DNA of 64,000 bases from Longimicrobiales bacterium (GTDB lineage: Bacteria; Gemmatimonadota; Gemmatimonadetes; Longimicrobiales; Gaopeijiaceae), in NCBI GenBank assembly GCA_965218295.1, contig CBDCKN010000015.1, positions 288,001 to 352,000 of the forward strand. Reading direction: 5' to 3'. The notes beneath the pieces were generated by a model. That model worked only from the letters and a program-made list of their open reading frames with translations, did not search any database and was not told the DNA's origin. A program made the position numbers and the translations under genes. Below, one piece after another: positions 1-64,000 of the stretch (positions are counted from its first letter, which is position 1; every line of letters starts with the position of its first letter).

Positions 1-132
1 TCCGTCCACCGGGGGCGCTGCAAGGCGCACCTTGAGGGCGTCTCCGTGAAGGCCCACCACCTCCGAGCGGCTGGCCCGAGGCTGGGCGTGGATCACGATC
101 TCCACGCCGCCTTCAAGCTCTCGGACCGTCAC
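1..132 (-). CDS. DUF167/YggU (UPF0235) family protein, 5' part; runs off the window
   Basis: Manual translation from GTG at 132: VTVRELEGGVEIVIHAQPRASRSEVVGLHGDALKVRLAAPPVDG, with the family's QPRASR...LKVR.AAPPVDG pattern. Confidence 0.8.
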   Translation of the reverse strand, partial: MTVRELEGGVEIVIHAQPRASRSEVVGLHGDALKVRLAAPPVDG

Positions 133-150
133 GAGCGGGACACTAGACGC

Positions 151-336
151 TCACCGTGAGCGCCGGACGGCGTCGATCAGCTTCTGGAGCTGGAGGCGCT
201 GCGGCGGTTGGGGGTCGAACCAGGAACGCAAGAGGGAGTCGTGGCGGGAGATGTCGAATGCCATGAATACGCCCATGAGGATGAGCGCCAGGACAATCAA
301 GACCCGCCCGAAGTCTCGCTTCCGTCCCGATGGCAT
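151..336 (-). CDS. Small single-pass membrane protein
   Basis: 61 aa, one hydrophobic helix, sits between co-oriented genes. Confidence 0.55.
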   Translation of the reverse strand: MPSGRKRDFGRVLIVLALILMGVFMAFDISRHDSLLRSWFDPQPPQRLQLQKLIDAVRRSR

Positions 337-357
337 GTCATCCCTGCCGAGGTGGGA

Positions 358-948
358 CTACTCGACGGGTGGCACGTCCAGGGGTCGCACGTCTACGGGT
401 CGCACGTCCATTGTGACCTGAACGGCGACGTGGCCCATGTCTGCACGATCCCGGAGGGCGTCTCGGATCCTCGGCTCGACCTTCTTGTACGCCGCCTTGA
501 CTCCGTCCCGGATCTCGAGCCGGAGCACCTTGAGGGCGTTGACGTCCGGGCGGCTCGTCTTCGTCTCCTTCTTCGCCTCTACCAGGTGGTCCGGGAGGAC
601 CTCGAAGGGGGCCATCCCCACGTCGTCGGGACGAGGAGAGTCGATATACTGAATGGCCACCGAGACATCACCGCGGGCGTGATGCGTGGGGATTTCACCC
701 ACGGCTCGGAAGTGGGATGCCAGCTTCCCGAGCTCCACGTTGGAGGCGGCCCTAGTGTAACTGCGCTCGACGATGCCGAATATACGCCGCATGCGCTCCG
801 GCGTGGTGGCGTCGATGTCGGGAACCTCCGTGTCGAGCTCTTTCCCGATGGCATGTCGATCCTGGCCTGCGTGGCCTTCCTCTTCCCGGCTTCGTTGCCG
901 GTCGATGTTCTCTAGGATGCGATCAGGGTTCGTCCGAAGGCCCATCAT
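358..948 (-). CDS. Hypothetical protein
   Basis: 196 aa with normal high-GC codon usage; C-terminal DVRP repeats from a 15-bp triplication at 365-409. Confidence 0.65.
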   Translation of the reverse strand: MMGLRTNPDRILENIDRQRSREEEGHAGQDRHAIGKELDTEVPDIDATTPERMRRIFGIVERSYTRAASNVELGKLASHFRAVGEIPTHHARGDVSVAIQYIDSPRPDDVGMAPFEVLPDHLVEAKKETKTSRPDVNALKVLRLEIRDGVKAAYKKVEPRIRDALRDRADMGHVAVQVTMDVRPVDVRPLDVPPVE

Positions 949-981
949 CTCTCTCCATCATCACGGGAAGCCCCGTGGTCA

Positions 982-1482
982 GTGTCCCTTGAGTCATCAA
1001 CGATAACCGGTGCGGTCGGCCGAGGCCAAGAGGACTCGGGTGCCGCCGGCCCGCTTTTCAACGCGACCTCGCTCGCCTATGATCTGCTTCTCAAGCTTCC
1101 TCCGCCCGGAATCATGCCGGGCGACAGTTGGGTGGACACGGAGGCGACCACGACGGGTGGGGTACGGCTTCTGCCTCTGGCCTCTGATCGCATCCAGGAG
1201 CTCATGAGGCTATATCCGTACTTCGACGCGGGGGAGATTCCCGCCAGAGTGTATCCCGGCGTGGACGAGTCTCTTCGGACGGCGGTGCTGCTGAACTGGG
1301 TCGTGGCGCCCCGGCGACTGTCGAACGACGTCGTAATGAGTGTGCTGAACGTTTTGACAGACGAGCGTGTCACCTTGGAGCGGGTTCATAACATGGCCCG
1401 CCAGATCGATCTCGATGACTTGCAAGATTCTCCCATCCCGCTTCACCCCGGGACGGAGAGATGGTGGATAGAGGGACGATGA
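982..1482 (+). pseudogene. C-terminal fragment of a TAXI-family TRAP solute-binding protein fused to unrelated sequence
   Basis: VRLLPL...YPYF..GEIPARVYPGVD...IPLHPGTERWW is a TAXI C-terminus; the N-terminal two-thirds and signal peptide are absent. Confidence 0.6.
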
Positions 1483-1542
1483 GCGAACGCGCTGCTTTGC
1501 TATACTCCGGCCGGCGTTCACGTCGGGTTACCGACTGGCGCT

Positions 1543-2718
1543 GTGAGCCCTTTGGGTGAGCCCGCCGTCCTCTCCTGCCAGCGGGAATCCTTCAGCCTTC
1601 CCGACGAAGTCCACTACCTGAACTGCGCCTACTTCAGCCTCCTTCCCAAGGCCACCGAAGAAGCCGGCATAGCCGGGATCCTGCAGAAGCGTAGACCCAT
1701 GGTGGTCCAGGCCTCGGATTTCTTCACAGAGAGCGATCGTGCACGTGAGCTGTTCGCCCGCCTCGTGGGAGTCTCCGAACCGAACCGCATCGCGATCATC
1801 CCGTCCGCTTCGTACGGAGTGGCGGTGGCGGCCCGCAACCTTGCGGTGGAGCAGGGGCAGAACATCGTGCTGCTCCACGAGCAGTTTCCCGGCAACGTCT
1901 ATGCTTGGAGGCGGAAGGCCGACGAGTCGGGAGCCCAGGTCCGCACGGTCGTGCCGCCCGACGGCCCGCGTCGCGGCTCCGCCTGGAACGAGCGCCTCCT
2001 GGAGGCCATCGACGTGGACACGGCGGTTGTCACCGTGCCCCACGTCCACTGGACCGACGGCACGGTCTTCGACCTTCCGGCCGTGGGGGCACGGGCTCGG
2101 GAGGTGGGCGCCGCCCTGGTCGTCGACGCCACACAGTCGGTGGGTGCCATGCCCTTCGACGTGGGGGAGATCCAGCCTGATGCCCTCATTGTGGCCGGCT
2201 ACAAGTGGCTCTTGGGACCCTACTCCATCGGCGCGGCCTACCTCGGATCCCGCTTCGACGACGGCATTCCTCTCGAAGAGACCTGGATCGGGCGCGAGCG
2301 GAGTGAAGAGTTCCAGCACTTGGTGGATTACCAGTCGGCCTACCAGCCCGGTGCCATCCGGTACGACGTCGGGGAAAAATCGAACTTCATCCTCGTCCCC
2401 ATGTTCGTTGCCTCCCTCGGCCTGGTCCTGGAGTGGACTCCGGAGGAGGTGCGGGAGTATTGCCGCCGGCTCGGGGAGACGCTGATCCAGGAGGCGGTCT
2501 CCATCGGATTCTCCCTGGAGCAGGACGAGTGGCGTGCGGCGCACCTATTCGGCCTGCGCATGCCCGAGGGCCTCGAGCTGACGGCCCTCAAAGCCGAGCT
2601 GGAGGCCCGGAAGATCTTCGTGTCGCTGCGGGGGAGCGCCCTCAGGGTCTCGCCTCACCTGTACAACGACGAGGACGACGTGGGCGCCCTGATCGACGCC
2701 CTGAGGGCCGTGGTCTAG
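1543..2718 (+). CDS. Class V PLP-dependent aminotransferase (cysteine desulfurase/selenocysteine lyase-like)
   Basis: YLNCAY, VVDATQSVG, AGYKWLLGPYSIG (PLP Lys), LRVSPHLYNDEDD. Confidence 0.88.
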   Translation: MSPLGEPAVLSCQRESFSLPDEVHYLNCAYFSLLPKATEEAGIAGILQKRRPMVVQASDFFTESDRARELFARLVGVSEPNRIAIIPSASYGVAVAARNLAVEQGQNIVLLHEQFPGNVYAWRRKADESGAQVRTVVPPDGPRRGSAWNERLLEAIDVDTAVVTVPHVHWTDGTVFDLPAVGARAREVGAALVVDATQSVGAMPFDVGEIQPDALIVAGYKWLLGPYSIGAAYLGSRFDDGIPLEETWIGRERSEEFQHLVDYQSAYQPGAIRYDVGEKSNFILVPMFVASLGLVLEWTPEEVREYCRRLGETLIQEAVSIGFSLEQDEWRAAHLFGLRMPEGLELTALKAELEARKIFVSLRGSALRVSPHLYNDEDDVGALIDALRAVV

Positions 2719-3063
2719 TCGACTTCCTGTATCACGACCCCGTCATCGCCCGCTCCGCGTTGACCCGGATTTAACGCTCGATCCCCCAACGAGGTCTCCC
2801 TTGTCATGGCGAGAGGCGAAGGGGGCCGCGCGCACGGCATGGCGCCATCGCTCGGAACCTCGAGCACGTTGGTGGTCTTGAGGGATTTTGTTAGCGCAAA
2901 TGCCGGAGGAAGCTTGCTTTCAAGCCTAGTTGTGGGTATGTGGATGACGAGGTCCGCTTCTTGCTGAACCCTCTCACACCGGACATGGGAAGCACAGATC
3001 AAGTCGCGGAATTGAGATGCCGAGACGATAGCTTCTCGGCTGAAGGCCTCATGAGGAGACAGT

Positions 3064-3285
3064 TTGGTGACCGACGAAGCTGGGGATGATGTCCGCTACA
3101 TCGTAGTGATCAACCACGAAGAGCAATACTCGATCTGGCCCGAAGGCGACGGAGAACTGCCGGAAGGGTGGACGGAGGTGGGCAAGAGCGGTAGTCGCGA
3201 GGAGTGCCTCGATCACATCGGGGAGGTCTGGACCGACATGCGGCCTAAGAGCGTGCGGGAGCGGATGGACGCGGCCGACGACTAG
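3064..3285 (+). CDS. mbtH: MbtH-like NRPS accessory protein
   Basis: [10 protein letters not shown]...LPEGW...[20 protein letters not shown] signature. Confidence 0.95.
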
Positions 3286-3289
3286 CAAG

Positions 3290-4102
3290 CTAGCTACGGC
3301 CTAGCGCGTCCGCACCGCTGGGTGCGCTCCACCGGTCCGGTGCCAGTAGACGTGCGTCGACATCCCAGGCACTGATCGGACTCGGCCTCCACCGCGTCGC
3401 CAGGGCGCCCGCGAAGTCGTCGCCGACATCGAGAGCGGTGAGGGACCACTCTCTCCCCAGCTGACCATCGCCCTCGATCGCCAGGACTTGAGGAGCGTCG
3501 TCCGGGGCGAGCGAGACGTCGAAGCGATCCAATGATAGAAAGAGCCCTTCGCCGAGCGCCTTGACGAAGGCCTCTTTGCGGGTCCAACAGTTGAAGAACG
3601 CGCGTTGTCGGCCGTCACCCGGGATGCGTCGATAGCTTTCGACTTCCGCGGCGGAGAAGAAGCGCTCGGCGATGTCGTCGGCGTCGGCCAGGTCGCGGAG
3701 GAGCTCGATGTCGATCCCCAGGGGGCCGCGTCGCGACACCGCGAAGACGGCTCGTTCGGAAGAATGGGAGACGTTGAAGTGGAGATCTGGCTCGCCGACC
3801 AGCGATGGCTTGCCCTTAGGCCCGTACTCGAAGACCAGGTGTTTCGGCGGCGTCGAGCAGTACCGACCCAGCAGCGTGCGGAGGGCGCCTTGAGCGACGA
3901 TGAAGCGGCGACGATGCCGATCGAATCGGAATCGAGCCGCACGTTGCCTCTCGTCGGCTGACAGGAGGCGGCCGAACGTTGAGATGTGGCCAGGGTCGGC
4001 CCGGAGGTCGACGCTCCAGATGTGTGCCTCGTCGCCGGAGAGGACTGGCGGGTCGAGGGGGGGCCGATCGTAACGCTCGAAGCGAACCGGCTCCGGGGTC
4101 AT
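3290..4102 (-). CDS. Sfp/HetI-type 4'-phosphopantetheinyl transferase
   Basis: YGPKGKP, FNVSHS, LGIDIE, WTRKEAFVKALGEGL. Confidence 0.95.
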   Translation of the reverse strand: MTPEPVRFERYDRPPLDPPVLSGDEAHIWSVDLRADPGHISTFGRLLSADERQRAARFRFDRHRRRFIVAQGALRTLLGRYCSTPPKHLVFEYGPKGKPSLVGEPDLHFNVSHSSERAVFAVSRRGPLGIDIELLRDLADADDIAERFFSAAEVESYRRIPGDGRQRAFFNCWTRKEAFVKALGEGLFLSLDRFDVSLAPDDAPQVLAIEGDGQLGREWSLTALDVGDDFAGALATRWRPSPISAWDVDARLLAPDRWSAPSGADALGRS

Positions 4103-4872
4103 GGAAGGACTCCCTCGAGCATGGCGGCAATTCGCTCGGGCAGGGCGCGGCTCTCGAGCAGACCGAAGTGGTCACCCGGCAGCAGATGGAGATCGAACGG
4201 GCCGTCGGAGACCGCGCTCCACAGTCGCATGGACCCCTCGGGCACGGTGTCATCGTCGCGGCCGCCGAACACGACGATCGGGCAGGTCAGGGGCGGTCGC
4301 GTCGTCGGCCGGTAGGTATCATGGATCTCGAAGTCGGCCCGCAGGAGTGGCAGCACCAACTCCAGCAACTCTTCGTTCTCGAGAACGCCGTCAGGTGTTC
4401 CCGAGAGATCCCGCAGGCGCTGCTTGAACTCGTCGTCCGGGAGGTGGTACATCCTGGGCGAGGTGGGTGGGAGCTGCGGCGCGGCGCGAGCTGCTACGAT
4501 CAGCAGCTGCGGCTCCATACCGTGCTCCATGCGAAGGCGATGAGCCCACTCGAAGGCAACCGTCGCCCCCATGCTGTAGCCGAACAGCACGAAGGGACGA
4601 TCGAGCATCGGGCCGAGAGCCGCGTCGATGGCCTCGATCAACCTCTCGATGCTGGAGATGGCAGTCTCGCGAATGCGGTGCTCGCGTCCGGGCGGTTGGA
4701 CGGGGCAGACTTCGACATCGGCCGGCATGATGCCTTGCCAGCTGCGGTAGGCACTGGCGCCGCCACCGGCATAGGGAAGACAGAACAGGCGCACACGGCT
4801 TTCCGGGAGCTGGCGATAGTACGCCAGCCAGCGCCCCCCGCATCGCTCCGACGCCATCGAGATCCCTCTCAT
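4099..4872 (-). CDS. Type II (editing) thioesterase
   Basis: LFCLPYAGGGAS, GYSMG nucleophile elbow, LRADF, PGDHF. Confidence 0.93.
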   Translation of the reverse strand: MRGISMASERCGGRWLAYYRQLPESRVRLFCLPYAGGGASAYRSWQGIMPADVEVCPVQPPGREHRIRETAISSIERLIEAIDAALGPMLDRPFVLFGYSMGATVAFEWAHRLRMEHGMEPQLLIVAARAAPQLPPTSPRMYHLPDDEFKQRLRDLSGTPDGVLENEELLELVLPLLRADFEIHDTYRPTTRPPLTCPIVVFGGRDDDTVPEGSMRLWSAVSDGPFDLHLLPGDHFGLLESRALPERIAAMLEGVLP

Positions 4873-5726
4873 AAGCGGTCGAGGTGAGCGATCAGAGGAC
4901 TGCCCGCTTGCCGCAGCGAAGCGTCCCAGCTGGCGAATGCCGTGCGGAAGTCGACAGCGCTCTGGCGCAGGAAAGCTTCCGCCGCTCCTTCGGGCGAGCG
5001 GCGCCGGGAGTCGACGTGGAGCAGGTAGTGCAAGGCGCTACGGTGACGGCAAAGCTCCACGAAATCGGAGTAGCGCATCGGTGTCTCGTACAATTCCATC
5101 GCCTCGAGCTTGCGCTCCAGATGGCTAGAGACGTCCACCACCCAGTTGGTTGTCGGCAGCGCGTCCCAGACCTCGAAGCTGCAGATCATCGCTTGGCTCT
5201 CGCTCGCCTGCAGCACACGGGCCAGCAGCGCGTTCGCGGCATAGTGGTCGAAGTGGTGCTCGAAGTAGGACGGCAGGTAGATCGAGTCCGGACGATGATC
5301 CTCGAAGAGGCGGCGCAGATCGGCCTCCGCCCGGCGCGGATCGAGGCAGGTGTCCCGGTGATTCCAGAAGATCTGCTCCAGCCCGAGAAGCTCGCCAACA
5401 GCCTCGGCCTCACGCCGTCGGGTCCGGATGAGCGACTCGCGATCCCCGTCGTCGCCGCCACCATCCGTCAGATATACGACCGTGACGTCGCCGCCGGCAT
5501 CGCTATGGCCGATAAGCGTTCCGCCGGGTCCGATGATCTCGTCGTCGGGGTGGGGTGCTAGGACCAGCACCTGCTCTTGTGGCAGCTCGCGAGCGATCTC
5601 GACGCCGGTTGGCGAAAAAGCGGCCGATCCGCCGAGGTGCCTCAGCACGGATCGCCAGGCCGAAGATGGGCCGGAGGAGAGGAGCCGCGCCAGGCCGTGA
5701 CCGAGAGATGTGGGGAAGATCGGCAT
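4869..5726 (-). CDS. PIG-L family deacetylase
   Basis: VLAPHPDDE..G.GGT, YLTDG, RRREA, HFDH. Confidence 0.9.
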   Translation of the reverse strand: MPIFPTSLGHGLARLLSSGPSSAWRSVLRHLGGSAAFSPTGVEIARELPQEQVLVLAPHPDDEIIGPGGTLIGHSDAGGDVTVVYLTDGGGDDGDRESLIRTRRREAEAVGELLGLEQIFWNHRDTCLDPRRAEADLRRLFEDHRPDSIYLPSYFEHHFDHYAANALLARVLQASESQAMICSFEVWDALPTTNWVVDVSSHLERKLEAMELYETPMRYSDFVELCRHRSALHYLLHVDSRRRSPEGAAEAFLRQSAVDFRTAFASWDASLRQAGSPLIAHLDRL

Positions 5727-5734
5727 CGTCGGCG

Positions 5735-6562
5735 TCAGCTTCCGGGCCTGGCAGCCAGCGCAACCAGATCATTGGCGAACCGGCCGATCGGCGTCCATTT
5801 GGCGAGCCGGGAAAAGAGGCGGTTGAGCGTCAGCTCGCCGTCGACGCCGATGACCGGACCGATGACTGCGTAGTTGACGAAGCCGTGCGGCCGGAAGGCC
5901 AATGTCTCGAAGCCGGCGTCGTCCAGCAGACGGCGCAACCTGCCAATCGAGTAGGTGTGGTTTGAGATAGCCAGGAGCTGCTCGAACTCTTTCCAGTCGC
6001 CACGACCCAAGGCGACCTCGACGCGACGCCGGGCGTTCCTGACCAGATTCCAGACACCGAACAAGTTGCCGACTCGACGGCCGATGGGTCCCGAGATCAC
6101 CAGCCGACCGCCGGGTCGCAAGAGTTGGCGCAAACGCTTCAACGTCGCTCGTTCGTCCTCCTGGTACTGCAGGAAGCCGAGGGCGTAGATGACGTCGAAG
6201 GGCCCGGAGCCGAGCTCCATTTGCAGACTGTCGCCGCAGGCGAGGTGCACAGACGGCTCCTCGACGCCGGCCCCGTGCAGGGCATCGCGACAGAGTTCAA
6301 CCATGCGGGGGGAGAGGTCGACGGCTGTCACATGGTATCCACGGCGGGCCAGGGCGACGGTCAAGAGGCCAGCACCGCAGCCGGCGTCGAGGGCCGATGC
6401 GTCGGAGGCAACGTCCTCAGTGAGCGTCAGCGCCAGACGCAGCCGCTCGCCGAGAACGACATCATTGGCGCTGCGCGGTTGCCGATAGGCTCGTGACCAG
6501 TCCTCGGCATGCGAGTCGAAGTAGGAGCGAACACGCTCGGTGTGATCGCCGACGCCAGTCAT
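5735..6562 (-). CDS. Class I SAM-dependent methyltransferase
   Basis: ALDAGCGAG, VDLSPRM, LLRPGGRL. Confidence 0.9.
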   Translation of the reverse strand: MTGVGDHTERVRSYFDSHAEDWSRAYRQPRSANDVVLGERLRLALTLTEDVASDASALDAGCGAGLLTVALARRGYHVTAVDLSPRMVELCRDALHGAGVEEPSVHLACGDSLQMELGSGPFDVIYALGFLQYQEDERATLKRLRQLLRPGGRLVISGPIGRRVGNLFGVWNLVRNARRRVEVALGRGDWKEFEQLLAISNHTYSIGRLRRLLDDAGFETLAFRPHGFVNYAVIGPVIGVDGELTLNRLFSRLAKWTPIGRFANDLVALAARPGS

Positions 6563-6937
6563 CCCGCCCGCCCGGCTCCGCGTCCGAGCGACCGGTCAGC
6601 CCGCCGTCTTGGAAATCCTTCGCGGCTCTGACGAGGCCGAGTGTAAGCGGCGTCGACCCCGTCGTCAGGATCAGACGTGTTAGGACTGAGATCGAGGCAG
6701 GACCTTGAATCCCCGCGTGGACGGCCTCCTGGACCAGAGGCCGATCGCAGAGTTCCGCGAGGCGGCTCGCCGGTAATGCCGTTAGGAGTAGCCCAAGTTC
6801 GTGAATCGTCGAGTAACATAGCTCATCTCACAGCGGCAGAAACTCGGTCCCTACATGTAGAGAAACATGTAGACCCCTCGCTCGTCTTCGAATGGAGGGT
6901 CTCGTCTAAACTAAGCTAATGCAGCAAGTTACCTCAA

Positions 6938-6981
6938 TCGGGGCACCCGGAGTCGAACCGGGGACCTCCTGCTCCCAAAGC
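6938..6981 (-). mobile_element. 3' fragment of tRNA-Pro(UGG); probable att site of an integrative element
   Basis: Minus strand reads GCTTTGGGAGCAGGAGGTCCCCGGTTCGACTCCGGGTGCCCCGA (anticodon loop, T-arm, acceptor 3' strand); no D-arm or 5' acceptor strand upstream. Confidence 0.8.
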
Positions 6982-7140
6982 CATCGAAGCACGACAGGCT
7001 ACCGCAAAGAAGTGGACGACCCGCCATCCGCTGCTAAGACGGAGTTGGTGTGCGAGCCAAACGACGAGTTTATCTGGCTGCGCATCCATGCACCTGTCGA
7101 ACTTAGGCCACTTCTCGAGGAGGCGATCCGGCAGTCTCGC

Positions 7141-7320
7141 AAACCAAAGAGCCGCAGAGGTTGGGTATTCAGGAAGGCGCGCCGGCTGTTACCGCACCTC
7201 CTCACCAGCCCGATTCGAGTCATGCCGGACTTTGTCATCATTGGCGCGGCGCGCTATGGAACCTCATCGCTGTACTTGTGGCTCACGAAACATCCGAATA
7301 TCGCCGCGACTCGCCGGGAC
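7141..7320 (+). pseudogene. N-terminal fragment of a sulfotransferase
   Basis: MPDFVIIGAARYGTSSLYLWLTKHPNI resembles the 5'-PSB motif; it then runs into the antisense of the glycosyltransferase. Confidence 0.65.
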
Positions 7321-8423
7321 TCAGTGGTCCCAAGTGCTGGACTTCGGACGCACCGGGACGGGCGGCCACGACTGCGCGCCCCGTTCGGAAAGCTCGCGGG
7401 TCCGGGCCGACGGCTGGGGTTCGCGTCGCTGCCAGTGTACGAGGTGCCCGAGCACGACGGCCAGTCCGCTCACGAAATAATACGTGAGGTGCAGCGGGAT
7501 CACGGCGAGCAAGAAACCCACACCGCGCCCGCGGTATATGAACCGGTAGAGATCCACGTTCAGGGCCATGATCGTCGCAAAGAGGAGCGGGATGATCCCG
7601 AGCGACTCCCACCGTCCGAGCAGGAGAACGAGCCCGGGGGTGACGCAGGCGAGGCCCAGCAGCGTCACGCAGACCTTTTCCTTGAACTTTATGTTGAGCT
7701 GATCCCCGCCCCCCCCTCGCGAAGTATGAGGGTCATCCAAGGGATGCCCCGGTGAAATAGGTCGCCGCAGAGAAGGTCGCGGAGAGTCCAGCCCTTCAGG
7801 TGCGTCCCTTGGATGGTGGGGTCGAGCAAAATCCGGTACCCCGCGTGGACGATGCGCCGTCCGAGTTCGATGTCTTCGATCTGGGGGCGCTCGTAACGCC
7901 ACTCGTCGTACTTGTCGACCTCCATGAAAACGTTTGCCCGCACGGCGCCCAGGCCCGCCCAAAACGTTCCGGCGTCGCCGGCACCCCGGTGATGATGGTA
8001 GTGGTGGAGGAGGTTCCGGTAGCGCGACACCACGCCTTGGGCCGGAGGCTGGTCGTCGTATGAACCGAAGACTGCGCCCAGATCGGGGTGCGCCCGGAAG
8101 CTCTCGGCGAACTGCCGCAGCGACGAGGCGTGGACACGGACGTCCGCGTCAACGAAGACCAGGACATCACTACGGCTTACCTCGAAGCCACGGTTGCGCG
8201 CAAACGCCAGTCCGTGGGCCTCGCCCGGCAGGCGAACCACGGTGTCGGCGTACTCGGCCGCGACCAGCGCCGTCCGATCCTGACTCGCGTCGTCGATGAC
8301 GATCAGCTCCCACTCCTCCTTCGGGAGGTCGCTGCGCCTGAGCACTCCGAGTGTATCGGGAAGGAGGGACTGGCCCTGGTGCGCCGGGACGATCACGGAG
8401 AGGAACGGGCGGCTCCGGCTCAC
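7321..8423 (-). pseudogene. GT2 glycosyltransferase, frameshifted
   Basis: LSVIVPA, IVIDDASQDRT, ARNRG, VFVDAD, IEDIELG; the membrane C-terminus continues in another frame after a G8 run at 7709-7716. Confidence 0.8.
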
Positions 8424-9168
8424 AGTGGCAGTCCAGTTCGGCCAAAACGCTGCGGATCCGGCGGGCACCAGCGCGCAGCCAGACGAATCGGCGGAAGCTC
8501 TCGGTTCCCCAACGCTCCAGGACGCCGTGCCGACGGAGGTAGAACGCGTCCAGCCGAGGAAGCTCGAAGCGGGATTCGGGCACGGAGCCCAGAAGTGCCA
8601 TTTCTGTCGTGACCGCAGTCGCGTAACCCGCGCTCTCGACAGCCTCCACGGTGTTGGCATCGTAACGGCCGTACGGGTAAGCGAATGCGGTTGGGAGCGT
8701 GCCGGTTTCTCCAGCAATCGCGTCGCAGCAGACCTCGAGCTCTGAGCTCAGGGGCGCGCCTGTGAGCGCGCGCAGGTCAGGGTGCGTGCGGGAGTGCCCT
8801 CCAAGCTCGACGCCCTCGCCAGCCAGCTCCGCAAGGGTCGATCAGTCCATCAACGGAAGGCGGGGGATACGCACGTCCCCCGAGTCCCAGCCGTTGTCCC
8901 GTCCGACCCGGTCGCTCACTACGAACACCGTGGCCGGCAAACGATGGGCGCGGAGGATTGGCCATGCGTCGGTCGCGAAGTTCTCGAAACCGTCGTCGAA
9001 GGTCAACGCGATCCCCTCCGCGCACTCCGGCTGAACCAAATCGGATAGGGGCCGTACCGGCACATTCGCGGCGCACAGCCATTCGACGTGGCGACGGAAC
9101 GTATCACGGTCGACCGAGATGACGGAGTCCGAGCCATCGATCGAGTGGTACGTGACGATAGCCTTCAT
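8420..9168 (-). pseudogene. Polysaccharide deacetylase (NodB-like) with an internal TGA
   Basis: YHSI, LTFDDG, ATVFVV, PLMD-TGA(8842-8844, Trp position), then GGHSRTHPDL and FAYPYG in the same frame. Confidence 0.85.
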
Positions 9169-9185
9169 GACATCCTGGGCGGCCT

Positions 9186-9296
9186 TCAGGCCGAGGCCTC
9201 GGCATCGTCGATCCCCTCTGATTGGCCCTCCGGGATCTTGATCTCCTCGTGGTACTCGTAATCCGTGTTCACCAGCCAGACGTCATGGTCGGCCCC
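9186..9296 (-). pseudogene. C-terminal remnant of a glycan-cluster FAD-dependent oxidoreductase
   Basis: Manual translation GADHDVWLVNTDYEYHEE..., the tail typical of that family; the upstream part is missing. Confidence 0.5.
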
Positions 9297-10150
9297 AGAA
9301 TCCGTCCCAGGTCGCTACATCCAGAACCCGGAGCCCGTCCATCCGATCGGGCAGCCGGTACAAATCGAGCGTCCCTCGGTGATCGAACATTCCGGGCGTG
9401 ACGATGCCGGCGCCGAGGTCGATCGTGTGATACCAGTCGACAGCTCCGATCTCCTGCCCGTCGAAAATCCCCAGTTCCGCGCGAAGGGCCCCTAGTCGAC
9501 TCTTGGCGTTCGGAACTTGCTCGGACGCCTGCCGCACCAGGTCGATCGCCTCTTGCTTTTGGCCAAGAGTGACCAAGGCGCGTCCGAGGAACTCATAGCA
9601 ATCTACCATTTCGGGTGCGACTTCGATTGCCCCTCGGAATGCTTCGACGGCATCGCTCAAGCGCACCCTCTTGAGGCAAGCCTGCCCGAGCCGGAAGTGG
9701 ACGGATGCCACATCTGGCTTCAGTTCGATGGCTCGCCGGCAGGCAGCAATCGCGTCGTCCCAACGGCCCAGCTCATATACAGCCTTCGCGTGTGCTTCGT
9801 GAGAGGCAAACGTATCGGGCGCCAACTCGATCGATCGCTCATACGCTTCCGCTGCCTCCTCCCACCGCGCCAGTGCCAGAAGCGCCATGCCGCGATATCC
9901 GTGAGCCTCTGCTTGGTCCGGCACGATTTCGGCGGCCTCCGTGAACGCGGTTTCCGCCTTACCCAAGGACCCTTGGTTCAGCCGGGCGATTCCGAGACCC
10001 TGGAGGCTTCCCCAACAGTTCGGGTCCCTTGCGATCAACCAACGTCTCAAATTGTGCAGCAGCTCGTTCCCATTGTTCGCTCTCCAGGAATTTGACACCA
10101 CGTTTTCTTCCTAAAGAAGCCAAAGAGCCATCCAGTCTGAACAGCTTCAT
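9283..10150 (-). pseudogene. TPR protein fused to a truncated methyltransferase N-terminus
   Basis: Several TPR repeats, then WYHTIDLG..TPG...RVLDVATWDGFW and an abrupt stop; 5' frameshift from an apparent GTTG duplication near 10040. Confidence 0.7.
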
Positions 10151-10630
10151 TCACGTGATCCCTTGGTATTGACAACCATGATTGCGACGAACGGCGTCCC
10201 TTCCGGGGACCTCGTGGGCGGACATGCCCACGGATGTCGAGGAAGTGTGACGAATGGGGGCGGCTCGGTCAAACGAACCCTAGAAGTCGTCCGGTCGCCC
10301 GCGCGTCATTCGACCCGCCCCCTTCGGCGCTGGATCTGACCCGCCTCGGCCAACAACGATGACGTCCCACTCCTCTCGCTCTGGATGCGTGGGGATGTAG
10401 TCGGCCACCGACATGTCAGGTTCTCCTCGCGACGCGAATCAGCCTGAGCGAAGTCGCCGACTATCCCCTCTGCGGATCGCTGCGGCTGGAGACACCAAGG
10501 CGAGAATCCAACAAATCCTGGACACTCGGCCCAAGGCCGCGTAGCCTCAGATCAATTTCGAATCAGGGCTGATAGCGTCTATGGACCTCGCTGCGACACC
10601 TGCTGACATCGACTCGAATGGAGACAACCT

Positions 10631-11248
10631 GTGATCATTGGTGAGTCTTTCGTCTGGATCCACTTTCCCAAGTGCGCTGGAACCACGACCACCGTGGTCC
10701 TACTGGAAAACTTCGCGACAGACCCGACAGTTGAGTTCGACGCGACCGACACCGGCGATGCGCTCTGGCACGAGACCGTCCGTGAGCGGGAGCAGAGAAA
10801 GCAGATTTCGTTGGACGGCAAGGATGTGCTTGCCAACACCCGAAGGTTGCCCGCCTTCGTGGTGAGCAAGATTCAATTCACCCAAGCGCTCAATCCCAAG
10901 ATCCAGCACACGAGAGAACATTACTTGACCGGCCGGTTTTTCGAAGCAGACGGGTTCGAGAGCTCGGCCGACTTTCTCCTCGGGCACTACGATGCCGACC
11001 GTGTGTCGCATTGGCTCAGGACCGAGCACCTGAAAGACGACTTCGTCTCCGTGTTTTCCCGGTATCTGGACCTGGACGGCAAGAACTTGTCGACGTTCTC
11101 GGACCACATCAACTCGATGCCGTACGACCGGGACATCGTCAAGTGGTACTCCCGCGAGGAAATGGCGGAGCTCTACCGCCTCAACCGGCGCTGGAGCGCG
11201 GTCGAGCGACGCGTCTACGGAAACCTCCTGTACGAGGAGATCTATTGA
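10631..11248 (+). CDS. Sulfotransferase family 2-like protein
   Basis: FVWIHFPKCAGTT resembles the HIPKTAGTS PAPS-binding motif; LRTEHLKDDF. Confidence 0.6.
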   Translation: MIIGESFVWIHFPKCAGTTTTVVLLENFATDPTVEFDATDTGDALWHETVREREQRKQISLDGKDVLANTRRLPAFVVSKIQFTQALNPKIQHTREHYLTGRFFEADGFESSADFLLGHYDADRVSHWLRTEHLKDDFVSVFSRYLDLDGKNLSTFSDHINSMPYDRDIVKWYSREEMAELYRLNRRWSAVERRVYGNLLYEEIY

Positions 11249-11442
11249 GCTTTCCGCATCGCGCGAACAGCTTCTACCCGTGAACCATTGGCGACCAGCT
11301 CTAGTACTTCGCATTCCGGCAGAATGGCCGCTTCGTAGTTTGTGACATCCGCTCGGCCGATCCTTGCATGGGCGGACGGCGAGCGTGCACCTTGCCTGGG
11401 CACGGCCTCGCGATAGCCTGACTATCCGTCACGAGGACCCTC

Positions 11443-12457
11443 ATGTCGAAGAAGCGAGCGTTCATTACCGGTATCACGGGCCAGGACGGCAGCTACCTGG
11501 CCGAGCATCTGCTCGAACAGGGCTACGAAGTCCACGGGCTCGTCCGACGCGTCGCCCAAGAGGACCCGTCACGACGCCTGGGACGCGTCGCTCACCTGAC
11601 GGACCGCGTGACGCTGCATCCGGGTGGTCTCGAGATCTTTGCTTCTATCTATCGGATCTTCGCGGATAACGACTTCCATGAATGTTTTCACCTCGCGGGC
11701 CAGAGCTTCGTCGCTGAGAGCTTCGAGGACAGCTTCTCGACCATGGATATCAATGCGTCCGGAACGCATTTTGTTCTGGAAGCGTTACGTCAGTTGCGGC
11801 CGGAGTGTCGCTTCTACTTCGCCGGTTCATCGGAGATGTTCGGTAAGGCGGTGGAGTCGCCGCAAACCGAGACGACGCGCTTCCACCCCCGCAGCCCGTA
11901 CGGGATCAGCAAGGTCACCGGCTTCCACCTGACACGGAACTATCGCGAGAGCTATGGGCTGTTCTGCTGCTCAGGGATTCTCTTCAACCACGAGAGCCCG
12001 CGCCGCGGCCTCGAGTTCGTGACGCGGAAAATCACGTCGACGGCCGTGAAGCATCAAGCTAGGTCTTGCTGACAAGCTCTACCTGGGCAACCTCGACGCG
12101 CGACGCGACTGGGGTCACGCCGCGGACTACGTGAAGGCCATGCACCTCATGCTGCAGCAGGACGAGCCGGACGACTACGTCGTCGCGACTGGCGAGACGC
12201 ACTCGGTGCGGGAGTTCTGCGACGTCGCGTTCTCGGAACTGGATCTCGACTACAACGACTACGTCGAAGTCGACCCGCGCTTCTACCGCCCGGTCGACGT
12301 CGAACTGCTCGTGGGCGATGCTTCCAAGGCCCGAGAGAAGCTCGGCTGGGAGCCACAGACGAGGTTCGCCGGACTCGTGCGCAAGATGATCGCCTCCGAC
12401 ATGGAGCAACTCGCCTCCACCCTCACCAAGACCACCTCACAACGCCTCGATGACTAG
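11443..12457 (+). pseudogene. gmd: GDP-mannose 4,6-dehydratase, +1 frameshift
   Basis: [59 protein letters not shown] resumes in another frame after ~12050. Confidence 0.92.
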
Positions 12458-12587
12458 CGGCCCCGAAGGTCTTCATCCTGGCCCAGGCACCGAAGCACCA
12501 GGACGACGCCCTTCACGGGAAGGTCCACACGGTCCCTCAAGGGTAGAAGACGGGCTCTGGCGATCGGCCTGACTGTCGGCTCCATCG

Positions 12588-13133
12588 TCAGCCTGGCCGG
12601 GGCCGGACTGACGGCCTCCTCACGCCCGGCGGGTCGAAGACCACCTTCGCTTGCTCTCCCACCTGGATGCCCCTCTCCGCGAACCACCCCTTCCGGACCT
12701 CGAGGGCGAACATGGCGGGTGCGGTGCTGTTGTAGAGGTCCTCCGTCTGCGGCTCCATCTGCTGGATATCCACGATCCGGAAGCTCACATCGAGGAAGGC
12801 GATGTCGAGAGCGATGTAGGTGTCCTTCATCCAGAAGGAGCGATACTCCTCGCTCTCGAACACGAAGAGCATGCCGCTCCCGTCCGGCAGCTCGTCGCGG
12901 AACCGGAGGCCGTCATTGCGCTCGGTAGGGGTATCCATCACCTCGGCCAGAACGGTGTCGGCGTCGAAGACGATGAGGGCGACCTCCGGCCGTGGGTCGA
13001 TCGCTGCGCTCGCGACCCGCTGCGCCGTCGAGAGCACGTCCGCCGGTGGGAACCCGCCCGCCGCGGGACTCGAGCCCGACGCCGGAAGAAGCGTCCACGC
13101 CGCTGCGCCAAGGATGATCGCGAACGCCCTCAT
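12588..13133 (-). CDS. DUF192 family protein
   Basis: DTPTERNDGL, GMLFVF, SFWMKDTYIALDIAF, ALEVRKGWF; signal peptide. Confidence 0.88.
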   Translation of the reverse strand: MRAFAIILGAAAWTLLPASGSSPAAGGFPPADVLSTAQRVASAAIDPRPEVALIVFDADTVLAEVMDTPTERNDGLRFRDELPDGSGMLFVFESEEYRSFWMKDTYIALDIAFLDVSFRIVDIQQMEPQTEDLYNSTAPAMFALEVRKGWFAERGIQVGEQAKVVFDPPGVRRPSVRPRPG

Positions 13134-13250
13134 GTCACTCCACGTTGTGAACCGACTCCCCAATCAAGGCCGATGCTGATAGTTTATCGGACTGCATACC
13201 AATCGGTGAGCGGTCCGCATTCAATACCGGTGCTTAACAAAGGCGTTCCC

Positions 13251-13508
13251 ATGGTTGATCCTGAGTTGCTGGAGATCCTGGTCTGCCCGGAGACGCGGCA
13301 GCCGGTGAGGCCCGCGGATGCCGACCTGCTGGAGCGGCTCAACACAGCCATCCGGTCCGGTCAGGTGGCCAACCGTGGCGGCGATGCGGTAGAAGATCCG
13401 GTAGACGAGGGCTTGGTCCGCGAGGACGGGAAGGTGCTGTACCCGGTCCGCGAAGACATTCCTATCATGCTCATCGACGAGGCCATCGAGGTCGATCACC
13501 TTCCTTGA
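13251..13508 (+). CDS. Trm112 family protein
   Basis: MVDPELLEILVCPET...YPVREDIPIMLIDEA. Confidence 0.88.
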   Translation: MVDPELLEILVCPETRQPVRPADADLLERLNTAIRSGQVANRGGDAVEDPVDEGLVREDGKVLYPVREDIPIMLIDEAIEVDHLP

Positions 13509-13552
13509 CGCTCTACCGCCTTGGACGAGTACCAGCTAGCCAAGACATCGAG

Positions 13553-14710
13553 ATGAAGTTCCCAACTTCGGCTCGGTCCGCACTGAGGACCGCGCTGCGC
13601 CCTCCCAGAGCCGGCTACGCGCTGGTCCTGATGGCGACGCTTCTCGCCGCCGCGTGCCAGGGCGAGTACCCCCAGACCACCCTCGATCCGAAGACCGACT
13701 TCGCGGAGACGATCCACTCGCTCTACGTGAGCGTGTTCTGGTGGACCATGCTCATCCTGGCGTTGGTCTGGTCGGTTCTCGCGTACGTGGTGGTCAAGTT
13801 CCGGGAGAACCCGGACCGGCCGCATCCGAGGCAGGTTCACGGCCATCTGGGCATGGAGATCGCCTGGACCATCGCGCCCGCCCTTATTGTCGTAGCCATC
13901 GCCATACCCGCCATCCGAGCCGTATTCCGCACGCAGACTCCTCCTGCCGCCGACGAGGGCGCTCTCGTGGTGGAGGTCGTGGGGCATCAGTACTGGTGGG
14001 AGTTCCGGTATCCCGAGCTGAGGGTGACGACCGCGAACGAGATGCATCTCCCGGTGGGCCGGCCCATCACCCTCAAGATGTCGTCGGTAGACGTCATCCA
14101 CTCGTTCTGGGTGCCGCAGCTGGGCGGCAAGCGCGACGTGAACCCCCTGCGCAGGGTGCCCGAGGGCCAGGAGGCCCGGTACAACTGGCTGTACTTCACC
14201 ATCAATGAAGAAGGCACCTTCCTGGGGCAGTGCGCCGAGTTCTGCGGCGAGGCCCACTCGCTCATGCGAACCCGTGTGGTGGCCGAGTCCCAGGCCGACT
14301 TCGACGCCTGGGTCGACACGTGGCAGACCCCCGGGCCCACGGCGAACGCGCCGGCCGTAGACCCCACCACGGGTCAGCCCGTGGTCCAAGAGGATCCTTT
14401 GGTGACCGAGGGCCGGACCGTCTTCTTCTTCTTCCAGTCCACCTGCATCGCGTGTCACTCGATCCACGGGACGCCGGCCCAGGGCATCATCGGGCCGAAC
14501 CTGACACGCCTCGGCAGCCGGAGCACCATCGGCGCCGGGCTCCTCGCGAACACCCCGGAGAATCTCTTCCGGTGGATCAGCGCACCCCATGAAGTGAAGC
14601 CCGGCGCACGGATGCCCGGAGCGCAGGTGGGCGGGGGAGGCTTCCCCGCCACGAACCTGTCGGAGGATCAGGTCCGGGCCATCGCAGCCTACTTGAGTAG
14701 CCTTCGGTAG
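13553..14710 (+). CDS. ctaC: Cytochrome c oxidase subunit II with fused cytochrome c (caa3 type)
   Basis: Lipobox LAAAC, GHQYWWEFRY, DVIHSFW, CAEFCGEAHSLM CuA site, CIACH heme c. Confidence 0.96.
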   Translation: MKFPTSARSALRTALRPPRAGYALVLMATLLAAACQGEYPQTTLDPKTDFAETIHSLYVSVFWWTMLILALVWSVLAYVVVKFRENPDRPHPRQVHGHLGMEIAWTIAPALIVVAIAIPAIRAVFRTQTPPAADEGALVVEVVGHQYWWEFRYPELRVTTANEMHLPVGRPITLKMSSVDVIHSFWVPQLGGKRDVNPLRRVPEGQEARYNWLYFTINEEGTFLGQCAEFCGEAHSLMRTRVVAESQADFDAWVDTWQTPGPTANAPAVDPTTGQPVVQEDPLVTEGRTVFFFFQSTCIACHSIHGTPAQGIIGPNLTRLGSRSTIGAGLLANTPENLFRWISAPHEVKPGARMPGAQVGGGGFPATNLSEDQVRAIAAYLSSLR

Positions 14711-14733
14711 ACGTCGGGTGAGACCGAATAGAA

Positions 14734-16533
14734 ATGTCTGAAGCTCATAGCACCGGCATCTGGAGCTGGATCACAACCGTCGATCACAAGCGGATCGGCG
14801 TGATGTACTTCGTCGCCTCCCTGGTCTTCCTGATCATCGGAGGGATCGAGGCGATCATGATCCGGATTCAGCTCTGGCGGCCAGAGAACGACTTCGTCAC
14901 GCCGGAGACCTACAACCAACTGTTCACGATGCATGGCACCACCATGATCTTCCTGGTCGCCATGCCGCTCGCTGTGGCGTTCTTCAACTACGTGGTCCCG
15001 CTCCAGATCGGAGCTCGGGACGTCGCCTTTCCACGCATGAACGCCCTCTCGTTCTGGGTGTTCCTCTTGGGAGGCATCTTTCTGAACTCGAGCTGGCTCT
15101 TCGGGATGGCTCCCAACACGAGCTGGGTCGGGTACGCGAACCTGACGTCGAGCCAATTCTCGCCTGGCCACAACGTGGATTTCTGGATGTTGGGCCTCTC
15201 GATTCTGGGTGTGAGCTCGATCATGGGCGGGGTGAACTTCATCACCACGATCGTCAACCTCAGGGCGTCCGGCATGAAGCTCATGCGCATGCCCTTGATG
15301 ACGTGGATGACCCTGGTCACCAGCTTCATTATCGTGACCGCTCTTCCCGTCATCGCGGTGGCCCTGATCCTCCTGCTCTTCGACCGGTTCTTCGGGGCCA
15401 ACTTCTACGTTCCCACGGCGGGCGGCGACCCGGTCCTCTGGCAGCACCTCTTCTGGCTCTTCGGACACCCGGAGGTCTACCTCCTGATCCTCCCGTCCTT
15501 CGGGATCGTCTCCGACGTCATTCCGACCTTCTCCAGGAAGCCCCTGTTCGGCTACCCGGTGGTGGTCTACGCCGGAATCCTCATCGGATTCATCGGCTGG
15601 GGAGTCTGGAGCCACCACATGTTCACGACGGGCCTCGGCCCCATCGCCGACGCCTTCTTCGTCGCCTCCACTATGATCATCGCCATTCCTACGGCGGTGA
15701 AGATCTTCAACTGGATCGCGACCATGTGGGGCGGTCAGATCCGGTTCACGACGCCTATGCTCTACTGCATCGGCCTCATCGCCATCTTCACGGTGGGCGG
15801 GCTGAGCGGCATCATGCACGCCTCGGCTCCCGTCGATCTCCAGCAGCACGACACCTACTTTGTGGTGGCGCACTTCCACTATGTGATAGCCGGCGGGGTC
15901 CTGGCGGGGATGTTCGCAGGGATCCACTACTGGTTCCCCAAGGTGACGGGGCGGATGATGAGCGTGGCGCTGGGACGGCTGAGCTTCTGGACCTACTTCA
16001 TCGGGTTCAACCTCACCTTCTTCCCCATGCACCTGAGCGGGATGTACGGGATGCCACGGCGTACCTGGACCTACGCCGCCGAGCTCAACATCGAGGGGTT
16101 CAACGAGCTCTCGACCATCGGCGCCTTCGTATTCGCGTTCAGCGCCCTGGTCATGGTGTGGAACATCGTATGGAGCGCCGTGAAGGGCGCCGAAGCCGGA
16201 CCGAATCCCTGGGGTGCGTCGACGCTGGAGTGGTCGATCCCGTCGCCCCCGCACCACTACAACTTTCCCGAGATCCCCACCATCCGGAGCCGGGAGCCGC
16301 TCTGGCACGAAGACGAGAAGAGGGAGCTCGAGGTGGTGGTCACGCAGATCCCCGACGTCGAGCCGGTCATGCCCAACGGGTCGTACTGGCCGATCCTGAC
16401 GGCTCTGGGTGTGGTCGCGACCTGGGGCGTCCTCCTGACGGGGATCTGGTGGGCACCCCTGGCCGGATTGGCGTACACGATGTTCTGCGTATTCAACTGG
16501 GCGTTCGAAGACCCGTTCGCCCAGAGGGGATGA
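14734..16533 (+). CDS. ctaD: Cytochrome c oxidase subunit I, type A1
   Basis: DHKRIG, FTMHG, IGARD, GHPEVY, WSHHM, PTAVK, HFHY; two extra C-terminal helices. Confidence 0.98.
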   Translation: MSEAHSTGIWSWITTVDHKRIGVMYFVASLVFLIIGGIEAIMIRIQLWRPENDFVTPETYNQLFTMHGTTMIFLVAMPLAVAFFNYVVPLQIGARDVAFPRMNALSFWVFLLGGIFLNSSWLFGMAPNTSWVGYANLTSSQFSPGHNVDFWMLGLSILGVSSIMGGVNFITTIVNLRASGMKLMRMPLMTWMTLVTSFIIVTALPVIAVALILLLFDRFFGANFYVPTAGGDPVLWQHLFWLFGHPEVYLLILPSFGIVSDVIPTFSRKPLFGYPVVVYAGILIGFIGWGVWSHHMFTTGLGPIADAFFVASTMIIAIPTAVKIFNWIATMWGGQIRFTTPMLYCIGLIAIFTVGGLSGIMHASAPVDLQQHDTYFVVAHFHYVIAGGVLAGMFAGIHYWFPKVTGRMMSVALGRLSFWTYFIGFNLTFFPMHLSGMYGMPRRTWTYAAELNIEGFNELSTIGAFVFAFSALVMVWNIVWSAVKGAEAGPNPWGASTLEWSIPSPPHHYNFPEIPTIRSREPLWHEDEKRELEVVVTQIPDVEPVMPNGSYWPILTALGVVATWGVLLTGIWWAPLAGLAYTMFCVFNWAFEDPFAQRG

Positions 16534-16541
16534 TTCGATAG

Positions 16542-17135
16542 ATGGCCGAGGCGGTTGCCGTGCAGGACCACTACTACACGTCCACGGGCCTGGACAGTTG
16601 GAAGGTCGGCTTCTGGGCGTTCATGGGTTCGGAGTGTCTGTTTTTCGGGACGCTGATCACCACGTACATGGTGTACAAGGGCGCCAGCGTCAGCGGGCCC
16701 TTCCCGGAAGAGATCCTCAACATCCCGCTCACGAGTATCAGCACCTTCGTGCTCCTCATGAGCTCCACGGCCATGGTGCTGGCCCTGGACCAGGTGCGGA
16801 AGGGCAACAAGAGGAACACCCTCATCTCGCTGGCGGGCGTGATCGTCTTGGGCTCCATTTTTCTGGGATTCCAGGTCTACGAGTTCACCCACTTCGTCCA
16901 CGAGGGGCTCACGATCCAGCAGAACGTGTTCGGATCGTCGTTCTTCGTGCTCACGGGCTTCCACGGGGCGCATGTCACGGTGGGCGTGATCTGGATGGCG
17001 ACGCTCTTCATCCGGTCGCTCATGAACAAGCTGCCGCCGGCCAAGGCGCTCCAGGTCGAGATCGCGGGGTTGTACTGGCACTTCGTGGACATCGTCTGGA
17101 TCGTGATCTTCACCCTCGTTTACCTGATTCAGTAG
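16542..17135 (+). CDS. ctaE: Cytochrome c oxidase subunit III
   Basis: SECLFF, TGFHGAHV, LYWHFVDIVW. Confidence 0.96.
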   Translation: MAEAVAVQDHYYTSTGLDSWKVGFWAFMGSECLFFGTLITTYMVYKGASVSGPFPEEILNIPLTSISTFVLLMSSTAMVLALDQVRKGNKRNTLISLAGVIVLGSIFLGFQVYEFTHFVHEGLTIQQNVFGSSFFVLTGFHGAHVTVGVIWMATLFIRSLMNKLPPAKALQVEIAGLYWHFVDIVWIVIFTLVYLIQ

Positions 17136-17166
17136 AATCAGCAGCCTACTTGGAGCAGAGAGAGTC

Positions 17167-17508
17167 ATGAGCAGCGCTGAAGCCACGGCCACGGCACACG
17201 ATCAGCACGAGGGTGGACACGGCTCCATCGGCTTCTACTGGATGATCGCGGGGATACTGACGGTCATCACGGGAGCCGAGGTGGCCATCTTCTACATAGA
17301 GGCTTTGGCTCCCGTCCTGGTCCCCATTCTCCTGGTGCTGTCCACGGCCAAGTTCGCCATGGTCGTCATGTTCTTTATGCACCTGAAGTCCGACAGCAGG
17401 GTGTTCTCGGTACTCTTCCTCGCGGGACTCTCCTTGGCGGTGTTCGTGGTTGTGATGATGATCGCCCTGTACCAGTTCCTGCCCCGCTTCGACGTGGTGG
17501 GGGGCTAA
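17167..17508 (+). CDS. ctaF: Cytochrome c oxidase subunit IV
   Basis: KFAMVVMFFMHLK, three TM helices, operon position. Confidence 0.9.
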   Translation: MSSAEATATAHDQHEGGHGSIGFYWMIAGILTVITGAEVAIFYIEALAPVLVPILLVLSTAKFAMVVMFFMHLKSDSRVFSVLFLAGLSLAVFVVVMMIALYQFLPRFDVVGG

Positions 17509-17548
17509 GAGCCGGCCCCCCCCCGGGCTGGAAGAAAATTCATCCCCA

Positions 17549-17577
17549 TTGACGTATCCGAGCACGTCACTTATCCT
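17549..17577 (+). promoter_or_regulatory. Sigma70-type promoter of the met cassette
   Basis: TTGACG-17 bp-TATCCT immediately before the riboswitch. Confidence 0.7.
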
Positions 17578-17584
17578 CCGAGCC

Positions 17585-17701
17585 ATCATCAAGACCGGCT
17601 GAGGGGCAGGCCCTATGACGCCGGGGCAACCTTCGGGGGAATTACGCAGCCCTCGAAACGGTGCCAAGTCCTGCGGGAACTAAGGTTCACCGAAAGATGA
17701 A
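17585..17701 (+). ncRNA. SAM-I class riboswitch (S-box)
   Basis: TCATCAAGA..GG.TGAGGG.CAGGCCCTATGA.GCC..GGCAACC...GGTGCCAAGTCCTGC...AAGATGA, upstream of Met biosynthesis genes. Confidence 0.92.
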
Positions 17702-17805
17702 CTCGCGTCCGAGTCCCCGACCTTCCCTGGTCGTGGATTCCGGTCCGATCGGATCATCCGCAAGCGCTCCTTGTTCCCCACCGTCATGGAACAGGAGTGA
17801 GAGGC

Positions 17806-17922
17806 ATGACCCAGCAGATCGGCGTCTCGGGCCGTCGCTCGTCGACAGCGACCCTCGACGCCTACCGGACCACCGGCCCTTCGCCCACCGTTCACCTGAT
17901 CGGACCCGGGGGGCTGTCATGA
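17806..17922 (+). CDS. 38-aa ORF coupled to metX (uORF or gene remnant)
   Basis: AGGAG/GAGG RBS, MTQQIGVSGRRSSTATLDAYRTTGPSPTVHLIGPGGLS, stop overlaps the metX ATG (ATGA). Confidence 0.4.
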   Translation: MTQQIGVSGRRSSTATLDAYRTTGPSPTVHLIGPGGLS

Positions 17923-18899
17923 GGACCGTGGCCGCGCCGCCGTTCGGAACGGTGGCCCTCCACGGCTCCGCCGCGGGAGACATGGTCGCCTACGGCTCCT
18001 ATGGCCCGGAGGACGCCCCCGCCGTCTTTGTGCTCGGCGGCATCTCGGCCCACCGCTTCGTCTGCGGCAAGCCGGACGGGACCGAGGGCTGGTGGCCGGG
18101 TGTGGTAGGTCCGGGCGTCGCTCTGGATCCGGAGCGGTACCGCATCGTGGGCATCGATTGGCTAGGCGGTGCGGGGGACTCCGGCGGCCCCTCTCCCATC
18201 GAGTCCGGCCTCCCTGTCGTGACCACGGAGGATCAGGCCCACGCCGTGGCCGCCGTGCTCGACCACCTCGAGATCGAGAAGCTCCACGGCTTCGTGGGTG
18301 CCTCGTACGGAGGAATGGTGGGGTTGGCCCTGGGCGTGCTCTACCCGGAGCGCGTCGAACGACTCCTGGTGCTCTGTACGGCCCACCGCTCGCATCCCAT
18401 GGCCGTGGGCCTCCGAGTGCTCCAGCGCCGTATCGTCGCGCTCTCCGCGGCCGCGGGCCGGGAAACGGAGGGACTGGCTCTGGCCAGGGCCCTGGCCATG
18501 ACGACCTATCGGACTCCGGAGGAGTTCGAGCAGCGCTTCGTGTCCTCACCCAGCTGGGACGATGGCCTCCCGCGCTTCGCCGTGGAGGAGTACCTCGACG
18601 TTCAGGGCGAGAGATTCAGCCGTCGCTTCGACGCGAACACCTTCGGGATCCTGTCCCAGTCACTCGACCTTCATCGGGTGGAGCCTGAGGACATCACCGT
18701 TCCCACGACCGTCGTTTCGGTGGACTCCGACACACTCGTACCGCCCTGGCTGGTGGCCGAGCTGGTGCGAAGACTGCCGAGCTCGAGCCGGGCAATCAGG
18801 ATCGCATCCCACTTCGGGCACGACGCATTCCTCAAGGAGCACCAGGTGGTGAGCCGTCTTGCCCATAACTTCCTCGACGTGGAGGCCCATCATGCCTGA
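17919..18899 (+). CDS. metX: Homoserine O-acyltransferase (MetX, Xanthomonas-like succinyltransferase type)
   Basis: VLGGISAHR, GASYGGMVG, YRTPEEF, FGHDAFLKE. Confidence 0.92.
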   Translation: MRTVAAPPFGTVALHGSAAGDMVAYGSYGPEDAPAVFVLGGISAHRFVCGKPDGTEGWWPGVVGPGVALDPERYRIVGIDWLGGAGDSGGPSPIESGLPVVTTEDQAHAVAAVLDHLEIEKLHGFVGASYGGMVGLALGVLYPERVERLLVLCTAHRSHPMAVGLRVLQRRIVALSAAAGRETEGLALARALAMTTYRTPEEFEQRFVSSPSWDDGLPRFAVEEYLDVQGERFSRRFDANTFGILSQSLDLHRVEPEDITVPTTVVSVDSDTLVPPWLVAELVRRLPSSSRAIRIASHFGHDAFLKEHQVVSRLAHNFLDVEAHHA

Positions 18900-20109
18900 G
18901 CGCCGAACCGAGACCCGCGCCGTTCGGGCGGGAGTGGCCGTGGACCGGGAACACGGAGCCGTGATCCCGCCCATCCATCTCTCGTCCACCTTCTCCTTCG
19001 TGGGACTGGGAGAGCAGCGCCAGTACGACTACACTCGCTCGGGGAATCCCACGAGGGACATTCTGGGAGAGGCGCTGGCGGATCTCGAGGGCGGTCACGA
19101 GACCGTTGTGACCGCCTCGGGCATGGCGGCGGTGACGACGGTCCTGCAGCTGTTGGGACCGGACGACCTCATCCTGGCGCCCCACGACTGTTACGGAGGG
19201 ACCCACCGGCTCCTTACGAGCTTTGCCCGGAAGGGCCAGTTCCGGTTGGAGCTTATCGATCAGACCGACCCTAACCGGCTGGACGAGGCCTTTGCGGACG
19301 AACCGAGCATGATCTGGGTGGAGACGCCGAGCAATCCTTTGCTTCGAGTGGTCGACATCGCGGACATCGTCCAGAGGGCCCGTACCGTGGACGCCGTGGT
19401 CGTGGTCGACAACACCTTCCTCTCGCCGGTGCTCCAGCGGCCCATCGAGCTGGGGGCCGACCTCGTCGTCCACTCGACGACCAAGTACCTGAACGGGCAC
19501 TCGGATGTCGTTGGCGGCGCCGTGATCGCCCGGACGGCGGACCTGGCCGAGGAGGTGGCGTGGTGGGCCAACGCCCTGGGCGTGACCGGTTCGCCCTTCG
19601 ACTCGTTCCTCACCATGAGGGGAATCAGGACCCTGCACGCCCGCATGCAGCTGCACGAGACCAACGCCCGTGCCATCGTGGGCGCCTTGAAGGAGCATCC
19701 GGCCGTGAGACGCGTCTATCACCCCAGCCTCGAGGACCATCCGGGGCACGAGATCGCGGCATCCCAGCAATCAGGCTTCGGAGGGATGGTCAGCTTCGAG
19801 CTAGAGGGCGGAAGGGAGCAGGTGAAGGCCTTCCTGGACGGCCTCGAGCTGTTCACCCTGGCGGAGTCGCTGGGTGGCGTCGAGAGCCTGGTCTGTCATC
19901 CGGCGACCATGACCCATTCCGCCATGGACGAGGAGGCGAGGGCCGTCGCCGGCATCGAGGACAGCCTGATGCGACTTTCCGTGGGGATCGAGGCCGCGGA
20001 AGACCTCGTGGCCGATCTGACCGCCGCTCTCGACCGGGTGACGGTCTCCGAGCCCCTGGCGCTCGCGGCCGGAGCGTCTGCGGCGGTAGCAGCTCTTCGC
20101 ACCTCGTAG
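18892..20109 (+). CDS. metB: Cystathionine gamma-synthase
   Basis: YTRSGNPTR, ETPSNPLL, DNTFLSP, HSTTKYLNGHSD, AESLGGVESL. Confidence 0.95.
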   Translation: MPERRTETRAVRAGVAVDREHGAVIPPIHLSSTFSFVGLGEQRQYDYTRSGNPTRDILGEALADLEGGHETVVTASGMAAVTTVLQLLGPDDLILAPHDCYGGTHRLLTSFARKGQFRLELIDQTDPNRLDEAFADEPSMIWVETPSNPLLRVVDIADIVQRARTVDAVVVVDNTFLSPVLQRPIELGADLVVHSTTKYLNGHSDVVGGAVIARTADLAEEVAWWANALGVTGSPFDSFLTMRGIRTLHARMQLHETNARAIVGALKEHPAVRRVYHPSLEDHPGHEIAASQQSGFGGMVSFELEGGREQVKAFLDGLELFTLAESLGGVESLVCHPATMTHSAMDEEARAVAGIEDSLMRLSVGIEAAEDLVADLTAALDRVTVSEPLALAAGASAAVAALRTS

Positions 20110-20182
20110 AGAGGGATCCCGGTGACCCGCATCGGGTAGGCAGGCGCGATGCCAGGCTGATGCCCACCCAAGCAGATCGTGC

Positions 20183-21073
20183 GTGACACTCTCCACTCTA
20201 CCGAGCCTCGTCCTCCTAGGCGAAGGATGGGGCGACTTCGTCATCTTCGGATTCGAGGTCCACGTCAGCATTCTCGTGGGCTGTATCTGCCTCACGGCCA
20301 TCTACCTCATGGCCGTGGGGCCGGCTCGGAGGCGCTTCGGATGGTCTGATACGGGCGCGAGCCCGTGGAGGATGGCGGCGTACCTGGGTGGGGTGGGGAT
20401 CATCTTCTTTTCACTAAACGGTCCCCTCCACGCGCTCAGCGACGAGTACCTGTTCGCGGCCCACATGGTGCAGCACATGCTGCTCATGCTCATCATGCCG
20501 CCGCTGTTGATCCTGGGGGTTCCGCCCTGGCTGATCAGCAAAGCCCTGGAGCGGCCGGCCATCCTGAAGGCGGGCCGCATGCTGACCCATCCCGCGGTGG
20601 CGTTCGCCGCATACAACGTAGTCTTCATCGGGTGGCACCTACCTCCCATCTACAACGCCGCCCTGGCCAACCACGACGTCCACATCCTACAGCACCTCAT
20701 GTTCATCTCCGTGGCCACCATGATGTGGTGGGCCGTGGTCAACCCGGTGCCGGAGCTGGAGAGGATCCCCACGGGGCCACTGCTGATGATGTACGTCTTC
20801 GCGTTCGGTATTCCGTCCACTGCGGTCTCGGCGTTCATCACGCTCTCGGACAAGATGCTCTATCCCTTGTACGAGCTGGCTCCGCGGGTGACGGCTCTCA
20901 CTCCGTTGGAGGATCAGCGTCTCGGCGGTCTGATCATGTGGATTCCCGGAATGCTCATTTTCTGGGTCGCCATCTCCATCGTCTTCTTCCGCTGGACGAA
21001 AGACGAGTACCGGGGCTGGAAGGCGGAGGCCGAGGAGCTGGCGGGAGCTCCGGCATCCGAGTGGAGGCCGTGA
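20183..21073 (+). CDS. ctaG: caa3-type oxidase assembly factor CtaG
   Basis: LFAAHMVQHMLL, WHLP..YN, HILQH, DQRLGGLIMWIPG. Confidence 0.92.
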   Translation: MTLSTLPSLVLLGEGWGDFVIFGFEVHVSILVGCICLTAIYLMAVGPARRRFGWSDTGASPWRMAAYLGGVGIIFFSLNGPLHALSDEYLFAAHMVQHMLLMLIMPPLLILGVPPWLISKALERPAILKAGRMLTHPAVAFAAYNVVFIGWHLPPIYNAALANHDVHILQHLMFISVATMMWWAVVNPVPELERIPTGPLLMMYVFAFGIPSTAVSAFITLSDKMLYPLYELAPRVTALTPLEDQRLGGLIMWIPGMLIFWVAISIVFFRWTKDEYRGWKAEAEELAGAPASEWRP

Positions 21074-21074
21074 G

Positions 21075-21125
21075 CGGCGCCTCGGCACTCTCGGTGGCTC
21101 GCGAACTTCTGGGACACCACACTAG
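21075..21125. repeat. Right-end remnant of the CTAG-ended MITE
   Basis: cggcgcctcggcactctcggtggctcgcgaacttc...acactag aligns without gaps to 45705-45755. Confidence 0.65.
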
Positions 21126-21161
21126 ATTGGTGCGTCACCGTTTCACCGCACGGAGAAGCAC

Positions 21162-21362
21162 GTGTCCCTCGTTGCCTTCCATCGAGTTCTCATCGCGGCC
21201 GCCATCCTCTTCTGCACGGGCTACGGCGGCTACGAGCTCGTAGGGTTCTCGAAGGATGGGGGCACCCCTGGCCTCGTCATGGGGGGCATCTTCCTGATCC
21301 TGGCCGCCGGCCTCTCCTACTACCTCTGGCGCCTCAACCGCTTCCTCGGCTACGAGGAATAG
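21162..21362 (+). CDS. Small two-TM membrane protein
   Basis: 66 aa, GGAG RBS, two hydrophobic helices. Confidence 0.7.
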   Translation: MSLVAFHRVLIAAAILFCTGYGGYELVGFSKDGGTPGLVMGGIFLILAAGLSYYLWRLNRFLGYEE

Positions 21363-21526
21363 GCGGCGGAGCCCGGGTTCTCCCGCGTCGGCCCCGGGGC
21401 ATCCTGAGCCGAGATGGGACTGTACGTGAGGAGGGCTACGAGCGCGGCGGCAATCAACATCGACATCGGCTTGGTCATGATATCCGGGGGGGTCCTTCAT
21501 CACGGCCGATCTCGGACCGACGTGGC

Positions 21527-22489
21527 TCAGTCCGTCTTGTCCAAGGGGTTCTCGGCCAAGACCCTCTGCAGCTCCGGGTGCTTGACCCACAGGTAATACC
21601 CCATGGCAACCGAGGCCAACACGTTGCCCACGGCGATGGCCCACCACGCCAGGGGACCGAGGAGGAACTCGGCGGCCAGCGCCATGAGGCCCATGAAGAA
21701 CGCCTCGAAGGCCACGAAGAGCATTACCCCCGCCAGGATGAGGGGAGGCGTATCCTCGGCGTAACACGCGATGGCTGCGGCGACGAAACCGGTAGCGATG
21801 AACGCACCGATGTGGACGATGGTGTATCCCATCACGGTCGCGCTCGACACGCTGACGGCGTCCAGATCGGTGGAGCCCAGGAAGAGCGCGGACCCCAGAG
21901 CTCCTGGCGTGAAGAAGGGTTGCCCACGCCCCATATCAATGATGAGGAACCAGAGGGCCACCACACCGGCACCGATGAGCCCCGACACCAGTCCCTCTTT
22001 GAACATCCGGTGCTCGTCCAAGAGGGCCCACCACGATACCGGTGGCGTGGCGCCCGTGAGGTGGAGGAACCCCATCAAGGTCACGCCCGCGATGAGATTG
22101 CCGGCCACAACCGCGGGCCAGCCGAGCTCTGCGACGACGTCTACGCCTGTGACCGAGACGCTCGTGTAGAAGACGATGTCGAAGAGGGCGAATCCGAGTA
22201 CGAGCCCCAGGAAGACATTGGGTGCCGTATACATCTTCGACAGCGTCCACGACATAAGGAGGCCGACCGCGATGAATGCGGCGTAGTGGATGAGCGTGTA
22301 AAAGAAGACGGGGCCCAGGCTTCGGCTGATGTCCCCGGTGCCGAGAATGGCTCCGGCCAGGAACGCTGGAGTTCGGAACGGCTCGCCCTCGGAGCCGTCG
22401 ATGATCAGGAACCAGAAGGCCATAGCCGTGGCGCCGAGGAATCCGGCCGCGACACCCCGAGGAACCACCCCGCGGAAACGCTCCCTCAT
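21527..22489 (-). CDS. Polytopic membrane protein with an internal duplication
   Basis: Two copies of WFLIID...G.PF.TP..L...YT..H..AFIA.G...GN. Confidence 0.85.
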   Translation of the reverse strand: MRERFRGVVPRGVAAGFLGATAMAFWFLIIDGSEGEPFRTPAFLAGAILGTGDISRSLGPVFFYTLIHYAAFIAVGLLMSWTLSKMYTAPNVFLGLVLGFALFDIVFYTSVSVTGVDVVAELGWPAVVAGNLIAGVTLMGFLHLTGATPPVSWWALLDEHRMFKEGLVSGLIGAGVVALWFLIIDMGRGQPFFTPGALGSALFLGSTDLDAVSVSSATVMGYTIVHIGAFIATGFVAAAIACYAEDTPPLILAGVMLFVAFEAFFMGLMALAAEFLLGPLAWWAIAVGNVLASVAMGYYLWVKHPELQRVLAENPLDKTD

Positions 22490-22647
22490 GGTGCCCCCCC
22501 TTGTTCGTGCGCCCCCTCACCGTGCAGGCGCTCCTTCTTGAACTGCTTGAAGAGGAAGATGCCGAACGCTATGCCCAAGGAGACCGGTACGGCGGCCATT
22601 ATGACGCCACCGAGGAACAACCCCAATCGCAGACCCTCGTTGTCCAC
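22486..22647 (-). CDS. 53-aa single-TM protein, absent from the ORF track
   Basis: GGAG RBS + GTG; MDNEGLRLGLFLGGVIMAAVPVSLGIAFGIFLFKQFKKERLHGEGAHEQGGAP; stop overlaps the next ATG. Confidence 0.7.
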   Translation of the reverse strand: MDNEGLRLGLFLGGVIMAAVPVSLGIAFGIFLFKQFKKERLHGEGAHEQGGAP

Positions 22648-22711
22648 GCTACCGCTCCATCTCGCGTAATCGCTGCTCGGCGATCATTACGGGCTTGCTC
22701 GGCAATCCACT

Positions 22712-22978
22712 CTAGAATTCTGTGATGACGGCCAGCACCAGAATCACAGCCAGTGGAAGCGGCGAGGCCGCCAACACCCAGAGCCGCCGGGGCTCGTAGC
22801 GGAGATGCATGAAGTACATCGCCACCAGCAGTGCCTTCCACAGCGCCATGATGATCAATCCCGTTGCGAGCCAGACCTTCGGGAGATCCATGAACGCGTA
22901 TCCGACCTCGGCCATCGTCAGCACGAGGAGGACGACCCAGATCAGGATATAACGGGGTTGCGGATGCTCTTCCATCAT
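22712..22978 (-). CDS. ctaF: Cytochrome c oxidase subunit IV family (second oxidase)
   Basis: LLVLTMAEV, KALLVAMYFMHLRYE. Confidence 0.9.
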   Translation of the reverse strand: MMEEHPQPRYILIWVVLLVLTMAEVGYAFMDLPKVWLATGLIIMALWKALLVAMYFMHLRYEPRRLWVLAASPLPLAVILVLAVITEF

Positions 22979-22985
22979 TCCTCCT

Positions 22986-23036
22986 CGCTCATATCAGGTA
23001 CGCGCTCATATCAGGGACACGCTCATATCAAGTAGA
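22986..23036. repeat. Three imperfect 17-bp tandem repeats (core CGCTCATATCA)
   Basis: cgctcatatcaggtacg / cgctcatatcagggaca / cgctcatatcaagtaga. Confidence 0.85.
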
Positions 23037-23679
23037 CGACGGTGAAGAGAAGAATCCACACCAGATCCACGAAGTGCCAGTACAGGCCGATGACTTCGAC
23101 GCCCTGGTGATTCTCCTTGGTATAGCCTCCACGGAGTGCCTTTCCGAATACGAACCAGAGGGCCAGCACTCCCAGGGTCACGTGTGCTCCATGGAAGCCG
23201 GTCATGGCGTAGAAGGTCGCCCCGTAGAGGGGTCCACCGAGGGCCGGACCCTCGTGTGGATTCCCCCGGCCCAGCGCGTGATACGCGTCGAGCATGGGGA
23301 CGAATCCTTCTGCGGACAACACGTTGTACTCCACCGCCTGAATGCCCACGAAGAGCGTTCCGATGAGGATCGTGGCCAGGAGCCAGAGCTTCAACCCCTT
23401 CTGATCTCCATGCTGGATGGCCGCGAAGGCCTTCACCATCGTCACCGACGAGCAGATCAGAAAGAAGGTGTTCAGGGCCGTGAGGGGGACGTTCAGGATC
23501 ACGCCCGGATCCGTCCAATGGTCCGGGTGCGCGAAGCGCAGGATGACGTATGAGCCGATCAGCGAAGTGAAGAACATCACCTCGCTGAGCAGGAACACCC
23601 ACATGCCCAGCTTGTTGTTGTAGACCATCATCCCGGGCATGGGCCTACGGTCCATCGTCGCAGTTGCAGCCTGGCTCAC
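23023..23679 (-). CDS. ctaE: Cytochrome c oxidase subunit III (second oxidase)
   Basis: LGMWVFLLSEVMFF, TGFHGAHV, LYWHFVDLVW. Confidence 0.96.
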   Translation of the reverse strand: MSQAATATMDRRPMPGMMVYNNKLGMWVFLLSEVMFFTSLIGSYVILRFAHPDHWTDPGVILNVPLTALNTFFLICSSVTMVKAFAAIQHGDQKGLKLWLLATILIGTLFVGIQAVEYNVLSAEGFVPMLDAYHALGRGNPHEGPALGGPLYGATFYAMTGFHGAHVTLGVLALWFVFGKALRGGYTKENHQGVEVIGLYWHFVDLVWILLFTVVYLI

Positions 23680-23682
23680 AGG

Positions 23683-25479
23683 TCAGTCTCCGGGAACGGG
23701 TTCAGGGGTGGGCGCTTGAACGCTCTGTCCTCCAACGTCGCTCGTGGGTGGCGGCACGTGTTGCGGATAGAAGTCCTCCTCCCTGTCGGGGTGGCTGTAC
23801 TCATACGGCCCGCGGTACACGATGGGGATCTCCGGGAAGTTTCCGTGGGGCGGAGGAGACGGAACGGACCACTCGAGCGTATTACACTCCCAGGGGTTGT
23901 TGCCGGCCTTCTTACCCTTGAACAGGCTCCACAGGAAGTTGAGGGCGAAGATGGCCTGCGCGCCGGCGAATATGAACATGTTGATGGTTATGAACGTGTT
24001 CATCGGCTGAAGAGCCTGCAGGAACTCGTACTGGTTGGGGTCGTAGATTCGGCGCATCATCCCCTGGACGCCCAGGTTGTGCATGGGGAAGAAGGTCAGG
24101 TTGTAGAAGATGAACGACAGGACCCAGTGCACTTTGCCCAGGCCTTCGTGCATCATCCGCCCGAACAGCTTCGGGAACCAGAACGTGATGCCGGCGAAGA
24201 TCCCGAACAGGGTGCCGCCCACGAGGACGTAGTGGAGATGCGCCACGATGAAGTACGTGTCGTGGATGTAGATGTCCACCGGCGCCGCCGCCATGAAGAT
24301 TCCCGACAGGCCGCCGATGATGAAGAGCGACACGAAGGAGACGGCGTGGAGAAGCGGCGTGTCGAAGTGGATGTTCCCGCGCCACAACGTCCCCATCCAA
24401 TTGAACACCTTGATGGCCGACGGCACGGCGATGACCACCGTGGTGACCACGAACGTCATGCCCAGGAGCGGGTTCATGCCGCTCTGGAACATGTGGTGTC
24501 CCCAGACGATCCACCCCAGGAACGCGATGGAGACGAGGGCCAGGACCATGGAGTGGTACCCGAAGATCGGCTTCCGTGACCTGCAGGAGATCACATCCGA
24601 GACCAACCCCATGGCCGGAAGGATCAGGATGTACACCTCCGGGTGGCCGAAGAACCAGAAGATGTGCTGCCACAATAGCGGCTCGCCGCTCCCCTCGGGT
24701 CGGAAGAAGGCGGTCCCGATGGTCTGGTCGAACAGCAGCAGGATGAGTCCACCCGTCAGGATCGGCACGGCCAGGAGGAGCAGCCAAGCCGTGATGAAGA
24801 TTGCCCAGGTGGCAAGGGGAATCCGGAACCAGGTCATCCCCGGCGCCCGCATGTTGATCACCGTGGAGACGTAGTTGATGGCGCCGGTGATGGACGAGAA
24901 GCCCACGATGATGAGGCTGACCAGCCAGAGCTGCTGTCCCAGGTAGACGCCGGTCCACTCGCCCGACGCGCTCAGGGGCGCGTAGGATGTCCAACCGGCC
25001 CCGGCCGCTCCCCCCTCCACGAAGAAGCTGGCCAGCATGACCACACCGGCGACCGGAACGATCCAGAAGGACGCCATGTTGAGGCGAGGGAACGCCATGT
25101 CGTCGGCGCCGATCTGGAGGGGGATCAGCAGATTACCGAAGACACCCGCCAGCATGGGCATGAGCGCGAAGAACACCATGAAGGTGGCGTGCATCGTCAC
25201 CAGCGAGTTGTAGAACTCCGGGAGGATGATCCCGCCTGGAGCCATCGTGTCCGGCAAGAAGCGGCCGAGGGGCATCGGTTGACCGGGGAACCCGAGCTGC
25301 CAGCGGACCATCCCGGCCAGGATGCCCCCCACCAGCAGGAAGAACAGGGCGGCGAAGAGGAACTGCCGGGCGATCATCTTGTGATCGGTGGAGAACACGT
25401 ACGTCCTGATGAAGCCCAGGTCGTGGTGCCCCTCAGCGTGGCCGGTGTGCGTCTCGGCTACGGCGGTGGTGGTCATCAT
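23683..25479 (-). CDS. ctaD: Cytochrome c oxidase subunit I, type A1 (second oxidase)
   Basis: STDHK, TMHA, IGADD, GHPEVY, WGHHM, PSAIK, HLHY. Confidence 0.97.
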   Translation of the reverse strand: MMTTTAVAETHTGHAEGHHDLGFIRTYVFSTDHKMIARQFLFAALFFLLVGGILAGMVRWQLGFPGQPMPLGRFLPDTMAPGGIILPEFYNSLVTMHATFMVFFALMPMLAGVFGNLLIPLQIGADDMAFPRLNMASFWIVPVAGVVMLASFFVEGGAAGAGWTSYAPLSASGEWTGVYLGQQLWLVSLIIVGFSSITGAINYVSTVINMRAPGMTWFRIPLATWAIFITAWLLLLAVPILTGGLILLLFDQTIGTAFFRPEGSGEPLLWQHIFWFFGHPEVYILILPAMGLVSDVISCRSRKPIFGYHSMVLALVSIAFLGWIVWGHHMFQSGMNPLLGMTFVVTTVVIAVPSAIKVFNWMGTLWRGNIHFDTPLLHAVSFVSLFIIGGLSGIFMAAAPVDIYIHDTYFIVAHLHYVLVGGTLFGIFAGITFWFPKLFGRMMHEGLGKVHWVLSFIFYNLTFFPMHNLGVQGMMRRIYDPNQYEFLQALQPMNTFITINMFIFAGAQAIFALNFLWSLFKGKKAGNNPWECNTLEWSVPSPPPHGNFPEIPIVYRGPYEYSHPDREEDFYPQHVPPPTSDVGGQSVQAPTPEPVPGD

Positions 25480-26159
25480 CAGTCGTCCTCCCCCTCGGCT
25501 TGCTGGCCGGCAAGCCAGGCTTGGAAGTCGGCCTGCGAATGGACCGTGACCGTCCCCTTCATGCGATAGTGTCCGAGTCCACACAGCTCTGCGCAAGCGA
25601 GGGGGAACTCACCCGTGCGGGTCGCCTCGAACCAGACCGGTGTCATGTGGCCGGGGACCGCGTCCTGCTTTACGCGGAACTGGGGAAGGAAGAAGGAGTG
25701 GATCACGTCCTCGGCGCGGAGGTTGACCCGCACTGGCCGATCCACCGGGATGTGCAGTGCGTTGCGAGATACGAAGTCGTCCGAAGTGCCGAGCTGGCCG
25801 TCCGCACCAGCGTAGGTGGCGTTCCACTCGAACTGCTTCGCCGTGATGTCGATCTGGTCCGCGTCGGGCGGAATGCGCGCCGGATCCCGAATCTCGTCCC
25901 AGATCCCCTTGGAGTAGATGGCCAGCCCCATGACGATGATGAACGGTATGACGGTCCAAACGACCTCCGCCTTGTTGCTCCCGTGGATGTACTCCGCCTT
26001 GCGACCTTCCCTGTGGCGGTACTTCACGAGGAAGACAACCAGCGTGATCTCCGTGATGAAGAACACGATTCCCGTAATCCACAGGATCACGTAGTAGAGG
26101 TTGTCCAAGGCCGGCCCGAAGGTGGAAACGGTCTCCGGCATGAGCCAGGAAAAGTTCAT
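25479..26159 (-). CDS. ctaC: Cytochrome c oxidase subunit II without fused heme c
   Basis: DVIHSFF, CAELCGLGHYRM CuA site; no CxxCH. Confidence 0.96.
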   Translation of the reverse strand: MNFSWLMPETVSTFGPALDNLYYVILWITGIVFFITEITLVVFLVKYRHREGRKAEYIHGSNKAEVVWTVIPFIIVMGLAIYSKGIWDEIRDPARIPPDADQIDITAKQFEWNATYAGADGQLGTSDDFVSRNALHIPVDRPVRVNLRAEDVIHSFFLPQFRVKQDAVPGHMTPVWFEATRTGEFPLACAELCGLGHYRMKGTVTVHSQADFQAWLAGQQAEGEDD

Positions 26160-26248
26160 CCCACTGGTCTCCCGAGCTTGAGGTTGACTCTCACAGTCAC
26201 GACGGGTCGGGCCCGTCGGCCGACGCTGACCGACGGACCCGGCACGTT

Positions 26249-27103
26249 CTAGTCTCTGTCGACGGCCATGCCGTGGTCGTGGAGATCGACAGCCTCACCC
26301 AACGGCACCACGGCGCTGGCCATGGAAGCGCTGAATGTGAACGTGATCTCCGCCGTTTCGCCAGTAGCCACGGTGACGTTCTGCGTCTGGGTGCCGTAGC
26401 GCTCGTGCCACGCCTCGATGACATAGTCACCCGGGGGCAGCGTGGACAGGTCGAAGCTTCCGTCGGAGCCGGACACCGAGTGGTACGGGTGTTCGAGAAC
26501 GCCGATGTATGCGTTCATCCACCCGTGCACGTCACAGCGCACCGGCACCATGACCTCCGCCGTGCGGAAACTGCGGGTGCTCTCCATGTTCATGGGTTGG
26601 CTCGTGTTGAAGCCCCGCTGCTCGGTCGGCGACGCGTTGATGTTGTGCAGAAGACCGTCGCTGTTGCGGATGGTGATGTCCTGGCCCGTCATGACCCCCA
26701 GAACGTGCGGGATGTACGTGCATCCGTCCTGGTCCAGGAGCGCCGGGCCGGGCGTCGGGAACTGGAGGCCCTCCAGCCCCTCCTTCACGTAGACGAACAC
26801 ATTGGCGAGAGAGCCGTCGTCCACCACGACCTCTTCGGCCATGGGCGCGGAGGCATGCTTGTCCGCGCACACCTGCTCGTCGCTCATGTCGATGGCGTCC
26901 ATAGCGGGAGCGTCACCCTCGAAGACGACGGTCCCGGCGATGTTGCCCGCGGTGGCCGCATCGACCGGGTTCTCCATCCCCATGGATCCGCTACCGGAGT
27001 CACCGGAGCCGCTCCCACCGCCGTCACCCCCACCACAACCCGCCGCCAAGAGTGTCACAAGCGCGGGGGTCATCACCCAGCGCAGTGCAGTTCGATCCGA
27101 CAT
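26249..27103 (-). CDS. Lipoprotein with cupredoxin-like and carboxypeptidase-regulatory-like domains
   Basis: Lipobox LAAGC; LLHN...CDVHGWM candidate type-1 Cu ligands; DGSF....LPPGDY..EAWHE. Confidence 0.75.
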   Translation of the reverse strand: MSDRTALRWVMTPALVTLLAAGCGGGDGGGSGSGDSGSGSMGMENPVDAATAGNIAGTVVFEGDAPAMDAIDMSDEQVCADKHASAPMAEEVVVDDGSLANVFVYVKEGLEGLQFPTPGPALLDQDGCTYIPHVLGVMTGQDITIRNSDGLLHNINASPTEQRGFNTSQPMNMESTRSFRTAEVMVPVRCDVHGWMNAYIGVLEHPYHSVSGSDGSFDLSTLPPGDYVIEAWHERYGTQTQNVTVATGETAEITFTFSASMASAVVPLGEAVDLHDHGMAVDRD

Positions 27104-27127
27104 ACATCCTCCGATACTGTGAATGGT

Positions 27128-28858
27128 TCAGCCTTGTTTTGATTCGGTCTCTTCCACGATCTCGCCTTCACGCTCTCGCTTCTGCGCCCTACCGACCACG
27201 AGAATCCCCAGCCCCGCCGTAAGCATCATAGCCACTACGGGAGCGACGAACACCGTGTTGGGAGTGGGCTCCTGGAGGAACAAGAAGTACCACGAGCTCA
27301 CGGAGCTACGCGTGCCCGATTCTCCGTTGTCCCCGTCCCAGGCGAAGAACGCCACCGGAATGGCCTGGCCGGTGATGAAGTCCAGATCGCCCTCGTCCTC
27401 GGTGAGCAGGGTGCGAGTGAACATAACCTGCCACTGCCCATCCTCGTGGGAGGCGCTCACCGCGAGATCCTGTCCGTCCGACGGGTAGCTCTCCGTGCCG
27501 ATCCCCCGGGCCTCGCCCTCGAGGGCCGTGCTTCGGTCGCTCTGCCACTGCCAGAGGTAGACCGGTCGACGGTTGTCGCCCCGCATGAAGTAGGGGCGCT
27601 CCATCCCCTGCGGCATCTGCATGGGGAACTGGAGAAGGAGCTGGTCCGGTGTGGGTCCCGACTCGGGTGGGTCTCCCTCTTTGGGGCCCATGAACGAGAT
27701 GACCTGCGACTTCCAGTCGGCCCAGTCGGGATCGGGGCTCAGGCTGGGGTCGCTCCAGCGGACCCGCACGGCGACTTCTTGGCCGTCGTGGAGGGCCTGG
27801 ACCCACACGCCGTCCGCACGAGGATCGAACCAGCGAGGCTTCACGATGATCTGTCCCGCCAGCGGGATATAGGCCGGCTCGGTGGTGTCCCACAGGGCGT
27901 CGTCAACGGACGTGGGAAGCGGCACGTCCTCGAGGAGTGCGGCCCGCACGACCTCGTTGATGCCGGGCTCTTCCTCGGGGGAGAAGCTCCGGACGTAATG
28001 CGCCAGCGCCCAGAGCTGGTCGTCGGTCATGACCTGGGCGTCGATCAGGTCCGAGAAGTTGGGCATGGGGGTCCCGTCCAGGCCCGTTCGAAGGCGGCGA
28101 TAGATGTCCTCCACCGTGCCACCACCGTTGAACAGCCAGTTCTCCGTGAGATCGGTCGCTCGGATCGGGAAGTCGCTGTCGTCGCCAAGGGTGGGCGAGG
28201 ACTGCCCCTCCCCACGACCTTGGTCGCCATGACACTTCCAGCACTCGATGGCTTCGTATTGGGCCTTGCCCTCGGCGAGTACTTCGTCCGACACCCGGGT
28301 GGGGCGGCCGAAGTCGAGGGGCTCGGGGACTTCGTCGGGCGAGAAGAAACGCGAGAAGCCCTTGAGGTATTGAACCAGGGCATCGCGCTCCTGCCGCGAC
28401 AGCAGATCCTCCCAACCCGGCATAGTCGTACCGGGCATCCCGAGGTCGATGACATTGAGCATGTCCTCGTCCGTCGGGAGCTCCCCGCTGGCCGTCGACC
28501 GGATCTGGTAGAGGGCCTGAGTGAAGTCGCGCGGGCGAGGGAGCATCATCTCGGCGCCCGGGCCCGTTCCTGTCCCGTCGACCCCGTGGCACCCCGCACA
28601 CCATCTTTCGTAGGTGGCCTTCCCGAGATCGTCACCCTCCTGGCCTGCTAGCCCCGCTGCCCCCAGCCCGCCCACCCCCAGCCCGCCCACCAGGAAGAGC
28701 ACAGATGCTGCAACCGCCAGTCCGGAGGCGAGGCCAGTGCGAGGATCCCTTGGCCCACACGTTCGGGGGCCCGCCTCCGTGTTCTCTCCCACACCTCGCC
28801 GAGGGCCCGCCGCGAGATTCCCCTCGAAGCGACGTTCAATCGCAGATTTGCGCATCAC
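27128..28858 (-). CDS. Diheme cytochrome c fused to an ethylbenzene dehydrogenase gamma-like (EB_dh) domain, membrane-anchored
   Basis: CAGCH, CWKCH, PRPRDF, GTPMP; V.ALHDG...VRWSD, PVYLWQW, AFFAWDG; C-terminal TM. Confidence 0.85.
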   Translation of the reverse strand: MMRKSAIERRFEGNLAAGPRRGVGENTEAGPRTCGPRDPRTGLASGLAVAASVLFLVGGLGVGGLGAAGLAGQEGDDLGKATYERWCAGCHGVDGTGTGPGAEMMLPRPRDFTQALYQIRSTASGELPTDEDMLNVIDLGMPGTTMPGWEDLLSRQERDALVQYLKGFSRFFSPDEVPEPLDFGRPTRVSDEVLAEGKAQYEAIECWKCHGDQGRGEGQSSPTLGDDSDFPIRATDLTENWLFNGGGTVEDIYRRLRTGLDGTPMPNFSDLIDAQVMTDDQLWALAHYVRSFSPEEEPGINEVVRAALLEDVPLPTSVDDALWDTTEPAYIPLAGQIIVKPRWFDPRADGVWVQALHDGQEVAVRVRWSDPSLSPDPDWADWKSQVISFMGPKEGDPPESGPTPDQLLLQFPMQMPQGMERPYFMRGDNRRPVYLWQWQSDRSTALEGEARGIGTESYPSDGQDLAVSASHEDGQWQVMFTRTLLTEDEGDLDFITGQAIPVAFFAWDGDNGESGTRSSVSSWYFLFLQEPTPNTVFVAPVVAMMLTAGLGILVVGRAQKREREGEIVEETESKQG

Positions 28859-29652
28859 GGCTCACCCCCTTCCTCGGCTTCCTCCCAAGTGCGGGGCTCG
28901 TGCCCCGATTGTTCGTAAAGGAAGATGATCACGGACCAGATCTCGTCCGCCGTGAGGAAGTCCTCCCAGGCCGGCATGGCCGAGTTCCAGGGCGCGCCCT
29001 CGTTGGGAAGCCCCGGGCCGCCCTTGGCGATCCGCCAGAACACGAAGCTCTCGGTGAGCTGCGCGATAGTGCCCACGTCCTCGAAGCTCGCCGGAGTCGG
29101 GTTGAACACTGCTGCGTAGTGCCCCTGCCCGCTGAGCCCGTCGCCGTGACAGGCGAGACAATTCTGGTAGTAGACCCGCTTGCCCTCTTCGTAGTGATCC
29201 TCCAGAGACCCGGTTGTCCTCAGAGGGTTCTCGAGCCCGGAGAGCTGCATGGTCTCGCCCTGAAAGTCGATCTGGCCGGGAGGCGCCGGATGAATGGACC
29301 TGAGGCTCAGAGGCGCGGCTACCGAGGGCCGCACCTGGTTGAACGTGCCGAAGGCTACCAGGACCGGAATGGCCACCATGAAGACGCCGCGCACCGTCTT
29401 GCGCTCCGGATCCACCATCGTCCTGTGGAACGGCGCCTTGAACTCCGTCCAACGCTCCTCGTTGTCGCTCACCCAGAGCAGAACCCCCACCGCGGCTGTC
29501 AGCATGAACTGAAAAAGGACGGAGTTCGGGACCGGAGCGCTGGCGATCCCAACCAGAGGGGGGAGGTATACGATGCCGTAGTCCAGCAACACGTACGACA
29601 GCACCAGAACCGTTACCGCCTGACCGAACGGATGCTTGAAGTGCTTGCCCAT
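28855..29652 (-). CDS. Membrane-anchored monoheme cytochrome c
   Basis: Three N-terminal TM helices, CLACH, SAMPAW. Confidence 0.9.
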   Translation of the reverse strand: MGKHFKHPFGQAVTVLVLSYVLLDYGIVYLPPLVGIASAPVPNSVLFQFMLTAAVGVLLWVSDNEERWTEFKAPFHRTMVDPERKTVRGVFMVAIPVLVAFGTFNQVRPSVAAPLSLRSIHPAPPGQIDFQGETMQLSGLENPLRTTGSLEDHYEEGKRVYYQNCLACHGDGLSGQGHYAAVFNPTPASFEDVGTIAQLTESFVFWRIAKGGPGLPNEGAPWNSAMPAWEDFLTADEIWSVIIFLYEQSGHEPRTWEEAEEGGEP

Positions 29653-29669
29653 TCGTGTTCCGCCTCCCC

Positions 29670-30467
29670 CTACTGTTGGCTGGCCAGGAACTGAACCACG
29701 GCTTCCAGCTGGGCGGCCGTCAGCTGTGCTCCGAAAATCTGGGGCATGACGCCCAAGAACACCTCGTACCCCTCTGACGCGCCGGCCGACGGATCCAGGA
29801 TCGACTGCCGAATGTAGTCTGCGTCCACACGTCCGCCGATCCCGTCGAAGGCCGGTCCCATGGGGACGCCCTCACCGTTGAGCTGGTGGCATACCAGGCA
29901 GGTGTTGGCACGCAGGATCTCGAGCGGGTCCAGAGACGCGGTCGCCGGAGCCGCCGTGGCCGGCGCTGCCGCAGCGGTGGACTCGGACCCTCCCCCCTCG
30001 TCGGCCACGTCGGCGCCCGTGACCGTCACCTCGCCACCCTGGGCCTGGAGGAAGGCCACCACGGACCAGATCTGCGCATTGGACAGCGATCGCCGCATGT
30101 CCGGCATGATCGGGTTAAAGCCCTTCACGAGGTAGTCGCTGGGATCGGTCATGGCCGCGTACAGGTAGGCCTTGCAGTCCTGGCCGCTCACCCGGTTGCC
30201 GCAACGGACGCCGATGGTGCCAACGCCGCCCTGGTCCGTGAGGAGATTCGGGGCGCGAGTCCCGAGTCCGTGACATGCCACACAGCCGCCCGCACCGTTG
30301 TACAAGAGCTCTCCCGACGATACCAGCTCGGCCTCGGTGACGTTGGCTCCGAAGGTCAGCTCCTGGGGCACCTCGGACTGGACCTGGGGGATGGAATTCG
30401 CAACGAGGGTGAAGACGGCCAGCGTCCCGATGACGACTGACAGGATCCTCAGATTCTCTGCAAGCAT
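29670..30467 (-). CDS. Diheme cytochrome c
   Basis: CVACH...IMP and CLVCH...VMP; N-terminal anchor. Confidence 0.9.
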   Translation of the reverse strand: MLAENLRILSVVIGTLAVFTLVANSIPQVQSEVPQELTFGANVTEAELVSSGELLYNGAGGCVACHGLGTRAPNLLTDQGGVGTIGVRCGNRVSGQDCKAYLYAAMTDPSDYLVKGFNPIMPDMRRSLSNAQIWSVVAFLQAQGGEVTVTGADVADEGGGSESTAAAAPATAAPATASLDPLEILRANTCLVCHQLNGEGVPMGPAFDGIGGRVDADYIRQSILDPSAGASEGYEVFLGVMPQIFGAQLTAAQLEAVVQFLASQQ

Positions 30468-30528
30468 CGCGTGTCTCAGTCTGCTGGGTCAGAAGTCGGG
30501 CGCAAGCCGCGAGTATCGATTCTGCGCA

Positions 30529-32322
30529 TCAGTCGCCCGCCACCGGAGCCAGCTCCGGTCCCGACTGCGCCCCGGCCCCCACACTCGAGACCACCGGTTT
30601 CTCGGCCAGCCCGCCGAGCCAGAAGATGAAGGCCACCAGTGTCAGGAAGATCAGCACACACGCCGAGATGACTATAGAGGCATACCCCAACGCAGGCGTA
30701 GCCGCCCACTCGCTGGTGTCGCGCATCACCTCCCACACGTGCCAGTGCTGGCGAATTCCGCTGCGAGCGAAGCCCATGAGACCCATCAGCCACGTGAAGG
30801 TGACGGCGAGGACAAAGAGGGCGTACTGCGACCGGGGGGGCATCTGGCCCCACCGGATAGCTCCCCGGGACTCGGCGCCCCGGCTCAGGAAGAGGTCGAT
30901 GCCGACCACGGCCGCAATGGTGAACAGGACTGCAAGCACCTGATAGACCGAGAATCCGATCCTGACGATGGCGCTGACGAAGTATCCATAGATCCCGTAG
31001 AAGATCACGATCCCGGCCGAGATCACGAACAGCGCGCCCTGCACCACGGTCCCTGTTCGCGCCCAGCTGACCGTCGGGCGCATGTTCGCCCGCCGGTAGA
31101 GAAGGAACGAAAGGAACGTCGTCAGGATCATGATATTCACCGCCGTATTCTTGGCGCTCATGACGCCCAGGACACCCAAGAAAGGGTGGTGAGTCCCGCC
31201 CATGGCCGCGATCTCTTCTCGGTTGGCGATCATCGTGTGCGGCGTCGCCCACACGATCACGCCCACGACCAGCACGAACAGCATGTACTTCGTGTAGGGG
31301 GTGAAGCGCTCGGCTCCGGGAATGCGCCCCATGCCCACCCACAGGTAGTAGTTGCCAGTCAGGAAAAGCACGCCGATGAGGAAGGCCTGGATTATCCAGA
31401 GCCAGCTCATGAAGCCACCCATCATGGTGATGCCCATCTGCTGGTTGAACTCGTAGACCTCACGGCCGAGGTAGTAGCCGGCGAAGGGCAGGACGATGAG
31501 TGCCCCGATGGCGATGAGGTTGCCCACGTACCCCATCCAGTCGTAGTGGGCCCGCTCCTCATCCGTCTTGGCCATGAGGAAGCGGTAAGCGGCGTACGCC
31601 CCCACGATGGCGCCACCGAAGACAACGTTGGCGATGAAGCGGTGGATGTTGATGGGAATCCAGGTCGCGTTCGCGAAGGCGCTCCAGAACTGGACCATGG
31701 CCGGCGCCGTGTCGGGCCCGACGTCGGCGGGCGGACTCATCATGTATGTGAGCCAGGAGTTGGCGATGAACATGACCATGGTGCCCCAGACGTTGAGCAT
31801 GATGCCCAGCGACCAGTGGACCAGCTTGGCACGCCCCTTCTTCCAGCGATCCCAGCCGTAGTAGTAGAGGTAGAGCGTGAACGATTCGAAGAAGAACAGG
31901 CCCACGTACACCCACATGGAGGCCTCGAAGATCTCCGCCAAGTAGAGCCAGAGCTTGGGATAAAGCGTGATGAGCAGGAAGAGCAGGATCGCTCCCCAGA
32001 TTGCCGTGGCGGAGTAGGCCACCAGGAGAAGCCGGGTGAACTCCTTGGCGAGCTTGTCGTACTTCTCCTCGCTCCCGAAGATGCCGATGGCCTCGACCAC
32101 CACGGCGAACATTGGAACGCCAAGTACGAAGGCGGCGAAGAGAAGGTGCACCTGTGCCGCCACCCAGATCGCGACCCGACTCCCGACCAGTGGGAAATCA
32201 CCGTACTCGCGGGCAGCGACCGCGTCCTGTGCCCAAGCGACCTCAGGGAAGATGTGGAATGCGAGGCCCATCAGGCCCAGGGCTCCCAGGAGCTTCAAAG
32301 CCATCCTAGGGCGCGGGCTCAC
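30529..32322 (-). CDS. Cytochrome bd subunit I-like (bd-like) oxidoreductase
   Basis: QVHLLFAAF, FFFESF..YYYGWDR, IANSW, NIHRFIAN, R..IRQHW correspond to CydA motifs; no Q-loop K/E motif; no cydB in the window. Confidence 0.82.
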   Translation of the reverse strand: MSPRPRMALKLLGALGLMGLAFHIFPEVAWAQDAVAAREYGDFPLVGSRVAIWVAAQVHLLFAAFVLGVPMFAVVVEAIGIFGSEEKYDKLAKEFTRLLLVAYSATAIWGAILLFLLITLYPKLWLYLAEIFEASMWVYVGLFFFESFTLYLYYYGWDRWKKGRAKLVHWSLGIMLNVWGTMVMFIANSWLTYMMSPPADVGPDTAPAMVQFWSAFANATWIPINIHRFIANVVFGGAIVGAYAAYRFLMAKTDEERAHYDWMGYVGNLIAIGALIVLPFAGYYLGREVYEFNQQMGITMMGGFMSWLWIIQAFLIGVLFLTGNYYLWVGMGRIPGAERFTPYTKYMLFVLVVGVIVWATPHTMIANREEIAAMGGTHHPFLGVLGVMSAKNTAVNIMILTTFLSFLLYRRANMRPTVSWARTGTVVQGALFVISAGIVIFYGIYGYFVSAIVRIGFSVYQVLAVLFTIAAVVGIDLFLSRGAESRGAIRWGQMPPRSQYALFVLAVTFTWLMGLMGFARSGIRQHWHVWEVMRDTSEWAATPALGYASIVISACVLIFLTLVAFIFWLGGLAEKPVVSSVGAGAQSGPELAPVAGD

Positions 32323-33698
32323 GCCGATCCTCCCCTGCCGAGGAAGAACGGAAGCTTTTTCGAGAAGTCCACCGGAAGGCTCTTACGGACCTCGGCCATG
32401 ACCTCGGTATCTACGCGGGCATATCCCTTCTCGAGGGCAAATTTTTCCACGCGGGCCGTCACTACCCCACGGACGAAGCTCGGCACTCGCTCCAGGCGGG
32501 CTCGAGCCTCCGGGGACCAAGACAATTCAGACGTGGCCGGCTGACCGTATGAGACCCGATCCCCCGGACTCACCAGGGGTGCCTCGCCCGTAGGCTCGTA
32601 AACGCACGAGTCGTCCGGGCCCATGAAATCGCCGCCGTCGGCATAGGCGCGGGCACGGCAACCGCCGCACACCTCGCGATACTCGCACCGGCCGCAACGC
32701 CCCGAGAGGCTTCCGGATCGGAGCTCTGTGAAGACCTCAGACGTCCTCCAGATCGTCTGGAAGCTGTCCGTCATGAGGTCACCGGCCACGACGGGCATGT
32801 AGGGGCAGGGAGTCACCTTCCCTTCGGGAGTGATGCGGACGTAGTGCACGCCACATGGGCATCGGGTCTCGTAGTTGAGCAGGGGCGAATCCGGATCCCC
32901 CTGCAGCACATGGCGCATGAGCTGTGGCTGGCACTTGGAGCGGACCATCATCCGGCCGCGGTAGGTCCTCTCCAGCTCGACCAGCTCCTTCAAGACGTCG
33001 TCGTTCTCGGACGGCGACATCCCGCGCATGTGCTCGGCTCTCCCGGTGGGAACCACGAAGTAGACGTTGAAGGAGACGGCTCCCGCCGCCGCAGACCAGC
33101 GCGCCAGCTCGGCGATTTCATGACGGTTCCCGGTGGTCACCGTGGTCTGGATGACGAAATCGAGCTCATGGCGGGCACAGCGCTCGACGGCCGCCATGGT
33201 ATCGGCCAGTGCGCCGCCCCCGTGGCGAAAGCGATCGTGATATTCGGGCCGAAGCGAGTCGATACTCACCGCCACGCCCTTGATTCCCGCCGCCATCAAG
33301 GACTCGATGCGTTCATCGGTGAGCCCGATGCCGTTGGTCCCGACGACCACGGTCGCGCCAAGGGACGTGGCTCTCTCGGCGAGGGCCTCCAGATCGTCCC
33401 GAACCAGGGGCTCCCCACCGGTCAGGATCAGCATGGGGTTGGCATTGACCTCGAGGATCTCGCCCATGATCAGGAAGCACTGCTCCGTGGAGAGCTCCTC
33501 GGAGGCAAGGTGCCACGATCCGGCGGAGATGTAGCAGTGCGCGCACTCGAGGTTGCAGCGTTTCGTCAGATTCCAGGCGACGATGTGGGGGACGTAGCCC
33601 TCCCCCTCGCCTCCGAGCCCAGGCTCTTCCCGACCGACCGGGGCCGGCCGTGACAGTGTCGCTGCCGAGGAGCGCTTACGGTCCAGGCCGCGGATCAC
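32319..33698 (-). CDS. Radical SAM/SPASM enzyme (AhbC/AhbD/NirJ-like) with a C-terminal PCP_red-like domain
   Basis: WNLTKRCNLECAHC, TGGEPL, CGRC...CGGCRARA; tail WSPEARARLERVPSFVR; GTG start overlaps the USP stop. Confidence 0.88.
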   Translation of the reverse strand: MIRGLDRKRSSAATLSRPAPVGREEPGLGGEGEGYVPHIVAWNLTKRCNLECAHCYISAGSWHLASEELSTEQCFLIMGEILEVNANPMLILTGGEPLVRDDLEALAERATSLGATVVVGTNGIGLTDERIESLMAAGIKGVAVSIDSLRPEYHDRFRHGGGALADTMAAVERCARHELDFVIQTTVTTGNRHEIAELARWSAAAGAVSFNVYFVVPTGRAEHMRGMSPSENDDVLKELVELERTYRGRMMVRSKCQPQLMRHVLQGDPDSPLLNYETRCPCGVHYVRITPEGKVTPCPYMPVVAGDLMTDSFQTIWRTSEVFTELRSGSLSGRCGRCEYREVCGGCRARAYADGGDFMGPDDSCVYEPTGEAPLVSPGDRVSYGQPATSELSWSPEARARLERVPSFVRGVVTARVEKFALEKGYARVDTEVMAEVRKSLPVDFSKKLPFFLGRGGSA

Positions 33699-35860
33699 GC
33701 TTCGCCGGCCTCTTCGCTCATGAACTGCTCGATGGCGGCCTTGGCGTCGTCGGGCGAGACGGTCTTGAAGTCCACCGGACACTGGTCCGCCGCTTCCGCC
33801 ACATCGCGGATGGGGCAGCGTGTTACGCCGCTGGCCTTGGCCTCCTCGATGAACCTCCGCATCTCGGGGGTGAGGCCGTCGACTCCTTCCGCCTCCGCCC
33901 TGATCTGCTTGGTCTGGAGCTCGCGGAACATGACCAGCATGGTGTCCATGTCGAACTCGTCCGCCTCGATCATGGCCTGCTTGTTCTCGTCCATGACCGG
34001 CGTCGTCACACGCCAGAAGTCGTGCTCACGGGCGAAGCGCTCCACGGTGTTGCGGGCCAAGGGTCGGGCGATGAGAGGAACGAGCCTGAGTCGTTCGAAG
34101 GCCTCCTGGGTCCACTGGACGGGATCCCTGGCCGTTCTCTCGCGGCTCTCGACGTGTCCCGTGTAAGGACACTTCGCCGAGACCATGGGGACCTCCGGCA
34201 GCGGGTCCGCGTCCAGACCCTCCACCACCGTGCGTTTCATGGCCTCTTCGGCCTTCACCTCGGCGAGGGCGAGCTCTTCCGCGGTGCCGATGCCCATGAT
34301 CAGCTGCATATGCGTAGGCAGGAGTTTCTGGATGGCCTCGTCCAGCCGCGCGCTGGTCACCATGGGGAGGCCGTCGGCTCCCAGGGGAGGCACGGCGGCA
34401 CCCGGCTCCGCAGGGGTGTCGGCGCCGGCCGTGTCGTTCGACCCGGCACCGTTCGAGGCGCCGCCACGCTCGGCACCGTTCGAGGCGCTGCCACGCGTCG
34501 GCGTGAGCGGGTCTTCCCGATACGTGCCGTTGGCCCCGGGTCCGTAGTTGTCGAGGACGTACTCCTCCACGGCTTTGCGTGCTATGCCGAGTGCGAAGGG
34601 AGGCACGCGCAGGATTCTGACCTCCGAGTCGGGCGACCACTCCAGGCCCGTTTCGCCGTCCTCTTCGATCCACGGGATGTCGTCCGGACGGACGTCCAGA
34701 GTGCCAACGAGAAGGATGTTACCGTGGGCGAGCCTGCAAAGGTTGTCCGCCTGCGAGCCCATGTCGGTGTCTTCGATACGGTGCCCACCGTGACGTGCCA
34801 GGATCAGGAGGCTGGGCCCGATCTCTTCGATCCACTGGAGGATGCACTGGAACGGCTTTCCGACGAGGATCTGTGTCTCCACCTCCACGTCGGGGAACTC
34901 GTCGGCCATGACCTGAGCACGCTTGAGGTTGGCCTGGGCGAGCTTCAGGAGGCCCTTGTCGATGATGTTGTTGTGGAGCTCCTCCTGTTCTTCGAACTTG
35001 AACACCTTCGAGGCCTGCGCCGAAAGGATGTCCTTGATGTTGCCGAAGACGGCGTGGTGGTACTCGACGTCGAAGGCGGAGCAGACGTGGAGCTTCGCAC
35101 CGAACTCCCGGGCCAGCTCGAGTGCCAGGCGCATGGCCTTGTAGGAGTACGACGAACCGTCGACGCAGACGATCCAATTGCCGTTCTCCAGTGGCCTCTC
35201 GTCTCTGATGAGGAGGGTGTCCTTCTCGACCTCGCGGATTACCCGGGAGACCATCCCGCCCAACTGGGAGTACGGCTGCTTGCCGATGCCGTGGGCTCCG
35301 ATGACCAACAGGTCGTATTGGCGACCACTCGAGCCGGCAAGCTTCTCGTCCTGCTCTTCATCTTCGGCCACGATTCGGCCGTCCTCGCCTATCTTCATAT
35401 CGCTCCGGACCGTCGCGCCCCCGTCGTACTTGTCGGCGATGTTCGGGTCGAAGCCGATGAGGCTTGGCAGTCGTCCGCTGCCACCGTTGGCCTCACGGAT
35501 TACCTCCTCGTAATTGATTCCTTCGAGGAGCTGTCTGGTGAGGAGGACGCCTGCGGAGTCGCAGGCCTTCGCCGTCTGGTCGAGGAAAGAATCTGAGATG
35601 AGCTGGAGGCCCTTCTCGATCAGCTTGTCATGGATCTTCCTCTGTCGCTTGATCTCCTGGGCGGTCTGGAACTGGGCCGGGAGGCCGGTCTCCAGCTGTC
35701 GAAAGCGAACGTCGTGTAGGCGGGCGGCATAGACGTGGTTTCCGGTGATCCGTCCGTCGAAGCGGGAACAGACCTCGATGGCCCGGTCCACGGCCCAATA
35801 GGAATGTTGGGAGTTGTCTACTGGTACGAAGACTTCACGGTACATAAATACCTCGGGCAT
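33695..35860 (-). CDS. Tandem universal stress protein domains plus two PCP_red-like domains
   Basis: VPVDNS..S..A and VCVDGSSYS USP starts; LLVIGAHG; WSPDS..RILRVPPF and WTQEAFERLRLVP. Confidence 0.85.
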   Translation of the reverse strand: MPEVFMYREVFVPVDNSQHSYWAVDRAIEVCSRFDGRITGNHVYAARLHDVRFRQLETGLPAQFQTAQEIKRQRKIHDKLIEKGLQLISDSFLDQTAKACDSAGVLLTRQLLEGINYEEVIREANGGSGRLPSLIGFDPNIADKYDGGATVRSDMKIGEDGRIVAEDEEQDEKLAGSSGRQYDLLVIGAHGIGKQPYSQLGGMVSRVIREVEKDTLLIRDERPLENGNWIVCVDGSSYSYKAMRLALELAREFGAKLHVCSAFDVEYHHAVFGNIKDILSAQASKVFKFEEQEELHNNIIDKGLLKLAQANLKRAQVMADEFPDVEVETQILVGKPFQCILQWIEEIGPSLLILARHGGHRIEDTDMGSQADNLCRLAHGNILLVGTLDVRPDDIPWIEEDGETGLEWSPDSEVRILRVPPFALGIARKAVEEYVLDNYGPGANGTYREDPLTPTRGSASNGAERGGASNGAGSNDTAGADTPAEPGAAVPPLGADGLPMVTSARLDEAIQKLLPTHMQLIMGIGTAEELALAEVKAEEAMKRTVVEGLDADPLPEVPMVSAKCPYTGHVESRERTARDPVQWTQEAFERLRLVPLIARPLARNTVERFAREHDFWRVTTPVMDENKQAMIEADEFDMDTMLVMFRELQTKQIRAEAEGVDGLTPEMRRFIEEAKASGVTRCPIRDVAEAADQCPVDFKTVSPDDAKAAIEQFMSEEAGEA

Positions 35861-35965
35861 AGCCCTTTAGCCGAGCGTCATAATGGGGTCGGCAGACCCC
35901 CCGCGACCCGATGTATGGTGACGTGCTTTTCAGTCTCGGGGATATCACGAATCCTACCGGGGGCC

Positions 35966-35995
35966 AGTATACCCGGCCTTTCTGAGACCTGTCAA
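35966..35995 (-). promoter_or_regulatory. Near-consensus sigma70 promoter for the USP-to-oxidase operon
   Basis: TTGACA-18 bp-TATACT on the minus strand, ~105 bp upstream of the USP gene. Confidence 0.75.
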
Positions 35996-36083
35996 TAAAT
36001 TCGGACGGGCACTGATACCGTGTGGGAAATCCCCATGTTAATCACGGCATCGGGGCCCTGCACGCACGGTCCAATATCGTCCC

Positions 36084-36554
36084 CTACATGCCCTCCAGGC
36101 CCAACTCCGTCCGAGCCCGGTCCATGACCTCGGGCGTTATCTCGGCTACTGCGTGCTCCTTGGCCCAGTCGACGTAGATCCGCTTCACCATCCCTCGGAC
36201 GAAGCTCGGGACCTTCTGCATCCGCTCGGTCGCCTCGGGGCTCCAGAGGACCGAACCGGCCTGGGAAGCTTGCCCGGCCGGCTGTCTGGGGATGTCCTCC
36301 GACATGCCGAAGGCCTCCTCTCTCCCCCCCTCCAGAGAGCTGCGAACCAACTCGAGGGGTTGAGCGGGCACCTCTCGCCCGCCGATCTTTATCCCCAGGC
36401 TCGACACGAGCTGCGTCTCCATGGGGTTCGTGAGCATGGCCACCTCCCTCCCGCACGAACCGCAGGAGAACACGGCGGCCAGGGTGCCGTCACCAGGAAG
36501 TTGCCGCTCGGCGAAGTCCATGACGTTGTCACACTCGATGCAGAGGAACTTCAT
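36084..36554 (-). CDS. Zn-ribbon-like protein with a PCP_red-like domain
   Basis: MKFLCIECD...CGSCG...LTNPMETQLV; WSPEATERMQKVPSFVRGMV; ATGA overlap with mrp. Confidence 0.82.
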   Translation of the reverse strand: MKFLCIECDNVMDFAERQLPGDGTLAAVFSCGSCGREVAMLTNPMETQLVSSLGIKIGGREVPAQPLELVRSSLEGGREEAFGMSEDIPRQPAGQASQAGSVLWSPEATERMQKVPSFVRGMVKRIYVDWAKEHAVAEITPEVMDRARTELGLEGM

Positions 36555-37450
36555 CGGGCGCTCCCCTCCATCGTGGCGGCGACCCTGTCTGCGAGGGCGA
36601 GGAGGGCGCGGCTGGAAGCCGCCTCCGGATCCTCCGTTACCAGAGGCGATCCCAGGTCGGTGGAGGCCCCAAGGCGTGCGTCGAAGGGAATGTCGGCCCA
36701 AAGCGGCAGGCCCGACTCCTCGGCGAGGCGTCGTGCCCCGTCCCCGCTGAACAGCTGAGACGTGTGACCGCAGGACGGGCAGACGTGCTCCGTCATATTC
36801 GCCACGAGGGCCACCGTCGAGACTTCCGCCTCGCGCGCCATCCGCACGGACTTCGACACGACAAAGCGGGCCGCCTCCGACGGCGTCGTCACGAGGAGCA
36901 TCTGGTGGAGGCCCGGGACCAGCTCGAGAAGCCGCGCGATCTTGTCCGTTCCGGGCGGTACGTCCACCAGCAGAACGTCCAGGTCACCCCAGGCCACGTC
37001 GCCAAGAAACTCCCTGAGAGCGCCGGTCTCCATGGCGCTCTGCCATATGAACCGACCGGTGGACGGCTCGCGCCAGCGAAGCGGTGCGTCCTCGTCCTGC
37101 TGGAGCAGCTCCATGGACATGACCCGGACGCCGGTTGGGCTCAGGGCCGGTTCCACACCATCTGATCGATCGACGAGGCGGGCACCGGAAACCCCCAGCA
37201 TCCGGCCCAGGGAGGGGCCGTTGAGGTCCGCGTCCGCCGCCCCGACCTCCAGCCCCCGTTGGGCCAGGGCGGCGGCCAGGTTCGCGGTGACGGCGCTCTT
37301 CCCCACCCCACCCTTGCCGCTGGCGACGGCGACCACCGATCCTACCCGGGAGAGGCGGTCCGCCAGTCGCTGGTCCAGCTCGAGCACCTGCTCGAGGAGC
37401 TGCGATCCCGTCTCGTGGGTGACCTCCGTGTACGTCCGGATCTTCCGCAT
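36551..37450 (-). CDS. Mrp/NBP35 (ApbC) P-loop ATPase, Fe-S carrier
   Basis: ASGKGGVGKS, DADLNGPS, WGDLD.LLVDVPPGT, CPSCG. Confidence 0.92.
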   Translation of the reverse strand: MRKIRTYTEVTHETGSQLLEQVLELDQRLADRLSRVGSVVAVASGKGGVGKSAVTANLAAALAQRGLEVGAADADLNGPSLGRMLGVSGARLVDRSDGVEPALSPTGVRVMSMELLQQDEDAPLRWREPSTGRFIWQSAMETGALREFLGDVAWGDLDVLLVDVPPGTDKIARLLELVPGLHQMLLVTTPSEAARFVVSKSVRMAREAEVSTVALVANMTEHVCPSCGHTSQLFSGDGARRLAEESGLPLWADIPFDARLGASTDLGSPLVTEDPEAASSRALLALADRVAATMEGSAR

Positions 37451-37473
37451 GTTCGATTAGCAACAGTCACCGG

Positions 37474-37710
37474 CTACGGGACGAGCTGCGCTCCCTCCTC
37501 GTCCAAGGCCGTCAGAGCGTCGACCGGGCAGGACGAGCAGGCGTCGAGCAGCACCTCCCGGTCCACGGCGGGATCGCCCGTCCTGAACGCAGCGATGCCT
37601 TCGTCGTCGAGCTCGAATACATCCGGGGCGACATCGATGCAGTCGCAGAACCCCACGCACAGGTCCCGCTCGATCCGGATCGTGAGACCCGCGAGAGCAC
37701 GCTCGGAAAT
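37474..37710 (-). CDS. Single-cluster ferredoxin; start codon uncertain
   Basis: IERDLCVGFCDCIDVAPDVFELDDEG...ACSSCPVDAL. Confidence 0.8.
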   Translation of the reverse strand: MSERALAGLTIRIERDLCVGFCDCIDVAPDVFELDDEGIAAFRTGDPAVDREVLLDACSSCPVDALTALDEEGAQLVP

Positions 37711-37994
37711 GTTACTCGATTCCGCTTCAGCGAAGGATGAGATGAGGAATCTGCCCGTCGGGGTGATAAGGGGGTTAACGTGTTCGGAGCCAGCCGGGCG
37801 GGCAAGGGGTGAGCAGCCGGTGAGCATCGGGTGACGCGTGAGCATCACTCATCTCCGAGTGGGTCTCGGGATGCGAACACCCATACCGTGGCGGGGTAGT
37901 CCGTGGCCGTTCCAGAACACCTGGTGCGGGCGCGCGGCTGATTACGGGTGCACGTCCGAGATGGGCGGACACGTTTCGTTACGGAGAGTCGCAC

Positions 37995-38717
37995 ATGAGA
38001 GGTGTGATCCTCGGTCTCACGAGCCTCATCCTGATCGCCGTTCCCGCTTCTGGGCAGGAGAAGAGCTGGTCGGCCAAGACCGAGCTCGGGGCGAATGTCT
38101 TCTTCGGCAACACCAGTCAGTTGGCAATGACCACCTCCCTCGCGGGGACTCTGGAGCGGGGCAGTCTCGGTCTGGCCGGCCGGACCAACTTCGCGTATGG
38201 GGAGGCCAGCACCTCGGAGGGTGACAACTTCGTGAACAAGCGAGCGTGGGACGCGGCTCTGGACGTGAACTTCCATCCGGGGAGCGCCCTGAACGGCTTC
38301 GTGCGGGGGAAGATCGACCTCCGTTATAACGCTGGCGCCGGTGCGCGGTACCAGTTCGGATCCGGCGATGACACGCAGGCCGAGCTGAGCCTCGCCGTGA
38401 TCGGCGAGAAGACGATTCCGCGTGAAGGTGCCGGCGAAGAGGAGGGCGTGGTCGGGAAGTGGTCTGCCCGGTTCAAGCTCGTCAGGGGTGCCGGCGGGGG
38501 TCGGCTACGATTCGAGAGCGACACCGTGTACGAGCCCGAGGCGTCGGACCTCTCCGTCTATACCCTGACATCCCGCAACAGCTTCGCGCTCCGGCTCAAC
38601 GAACGAATCACCGTGCAGCTCTCCTTTGTGGACGCGTTCGATACCGAGGCCGTCGACCGCGGTGCCCGATCCAACAACGACGGTCAGCTATTTTTCAGCT
38701 TGGTCGGCACGTTCTGA
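37995..38717 (+). CDS. DUF481-like outer-membrane beta-barrel
   Basis: Signal peptide, FFGNT, amphipathic strands, terminal Phe. Confidence 0.75.
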   Translation: MRGVILGLTSLILIAVPASGQEKSWSAKTELGANVFFGNTSQLAMTTSLAGTLERGSLGLAGRTNFAYGEASTSEGDNFVNKRAWDAALDVNFHPGSALNGFVRGKIDLRYNAGAGARYQFGSGDDTQAELSLAVIGEKTIPREGAGEEEGVVGKWSARFKLVRGAGGGRLRFESDTVYEPEASDLSVYTLTSRNSFALRLNERITVQLSFVDAFDTEAVDRGARSNNDGQLFFSLVGTF

Positions 38718-38759
38718 CCGGCTCGGCTCCGCGCTGCCACCGTCGCAGCCGGCCGCCGG

Positions 38760-39636
38760 TCAGGCCTCTCCGGGCGGCAGCACGAGGGTGCCCTCCGCCA
38801 CCGTCGGCGTGTCCGATGAGATGGATCCGCTCACCCGCAACCCGCACTCGCAGCCGTCCACGACGGCGGCCGCCCTGTCGGGCCGTGAACTCGGCTCTTC
38901 CGAGCACTCCGGCCCAGTAGGGTCCCAGCGCCGTGTGGGCAACGCCGGTCACGGGATCCTCGTCGATACCGGCCCACGGTGCGAAGACGCGTGATGCCAC
39001 GTCTACCTCGTCGGTGACCGCAGCCGCTATAGCACCTGCTCCCCCGGAGCCGTTGGCCGCTCCGCCCGGGGCCGTGACGGACAACACGATCACATCCTCA
39101 CCCAGGTCGATTCTGCCCAGCGCCGAGAAGTTCGGTGCGAGCCCGTCGACGACATCCCGGCTGGCGACCCGGACGATGTAGTTCAGGGAGCCCGACAGAC
39201 ACGTCACCGCCTCCATGAGGCGGAGGGCCGCCAGCACGTCGTCGCGGGGCTCGACCACCGTGCACTCGTCCGACGGAAAGTCGAGGCGTAGGGCCCCGTC
39301 CGGCTCGACGTGGACGATCAGAGGACCACTTGCGGAGCTGAAGCGGTAGGGAGGGGTGTGGCCCAACGACCGGAGGACGTGTCCGCTGGCCAGGGTGGCG
39401 TGGCCGCAGAGAGGAACCTCCGTCGTCGGAGTGAACCAGCGGAGTCGACGTACGCCGGAGTCATCGGGAGCCTCGACGAAGGCGGTCTCGGAGAGGTTCA
39501 TCTCCGAGGCCACCGCCTGCATGGCGTGAGGGCTCAAAGGCCGTTCGACGAGGCAGACAGCGGCGGGGTTTCCTTGATAGGGCACGTCCGTGAAGGCGTC
39601 GACCTGCCGGTAAAGAAGTCCGACCTGCTTCGACAC
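38760..39636 (-). CDS. PhzF family epimerase; frameshift near the C-terminus
   Basis: QVDAFT..YQGNPAAV, MNLSETAF, EVPLCGHATLAS, EDPVTG.AH; expected tail TVAEGTL lies in another frame after ~38805 (current frame reads to 38695). Confidence 0.85.
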
Positions 39637-39647
39637 GGGGCCAGCTC

Positions 39648-40940
39648 CTAGGCGATATTCCGCCGCTTCCGCCGCATGAAGTCCATCATGATGTACTGCC
39701 CGAGGGTCTGGGTCGAAGTGAAATACGCCTTCCCCCGGGCGATCTCGGACACCTTCTGGATGAACTGCACGAGGTACGGGTCCTGGGCCAGCATAAACGT
39801 GTTGATCAGGATCCCGGCCCGGCGGCACGCCGAGACCTCGCGGAACGTCTCCCGTAGGATATGCTGGTCCATTCCGCCGGAGTTCTTGTAGATCTGCCCG
39901 TCGGGCATTGTGATGGCGCTGGGCTTCCCGTCGGTGATCATGATGATCTGGCGCATGTCCTTCTTCTGCGCCTTCAAGATGTTCCGAGCCAGCAGCAGCC
40001 CTCCGGCCGTATTGGTGTGGAAGGGGCCCACCTGGGCCTTGGCCAGCTGGCTCAGGGGAATCTCCTCGGCCACGTCTCCGAAGGTGACCACGGTCAAGGA
40101 GTCACCCGGGAACTGCGTGCGGATGAGGTGGGAGAGGGCCAGCGCCACCCGCTTGGCCGGCGTGAAGCGATCCTCGCCGTAGAGGATCATGGAGTGGGAG
40201 ATGTCCAGCATGAGCACCGTGGCGCACGACGACCGATACTCGGCCTGATGCACCATGAGGTCCTCGTACTCCAGGTTGAGCGGCACGCCAATTCCCTCCC
40301 GCTCGATGGCGCTCTTCAGCGTGGCCGGCACGTCGAGGTTGAGGGTGTCGCCGAACTCGTAGGGCTTGCTCGAAGCGTCCGCCTCCACACCCGTGGCGAG
40401 GTGAGGCGTCTCGTGAGAACCGAGACTGGACTGACCCAGCGCCGAGAGGAGATTCCTTAGCGCTCGGTATCCCAGGAAGTCCATCCCCTTTTGCGTGAGG
40501 TTGAACTGCACGTGCTGGGCCGCCTCGCGCGCCTCGTCGACCTCCCCCATTCCAGTGACGTCCTGCACCGTTCCCGGCATGGTCGGGGCCCCGTCCTCCA
40601 GCGTAATGTATCCCTCCTCCACCATGCGCTGGGTGAGGTCGTCCAGAAGATCCGCGATCTGCTGCTGAACGGCTTCGTCGCCCTCGCCATCACCCCGGAG
40701 CTCGTTGATCATCTCGGGCGTGAGCTGGCCACTCTCCATGAGCGCCTTCAGAAGCGCGTTCTTGAGCGACTCCATGGAGTCGGTGTCCTCGAGCCCGGAC
40801 CATCCCCAATAGGGATGGTAGTTGGGTCCACCCGCGAACCCCCCGCTCAACAAGAAGTCCGACAGGAACTCCATGAGGTTCTCGAGGTTCAGGGCGTCGA
40901 GCCAGCGGCCCCGATACTTGGTGTAGGTCGTGAAACGCAT
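39648..40940 (-). CDS. VWA domain protein
   Basis: MIDAS-type LDISHSM, TNTAGGL, IMITDGKP. Confidence 0.9.
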   Translation of the reverse strand: MRFTTYTKYRGRWLDALNLENLMEFLSDFLLSGGFAGGPNYHPYWGWSGLEDTDSMESLKNALLKALMESGQLTPEMINELRGDGEGDEAVQQQIADLLDDLTQRMVEEGYITLEDGAPTMPGTVQDVTGMGEVDEAREAAQHVQFNLTQKGMDFLGYRALRNLLSALGQSSLGSHETPHLATGVEADASSKPYEFGDTLNLDVPATLKSAIEREGIGVPLNLEYEDLMVHQAEYRSSCATVLMLDISHSMILYGEDRFTPAKRVALALSHLIRTQFPGDSLTVVTFGDVAEEIPLSQLAKAQVGPFHTNTAGGLLLARNILKAQKKDMRQIIMITDGKPSAITMPDGQIYKNSGGMDQHILRETFREVSACRRAGILINTFMLAQDPYLVQFIQKVSEIARGKAYFTSTQTLGQYIMMDFMRRKRRNIA

Positions 40941-41071
40941 AGTCACCGACGGCGAGAGAAGCCTCCTACCCTCCATCAAGAATAGTGGAGGGATGATCGG
41001 CCGGCCAACGAGCCGCGGGATTCGGCTCACCACCGTGGCTGGCTCATGGGAGCCTGCTTACGTTACCCGCC

Positions 41072-42214
41072 ATGAGCACAATGCCCGACCTCGCATCCAT
41101 GCGCCGTCAGCTGCTCAAGCACTTCGACGCTCATCGGCGGGAACTGCCGTGGAGGGAGAGCAGGGACCCGTACCGGGTGTGGGTCTCGGAGATCATGCTG
41201 CAGCAGACGCGCGTGGAGACTGCAGCTCCGTACTACCTGCGCTGGATGGAGCGCTTCCCGTCCGTGACGGAGCTGGCGGAGGCGGATGAGGAAGCCGTGC
41301 TGAAGGCCTGGGAAGGCCTGGGATACTACTCCCGAGCTCGTAACCTTCATCGCTCTGCGCTCATCGTGAGGGAGCACCTGAACGGTGTGCTTCCGGACAA
41401 CGCCTGCGGCCTGCGGGAGCTTCCAGGCATCGGTGAGTACAGCGCCGGCGCCATCGCCAGCATCGCCTACGGCGAGGCGAGGCCGGCCGTGGACGGCAAC
41501 GCCCGGCGTGTGATCTCCCGCCTCTTCGATCTGGCCAAGCCCTCGGCCGCCGAGCTTCGAGAGAGGGCTAAGGAGATCCTCGACGGGCGCCGACCGGGCG
41601 ACTGGAATCAGGCGATAATGGAGCTGGGCGCCACTATCTGTCTTCCCCGGTCACCACTTTGTCAGGAGTGCCCCATCGCGGAGCACTGCCGGGCCCGGGC
41701 ATTGGGGACGCAGGAGGTGAGGCCCCTGGCGAAGCAGCGGCCCCGCGTGCGAGGGGTGTCGTTCGCGGTGCTGGTGGCCGCGAGCGGCGCAGGGGAGCTT
41801 CTTCTGACGAGGCGGCCGTCGGACGGACTCCTGGGTGGGCTCTGGGAATTCCCATCGGTGGAGCTCGAGGTCCCCGACGACCTGGAGGAGGCCTGCCGAA
41901 GGGTGGCGGACACCTGGAGCGTCGCCCTGCCGCCGCCGGGGCCGCAGTGGAGGCCTCTCCAACACGTGAGACATGTCTTCAGCCATCTGAAAGCCGTGTA
42001 CCGACCCGTGCTCGTGTGCGACACATCCGGGGGCCCGGCGGGTGAAGTCCATGAGAGTCCGGGTGGTGAGACCGGGGCCGCCGATCGCCCGTGGCGCTGG
42101 GCCAAGCCCCACCAGATATCGACGCTGCCGATACCGGTGGCGCAGAGGAAAGTCCTCGGGCTGGCCCTTGGGGAGCTGGCCGGGCTGCGCGCGGAGTCCA
42201 GCGCTACGCGCTGA
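41072..42214 (+). CDS. mutY: A/G-specific adenine glycosylase
   Basis: WVSEIMLQQTRV, GLGYYSRARNL, LPGIGEYSAGAI, VDGN, C-x6-C-x2-C-x5-C. Confidence 0.96.
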   Translation: MSTMPDLASMRRQLLKHFDAHRRELPWRESRDPYRVWVSEIMLQQTRVETAAPYYLRWMERFPSVTELAEADEEAVLKAWEGLGYYSRARNLHRSALIVREHLNGVLPDNACGLRELPGIGEYSAGAIASIAYGEARPAVDGNARRVISRLFDLAKPSAAELRERAKEILDGRRPGDWNQAIMELGATICLPRSPLCQECPIAEHCRARALGTQEVRPLAKQRPRVRGVSFAVLVAASGAGELLLTRRPSDGLLGGLWEFPSVELEVPDDLEEACRRVADTWSVALPPPGPQWRPLQHVRHVFSHLKAVYRPVLVCDTSGGPAGEVHESPGGETGAADRPWRWAKPHQISTLPIPVAQRKVLGLALGELAGLRAESSATR

Positions 42215-43673
42215 TGCCTCCAAAGGGATCGAAGCCCTTATAGCCCTTTCCGGGAGAAGGTTCGTGGCGAGCCCGCACGTAGCGGCCGCTCATGGAGCGG
42301 CTGATCCGCCTCTCCGCCACCAGAGCCTCGAGGACGAGCTCACAGGCCCCGGCCCGGCATCCGTCGGAGCAGGACTTCGGCGCCAGTCCGACGTGCTCCA
42401 CGAGCTGGAGGAGGCTGGGCACCAGCTCGAATCCCTGAACGCATGCCTCCGCCGAGCTGTCGGCGCCCACCTGTAGCGCACCTCCCATTTCGAAGTACTC
42501 GACGATCTCCTCGACGTCCGCCCCGCCGGCCCTGGCCTGGAAGACCTCGTTGGCCGCCGCGCTGATAAGCTCTTGGGCGATGCGGTCCGAGCCGTGCAGC
42601 TCACCCTCGTACTCGAGCTCCAGCTTTCCGGTGATGGCCGGGAGGGATCCGTAGATGTCGCCGAGACGTGGCACGGCCCTCTCCTCCTTCAGCGTGAGCG
42701 CCCTCCGCTCGGCTGAGGAGACCACGCTCTCCAGCACGGCGATGGGCATGCGCTGGCTCACGCCGGAGCGCTGGTCGATCCGCTTGTCCTTCCGCCCGAG
42801 GAAGGCGATCCGCTCCACGACCTCGGCGACGAAGTCGGGAACCTCGATCTCGACGCAGCTCCGATCGAGCCAGGCTTCCTGATTGGTGATGTCCATGCCC
42901 ACCGACACTTCGAGGGGATAGTGGGTCTGGATCTCCGCACCGATGCGGTCCTTCAGGGGCGTGATGATCTTCCCGCGCGCCGTATAGTCCTCCGGGTTGG
43001 CGGTGAACACCAGGAAGACGTCCAGGGGCAGGCGAACGGGATAGCCCTTCACCTGCACGTCACCCTCCTGGAGGATGTTGAAGAGCCCCACCTGGATCTT
43101 TCCTGCCAGATCCGGCAGCTCGTTGAGCGCGAAGATTCCCCGATTGGCTCTCGGAAGGAGCCCGTAGTGGATGGTCAGCTCGTCGGCCAGGATGTGACCG
43201 CCGCGCGCGGCCTTGATGGGATCAACGTCTCCGATGATGTCTGCGATAGTCACGTCGGGGGTGGCGAGCTTCTCTACGAAGCGGGAGTCACGGGTGACCC
43301 ACGCCACCGGAGCGCCCTCCCCCTCGGTTTCGAGCAGGATGCGCGCGTACTTGGAGATGGGCCGGAGCGGATCGTCGTTGATCTCGCTACCCTCGAGGAT
43401 CGGCATCTCGGGATCCAGGAGGTCAACGAGCTGCCTGAGGATGCGGCTCTTTGCCTGGCCACGGAGACCGAGGAGGATGAAGTCGTGCCGGGCCAGGATC
43501 GCGTTCACGATCTGGGGCACCACACTGTCGTCGAAGCCGATGATGCCCGGGAAGAGCGGCTCTCCGGCCTGGAGCTTCGCGATGAGGTTGCGTCGTAGCT
43601 CGTCCTTCACGCTGCGGGGCTCGTAGCCCGCCGCTTTCAACTCTCCGACGGTATGGGGTCGGCTCGATGTCAT
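42204..43673 (-). CDS. Mg-chelatase/MoxR-like AAA+ ATPase
   Basis: LLGLRGQAKS, ANRGIFALNELPDL, TANPEDYT. Confidence 0.88.
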   Translation of the reverse strand: MTSSRPHTVGELKAAGYEPRSVKDELRRNLIAKLQAGEPLFPGIIGFDDSVVPQIVNAILARHDFILLGLRGQAKSRILRQLVDLLDPEMPILEGSEINDDPLRPISKYARILLETEGEGAPVAWVTRDSRFVEKLATPDVTIADIIGDVDPIKAARGGHILADELTIHYGLLPRANRGIFALNELPDLAGKIQVGLFNILQEGDVQVKGYPVRLPLDVFLVFTANPEDYTARGKIITPLKDRIGAEIQTHYPLEVSVGMDITNQEAWLDRSCVEIEVPDFVAEVVERIAFLGRKDKRIDQRSGVSQRMPIAVLESVVSSAERRALTLKEERAVPRLGDIYGSLPAITGKLELEYEGELHGSDRIAQELISAAANEVFQARAGGADVEEIVEYFEMGGALQVGADSSAEACVQGFELVPSLLQLVEHVGLAPKSCSDGCRAGACELVLEALVAERRISRSMSGRYVRARHEPSPGKGYKGFDPFGGISA

Positions 43674-43753
43674 TCCAGGTTCTCGTCCGTGGATAGCGTT
43701 GTGAGACGGAGGACCCGTACGTTCGATGCGGCGTCGAGTCGGAATCGCTAACA

Positions 43754-43779
43754 TAGTGTCCCGCTACCGAAGTGTCTCG
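43754..43779. repeat. Left-end remnant of the CTAG-ended MITE
   Basis: tagtgtcccgctaccgaagtgtctcg matches 45589-45614 at 24/26. Confidence 0.65.
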
Positions 43780-43871
43780 TGAGCGGTTGGATACACCGGG
43801 GTCGATTCAACGGATCCCGAGACAACAATGGCCGTCCGAACCGGCCGGTCAGACCGAGAGAAGGAGCCAGC

Positions 43872-45554
43872 ATGTCCGATCGGAGCCAGCTCACGGGGCC
43901 GGTGCGGCCGGCGAAGTACCAACCTGCTCTACCCGGAGATCAGCTGATCCTACGGGAAGCGCCCGACTCCGAGGCTGTCCCCATGGACGTCATTTTCGTC
44001 GGCGGGGGGCCTGCAGGGCTCGCCGGGGCTATCGAGCTGGCCCGTCTCGTGGAGAGGGACAAGAACGAAGGCGGGGGGCTCGGCGACGTCGAGATCGGAG
44101 TGCTGGAAAAGGCCGGCCAGTTGGGCGAGCATTCCCTTTCGGGATCGGTGGTGAACCCGCGTGCCTTTCGGGAGCTCTTTCCGGAGCTCGAGATGAGCGA
44201 GCTCCCCCTGAGGGGACCGGTCACCAAGGAGTCGGTCTATTTCCTCACAGAGAGCAGGTCCGTGCGGATACCCACACCTCCCACGATGAAGAACCACGGG
44301 AACCAGGTGGCGTCGCTCTGTGAGATCGTTCGCTGGCTCGGCGAGAAGGCTGAAGGGTTGGGAGTGAACGTCTTTACCGGCTTCGCCGTGGGCGGATTGC
44401 TCGTGGAGGGGGACCAGGTCATCGGTGTGCGCACGACGGCCTCGGGACTGGATCGGGACGGACAGCCCGGGGGTAGCGACTACATGCCTCCCATGGACCT
44501 GACTGCGCAGGTCACCGTTCTCGCGGAGGGCACACGGGGGCCCCTGACGCAGGCGTTCCTGGAGTGGCAGGAGATCGGGGCCGAGAATCCCCAGATTTAT
44601 GCCCTGGGGGTGAAGGAGCTGTGGGAGACGAAGAAGCCCCTCGACCGGGTGATCCATACCATGGGTTGGCCGCTTCCGGGCGACGCCTTCGGGGGCAGCT
44701 TCATGTATCCCCTGGAGGACAACCTGGTCTCGCTCGGGTTGGTGGTCGGTCTCGACTACCGGGATGCGCGCTTCGATGTCCACGGGGTCTTTCAGCGCAT
44801 GAAGCTACACCCGCTCTTCAAGCCCTACCTGGAGGGTGGGGAGATGGTGGAGTGGGGGGCGAAGACCATTCCCGAAGGCGGATACTACTCGGTGCCGTCC
44901 CAGCGACACGGTGCGGGCGTCTGCATCGTCGGCGACTCCGCAGGGTACGTCGATGTGCCGTCACTGAAGGGGATCCACTACGCCATGGACTCGGGCATGC
45001 TCGCTGCCCGGGCCATCTTCAAGGCGCTCAAAGAGGGGGACGTGTCGGAGAACGGGCTCCGCTCCTACACCGACTCCATCGACGCCAGCTACGTCATGAA
45101 GGATCTCCGGAGGACACGGAACCTCCGCCTCGCCTTCAAGAAGGGCTTCTTCGGCGGCGTGATGCGAGCCGGCCTCATGACCGTCTCCGGCGGTGCGCTC
45201 CTGGGTGGCAAGATCACGGTCTCCGAAGACATCGGCGAGGCTCGTGTCCTCGGCAACGGGGGTCCGGGAGTACAGCCGGACGGGAAGCTCACCTTCAGCA
45301 AGGTCGACGCGGTCTACAAGGCGGGGAACCAGACCCGCGACGACATCCCGAGCCATCTGATCGTCGGTCGCGAGGTGAGCCCCGAAGCAGCCGAGATGTA
45401 CGTGCACATGTGCCCTGCGGGCGTCTACGAGCGGGACGGCGACGAGCTTCGGGTGAACGCCCCCAACTGCGTCGACTGCAAGGCCACCGATGTGCTTGGT
45501 CCCCGATGGACCGCTCGTGAGGGGGGGAGCGGTCCGGCCTACAGGCGGATGTAG
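43872..45554 (+). CDS. Electron transfer flavoprotein-quinone oxidoreductase
   Basis: VGGGPAGL, HSLSG, GVKELW, AKTIPEGG, KGIHYAM.SG, CPAGVYE; AAGGAG RBS. Confidence 0.92.
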   Translation: MSDRSQLTGPVRPAKYQPALPGDQLILREAPDSEAVPMDVIFVGGGPAGLAGAIELARLVERDKNEGGGLGDVEIGVLEKAGQLGEHSLSGSVVNPRAFRELFPELEMSELPLRGPVTKESVYFLTESRSVRIPTPPTMKNHGNQVASLCEIVRWLGEKAEGLGVNVFTGFAVGGLLVEGDQVIGVRTTASGLDRDGQPGGSDYMPPMDLTAQVTVLAEGTRGPLTQAFLEWQEIGAENPQIYALGVKELWETKKPLDRVIHTMGWPLPGDAFGGSFMYPLEDNLVSLGLVVGLDYRDARFDVHGVFQRMKLHPLFKPYLEGGEMVEWGAKTIPEGGYYSVPSQRHGAGVCIVGDSAGYVDVPSLKGIHYAMDSGMLAARAIFKALKEGDVSENGLRSYTDSIDASYVMKDLRRTRNLRLAFKKGFFGGVMRAGLMTVSGGALLGGKITVSEDIGEARVLGNGGPGVQPDGKLTFSKVDAVYKAGNQTRDDIPSHLIVGREVSPEAAEMYVHMCPAGVYERDGDELRVNAPNCVDCKATDVLGPRWTAREGGSGPAYRRM

Positions 45555-45587
45555 CGTCGGTCGGAGTCCACGACTTCAGCTCGGGTC

Positions 45588-45755
45588 CTAGTGTCCCGTT
45601 ACCAAAGTGTCTCGGCCAGTCGAGGGCACGGTGCATCCGTGGGCTCGGCGTTGAGACTCCTTACCGTAGCTTGCGCTACGCCGCGTCGTCCCGCCTTGAT
45701 CCCACGGCGCCCCGACCCTCTTGGTGGCTCGCGAACTTCGGCAACGGAACACTAG
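45588..45755. mobile_element. 168-bp MITE-like element with CTAG ends and ~21-bp imperfect terminal inverted repeats
   Basis: Left ctagtgtcccgttaccaaagt; reverse complement of right end ctagtgttccgttgccgaagt; internal hairpin cgtagc-ttgc-gctacg. Confidence 0.75.
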
Positions 45756-46609
45756 ATGATCTCCGGGATCCTCAGACCAATCCCGTCACGGGTACGGATC
45801 AGACGGGGCAGTACGCTCGGTATGGAGCGCCGGCGGAACTCCTTCAGGATCTCGGACGTGGTGCCAAAATCCGTCAGCGACTCCAGCGTCTTGATGGTGG
45901 GGAACACCATGGGAAGAGAGCCCTCTGCGGTCCTCTTCAGCGCCCCCGCAGGGGTGATCCAGATCGCTTCCAGCATCTCGGCGGTGTGGATGGCGGGCTC
46001 CGACCCGGGCGCCACCGCCGCAGCGAAGAAGCGCGCGTCGTAGCGCCGGGGCTCGGCTATCGGAGTGATCCAGTGGCCGATGTACTCCATGACCGCGTCG
46101 TCGATGAGCACATCGAGATCCTCCAGAGCCTGCGCGAAGGAGCATGCCCCATCCAGGAGGCGGTCCCGGACCTCGCGAACGCTCGAGGAGGAGGCGGCGG
46201 CGGTGGGCAACCGGTCGCCGCCGGCACTACGGCCCACCAGAATGCCGGTCTCCTCGAACGCCTCCCTGAGAGCAGCCAGGTAGTAGGCGGCGGCCGGTGG
46301 GCTGGCGTCGCGGAGTCCCATTCGCGCCGCCGCCCCTTCCATGCTGAGGCTCGCCGTCCGGCTCATGACGACGGGGTCCGCGTCCTCCGCGTCGACCCGT
46401 CCGCCGGGGAAGACGTACGCCCCCGGCACGAAGCCCGCGCTGTGGACACGCTTCAGGAGCAGGACTTCGACGCCCTCGTCCGCATCCCGCATGAGAACCA
46501 CCGTGGCCGCTGGACGGGCGGGAGCGGGGTTCGAAGGGGGATCGTCGATCCTCTCGGCGATCCCCCTCGGTAGTTGGTCCTCCGGAACAACAAAATCAGA
46601 ATCGTCCAT
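45752..46609 (-). CDS. NUDIX hydrolase
   Basis: RPAATVVL, VFPGGRVD, AALREAFEETG, HWITP...RRYDARFF. Confidence 0.9.
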   Translation of the reverse strand: MDDSDFVVPEDQLPRGIAERIDDPPSNPAPARPAATVVLMRDADEGVEVLLLKRVHSAGFVPGAYVFPGGRVDAEDADPVVMSRTASLSMEGAAARMGLRDASPPAAAYYLAALREAFEETGILVGRSAGGDRLPTAAASSSSVREVRDRLLDGACSFAQALEDLDVLIDDAVMEYIGHWITPIAEPRRYDARFFAAAVAPGSEPAIHTAEMLEAIWITPAGALKRTAEGSLPMVFPTIKTLESLTDFGTTSEILKEFRRRSIPSVLPRLIRTRDGIGLRIPEII

Positions 46610-48277
46610 TCAGCGACCGACGGCCATCCCGTCCTTTCTCGGGTCGGAGCCGGCGGCCCAGCCCTTGTCGAGCCTGATGATAGCCTGGGCTCCGCCGAAG
46701 CTCGAGGGACCCTCAACCGTGAGCTCGTGACCCAGCGCCGCGAGTCCGGCTCGGACCGCTTCGCCGATCGGGCTCTCGATGGCGACCTGGTATCCCGACC
46801 GATGGCGGAAGCGCGGGGCGTCGATGGCGTCCTGAAGGTCCATCCCGAACACGAGGATGTTGAGCAGCATCTGGGTGTGACCCTGGGGCTGCATCGATCC
46901 CCCCATGAGGCCGAAGGTCATCCAGGGAGCGCCCATCTTGGTGACGAAACCGGGAATCAGCGTGTGGAAGGGCCGTTTGCCGGGGCCAGCCTGGTTGGGG
47001 TGCCCGTCCTCCAGGGTGAAGCCGCCACCCCGGTTCTGGAGGACGAAGCCGGTGCCGGGGACGACGATCCCCGAGCCGAAGATGTCGAAGACGCTGTTGA
47101 TGAACGAGATCATGTTCCCGTCGCAGTCGGCGGCCGACAGGTAGATGGTTTCGGTGTCCGTGATTGCGGGGCCGGGCTGTACCCTCTCCACCGCTTTGTC
47201 GGGATCGATGAGGGCCCTGCGCGCGGCCAAGTAATCCTCGTCGAGGAGCCGCTCCACCGACACGTCCATATAGTCCCGGTCCGCCACGTACCGCTGCAGA
47301 TCCGCGAAGGCGAGCTTCTTGGCCTCGATGAGGTGGTGGAGGTAGGCGGCGGAGTTGTGGCCCATACCCTCGAGGTCCAAGGGCTCCATCATCTTCATCA
47401 TCTGGAGGGCCGCGACTCCCTGACCCGCTGGGGGAAGCTCCCAGATCGTGTACCCTCGGAAGTCGATCGAGATGGGATCGATCCAGACAGCCTGGTGCTT
47501 ACGGAGATCGTCCAGGGTCAGGTAACCACCGAGCTCTGCCAGGCCATCGACGACAGTGCGCCCCAGCTCTCCTCCGTAGAAGACACCCGGGCCCTGCTCG
47601 GCGAGCATGCGGAAGCTGTTCGCGAGGCCGGGATTGCGGAACCACTCACCCGCTTGCGGTCCTCGCTTGCCATCATACAGGAAGGTGGCCTTGGCTCCCT
47701 CGTTCCCGGCGAGCTTGTCCTCCTGGCCACGCCACTGCCCGGCGATGATGGGGGTTACCGGGTAGCCCTCCTCGGCGATCCGAATCGCCGGGGCCAGCAC
47801 CTCGGCCAGGGACATGGTGCCGTAGCGCTCCAGGAGCGCGACCCACCCCGATAAGGCCCCCGGAACGGTCACCGCCTCCGGCCCATCAACGGGCATCTGT
47901 TCGTACCCTCGGGCACGGAGAGCCTCGGGCGTCAGCAGCGAGCCGGACCTTCCGCTGGCATCCAGGCCCACGAGCTCCTGATCCTTGGCCGACCACAGGA
48001 TGGCGAACATGTCTCCGCCGATCCCGGTCATATGGGGCTCGGTCACGTTGAGGACGGCCGCGGCCGCCACTGCCGCGTCGACGGCGTTCCCACCCTTCTG
48101 GAGCATCTCCAGCCCGGCGCTGCTGGCGAGTGGCTGACTGGTGGCCACCGCCTCCCTCGGGGCGTAGACCGTGGATCGGCCCGCCAGGCTGGTCGGTGTC
48201 ACCTGTGCGTTCGCCGAGCTCGCCACGACCAGGACTGCGCTGAGCCCCATGTTGAGAATGGGTCCGGCACGGGACAT
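46610..48277 (-). CDS. ggt: Gamma-glutamyltransferase
   Basis: GGNAVDAA, EPHMTGIGGD, TIYL (catalytic Thr), KRPFHT, MGGSMQPQG, SDPRKDG. Confidence 0.95.
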   Translation of the reverse strand: MSRAGPILNMGLSAVLVVASSANAQVTPTSLAGRSTVYAPREAVATSQPLASSAGLEMLQKGGNAVDAAVAAAAVLNVTEPHMTGIGGDMFAILWSAKDQELVGLDASGRSGSLLTPEALRARGYEQMPVDGPEAVTVPGALSGWVALLERYGTMSLAEVLAPAIRIAEEGYPVTPIIAGQWRGQEDKLAGNEGAKATFLYDGKRGPQAGEWFRNPGLANSFRMLAEQGPGVFYGGELGRTVVDGLAELGGYLTLDDLRKHQAVWIDPISIDFRGYTIWELPPAGQGVAALQMMKMMEPLDLEGMGHNSAAYLHHLIEAKKLAFADLQRYVADRDYMDVSVERLLDEDYLAARRALIDPDKAVERVQPGPAITDTETIYLSAADCDGNMISFINSVFDIFGSGIVVPGTGFVLQNRGGGFTLEDGHPNQAGPGKRPFHTLIPGFVTKMGAPWMTFGLMGGSMQPQGHTQMLLNILVFGMDLQDAIDAPRFRHRSGYQVAIESPIGEAVRAGLAALGHELTVEGPSSFGGAQAIIRLDKGWAAGSDPRKDGMAVGR

Positions 48278-48322
48278 GTGGTTCCCTCCATGATCATGAC
48301 CCTGGGCGCGGAGTCCGATCTC

Positions 48323-48943
48323 TCAGCCTGACATGCCCGGCTCGAGGATCGCTACTTCCCCGTCGAAGAGCTCCTTCAGGCGCTCCGCGTCTTCTCGGGT
48401 GCCGACGGGGCCTCCCCAGTGCACGGGAATCACGAGCTCCGCCTTGCACGCCTCGGCGGCCCGGGCCGCGTCTTCGGGGCCCATCGTATAGTGGCCTTCA
48501 CAGGGGAGGAAGGCCACGTCGCACCGGATCTGGTTCATGGCGTCGAGGAAATCCGTATCGCCGGAGTGATAGTACGTAATGCCGTCCAGGGTGAACACGT
48601 ATCCCAGCCAGGCGTTCTCGGGGGGGTGGAACTTCTTCCCTCGGTTGTACGCCGGAACGGCCAGGATCTCGATGCTGTCCAGATGGATCATGTCGCCCGG
48701 CCGCATGAGGTGATCCACGTCGGCGAGCTGCTTTCGCATGGACGCAGGAGCGATGACGATGGTGTCGTGCCCACGGACCTGGGCGATGTCATCTTCGGAG
48801 AAGTTGTCGTAGTGGGGATGAGTGAGCAGGATGTAGTCCGCGACGCTCTCTTCCGATACTCCCCAGGGATCGACGTGCATCTCGATCCCGCCCCGGCGAA
48901 TCCGAACCGACGATTGCCTGAACCAGGTGATTCCTTCGAGCAT
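48323..48943 (-). CDS. MBL-fold metallo-hydrolase
   Basis: THPHYD, YHSGDT, IPVHW. Confidence 0.88.
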   Translation of the reverse strand: MLEGITWFRQSSVRIRRGGIEMHVDPWGVSEESVADYILLTHPHYDNFSEDDIAQVRGHDTIVIAPASMRKQLADVDHLMRPGDMIHLDSIEILAVPAYNRGKKFHPPENAWLGYVFTLDGITYYHSGDTDFLDAMNQIRCDVAFLPCEGHYTMGPEDAARAAEACKAELVIPVHWGGPVGTREDAERLKELFDGEVAILEPGMSG

Positions 48944-49225
48944 TGCCGGACCCGGGGAGAGAAGCGTGACCAGAGGGGTGCGGGAAAGCTAAGCGCTGTG
49001 GTTGTGCCAAAAAAGGCCGACATTATGACAGGGGGACTGCAACTCCGGCACGTTTTTGCGCTCAGGGACTGGCAGGATTCGTGCAAGGGGGGTCAATTCT
49101 GGAACTAACTTGGCTCCGCGCCTTCCCGGAAGTGGTTCCGGAGAGGAGTCGGGGCGACATTTACTTACATGCCATACGGCCTCGGGCCTGTTCGAGGAGC
49201 CCGAGGGCGTTCGAAGTGAGGAATC

Positions 49226-51841
<2,616 letters not shown>

Positions 51842-51907
51842 GGCGCTGCCGACGTCCCGGCCTACGAAGGTCGCCCCGCTCGGGCGGCCCCGGGCCCCGA
51901 GGCCGGC

Positions 51908-52966
51908 TCAGAGGATCTTGATGGTTCCCGGAGCCCCTGCCGTGACACGGCCGATGACCGTGACGGCGGGGGCCTCTTCTTGCAGGTCGTCCAGAAGCTT
52001 TTGGACGCGGTCTTCCGGCACCGAGATCAGCATGCCTCCCGAGGTCTGGGCATCGGCCAGAGTGAGGCGCCGGGTCTCGTCACTACCGCCGAAGTCCACG
52101 CTATCCTCCAGATCCTCCAGGTTCCGCCGGGTGCCGCCCGGGACGTGCCCCTGGGCGATGAGCTCTTCGACTCCCGGAAGGACGGGAACCGAGGCACCCT
52201 CGACTTCGGCGGCGACACCGGATTGGGTGAGCAGGTTGGCCAGGTGCCCCAGGAGGCCGTAGCCCGAGACGTCGGTCGCGGCTCTGATGCCGGCCTGCAC
52301 CATCGCCTCGGCGGCACCCCGATTGAGCGTGGTCATGCTGGCGACGGCGGCGCTCACCGCCCCTGATGGAGCCGCCTCGGCCTTGATGGCAGTGGCGACG
52401 ATCCCGGTACCGACGGCCTTCGTGAGCACCAGGACCTCACCGGCCTGGGCCTCGGCGTTGGTCACCACGGTGTCCTCCTGCGCCTCGCCCACGACCACCA
52501 TGCCGTATTTCGGCTCCGGATCGTCCACAGAGTGGCCTCCCATGATGGGGATCCCCGCTTCGCGAGCGATGTCCGATCCTCCGCGGATGATCTCGTCCAC
52601 GATCCCCTCCCCCAGGAGCTCACGGGGGAACGCGAGGAGATTCAGCGCGAAGAGGGGTCGCGCCCCCATGGCATAGATGTCCGACAAGGCGTTGGCCGCG
52701 GCGATCCTCCCGAAGTCGTACGGGTCGTCGACCACGGGGGTGAAGAAGTCCAGGGTGACCACAAGGGCGCGACCGTCGCCGAGTGAGTACACGGCGGCGT
52801 CGTCGCTGGTGGAGGCGTCCACCAGCGCCTGAGCACTCTCGATGGGGACCAGGTGACGCAGGACCTGCGCCAGCTCGGACATGCCGAGCTTACTGGCTCA
52901 ACCGGCTCCGTGAGCCAGCTGGGTCAGCCGGATCCTGGGCCTCTCATCCCTGGGCTCTTCGGACAT
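51908..52966 (-). CDS. selD: Selenophosphate synthetase containing selenocysteine
   Basis: IRLTQLAHGAG-TGA(52898-52900)-ASKLG continues in frame into DDAAVY, DFFTP, ANALSDIYAMG, GGHS, DAQTSGG. Confidence 0.93.
52854..52897 (-). promoter_or_regulatory. Candidate bacterial SECIS element
   Basis: After the UGA: GCUCGG-CAUGU-CCGAGC hairpin and an alternative UGGCGCAG-GUC-CUGCGUCA hairpin. Confidence 0.55.
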
Positions 52967-53085
52967 CTGCCTCACCATCTGGCATCCGCCGCGGCGGATG
53001 TAGGGTCTCGTCGGACGATCCGCGGATCGAAGGTGCGGCCAATGTAAACGGGGGCGCTTGGACGGGAAACACGGTAGATTCGTGT

Positions 53086-53943
53086 ATGCGTGCCCCAGCC
53101 CGATCTGCACGTGGCCTGCTCGGCGAGGCCGTCCAGAAGTCGGAGCGCGACCTCGAGCTCGGCCGAGCGGTTCTCCTCATCGCCCAGGAGGAGTATCCAC
53201 AGCTCCCCGTCGAGCGATACATGATGCGCCTCGATGCCCTGGCGGAAGCCGCCAAGGACCGCCTCGACGACGAGACGGCGGGTCCGGTGGTCCTGCGGGA
53301 GCTGATTCGCACCCTGTACGAACGCGAGGGCTTTCGCGGCAACAAGGAAGCCTACCACGATCCTAGAAACTCTTTTCTCAACGATGTTCTGGATCGCCGG
53401 CTCGGCATTCCGCTGACCCTCGGGATCATCCTCCTGGAGGTGGGATGGCGTCTAGAGCTACCCCTCGAGGGCGTGAACTTCCCGGGGCACTTCCTCATCC
53501 GATATCGGGGCGCGTCGCAGAACCTCCTCATCGATCCCTTCGACAACGGACGGATCCGTTTCGAGGACGAGGCTCAGGAGCTTCTGGACCAGGTGTACGG
53601 AGGCATAGTCCGGATGCAGGACGCGTTCCTTCGATCTGCCACGAAGCGGGACATGATCCATCGGCTCTTGGTAAACCTCAAGGGCTTGTACGTGAACGTC
53701 CGCGACGACGAACGAGCTCTGGCGGTGGTGGAGCGCCTGTTGCTGTTGCGCCCGGACTTCCCCGGCGAACGGCGCGACCGCGGCATGCTGCTCGTCAAGC
53801 TCGGCCGTTCGAGCGAGGCGAAGGAGCAGCTCCAGCGGTACCTGGAGTTCGCTCCGCAGGCCGCCGACGCTCCGCGCATCCGGTCCCTGGTGCGACGGCT
53901 CGAGCGAGAGGGCGACGCTGGACGGCCCGAGCTCGAGGAGTGA
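53086..53943 (+). CDS. SirB1/transglutaminase-like protein with a C-terminal TPR
   Basis: GFRGN..YHDPRNSFLNDVLDRRLGIPLTL, GVNFPGHFL, ERRDRG. Confidence 0.9.
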   Translation: MRAPARSARGLLGEAVQKSERDLELGRAVLLIAQEEYPQLPVERYMMRLDALAEAAKDRLDDETAGPVVLRELIRTLYEREGFRGNKEAYHDPRNSFLNDVLDRRLGIPLTLGIILLEVGWRLELPLEGVNFPGHFLIRYRGASQNLLIDPFDNGRIRFEDEAQELLDQVYGGIVRMQDAFLRSATKRDMIHRLLVNLKGLYVNVRDDERALAVVERLLLLRPDFPGERRDRGMLLVKLGRSSEAKEQLQRYLEFAPQAADAPRIRSLVRRLEREGDAGRPELEE

Positions 53944-53950
53944 GCGACCG

Positions 53951-55069
53951 ATGAGTGGGCCTTCGCGAGAGGATCACGAGCACGCGGGCGCCCTCTTCGG
54001 CCTAGTACGAGGGGTCGAGGTCGCACGACATTATGGCGACCCGGCGGAGGAGTATACCTCGGCCGTCAGCGGGGTCGCCGTGCGGGATCGTAGTCATAGA
54101 TCTCGCCTTCTGGTGACGGGACGGGCGCCCGTCGACACCCTGAGTGGCGTTCTCACCGGCCGGATGCCCCGTCCACCGGCGGGGTCACCCGGAGGCGCCG
54201 TTAGGGGGATGGCGGAGTACTCGGCGGTCCTCACTCCCAAGGGAAGAGTCGTCGCCGATCTAAGAGCCATGTGGGGGCCCAGTCCGGAGGAGGAGAGCCT
54301 TTTCCTGGATGTGCCCGCTCCCGCTTTGGATCCGCTGCTGGCGAACCTGCGACGCTACGTCCCACCCCGCCTCGCGGCTGTCGAGGACGTATCCGACGAT
54401 GCGGCACTTCTCACGGTGCTGGGACCGGAGGCGGCCGCCGTGCTGGGGGAGGTGCTGCTCGCCTCGGATGGGGTGGCGGAGGCCCTGGAGAGCTTGGGAG
54501 AGGATGAGTATCTGGTGAGCGGGAAGGGAGGGGAGCGCATTCTCAGAACTTCGGATGTCGACACTCCGGCGTGGGACCTCTTCACGTCGAATGAGCGGTC
54601 TCGGGAGCTGTGGAAGCAACTTCTGTACCGAGGGGTCAGGCCCGTGGGGGCCGGCGTATGGGACACCCTTCGGGTGGAGGCCGGGCGACCTGTCTTCGGC
54701 CAGGACATGGACGAATCCAAGATCCTCTCGGAGGTCGGCATCGTCGACCGGGCAGTGGACCACTCCAAGGGATGCTACACGGGACAGGAGGTGATCATCC
54801 GGATTCGTGACCGCGGCCACACGAACAAGACCCTTCGAGGATTGTACTTGGGTGACGGGCCTGCGCCCGGAACCGATGCCGAGCTCTTCCACGAGGGAGC
54901 CGTGGTGGGACATGTGACGAGCGCCGTGGACTCGCCCCGCTACGGAGGCGGAATCGCTCTCGGCTACGTTCGCCGGGAGGTGCCCCCGGGAGGGGTCGTC
55001 GCCGTTGGATCGGCCGACGGTCCGGGTGCCTCCGTTCGTGAGCTGGCACCGGGATGGGCCGTTCCTTAA
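53951..55069 (+). CDS. ygfZ: YgfZ/GcvT family folate-binding protein
   Basis: LTPKGR, LRVEAG.P, KGCYTGQE. Confidence 0.88.
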   Translation: MSGPSREDHEHAGALFGLVRGVEVARHYGDPAEEYTSAVSGVAVRDRSHRSRLLVTGRAPVDTLSGVLTGRMPRPPAGSPGGAVRGMAEYSAVLTPKGRVVADLRAMWGPSPEEESLFLDVPAPALDPLLANLRRYVPPRLAAVEDVSDDAALLTVLGPEAAAVLGEVLLASDGVAEALESLGEDEYLVSGKGGERILRTSDVDTPAWDLFTSNERSRELWKQLLYRGVRPVGAGVWDTLRVEAGRPVFGQDMDESKILSEVGIVDRAVDHSKGCYTGQEVIIRIRDRGHTNKTLRGLYLGDGPAPGTDAELFHEGAVVGHVTSAVDSPRYGGGIALGYVRREVPPGGVVAVGSADGPGASVRELAPGWAVP

Positions 55070-55461
55070 CCTGCCGTCACTCTCTCCAACAGCTTCTCGA
55101 CCCGGACTTCGATCTCGTCACGTACCGCGTTGAACTCGCCCGGTGACATGTCTCGGGGATCGGCTAGGTCCCAGTCGTCCCGTTCGGCTGCGGGTATGTA
55201 GGGGCAGTCATCGCCGCATCCCATTGTGATCACGAAGTCGTAAGGACCCGGAGGGACCTCCGAGACCGACTTGGACCGATGGGTGGAGAGGTCGTATCCC
55301 ACCTCGCCCATGGCCCGCACGGCGCGCGGGCTCACCTTGCCGGAGGGTCGGGAGCCGGCCGAGTAGGACTGGAGGGTCCCCTGGCCGTGGATTCGAGCGA
55401 ACGCCTCGGCCATCTGACTCCTGTTCGAGTTTTCCGTGCACACGAAGAGGATACTCGTCAC
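55066..55461 (-). CDS. arsC: Arsenate reductase (LMW-PTP fold)
   Basis: LFVCTENSNRSQMAE, SAGS, ITMGCGDDCP; AGGAG before the GTG. Confidence 0.88.
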   Translation of the reverse strand: MTSILFVCTENSNRSQMAEAFARIHGQGTLQSYSAGSRPSGKVSPRAVRAMGEVGYDLSTHRSKSVSEVPPGPYDFVITMGCGDDCPYIPAAERDDWDLADPRDMSPGEFNAVRDEIEVRVEKLLERVTAG

Positions 55462-55783
55462 ACGTTGATCTCCTGACATTCTCGGCCGCCGGCCTCTCTC
55501 TGTGTCGCTCAAGAATACCTTTCGTTCTCGGCCATGCCACCGGCCGAGCGGTTGAGTGCCGCACGGGGGGCGCGATAAAGGCCCCTGGCTGAGTGACCGT
55601 TGGGCAACTCACCCGTCATGTGGTGTAAGAGAGGCGCTTGGGCGAGCCGGGGGGGATACCCGGGAAGCGCCTCAAGTTGCCGTCGGCCTGGCCGTTACGG
55701 GTAGATCCGGCCTGCCAGCGCCGCTATTGTTTCACGCTCTAGACCCGTGTTTTCAAATGATCTTCGCACAGAAGGAGTTGTCC

Positions 55784-56341
55784 ATGTTGCGCCGCGTGGC
55801 TTCGGGGAAAGGATTTCTGGCCGTCGGTTTCACCGCCGTGGCTCTGGTGGCGGGTGGTGGATCGCTATCCGCCCAGGAGTCAGCCGCCACCAAATTCGGT
55901 GTTTTCAACGCCGACCGTATCATGGCCGAGTCGCAGGCAGGTCAGCAGGCCCTCGCGCTGTTCAGTCAGCTCCGGGACCAGCGCGTGGGCGAGCTACAGT
56001 CCCAACAGGATGAGATCAACAACCTGCGCCAGCAGGGACTCGCAGCGGATCCCAATAGCCCGCAGGCGGCCCAGCTCCAGCGGCAGCTCGAAGACCGGAT
56101 GCTCCAGTTGAACCGCCTCCAGGAGGATGTTCAGCAGGAGCTGGGCAACCGGCAGAACGAGCTGACGGGAGAGATCACGCAGCGCGTTGGGCAGATCATC
56201 GAGGCCCTAGGGCAGGAGGAGGGCTACACCCTCATCTTCAACTCCATCCAGAGTGGATTGGTGTTCGTGGACCCGTCGATGGACATCACTCCAGAGATCA
56301 TCCGCAGGCTCGACGCCGCCAACCCGGCCGGCGGCCTCTAG
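55784..56341 (+). CDS. skp: OmpH/Skp periplasmic chaperone
   Basis: Signal peptide, KFGVFN, coiled coil, GYTLIF...DITPEII; AAGGAG RBS. Confidence 0.88.
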   Translation: MLRRVASGKGFLAVGFTAVALVAGGGSLSAQESAATKFGVFNADRIMAESQAGQQALALFSQLRDQRVGELQSQQDEINNLRQQGLAADPNSPQAAQLQRQLEDRMLQLNRLQEDVQQELGNRQNELTGEITQRVGQIIEALGQEEGYTLIFNSIQSGLVFVDPSMDITPEIIRRLDAANPAGGL

Positions 56342-56362
56342 AGGCGAGCCTCACCGGAACGG

Positions 56363-56400
56363 AAACGAGGGGGGTCGCCTTGCGGTGGCCCCCCTCGTTT
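56363..56400. terminator. Probable bidirectional intrinsic terminator
   Basis: aaacgaggggggtcgcc-ttgc-ggtggcccccctcgttt between convergent genes. Confidence 0.8.
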
Positions 56401-56441
56401 GCCTGTCGGGCAACGGGTCGAAATCCGCGCTCGGCTTCCGG

Positions 56442-57107
56442 TCAGCGGAAGATTCCGCGGTCGAAGCCCCGGCCGTAACCGCGTCTGAGCATCTGGCTTC
56501 GGTCGAAGCCCCTCATGCCCGGCCCGTCGAAGCCGGGTCCGAAGCCTCGCGCGCCGAATCCGGCAGCGCGCCCCATGCCCCGTCCTCCGAAGCCCCCGCG
56601 ACCTCCGGGGCCCCTCCTGAAGCCGCGGCCTCGGCCGGGGCCGCGACCGCGCCTCATCCCTCGATCCGGAGCGCCCCCTCCCCGCAGCGACTGCAGCTGA
56701 TCCTTCTGCTCGTCGGTCAGGATCGCGTCTATCTGCTCTCGGTAGGCGTTCTGCTGCTGCATCATGGCGTCCCGCTGTGCCGTCATCAGATCCAGGAACT
56801 GTCCCTGGGTGATCTCGCCGTCGCGAAGCTGATCCCGCATGCCGCGTATCTGGAGACGGGCACCGTCGTGTGCCTCTCGGTCCGCTTCCTCGGTGCTCTT
56901 GAGGCTCTCCACCTGCTCATCCGCCAGGTTCAGCTCCTCCCTGAGCCATATGAGCCGGTCTGCCGCCCGCATTCCCATCGGCTGGAATCCGCCCATCATC
57001 GGCTCCTGGCCTCGCATGCCTCGCTGGCCCCCCGGGCCGGCCTGACCCTGGAGGGGAACCGCGAGTAACAGCGCAAGAACCGTCACGGTTCCTGAAAGTC
57101 CCCTCAT
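56442..57107 (-). CDS. Spy/CpxP-like periplasmic protein with an Arg/Gly-rich tail
   Basis: Signal peptide, LNLADEQ and ILTDEQ (LTxxQ) motifs. Confidence 0.75.
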   Translation of the reverse strand: MRGLSGTVTVLALLLAVPLQGQAGPGGQRGMRGQEPMMGGFQPMGMRAADRLIWLREELNLADEQVESLKSTEEADREAHDGARLQIRGMRDQLRDGEITQGQFLDLMTAQRDAMMQQQNAYREQIDAILTDEQKDQLQSLRGGGAPDRGMRRGRGPGRGRGFRRGPGGRGGFGGRGMGRAAGFGARGFGPGFDGPGMRGFDRSQMLRRGYGRGFDRGIFR

Positions 57108-57244
57108 TGCTCATATCCTCCAACTGGATTCATCGCGTTCTCGGTCGTGCGTGCGGAAGGCCTTTGGCGAGACCCTTGTCCGACCTCTGTCTCCTTAGAT
57201 GGCCCGAGCTCCGGGGTCGTTAAGCGGTCCTTCGCGGGGTCCCG

Positions 57245-57499
57245 CTAGTCCTTCGGGTTCGCGGGCGGGAGCTCGCGGCGACCTTCTCTCGGCTCCAAGA
57301 GATCCTTGTAGAAGTCCCGCTCCTCCTCCAGGCGCTCGAGGCGCCCGCTCAGGTCACCTATCGTCTCCCGAATTCGGTGGAGCTCCTCCGTACCGACCTG
57401 GAGCGATTCTCCACGCCGCGGGTGGGAAAGGCGGCGTTGCACGATTCTCCCGGCGGTCGTGATGAAGACGAGGGCGAGAATGAATTCGAAGATGCCCAA
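57245..57499 (-). CDS. Small membrane-anchored coiled-coil protein
   Basis: N-terminal TM, RLERLEEERDFYKDLL. Confidence 0.65.
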   Translation of the reverse strand: MGIFEFILALVFITTAGRIVQRRLSHPRRGESLQVGTEELHRIRETIGDLSGRLERLEEERDFYKDLLEPREGRRELPPANPKD

Positions 57500-57744
57500 T
57501 ACCCCATCCTTGCTCTGTCGTGGCCTTCTGGTTGCAGGGCGCCCGGCTCGGTTCGCACGAGCTGCGTGGTGAATAGCGCGACGTACACCTTGGTGGCAAT
57601 CTATCGGATCCGCCGTGCGAGTCCATCACGGCTCCGCGCCGTGCGGGGCCGTCGGCGAGCAACGGAATGGGGGTCGCCGAGGGCCCGAGCGAGTACATTG
57701 GGAATGAATGATCGGTGATTACGTGGCCCTACAGGGAGCATGCC

Positions 57745-58215
57745 GTGAGGCACTTGATCGTTGGGTTGGTCCTCGTCGGGGCCCTTTCTGTGCCGTGCGA
57801 GGGGAGGGCGCAGATTTTCGGCGGGTTGTTCGGCGCGTGGGCACAGGACGCTTTCGATGGCACGGCGGGGGTGGGAGCCCAGCTCGGCCTCGACATTCCC
57901 ATCCTTCCCGTGGACGTCTATGGGTCGGGCACCTGGTTTCTTCCCGACTGTGACGACTGCAAGCTGAAGGGCTGGTCGCTGGGAGTGGCTCTGAGGCCCT
58001 TGCTCTTCCCCGTGGCGCGCCCCTACGTGGTCGGCGGATTGGCCTCCAGGGATCTCGAGAATCCCGCCGGTTTGGACATGGACTCCAGTGGCGCCTTCGC
58101 CGGTGTGGGGCTGGATCTGGCACTAGTGGGTTTTCGGCTCTTCGCCGAGGGGCGTTACGAGTTTCTGGATGGGGAGCTGCGTCAGACCGTGGTGAGGGCG
58201 GGCGTGCTTTTTTGA
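57745..58215 (+). CDS. Small outer-membrane beta-barrel protein
   Basis: GGGAG RBS, signal peptide, PYVVGG, FAEGRY, terminal Phe. Confidence 0.75.
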   Translation: MRHLIVGLVLVGALSVPCEGRAQIFGGLFGAWAQDAFDGTAGVGAQLGLDIPILPVDVYGSGTWFLPDCDDCKLKGWSLGVALRPLLFPVARPYVVGGLASRDLENPAGLDMDSSGAFAGVGLDLALVGFRLFAEGRYEFLDGELRQTVVRAGVLF

Positions 58216-58290
58216 GTTCCCCAGATCGACGACATGGTGAGCGGAAGGGTGAGGTGACTGGACTGCCCCGAGCGCGGTCGAGGTGCCTCG

Positions 58291-59274
58291 TCAGGATTCA
58301 GTGAGCGACTGAACGATCTTGGGCCCGTGCAGCTTCCCGTTCTCAATGATGATCTTGTTGGCGTTGTAGCCGGCGGCCAGGACTCCCGCCACGTAGATCC
58401 CGGGAACGTCGGTCTCCATCGTCTCGGGATCATGGGTCGGAATGCCCGTCTCCCCGTCGATGGTCACACCCAGGGCGGCCAGCAACTCCCGATTCGGACG
58501 CCAGCCCGTCATGGCGAGCACCCAGTCGTTGGGGATCTCCACGGTCTCACCGGAGCCCTCCTTGCGGATCACCACCGAGGTGGGGCGGATCTCTGCGACC
58601 CGGTGCTCCCAGTAGACCGAGATCTCACCGTTCTTCAAGCGGTTCTGGATGTCGGGCACGACCCAGGGCTTCACTCCACGGTCGATCTGGTCCAGAAAGT
58701 GGACGATCGTAACCCTCGCGCCGGCGCGGTACGTCTCCAGGGCCGACTCGACCGATGAGTTGCCTGCCCCCACCACCAAGACGTCCTGGTCGTAGAACGG
58801 GTAGGGCTCCTGGTAGTAGTGCTTGACCTTGGGGAGGTCCTCACCGGGCACGCCCAGGTAGTTGGGCTCGTCGAATCCCCCCGTGGCGACGACGACGGCC
58901 CCGGCGCGGATCGAGCTCTCGACGCCTGCACGCGAGCGGGTGCTCACCGTGAAGTCGCCTCGGGTGCCCTCGATGGAGGTGACCTCCTCGTACTGGCGAA
59001 CGTCCAAATCGCAGTACTTCACGACACGGCGGTAGTAGACCAACGCCTCCCGTCGCGTCGGCTTCATCTCGGCGATGGTGAAGGGCACGCCGGCGATCTC
59101 CAGCTTCTCCGCCGTGCTGAAGAACGTCATGTAGTAGGGGTAGTCCACCAGCGAGTTGGTGACGCACCCCTTTTCGTAGAGTGTGGCCTCGAGGCCGCCA
59201 GTGGCTGCTGCTGCTCCAACGGCGATGCCGCAGGGCCCGGCACCTACCACGACCAGGTCGATATGCTCGCTCAT
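58291..59274 (-). CDS. ypdA: YpdA family FAD-dependent disulfide reductase
   Basis: VGAGPCG, FFSTAEKLEI, KPTRREAL.YYR, GAGNS, IENG..HG. Confidence 0.88.
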   Translation of the reverse strand: MSEHIDLVVVGAGPCGIAVGAAAATGGLEATLYEKGCVTNSLVDYPYYMTFFSTAEKLEIAGVPFTIAEMKPTRREALVYYRRVVKYCDLDVRQYEEVTSIEGTRGDFTVSTRSRAGVESSIRAGAVVVATGGFDEPNYLGVPGEDLPKVKHYYQEPYPFYDQDVLVVGAGNSSVESALETYRAGARVTIVHFLDQIDRGVKPWVVPDIQNRLKNGEISVYWEHRVAEIRPTSVVIRKEGSGETVEIPNDWVLAMTGWRPNRELLAALGVTIDGETGIPTHDPETMETDVPGIYVAGVLAAGYNANKIIIENGKLHGPKIVQSLTES

Positions 59275-59438
59275 TTCCTCTCACGCGATGTCGGTTGGGA
59301 GCGTCCAACCTACCGAGGCCGGCCTCTGTTCCCAAGGGCGCCGAGCGGGCATTTTCACCATACGCCCTTTGTTCGAGTGCCCCACGCACGTCAGCCCATG
59401 CGCCCAATCCGGTCCCCAAACATGGTTCTCCCCCTCAG

Positions 59439-59705
59439 ATGAGCACACCCGAAAGCGAGGGCCGCAAGGCGCTGAATCGACTGCGTCGTGCAGTGGAGAA
59501 GAGTCGACGCGAAGTGGAGGCCCTTCGGGGAGCTCTCTCCCACGCCGAGGGAGAGGACTTTCCGGAGACCGAATATGAGGATGCGATGAACAACCTGATG
59601 GAAATCGAGGACTTCCTTGACCGCGAGGCCGCACGTTTGCAGGAGAAGATCCTGTCGTTCGGTGGCTTGGAGCCCGGTCGTGTCCGTCGGGGGTCGACGT
59701 CATGA
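59439..59705 (+). CDS. Hypothetical helical protein
   Basis: 88 aa, typical codon usage, ATGA overlap with the next gene. Confidence 0.7.
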   Translation: MSTPESEGRKALNRLRRAVEKSRREVEALRGALSHAEGEDFPETEYEDAMNNLMEIEDFLDREAARLQEKILSFGGLEPGRVRRGSTS

Positions 59706-61447
59706 GGCGCCGGGCGTTTCTGCGGGCGGGCGGAGCGTTGGGCGCGGCCGGTGCTCTCGGGGCCGTCGAGGCACTGGGTGCAGTCGGGGCGCTGGGGACG
59801 ACCAGTGTGAGGCGTGACGACCTGGGAGCCGTCCCCGCGGGTCCCGGTGGGAGCCCTCCGGACCTGGTCCTCCGCCGCGCCACGGTGTACGACGGGACCG
59901 GTGGCCCGGGAGTCGAGGCAGACGTAGCGGTCACCGCGGATCGCATCACGGCCGTCGGACGGATCGCCGAGGCCGGAGCCGAAGAGATCGATCTGGCAGG
60001 CATGGCCCTGGCGCCGGGCTTCATCGACATCCACTCCCACGCCGACCTCTCCCTCCTGGTCAATCCAAAGGCCGAGAGCCGGATCCGCCAGGGGATCACC
60101 CTCGAGATCGTGGGCCAGGACGGAAGCTCGGTGGGCCCGTGGTCCGAGGCCGGGTTCCAGGCCACGAAGGCGCGGTACCAGGAGAGCTACGGCGTCGAAA
60201 TCGACTTCCGGGATCTCGGGGGCTTTCTGGATCGCCTCGACCGGACCCCGGCGACCGTGAACCTGGCCACCATGGTGGGGCACGGCACCGTTCGAGGGTT
60301 GGTGGTGGGCTCGGAGGACCGGCCGGCCACCGAAGCCGAGCTGATCCGCATGAGAGGGCTCGTACGGGCGGCTCTCGAACAGGGAGCCGTGGGCCTCTCC
60401 TCGGGACTCGAGTACACACCGGGCTCGTTCGCCGCCACCTCGGAGCTCGTGGAGCTGGCCCGAGCCCTGGAGGGGACGGGCTACCCGTACGCGTCGCACA
60501 TGCGGAACGAGGATGACCGCTTGTTCGCGGCCATAGAAGAGGCGATCCACGTGGGTCTGGTGGCGGGGGTGCCCGTTCAGATTTCCCACCTGAAGGCTCA
60601 GGGCCGGCGGAACTACTGGAAGGCCGAGGCTGCTCTGCGAGCCATCGAGGAGGCCCGGGAGGCCGGCGTCGACGTGCACTTCGACCGCTATCCCTACATG
60701 GCGTACAGCACTGGGCTCTCCAACCTCTTCCCGACCTGGGCGCGGTCCGGGGGCAGTGCCGCTTTCCTGCGGCGCCTCCGCGATCCGGGCGAGCTTCCCG
60801 CCATCGAGCGCTTTGCCCGTGAGAAGGTCGCGCTCTTGGGGTCCTGGGACGCCGTCGAGATCACCTCGACGCGCACCGCGGCGAACGCCTACGCCCGGGG
60901 TCGGCGCCTGGGCGAGCTGGGGCAGGAACGCTCAGAAGAGCCGTTCGCTCTGGCCGTTCGCCTCATCATCGAGGAGGACAACGGAGTGGGCATGATCGGC
61001 TTCGGGATGTCGGAGGAGAACACCACGAAGATCCTGGCTCATCCCCTCGGCATGGTGTGCTCCGACGGCGGCAGCTACGCCCCCTACGGGGCCCTGTCGG
61101 GTGGCTCACCCCACCCCCGGGCCTACGGCACCTTCCCCCGTCTCATGGGGCACTACGTGCGAGACGAGGGGGCTCTCTCGCTGGAGCTCGCCGTGCACAA
61201 GGTCACCGCGCTGCCCGCCGCCAAGCTCGGCCTCGAGGACCGGGGCGTCATCCGGACCGGCGCCTATGCCGATCTCGTGGCGTTCGACCCCACGACGGTC
61301 ACCGACGGTGCCACCTTCGAGGCACCTCACCAGTATCCCGTCGGCATTCCGCTCGTGGTCGTGAACGGACAGGTGACCCTGAGGGAGGGTGAGCAGACCG
61401 GGATTCAGGCCGGGCGCGCGATCCGCGGTGGGGGGGCGACTGGGTAG
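59702..61447 (+). CDS. N-acyl-D-amino-acid deacylase, Tat-exported
   Basis: MRRRAFL Tat motif, PGFIDIHSH, SHMRNE, SHLK, HPRAYGTFPR. Confidence 0.92.
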   Translation: MRRRAFLRAGGALGAAGALGAVEALGAVGALGTTSVRRDDLGAVPAGPGGSPPDLVLRRATVYDGTGGPGVEADVAVTADRITAVGRIAEAGAEEIDLAGMALAPGFIDIHSHADLSLLVNPKAESRIRQGITLEIVGQDGSSVGPWSEAGFQATKARYQESYGVEIDFRDLGGFLDRLDRTPATVNLATMVGHGTVRGLVVGSEDRPATEAELIRMRGLVRAALEQGAVGLSSGLEYTPGSFAATSELVELARALEGTGYPYASHMRNEDDRLFAAIEEAIHVGLVAGVPVQISHLKAQGRRNYWKAEAALRAIEEAREAGVDVHFDRYPYMAYSTGLSNLFPTWARSGGSAAFLRRLRDPGELPAIERFAREKVALLGSWDAVEITSTRTAANAYARGRRLGELGQERSEEPFALAVRLIIEEDNGVGMIGFGMSEENTTKILAHPLGMVCSDGGSYAPYGALSGGSPHPRAYGTFPRLMGHYVRDEGALSLELAVHKVTALPAAKLGLEDRGVIRTGAYADLVAFDPTTVTDGATFEAPHQYPVGIPLVVVNGQVTLREGEQTGIQAGRAIRGGGATG

Positions 61448-61470
61448 CCCATGGGGACGAACGGCTAGTC

Positions 61471-62586
61471 GTGGACGACGGCTTCGAGAGCCTGTCGGAT
61501 GACCTGAAGGCGGCCTTTCAGGGCGGGGTTCTCGAGCCCTGGACGGATCAGTCCTTCGGCGAGTTCGCCCTCAGGGTCCTCGAGCACCAGCTTGAAACGA
61601 ACCCCATCTACTCGAGCTACTGCCGGAAGAGAGGTGTCACTCCGTCTACCCTGGGGGATTGGGAGGCGATTCCGCCGGTTCCTACGTCGGCGTTCAAAGT
61701 CGTTCCGCTGATCTCCGGCGATCCCTCGCGCGTTCAACGCGTCTTTCGGACCAGCGGAACCACACATGGCCCCCAGGACCGAGGAGAGCACCACGTCCTG
61801 GACTTGGGGCTCTACAGGGCTTCACTCATCCCGAATCTCGAGGCTCATCTGTACCCGGACAGCGTGAGACTGCGCCTTCTCGCGTTGGTGCCATCACCGG
61901 AGAGAGCGACGGACTCCTCCCTGAGCTTCATGCTGGGAGAGGCTCTGGAGGTGCTCTCGGTCGGAGACGGCGGCTTCTTCATGCGGCCGGAGGAGGGGCT
62001 GGACGTGGAAGGGCTTCGCCGGGCACTCACCGAGGCCACGGCGGAGGAGCAGCCCGTGCTGCTGGCGGGGACGGCGTTTGCCTTCGTTCACTGGCTCGAT
62101 GCCCTGGCCTATGCGGAGCATCGGTTCGAGCTTCCTCCGGGCTCCCGCGTACTCGAGACGGGGGGCTTCAAGGGGCGTTCTCGCACTCTGTCGCGGCCCG
62201 AGCTCTATGAGGCGCTCTCGACGGCTCACGGCGTGCCGATCCACCGCATCGTGAACGAATACGGCATGACGGAGCTGCTCTCGCAGTTCTACGAGCCCGC
62301 GCTGTCCGCTCCGCCGAAGTCCCTCGAAGGTCGGCGGCATGTTGCGCCGCCCTGGATGCGGACTCGCGTGCTGGACCCGACCACTCTCGAGTCTCTCCCT
62401 CCCGGCGAAGAGGGACTGCTGTGCCACTACGATCTGGCCAACGCCGGGTCCGTCATGGCCGTCCTGACTGAGGACATGGGCTCCGTCGACGCGGGGGGAG
62501 GGCTCTGTGTCGTTGGCCGCGCGGAGGGCGCCGAGCCCCGGGGCTGCTCCCTGGCTATGGACGAGCTCCTCTCTGGAGTTCGGTAG
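61471..62586 (+). CDS. LuxE-like acyl-protein synthetase
   Basis: FRTSGTT, ETGGFKGR, NEYGMTELLSQ, TEDMG, GRA.GAEPRGCS. Confidence 0.85.
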   Translation: MDDGFESLSDDLKAAFQGGVLEPWTDQSFGEFALRVLEHQLETNPIYSSYCRKRGVTPSTLGDWEAIPPVPTSAFKVVPLISGDPSRVQRVFRTSGTTHGPQDRGEHHVLDLGLYRASLIPNLEAHLYPDSVRLRLLALVPSPERATDSSLSFMLGEALEVLSVGDGGFFMRPEEGLDVEGLRRALTEATAEEQPVLLAGTAFAFVHWLDALAYAEHRFELPPGSRVLETGGFKGRSRTLSRPELYEALSTAHGVPIHRIVNEYGMTELLSQFYEPALSAPPKSLEGRRHVAPPWMRTRVLDPTTLESLPPGEEGLLCHYDLANAGSVMAVLTEDMGSVDAGGGLCVVGRAEGAEPRGCSLAMDELLSGVR

Positions 62587-62588
62587 GC

Positions 62589-63989
62589 ATGGCGACCCTC
62601 GACGCCGCCTTCTTCCCGACGGGATTTGCCCCCGGCGTCACGTGGGAGAAATTCGAAGTGGAGCCGGGGATCGAGGTCCGGTATCCAAGGCTCGAACCGT
62701 CCGAGTGGAGACGGCTGCTCGAGGCGCTCCGGGACGCCGGGAGAGCGCTGAGGGACCGACCCGTGCGCGAGTTGACCCAGAGCATCGGCCGGGCCGCTGA
62801 GCGATTTCTTGATCCGGAAGATCCGGTGCGCCTCGAGGCCCTGGAGTGGCTCGTCCCCACTGCGGGAATCTCGGCGAAGATGGCCGCAATGGTACTGACC
62901 GGCATGGCTCGGGATTGGACGGGCGACCGCTTGGCGGAGCTGTTGGAGCGAGAGTTGGGGGCTCCCGAGGTCCTCGACGACTTTCAACGACTCGACTCGG
63001 GGCGAACGGTTCACGCCACCGGACCGGCCCTCAGCTTTCATGTGGGTGCCGGAACCGTGCCCGGGGTGAGCGTCTCTTCGATGATCCGTGCGCTCCTGGT
63101 CAAATCGGCGGTCCTTTTGAAGCCCGGCAAGGGAGACGTCGCCCTCCCGGTTCTCTTCGCTCGGGCTATGGCGGATGAGGACCCGGAGCTGGCTCGCGGA
63201 GTGGCCGTGGCGTACTGGCCGGGAGGGGACAGCCCGGCAGAGGAGCTGGCGCTCGAGAGTGCCGAGGTGGTCGTGGCCTACGGGCGCAGCGAGTCGGTGG
63301 CGGCGCTGAGGGCTCGCACGCCGGTCACGTCCCGCTTCGTGCCGTACCACCACCGCGTGAGCGTGGGCGTCGTGGGACGAGACGCGCTGAGCTCAGACGG
63401 AGCCGCACGTGTGGCCGCGGACGCGGCCGCCGCAGTGTCGATATTCGACCAGCGAGGATGCGTGTCGCCTCACGTCCTGTACGTGGAGCGCGGAGGAGCC
63501 ACGGACCCCGGCGCTTGGGCGGTAACCCTCGCCGAGGCGATGGCCGGGGTCGAGCTGGAGCTTCCCGGTGGGCGTTTGACTCCGGAGGAGGCATCGTCGC
63601 TTCACCAGCTACGTGGGGCGGCCGAGCTCGAAGAGGCATCGGGGAGCGGGGTGCGGGTGTACCATGGGGACCGGGGATCCTGGACCGTGATCTACCAGGA
63701 GAGCCCCACCTTCACCCTCTCATGTCAGAATCGGTTGGTCTATGTGAAGCCGGTGTCGGACCTGGCCGAGGTCCCCGAGCTACTCTACGATCTCCGGCGT
63801 CACCTCCAGACCGTTGCCATCGCAGGAGCCGGAGCTCGGCGAGAGGCTCTCGCGACGGCCCTCGGCCGCGTCGGTGTGACCCGCGTCACCTCGTTCGAGG
63901 GTGCGCCCTGGCCTCCGCCCTGGTGGCATCACGATGGGGCGTCGGTCTTCGATGGGCTGATCAGGTGGATCGATCTCGAAGACGAGTGA
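62589..63989 (+). CDS. LuxC-like acyl-CoA reductase
   Basis: HVGAGTVPG, LLVKS, VVAYG, FDQRGCVSP catalytic Cys, HHDG. Confidence 0.87.
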   Translation: MATLDAAFFPTGFAPGVTWEKFEVEPGIEVRYPRLEPSEWRRLLEALRDAGRALRDRPVRELTQSIGRAAERFLDPEDPVRLEALEWLVPTAGISAKMAAMVLTGMARDWTGDRLAELLERELGAPEVLDDFQRLDSGRTVHATGPALSFHVGAGTVPGVSVSSMIRALLVKSAVLLKPGKGDVALPVLFARAMADEDPELARGVAVAYWPGGDSPAEELALESAEVVVAYGRSESVAALRARTPVTSRFVPYHHRVSVGVVGRDALSSDGAARVAADAAAAVSIFDQRGCVSPHVLYVERGGATDPGAWAVTLAEAMAGVELELPGGRLTPEEASSLHQLRGAAELEEASGSGVRVYHGDRGSWTVIYQESPTFTLSCQNRLVYVKPVSDLAEVPELLYDLRRHLQTVAIAGAGARREALATALGRVGVTRVTSFEGAPWPPPWWHHDGASVFDGLIRWIDLEDE

Positions 63990-64000
63990 TCTCTCTCACG

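Follow-up and report, generated by a model that had tools for sequence, protein, structure and literature searches.

A PCP_red-containing gene cassette as a likely cofactor-maturation module of OR-N-type cytochrome bd-like oxidases

Three adjacent proteins with PCP_red domains (PF08369), an adjoining Mrp ATPase and a small ferredoxin, all encoded in a 64,000-nucleotide stretch of DNA (the window) from a Longimicrobiales bacterium, likely constitute the cofactor-maturation module of a neighbouring OR-N-type cytochrome bd-like oxidase (Table 1). The cassette consists of two conserved gene pairs, a universal-stress protein (USP) followed by a radical SAM-PCP enzyme and an Mrp/ApbC ATPase followed by a zinc-finger-PCP protein. 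Since it was almost confined to bacteria with a bd-like oxidase, it is likely a kit for making and loading the haem cofactor of this enzyme. On balance, the evidence inclined towards a previously undescribed module that makes haem and passes it on to OR-N oxidases.

Table 1. Features of the oxidase operon and the associated cassette (positions in the window).
Feature	Position	Strand	Evidence and remarks
Carboxypeptidase-regulatory-like protein and haem-copper oxidase (coxB, A, C, D), operon end	22712..27103	-	
Dihaem cytochrome c fused to EB_dh/DMSO-reductase-type haem b domain	27128..28858	-	
Membrane monohaem cytochrome c	28855..29652	-	
Dihaem cytochrome c of oxidase cluster	29670..30467	-	
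Cytochrome bd-like (OR-N-type) oxidase subunit	30529..32322	-	PF01654, N-terminal part only; start overlaps radical SAM stop
AhbD/NirJ2-like radical SAM/SPASM enzyme, C-terminal PCP_red	32319..33698	-	NirJ2 278 bits, AhbD 266 bits; cut-offs 500
PCP_red tail, radical SAM enzyme	32385..32519	-	PF08369 52-56 bits; aa 422-466 of longest ORF (52.1 bits)
Tandem USP with His-bearing helical insertions, two PCP_red and three Cys-Pro motifs (C564, C682, C694)	33695..35860	-	Pfam, conservation, AlphaFold
Second PCP_red copy, USP	33980..34114	-	aa 583-627; PF08369 39.7 bits scored alone
First PCP_red copy, USP	34553..34639	-	aa 408-436; partial; PF08369 19-20 bits
USP domain 2 insertion, H268 and H296 (then H360)	34973..35059	-	H268 67/67, H296 67/67, H360 65/67 distant homologues
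USP domain 1 insertion, H42/H49/H77	35630..35737	-	kept in 67/67, 66/67, 66/67 distant homologues
Zinc-finger (CxxC-x22-CxxC)-linker-PCP_red protein, 156 aa	36084..36554	-	predicted Mrp partner; complex prediction
PCP_red copy, zinc-finger protein	36111..36245	-	aa 104-148; PF08369 45-48 bits (45.4 in one scan)
Dedicated Mrp/ApbC Fe-S carrier ATPase	36551..37450	-	PF10609 236 bits; GKGGVGKS, C-terminal CxxC, family-specific N-terminal helix
Small single-cluster ferredoxin	37474..37848	-	Fer4_13/Fer4_15 above cut-off; most relatives ~80 aa; start uncertain

Among 301 Gemmatimonadota genomes, all 86 that were oxidase-positive contained the cassette, and the oxidase was found in 86 of the 88 cassette genomes and in 0/15 BchB-type genomes. 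Both USP and oxidase occurred in 53 of 151 Nitrospirota genomes, with two encoding only the USP, one only the oxidase and 95 neither; for Nitrospinota (n = 61), the numbers were 56 with both, two with the oxidase only and three with neither, all these counts being taken over kin genomes that are not independent. The tie to the bd-like enzyme that a preliminary description of this DNA had proposed was thereby borne out; rather than occurring independently of bd-like clusters, the cassette tracked the oxidase in three phyla. Exceptions, all incomplete metagenome-assembled genomes, comprised three with an OR-N oxidase and no USP match, and four with cassette or USP and no oxidase match. In one of the latter (G178) the contig stops right after the USP, and another (G050) carries the cassette on a 9.6-kb contig with a different gene order, unlike that in Gemmatimonadota. 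A bd-like gene was present in 0/80 Nitrospirota/Nitrospinia USP loci within flanks of up to 10 kb, and co-occurrence is therefore not a matter of linkage alone.

The two gene pairs differed in their distribution. By score, the radical SAM gene came next after the USP at 73 of the 80 Nitrospirota/Nitrospinia loci, and its product carried a PCP domain in 10/10 further Nitrospirota loci. Mrp immediately preceded the zinc-finger gene in 20/20 Gemmatimonadota and 35/36 Nitrospirota/Nitrospinota loci and was present in 71/80 metagenome loci. Of the 55 USP-positive Nitrospirota, only 42 yielded a zinc-finger gene, and one genome (G396) had it without any Mrp. In another (G448), oxidase, USP and radical SAM enzyme formed a single operon with one PCP domain, and no Mrp or zinc-finger gene was found; some lineages manage without Mrp and zinc-finger protein. 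In Nitrospira, the pair is located beside genes of the sulfur-assimilation type, as labelled from motifs.

The bd-like subunit matched only positions 2-248 of 418 of PF01654 and scored approximately 30 bits with CydA equivalogs, as compared to approximately 1000. It thus has a CydA-like N-terminal part, lacks the rest of a canonical quinol oxidase and shares its operon with c-type cytochromes, as OR-N-type enzymes do, and it shared 50-53% identity with its best Nitrospira/Nitrospina bd-like matches. A crude hydropathy scan indicated 11 transmembrane helices, versus 14 for OR-N1/N2. Gene order through coxA was identical in 6/6 full-length Gemmatimonadota loci. OR-N bd-like enzymes are the proposed terminal oxidases of Nitrospira and Nitrospina, their composition and function awaiting experimental confirmation (PMC10839748, PMC10579370); a USP or radical SAM helper is not mentioned in the main texts of the OR-N literature searched. 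Metatranscriptome contigs (four runs from one study, with small word shares) covered parts of the operon and were uninformative on co-transcription and expression level.

A search with PF08369 (gathering cut-off 32.5 bits) recovered the four PCP_red-like segments that the preliminary description had recognized in the radical SAM, USP (twice) and zinc-finger proteins, three above cut-off and one as a partial match, and the 3.57-Mb genome held no others at E ≤ 0.01. A relaxed form of the motif given in that description produced eight matches in 40,570 six-frame ORFs, namely these four segments and four without Pfam support. W, R, P, and F of the motif W..R..IP.F.R were invariant (67/67) in the radical SAM tail. 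The first USP copy (19.2 bits, model positions 1-29 only) is broken by a variable insertion of about 50 amino acids (aa ~450-497); residues 498-515, which are conserved, resemble the last helix of this copy and gave no separate match to the PCP_red HMM. Orthologues of this copy in other lineages scored 37-67 bits with the analysis' own HMM, and it formed an orthologous class of its own (23/24). Radical SAM and zinc-finger tails were indistinguishable by sequence across lineages and represented one surface type, and USP homologues contained zero to six copies. The three-helix fold of 2KRU/2L09 was compared with, and found in, the zinc-finger protein copy only, whose AlphaFold model superposed on 2KRU with an rmsd of 1.3 Å (53 columns, E 3.8e-3) and on ChlB of 2YNM with 1.4 Å; a Foldseek search with this model returned no row at E ≤ 0.001. 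The preliminary description noted no photosynthesis genes in the window, and PF00148 (nitrogenase-fold/DPOR subunit) had 0 matches in the 90.7%-complete genome, and the DPOR subunit B model TIGR01278 scored at most 43 bits against a cut-off of 490. A recent origin of the cassette copies from a photosynthesis gene cluster was rejected, because none of the sampled genomes was both BchB-type and cassette-bearing, nor was any Gemmatimonadota cassette copy placed in the BchB class, which was derived from nine BchB-type genomes of the same phylum.

The USP combines two Usp domains with the G-2x-G-9x-G motif of ATP-binding tandem USPs. Glycines G188/G191/G201 and G358/G368 were invariant, and position 355 is Ala here and Gly in 62/67 homologues. 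The AlphaFold model of aa 1-437 (pLDDT 87.9) showed a tandem-USP fold. Among its six near-invariant histidines are two pairs spaced 28 residues apart (H49/H77 and H268/H296), and Cys-Pro is enriched in USP tails (17/68 free Cys vs 3.7 expected). Haem binding via these paired histidines and Cys-Pro motifs is putative. Some USP homologues are fused to PNPOx-like domains, and no USP relative was found in the viral contigs searched.

For the radical SAM gene, GTG 33698 is the probable start codon (the longest ORF extends to 33782), and all 11 cysteines of its product (3 + 8; radical SAM triad and SPASM) were invariant (67/67). Its score of 266 bits, and the 289-340 bits of six orthologues from several lineages, missed the cut-off of 500 of the AhbD equivalog TIGR04545. 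The best scores of these orthologues were all with AhbD/NirJ2, with tetrapyrrole-enzyme models at 270-340 bits versus at most 180 bits for peptide-maturase models, which supports closest kinship with haem-synthesis families. The genome encodes HemE, ferrochelatase and a ChdC/Cld-family gene and no AhbA/B was found in it, so that coproheme is the expected intermediate (PMC7242693). A first alternative, regarded as unlikely, is that the enzyme simply serves low-oxygen growth by making haem b without oxygen, as AhbD does, and that the USP, instead of carrying haem, senses haem or redox state and thereby regulates enzyme or oxidase. Cys-Pro motifs are typical haem-regulatory sites, USPs are frequently regulators, and rubredoxin knuckles occur in many USP homologues. 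(The idea that the stand-alone zinc finger is a ‘split-off USP module' was dropped because it has no detectable homology to these knuckles.) A role as haem b synthase is further compatible with the ability of AhbD to substitute for ChdC in the coproporphyrin pathway, as reported in PMC7242693. However, a general haem b synthase is unlikely to track a single oxidase family so tightly, and the score of the enzyme is well under that of AhbD.

Besides PF10609 and GKGGVGKS, the cassette Mrp has the CxxC cysteines of Mrp/ApbC proteins (C224 and C227, in at least 90% of 70 sequences). Cassette Mrps clustered apart from three housekeeping-type rows, and a second, housekeeping Mrp is encoded on contig C17 of the genome. 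The zinc-finger gene starts at ATG 36554 and overlaps the Mrp stop; the four Cys of its product were invariant (70/70), and the model showed two independent domains. Prediction of a complex of both proteins yielded an ipSAE of 0.69 versus 0.00 for the best control, the ipSAE mark being reached by 116 of 157 solved pairs and 2 of 215 mismatched pairs; runs agreed in at least 90% of contacts (partner pLDDT 76). Mrp is thus predicted to bind the zinc-finger-PCP protein, mainly via zinc finger and linker (aa 1-11, 48-60, 64-83). The linker helix with the best predicted contacts was gapped in 27 of 70 aligned proteins. Apparent Mrp-zinc-finger ‘fusions' (P0124-P0126), consisting of a truncated Mrp and a low-complexity joint, look like frameshift artefacts and were not used as fusion evidence.

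These predictions bear on the docking code put forward in the preliminary description, taken here to mean that every PCP_red domain would dock directly on Mrp, by analogy with BchB/BchL, and the three proteins would be recruited in turn for Fe-S loading. Such a code appears improbable. Its link to Mrp was upheld in part: four lineages show coupling of Mrp to a PCP protein, binding of Mrp to one such protein is predicted, with F118 and M122 as conserved PCP residues at the predicted interface, and radical SAM and zinc-finger tails share their surface type. Nevertheless, PCP residues contribute only four positions (118, 121, 122, 125) to an interface dominated by zinc finger and linker, PCP-less USPs occurred at 7/10 non-Nitrospirales Nitrospirota loci, and the single-PCP operon of G448 is without a detected Mrp. 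Mrp was not BchL-like either (Fer4_NifH 17.5 vs 25 bits; TIGR01281 21.7 vs 345 bits; both cut-offs missed), and docking of PCP_red onto BchL in DPOR was not confirmed in the literature searched. Since some USPs are PCP-less and the sequences of radical SAM and zinc-finger tails are interchangeable, a four-address code onto Mrp is unsupported. The suggested tag for ferredoxin was not supported either: ferredoxin adjoins the Mrp/zinc-finger pair in 20/20 Gemmatimonadota loci, and among the loci inspected none was found next to the cassette outside this phylum.

Still less probable is binding of Cu or non-haem Fe by the USP histidines in a metal chaperone for the bd-like or the adjacent haem-copper oxidase. 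The conserved insertions are rich in His, Glu, and Asp (H42, H49, E57, H77; D264, H268, H296, H360), and haem-copper oxidase genes neighbour the cassette in Gemmatimonadota and a metagenome lineage. This function would leave the constant haem-type radical SAM partner and the Cys-Pro enrichment unexplained, and most Nitrospirales lack canonical haem-copper oxidases (PMC10579370), yet have the USP. Modification of the oxidase polypeptide (cross-link or protein-derived cofactor) by the radical SAM/SPASM enzyme, with the USP as substrate-holding chaperone, is very improbable: SPASM enzymes often act on peptides or proteins, the radical SAM gene abuts the oxidase gene in Gemmatimonadota and its nearest solved relatives are SkfB and PqqE, but no AhbD/NirJ structure competed in that PDB search and peptide-maturase models score far below tetrapyrrole-enzyme models.

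Given the domains, the order of the genes, their conservation and their co-occurrence with the oxidase, all of which are established, a mechanism may be outlined for the favoured haem synthesis and hand-off module. In it, the AhbD-like radical SAM enzyme would make or modify a haem, probably from coproheme, without oxygen or peroxide; the ATP-type tandem USP would bind it via paired His and Cys-Pro motifs and pass it to the oxidase. The dedicated Mrp, with the zinc-finger-PCP protein as its predicted adaptor partner, might load the [4Fe-4S] clusters of the radical SAM enzyme, and the ferredoxin might serve as electron source. PCP_red would then serve these proteins in common as a reusable handle or lid, its surface being of one general type instead of a four-letter address code. 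Counting against this mechanism are the radical SAM scores far below the AhbD cut-off, the ChdC/Cld-family gene already available for haem b, the absence of Mrp and zinc-finger protein in some lineages and the frequently gapped linker helix. A tentative extension is that the cassette is a new biogenesis machine for a non-standard haem in the OR-N oxidases of many Gemmatimonadota and of bacteria that oxidise nitrite, ammonia or manganese, with the USP as ATP-gated bis-His haem chaperone and the C-terminal domain of chlorophyll reductase as a clip for handling tetrapyrroles in general, a use older than, or parallel to, that in photosynthesis. Haem carriage would be a possible new role for universal-stress proteins, and the cassette offers a tractable setting for the function of PF08369. 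As the Gemmatimonadota operon holds oxidase, cytochromes and candidate helpers in about 11 kb, it is a ready construct for heterologous reconstitution.

Known systems close to the individual components can be named. The PCP_red domains share sequence match, fold and the W..R..IP.F.R motif with DPOR subunit B (BchB/ChlB; 2KRU, 2YNM) and the stand-alone Asr4154 (2L09), but, unlike in DPOR subunit B, they are repeated and fused to radical SAM, USP and zinc-finger proteins in a genome without DPOR. AhbD haem b synthase and NirJ2 (TIGR04545, TIGR04055) are the best-scoring families of the radical SAM enzyme and have the same CxxxCxxC and eight SPASM cysteines, whereas the cassette enzyme reaches about half the cut-off score, ends in PCP_red and is paired with a USP and an oxidase in a genome without AhbA/B. 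PF10609, a deviant Walker A and a C-terminal CxxC are common to the cassette Mrp and Mrp/ApbC/NBP35 carriers, including MrpORP; in contrast to ApbC and MrpORP, it scores below both cut-offs, has an extra N-terminal helix and is a dedicated paralogue tied to the zinc-finger-PCP gene. Fold (Foldseek E ~1e-16) and G-2x-G-9x-G ATP motif of the USP match those of the tandem USPs Rv2623, TTHA0350, and UspE, but its identity to these three is 14-19%, and it additionally has PCP repeats, Cys-Pro tails and one His-bearing helical insertion per domain. Finally, the bd-like subunit, two c-type cytochromes and periplasmic haem b subunit correspond to those of the Manganitrophus ‘TO_1' among known OR-N oxidases (including NIDE0901-like OR-N2), whereas here they occur in Gemmatimonadota, in a single operon with helpers and a haem-copper oxidase.

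PCP_red (PF08369; cut-off 32.5 bits) matched the tail of the radical SAM enzyme (52.1 bits), the zinc-finger protein (45.4 bits) and two copies in the tandem universal-stress protein (USP; 39.7 and 19.2 bits). The PCP_red domains proposed in the preliminary description were thus real, the 19.2-bit match being a partial copy below the cut-off. The first USP copy spanned model positions 1-29 only and was followed by a variable insertion. These were the only four PF08369 matches in the genome (90.7% complete), in which no PF00148 protein was found. The corresponding genes form a cassette with Mrp, an Mrp/ApbC Fe-S carrier ATPase, with overlapping stop and start codons at the Mrp/zinc-finger, USP/radical SAM and radical SAM/oxidase junctions. 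The nearest USP relatives carry the label Gemmatimonadetes.

Cassette, oxidase operon and other features of the window
Feature	Position	Strand	Remark
Ferredoxin	37474-37848	minus	first in strand order of cluster
Mrp	36551-37450	minus	after ferredoxin
Zinc-finger protein, 156 aa	36084-36554	minus	after Mrp
Tandem USP, 721 aa	33695-35860	minus	after zinc-finger protein
Radical SAM/SPASM enzyme	32319-33698/33782	minus	after USP
Cytochrome bd-like subunit	30529-32322	minus	after radical SAM enzyme
Three c-type cytochromes, then coxBACD		minus	downstream of cytochrome bd-like subunit
Membrane protein, 320 aa	21527-22489	minus	operon end; internally duplicated
CtaG-like ORF (presumed)	20183-21073		
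Second haem-copper oxidase cluster, coxB/coxA/coxC	13553-17135	plus	facing bd-like operon
Phosphopantetheinyl-transferase-, thioesterase-, deacetylase- and methyltransferase-like ORFs	3290-6562	minus	labels from motifs

The 320-aa membrane protein had no Pfam match, and its kin reappeared close to the cassette in other Gemmatimonadota. In the second haem-copper oxidase cluster, coxB carries a c-type haem motif and coxA is 45% identical to the operon coxA. The ORFs at 3290-6562 may mark the border of a biosynthetic cluster.

Among 301 Gemmatimonadota genomes, which are kin and hence non-independent, 108 had a PF08369 match and were classed by number and score of matches as cassette type (88 genomes, 81 with exactly four matches), BchB (DPOR subunit B) type (15 genomes; one or two matches, best >67 bits; 9 fetched and inspected) or weak single matches (5 genomes). 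An orthologue of the bd-like subunit, whose gene is linked to the cassette in this phylum, occurred in 86 genomes, all of cassette type and none of the 15 of BchB type; the two cassette genomes without a match both involved short contigs. In all 20 fetched loci, Mrp immediately preceded the zinc-finger gene, with ferredoxin flanking the pair and USP, radical SAM and oxidase following in that order, and six longer loci showed the same arrangement. An ABC ATPase was encoded between the zinc-finger/ferredoxin genes and USP in L112:3310-4296, L114:4439-6105 and L125:3699-5380 (other Gemmatimonadota loci), in two cases alongside an ABC-2 permease, possibly as an exporter for haem or an intermediate; the window has no ABC ATPase there and a gap of ~220 bases before USP instead. 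In four genomes a second bd-like gene was present, more distant at ~50% identity. That of genome G125 (locus L106, G125:C1:2105000-2124999) is accompanied by duplicated cytochrome genes, and the 20 kb covered there contained no helper genes.

A genome scan identified at least 554 USP relatives among 584 candidate stretches. The best 80 were nearly all from Nitrospirota, with one from Nitrospinia and two records labelled Proteobacteria. A radical SAM gene (>60 bits) followed USP in 73 of these 80 loci, and every complete radical SAM gene in them encoded a PCP tail; Mrp, ferredoxin and a bd-like gene were found in none, within flanks of at most 10 kb (many contigs were shorter). At genome level, USP and the bd-like gene were both present in 53 of 151 Nitrospirota genomes (one on a weak oxidase match, E 2e-19), with USP only in 2, oxidase only in 1 and neither in 95; the 61 Nitrospinota genomes comprised 56 with both, 2 with oxidase only and 3 with neither. 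Co-occurrence in three phyla thus bore out the previously proposed link of the cassette to a bd-like enzyme.

Ten loci of other Nitrospirota lineages kept the USP-radical SAM pair, which adjoined the oxidase in five; USP lacked PCP in seven, and the radical SAM enzyme had at least one PCP in all ten. The zinc-finger family occurred in 42 of 151 Nitrospirota genomes, every one USP-positive, and in 49 of 61 Nitrospinota genomes, with Mrp immediately upstream in 35 of 36 loci among the matches listed. A metagenome lineage, for which solely the Atlas cluster label suggests Acidobacteriota, had the order oxidase, cytochromes, USP, extra ORF, Mrp, zinc finger, radical SAM; Mrp was present in 71 of 80 loci, the other nine having <300 bases upstream. 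These locus comparisons indicated that the system consists of two gene pairs, USP with radical SAM as the constant core and Mrp with the zinc-finger gene as a frequent addition. Mrp was not found in genomes G448, which had a single PCP, and G396, which had the zinc-finger protein.

Two genes recurrently flanked Nitrospira USP-radical SAM pairs (L036:8071-9705, L017:3618-4142): a B12-binding-type radical SAM gene (54/80 loci) and one for a DUF4149-like membrane protein (71/80). In the Nitrospira locus L265:1437-10654, the Mrp-zinc-finger pair follows genes with motifs like those of an Rrf2 regulator, a sulfite reductase and a PAPS/APS reductase, a hint that it may be connected with the provision of sulfur or siroheme. 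The conserved ~280-aa ORF that separates USP from Mrp in the metagenome lineage (L213:7201-8082, L216:7078-7914) had no NCBIfam match at E 1e-25.

PCP_red profiles made from other lineages placed 23 of 24 first-USP copies of Gemmatimonadota in the first-USP class, did not separate radical SAM tails from those of the zinc-finger protein (15/13 and 18/12) and placed no cassette copy in the BchB class. These assignments therefore indicated two classes rather than four addresses: one integral to USP, the other terminal and interchangeable. USP homologues contained 0 to 6 PCP copies, as well as rubredoxin knuckles and occasional PNPOx-like fusions. Four homologues carried an additional domain; weak PNPOx-like split-barrel matches came from P0146 and P0185, and P0149 and P0212 had a similar-looking N-terminal part. 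One complete Nitrospira genome encoded 12 PCP domains over five proteins, one beside a bd-like pair. In Nitrospira genome G301 (L266:7604-8602, L267:13813-14310), one protein was built of four PCP_red repeats, and a separate Cys-bearing protein with two such domains lay immediately upstream of two bd-like genes.

Cassette Mrps were separate from three rows of housekeeping type (99/98) in a midpoint-rooted tree with few outgroups. Complex prediction for one pair, Mrp and the zinc-finger protein, with 70-row alignments of our own making from the same loci, gave an ipSAE of 0.69 versus 0.00 for the best control, with ≥90% of contacts common to runs and a partner pLDDT of 76. Of 157 solved pairs, 116 attained this ipSAE mark, as did 2 of 215 mismatched ones; with such alignments these figures are only rough. 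The model supports binding of Mrp to the zinc-finger protein, with predicted partner contacts at residues 1-11, 48-60 and 64-83 and, from PCP, only 118, 121, 122 and 125. The interface may differ among lineages, because the best-contact helix was gapped in 27 of 70 rows. No significant structural match was found for the zinc-finger half, and we know of no solved complex of this kind. A connection to Mrp, as initially proposed, was supported by both this prediction and the adjacency of the two genes. A direct PCP-Mrp code, extended in that proposal to ferredoxin, was too strong a claim, since the PCP classes are not four addresses and the predicted interface lies mostly outside PCP. The available portions of PMC13474568 and PMC12022308 assign no BchL-docking role to this domain.

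AhbD and NirJ2 were the best families for the radical SAM enzyme, and likewise for six orthologues, yet scores of 266-340 bits remained below the cut-offs of 500. Eleven Cys were invariant across 67 sampled orthologues. Presence of HemE, ferrochelatase and a ChdC/Cld-family gene in the genome, in which AhbA/B were not found, points to the coproporphyrin route, whose final step AhbD or ChdC can perform according to the accessible text of PMC7242693.

In 67 distant USP homologues (picked from 150 listed, excluding close relatives and short fragments), H42, H268 and H296 were present in all, H49 and H77 in 66 and H360 in 65, with a His pair 28 residues apart in each USP domain. An AlphaFold model (aa 1-437, pLDDT 87.9) placed the conserved His on helical insertions. 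Three Cys-Pro motifs were invariant in 120/120 close homologues; Cys-Pro is a haem-regulatory motif. In 48 distant USP tails, 17 of 68 free Cys, from 14 proteins, preceded Pro (3.7 expected), and CPxxH/CPF forms were absent from the 74 Nitrospira USPs checked.

Domains, gene order, conservation and co-occurrence were observed directly, Mrp-adaptor binding is predicted, and the interpretation with the best support is a module that matures the OR-N oxidase. The radical SAM enzyme would make or alter a haem, which the His-rich USP would hold and deliver to the oxidase; the Mrp-adaptor pair and ferredoxin would service the radical SAM enzyme's Fe-S clusters, and PCP_red may be a common handle or lid. 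Rival explanations are the direct PCP-Mrp code, a plain AhbD accompanied by a USP that acts in regulation, a metal chaperone, and modification of the oxidase polypeptide.

OR-N was defined by Murali et al. (bioRxiv 10.1101/2021.01.16.426971), whose available text describes OR-N2 as frequently lacking a second cydA-like gene. The enzyme is a putative, unconfirmed terminal oxidase in the consulted parts of PMC12342949, PMC10579370 and PMC10839748. The terms 'universal stress' and 'radical SAM' did not occur in the main texts checked on OR-N/TO_1, including bioRxiv 10.1101/2021.11.15.468770, and a literature search, with most subscription journals outside its coverage, found no published description of the module. 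The system is real and conserved, its parts are known and their combination is undescribed: the modelled USP has the tandem-USP fold of Rv2623/TTHA0350, and the window operon matches the composition reported in the available text for TO_1, the OR-N oxidase of Manganitrophus, namely a bd-like protein, two c-type cytochromes and a periplasmic cytochrome b (bioRxiv 10.1101/2021.11.15.468770).
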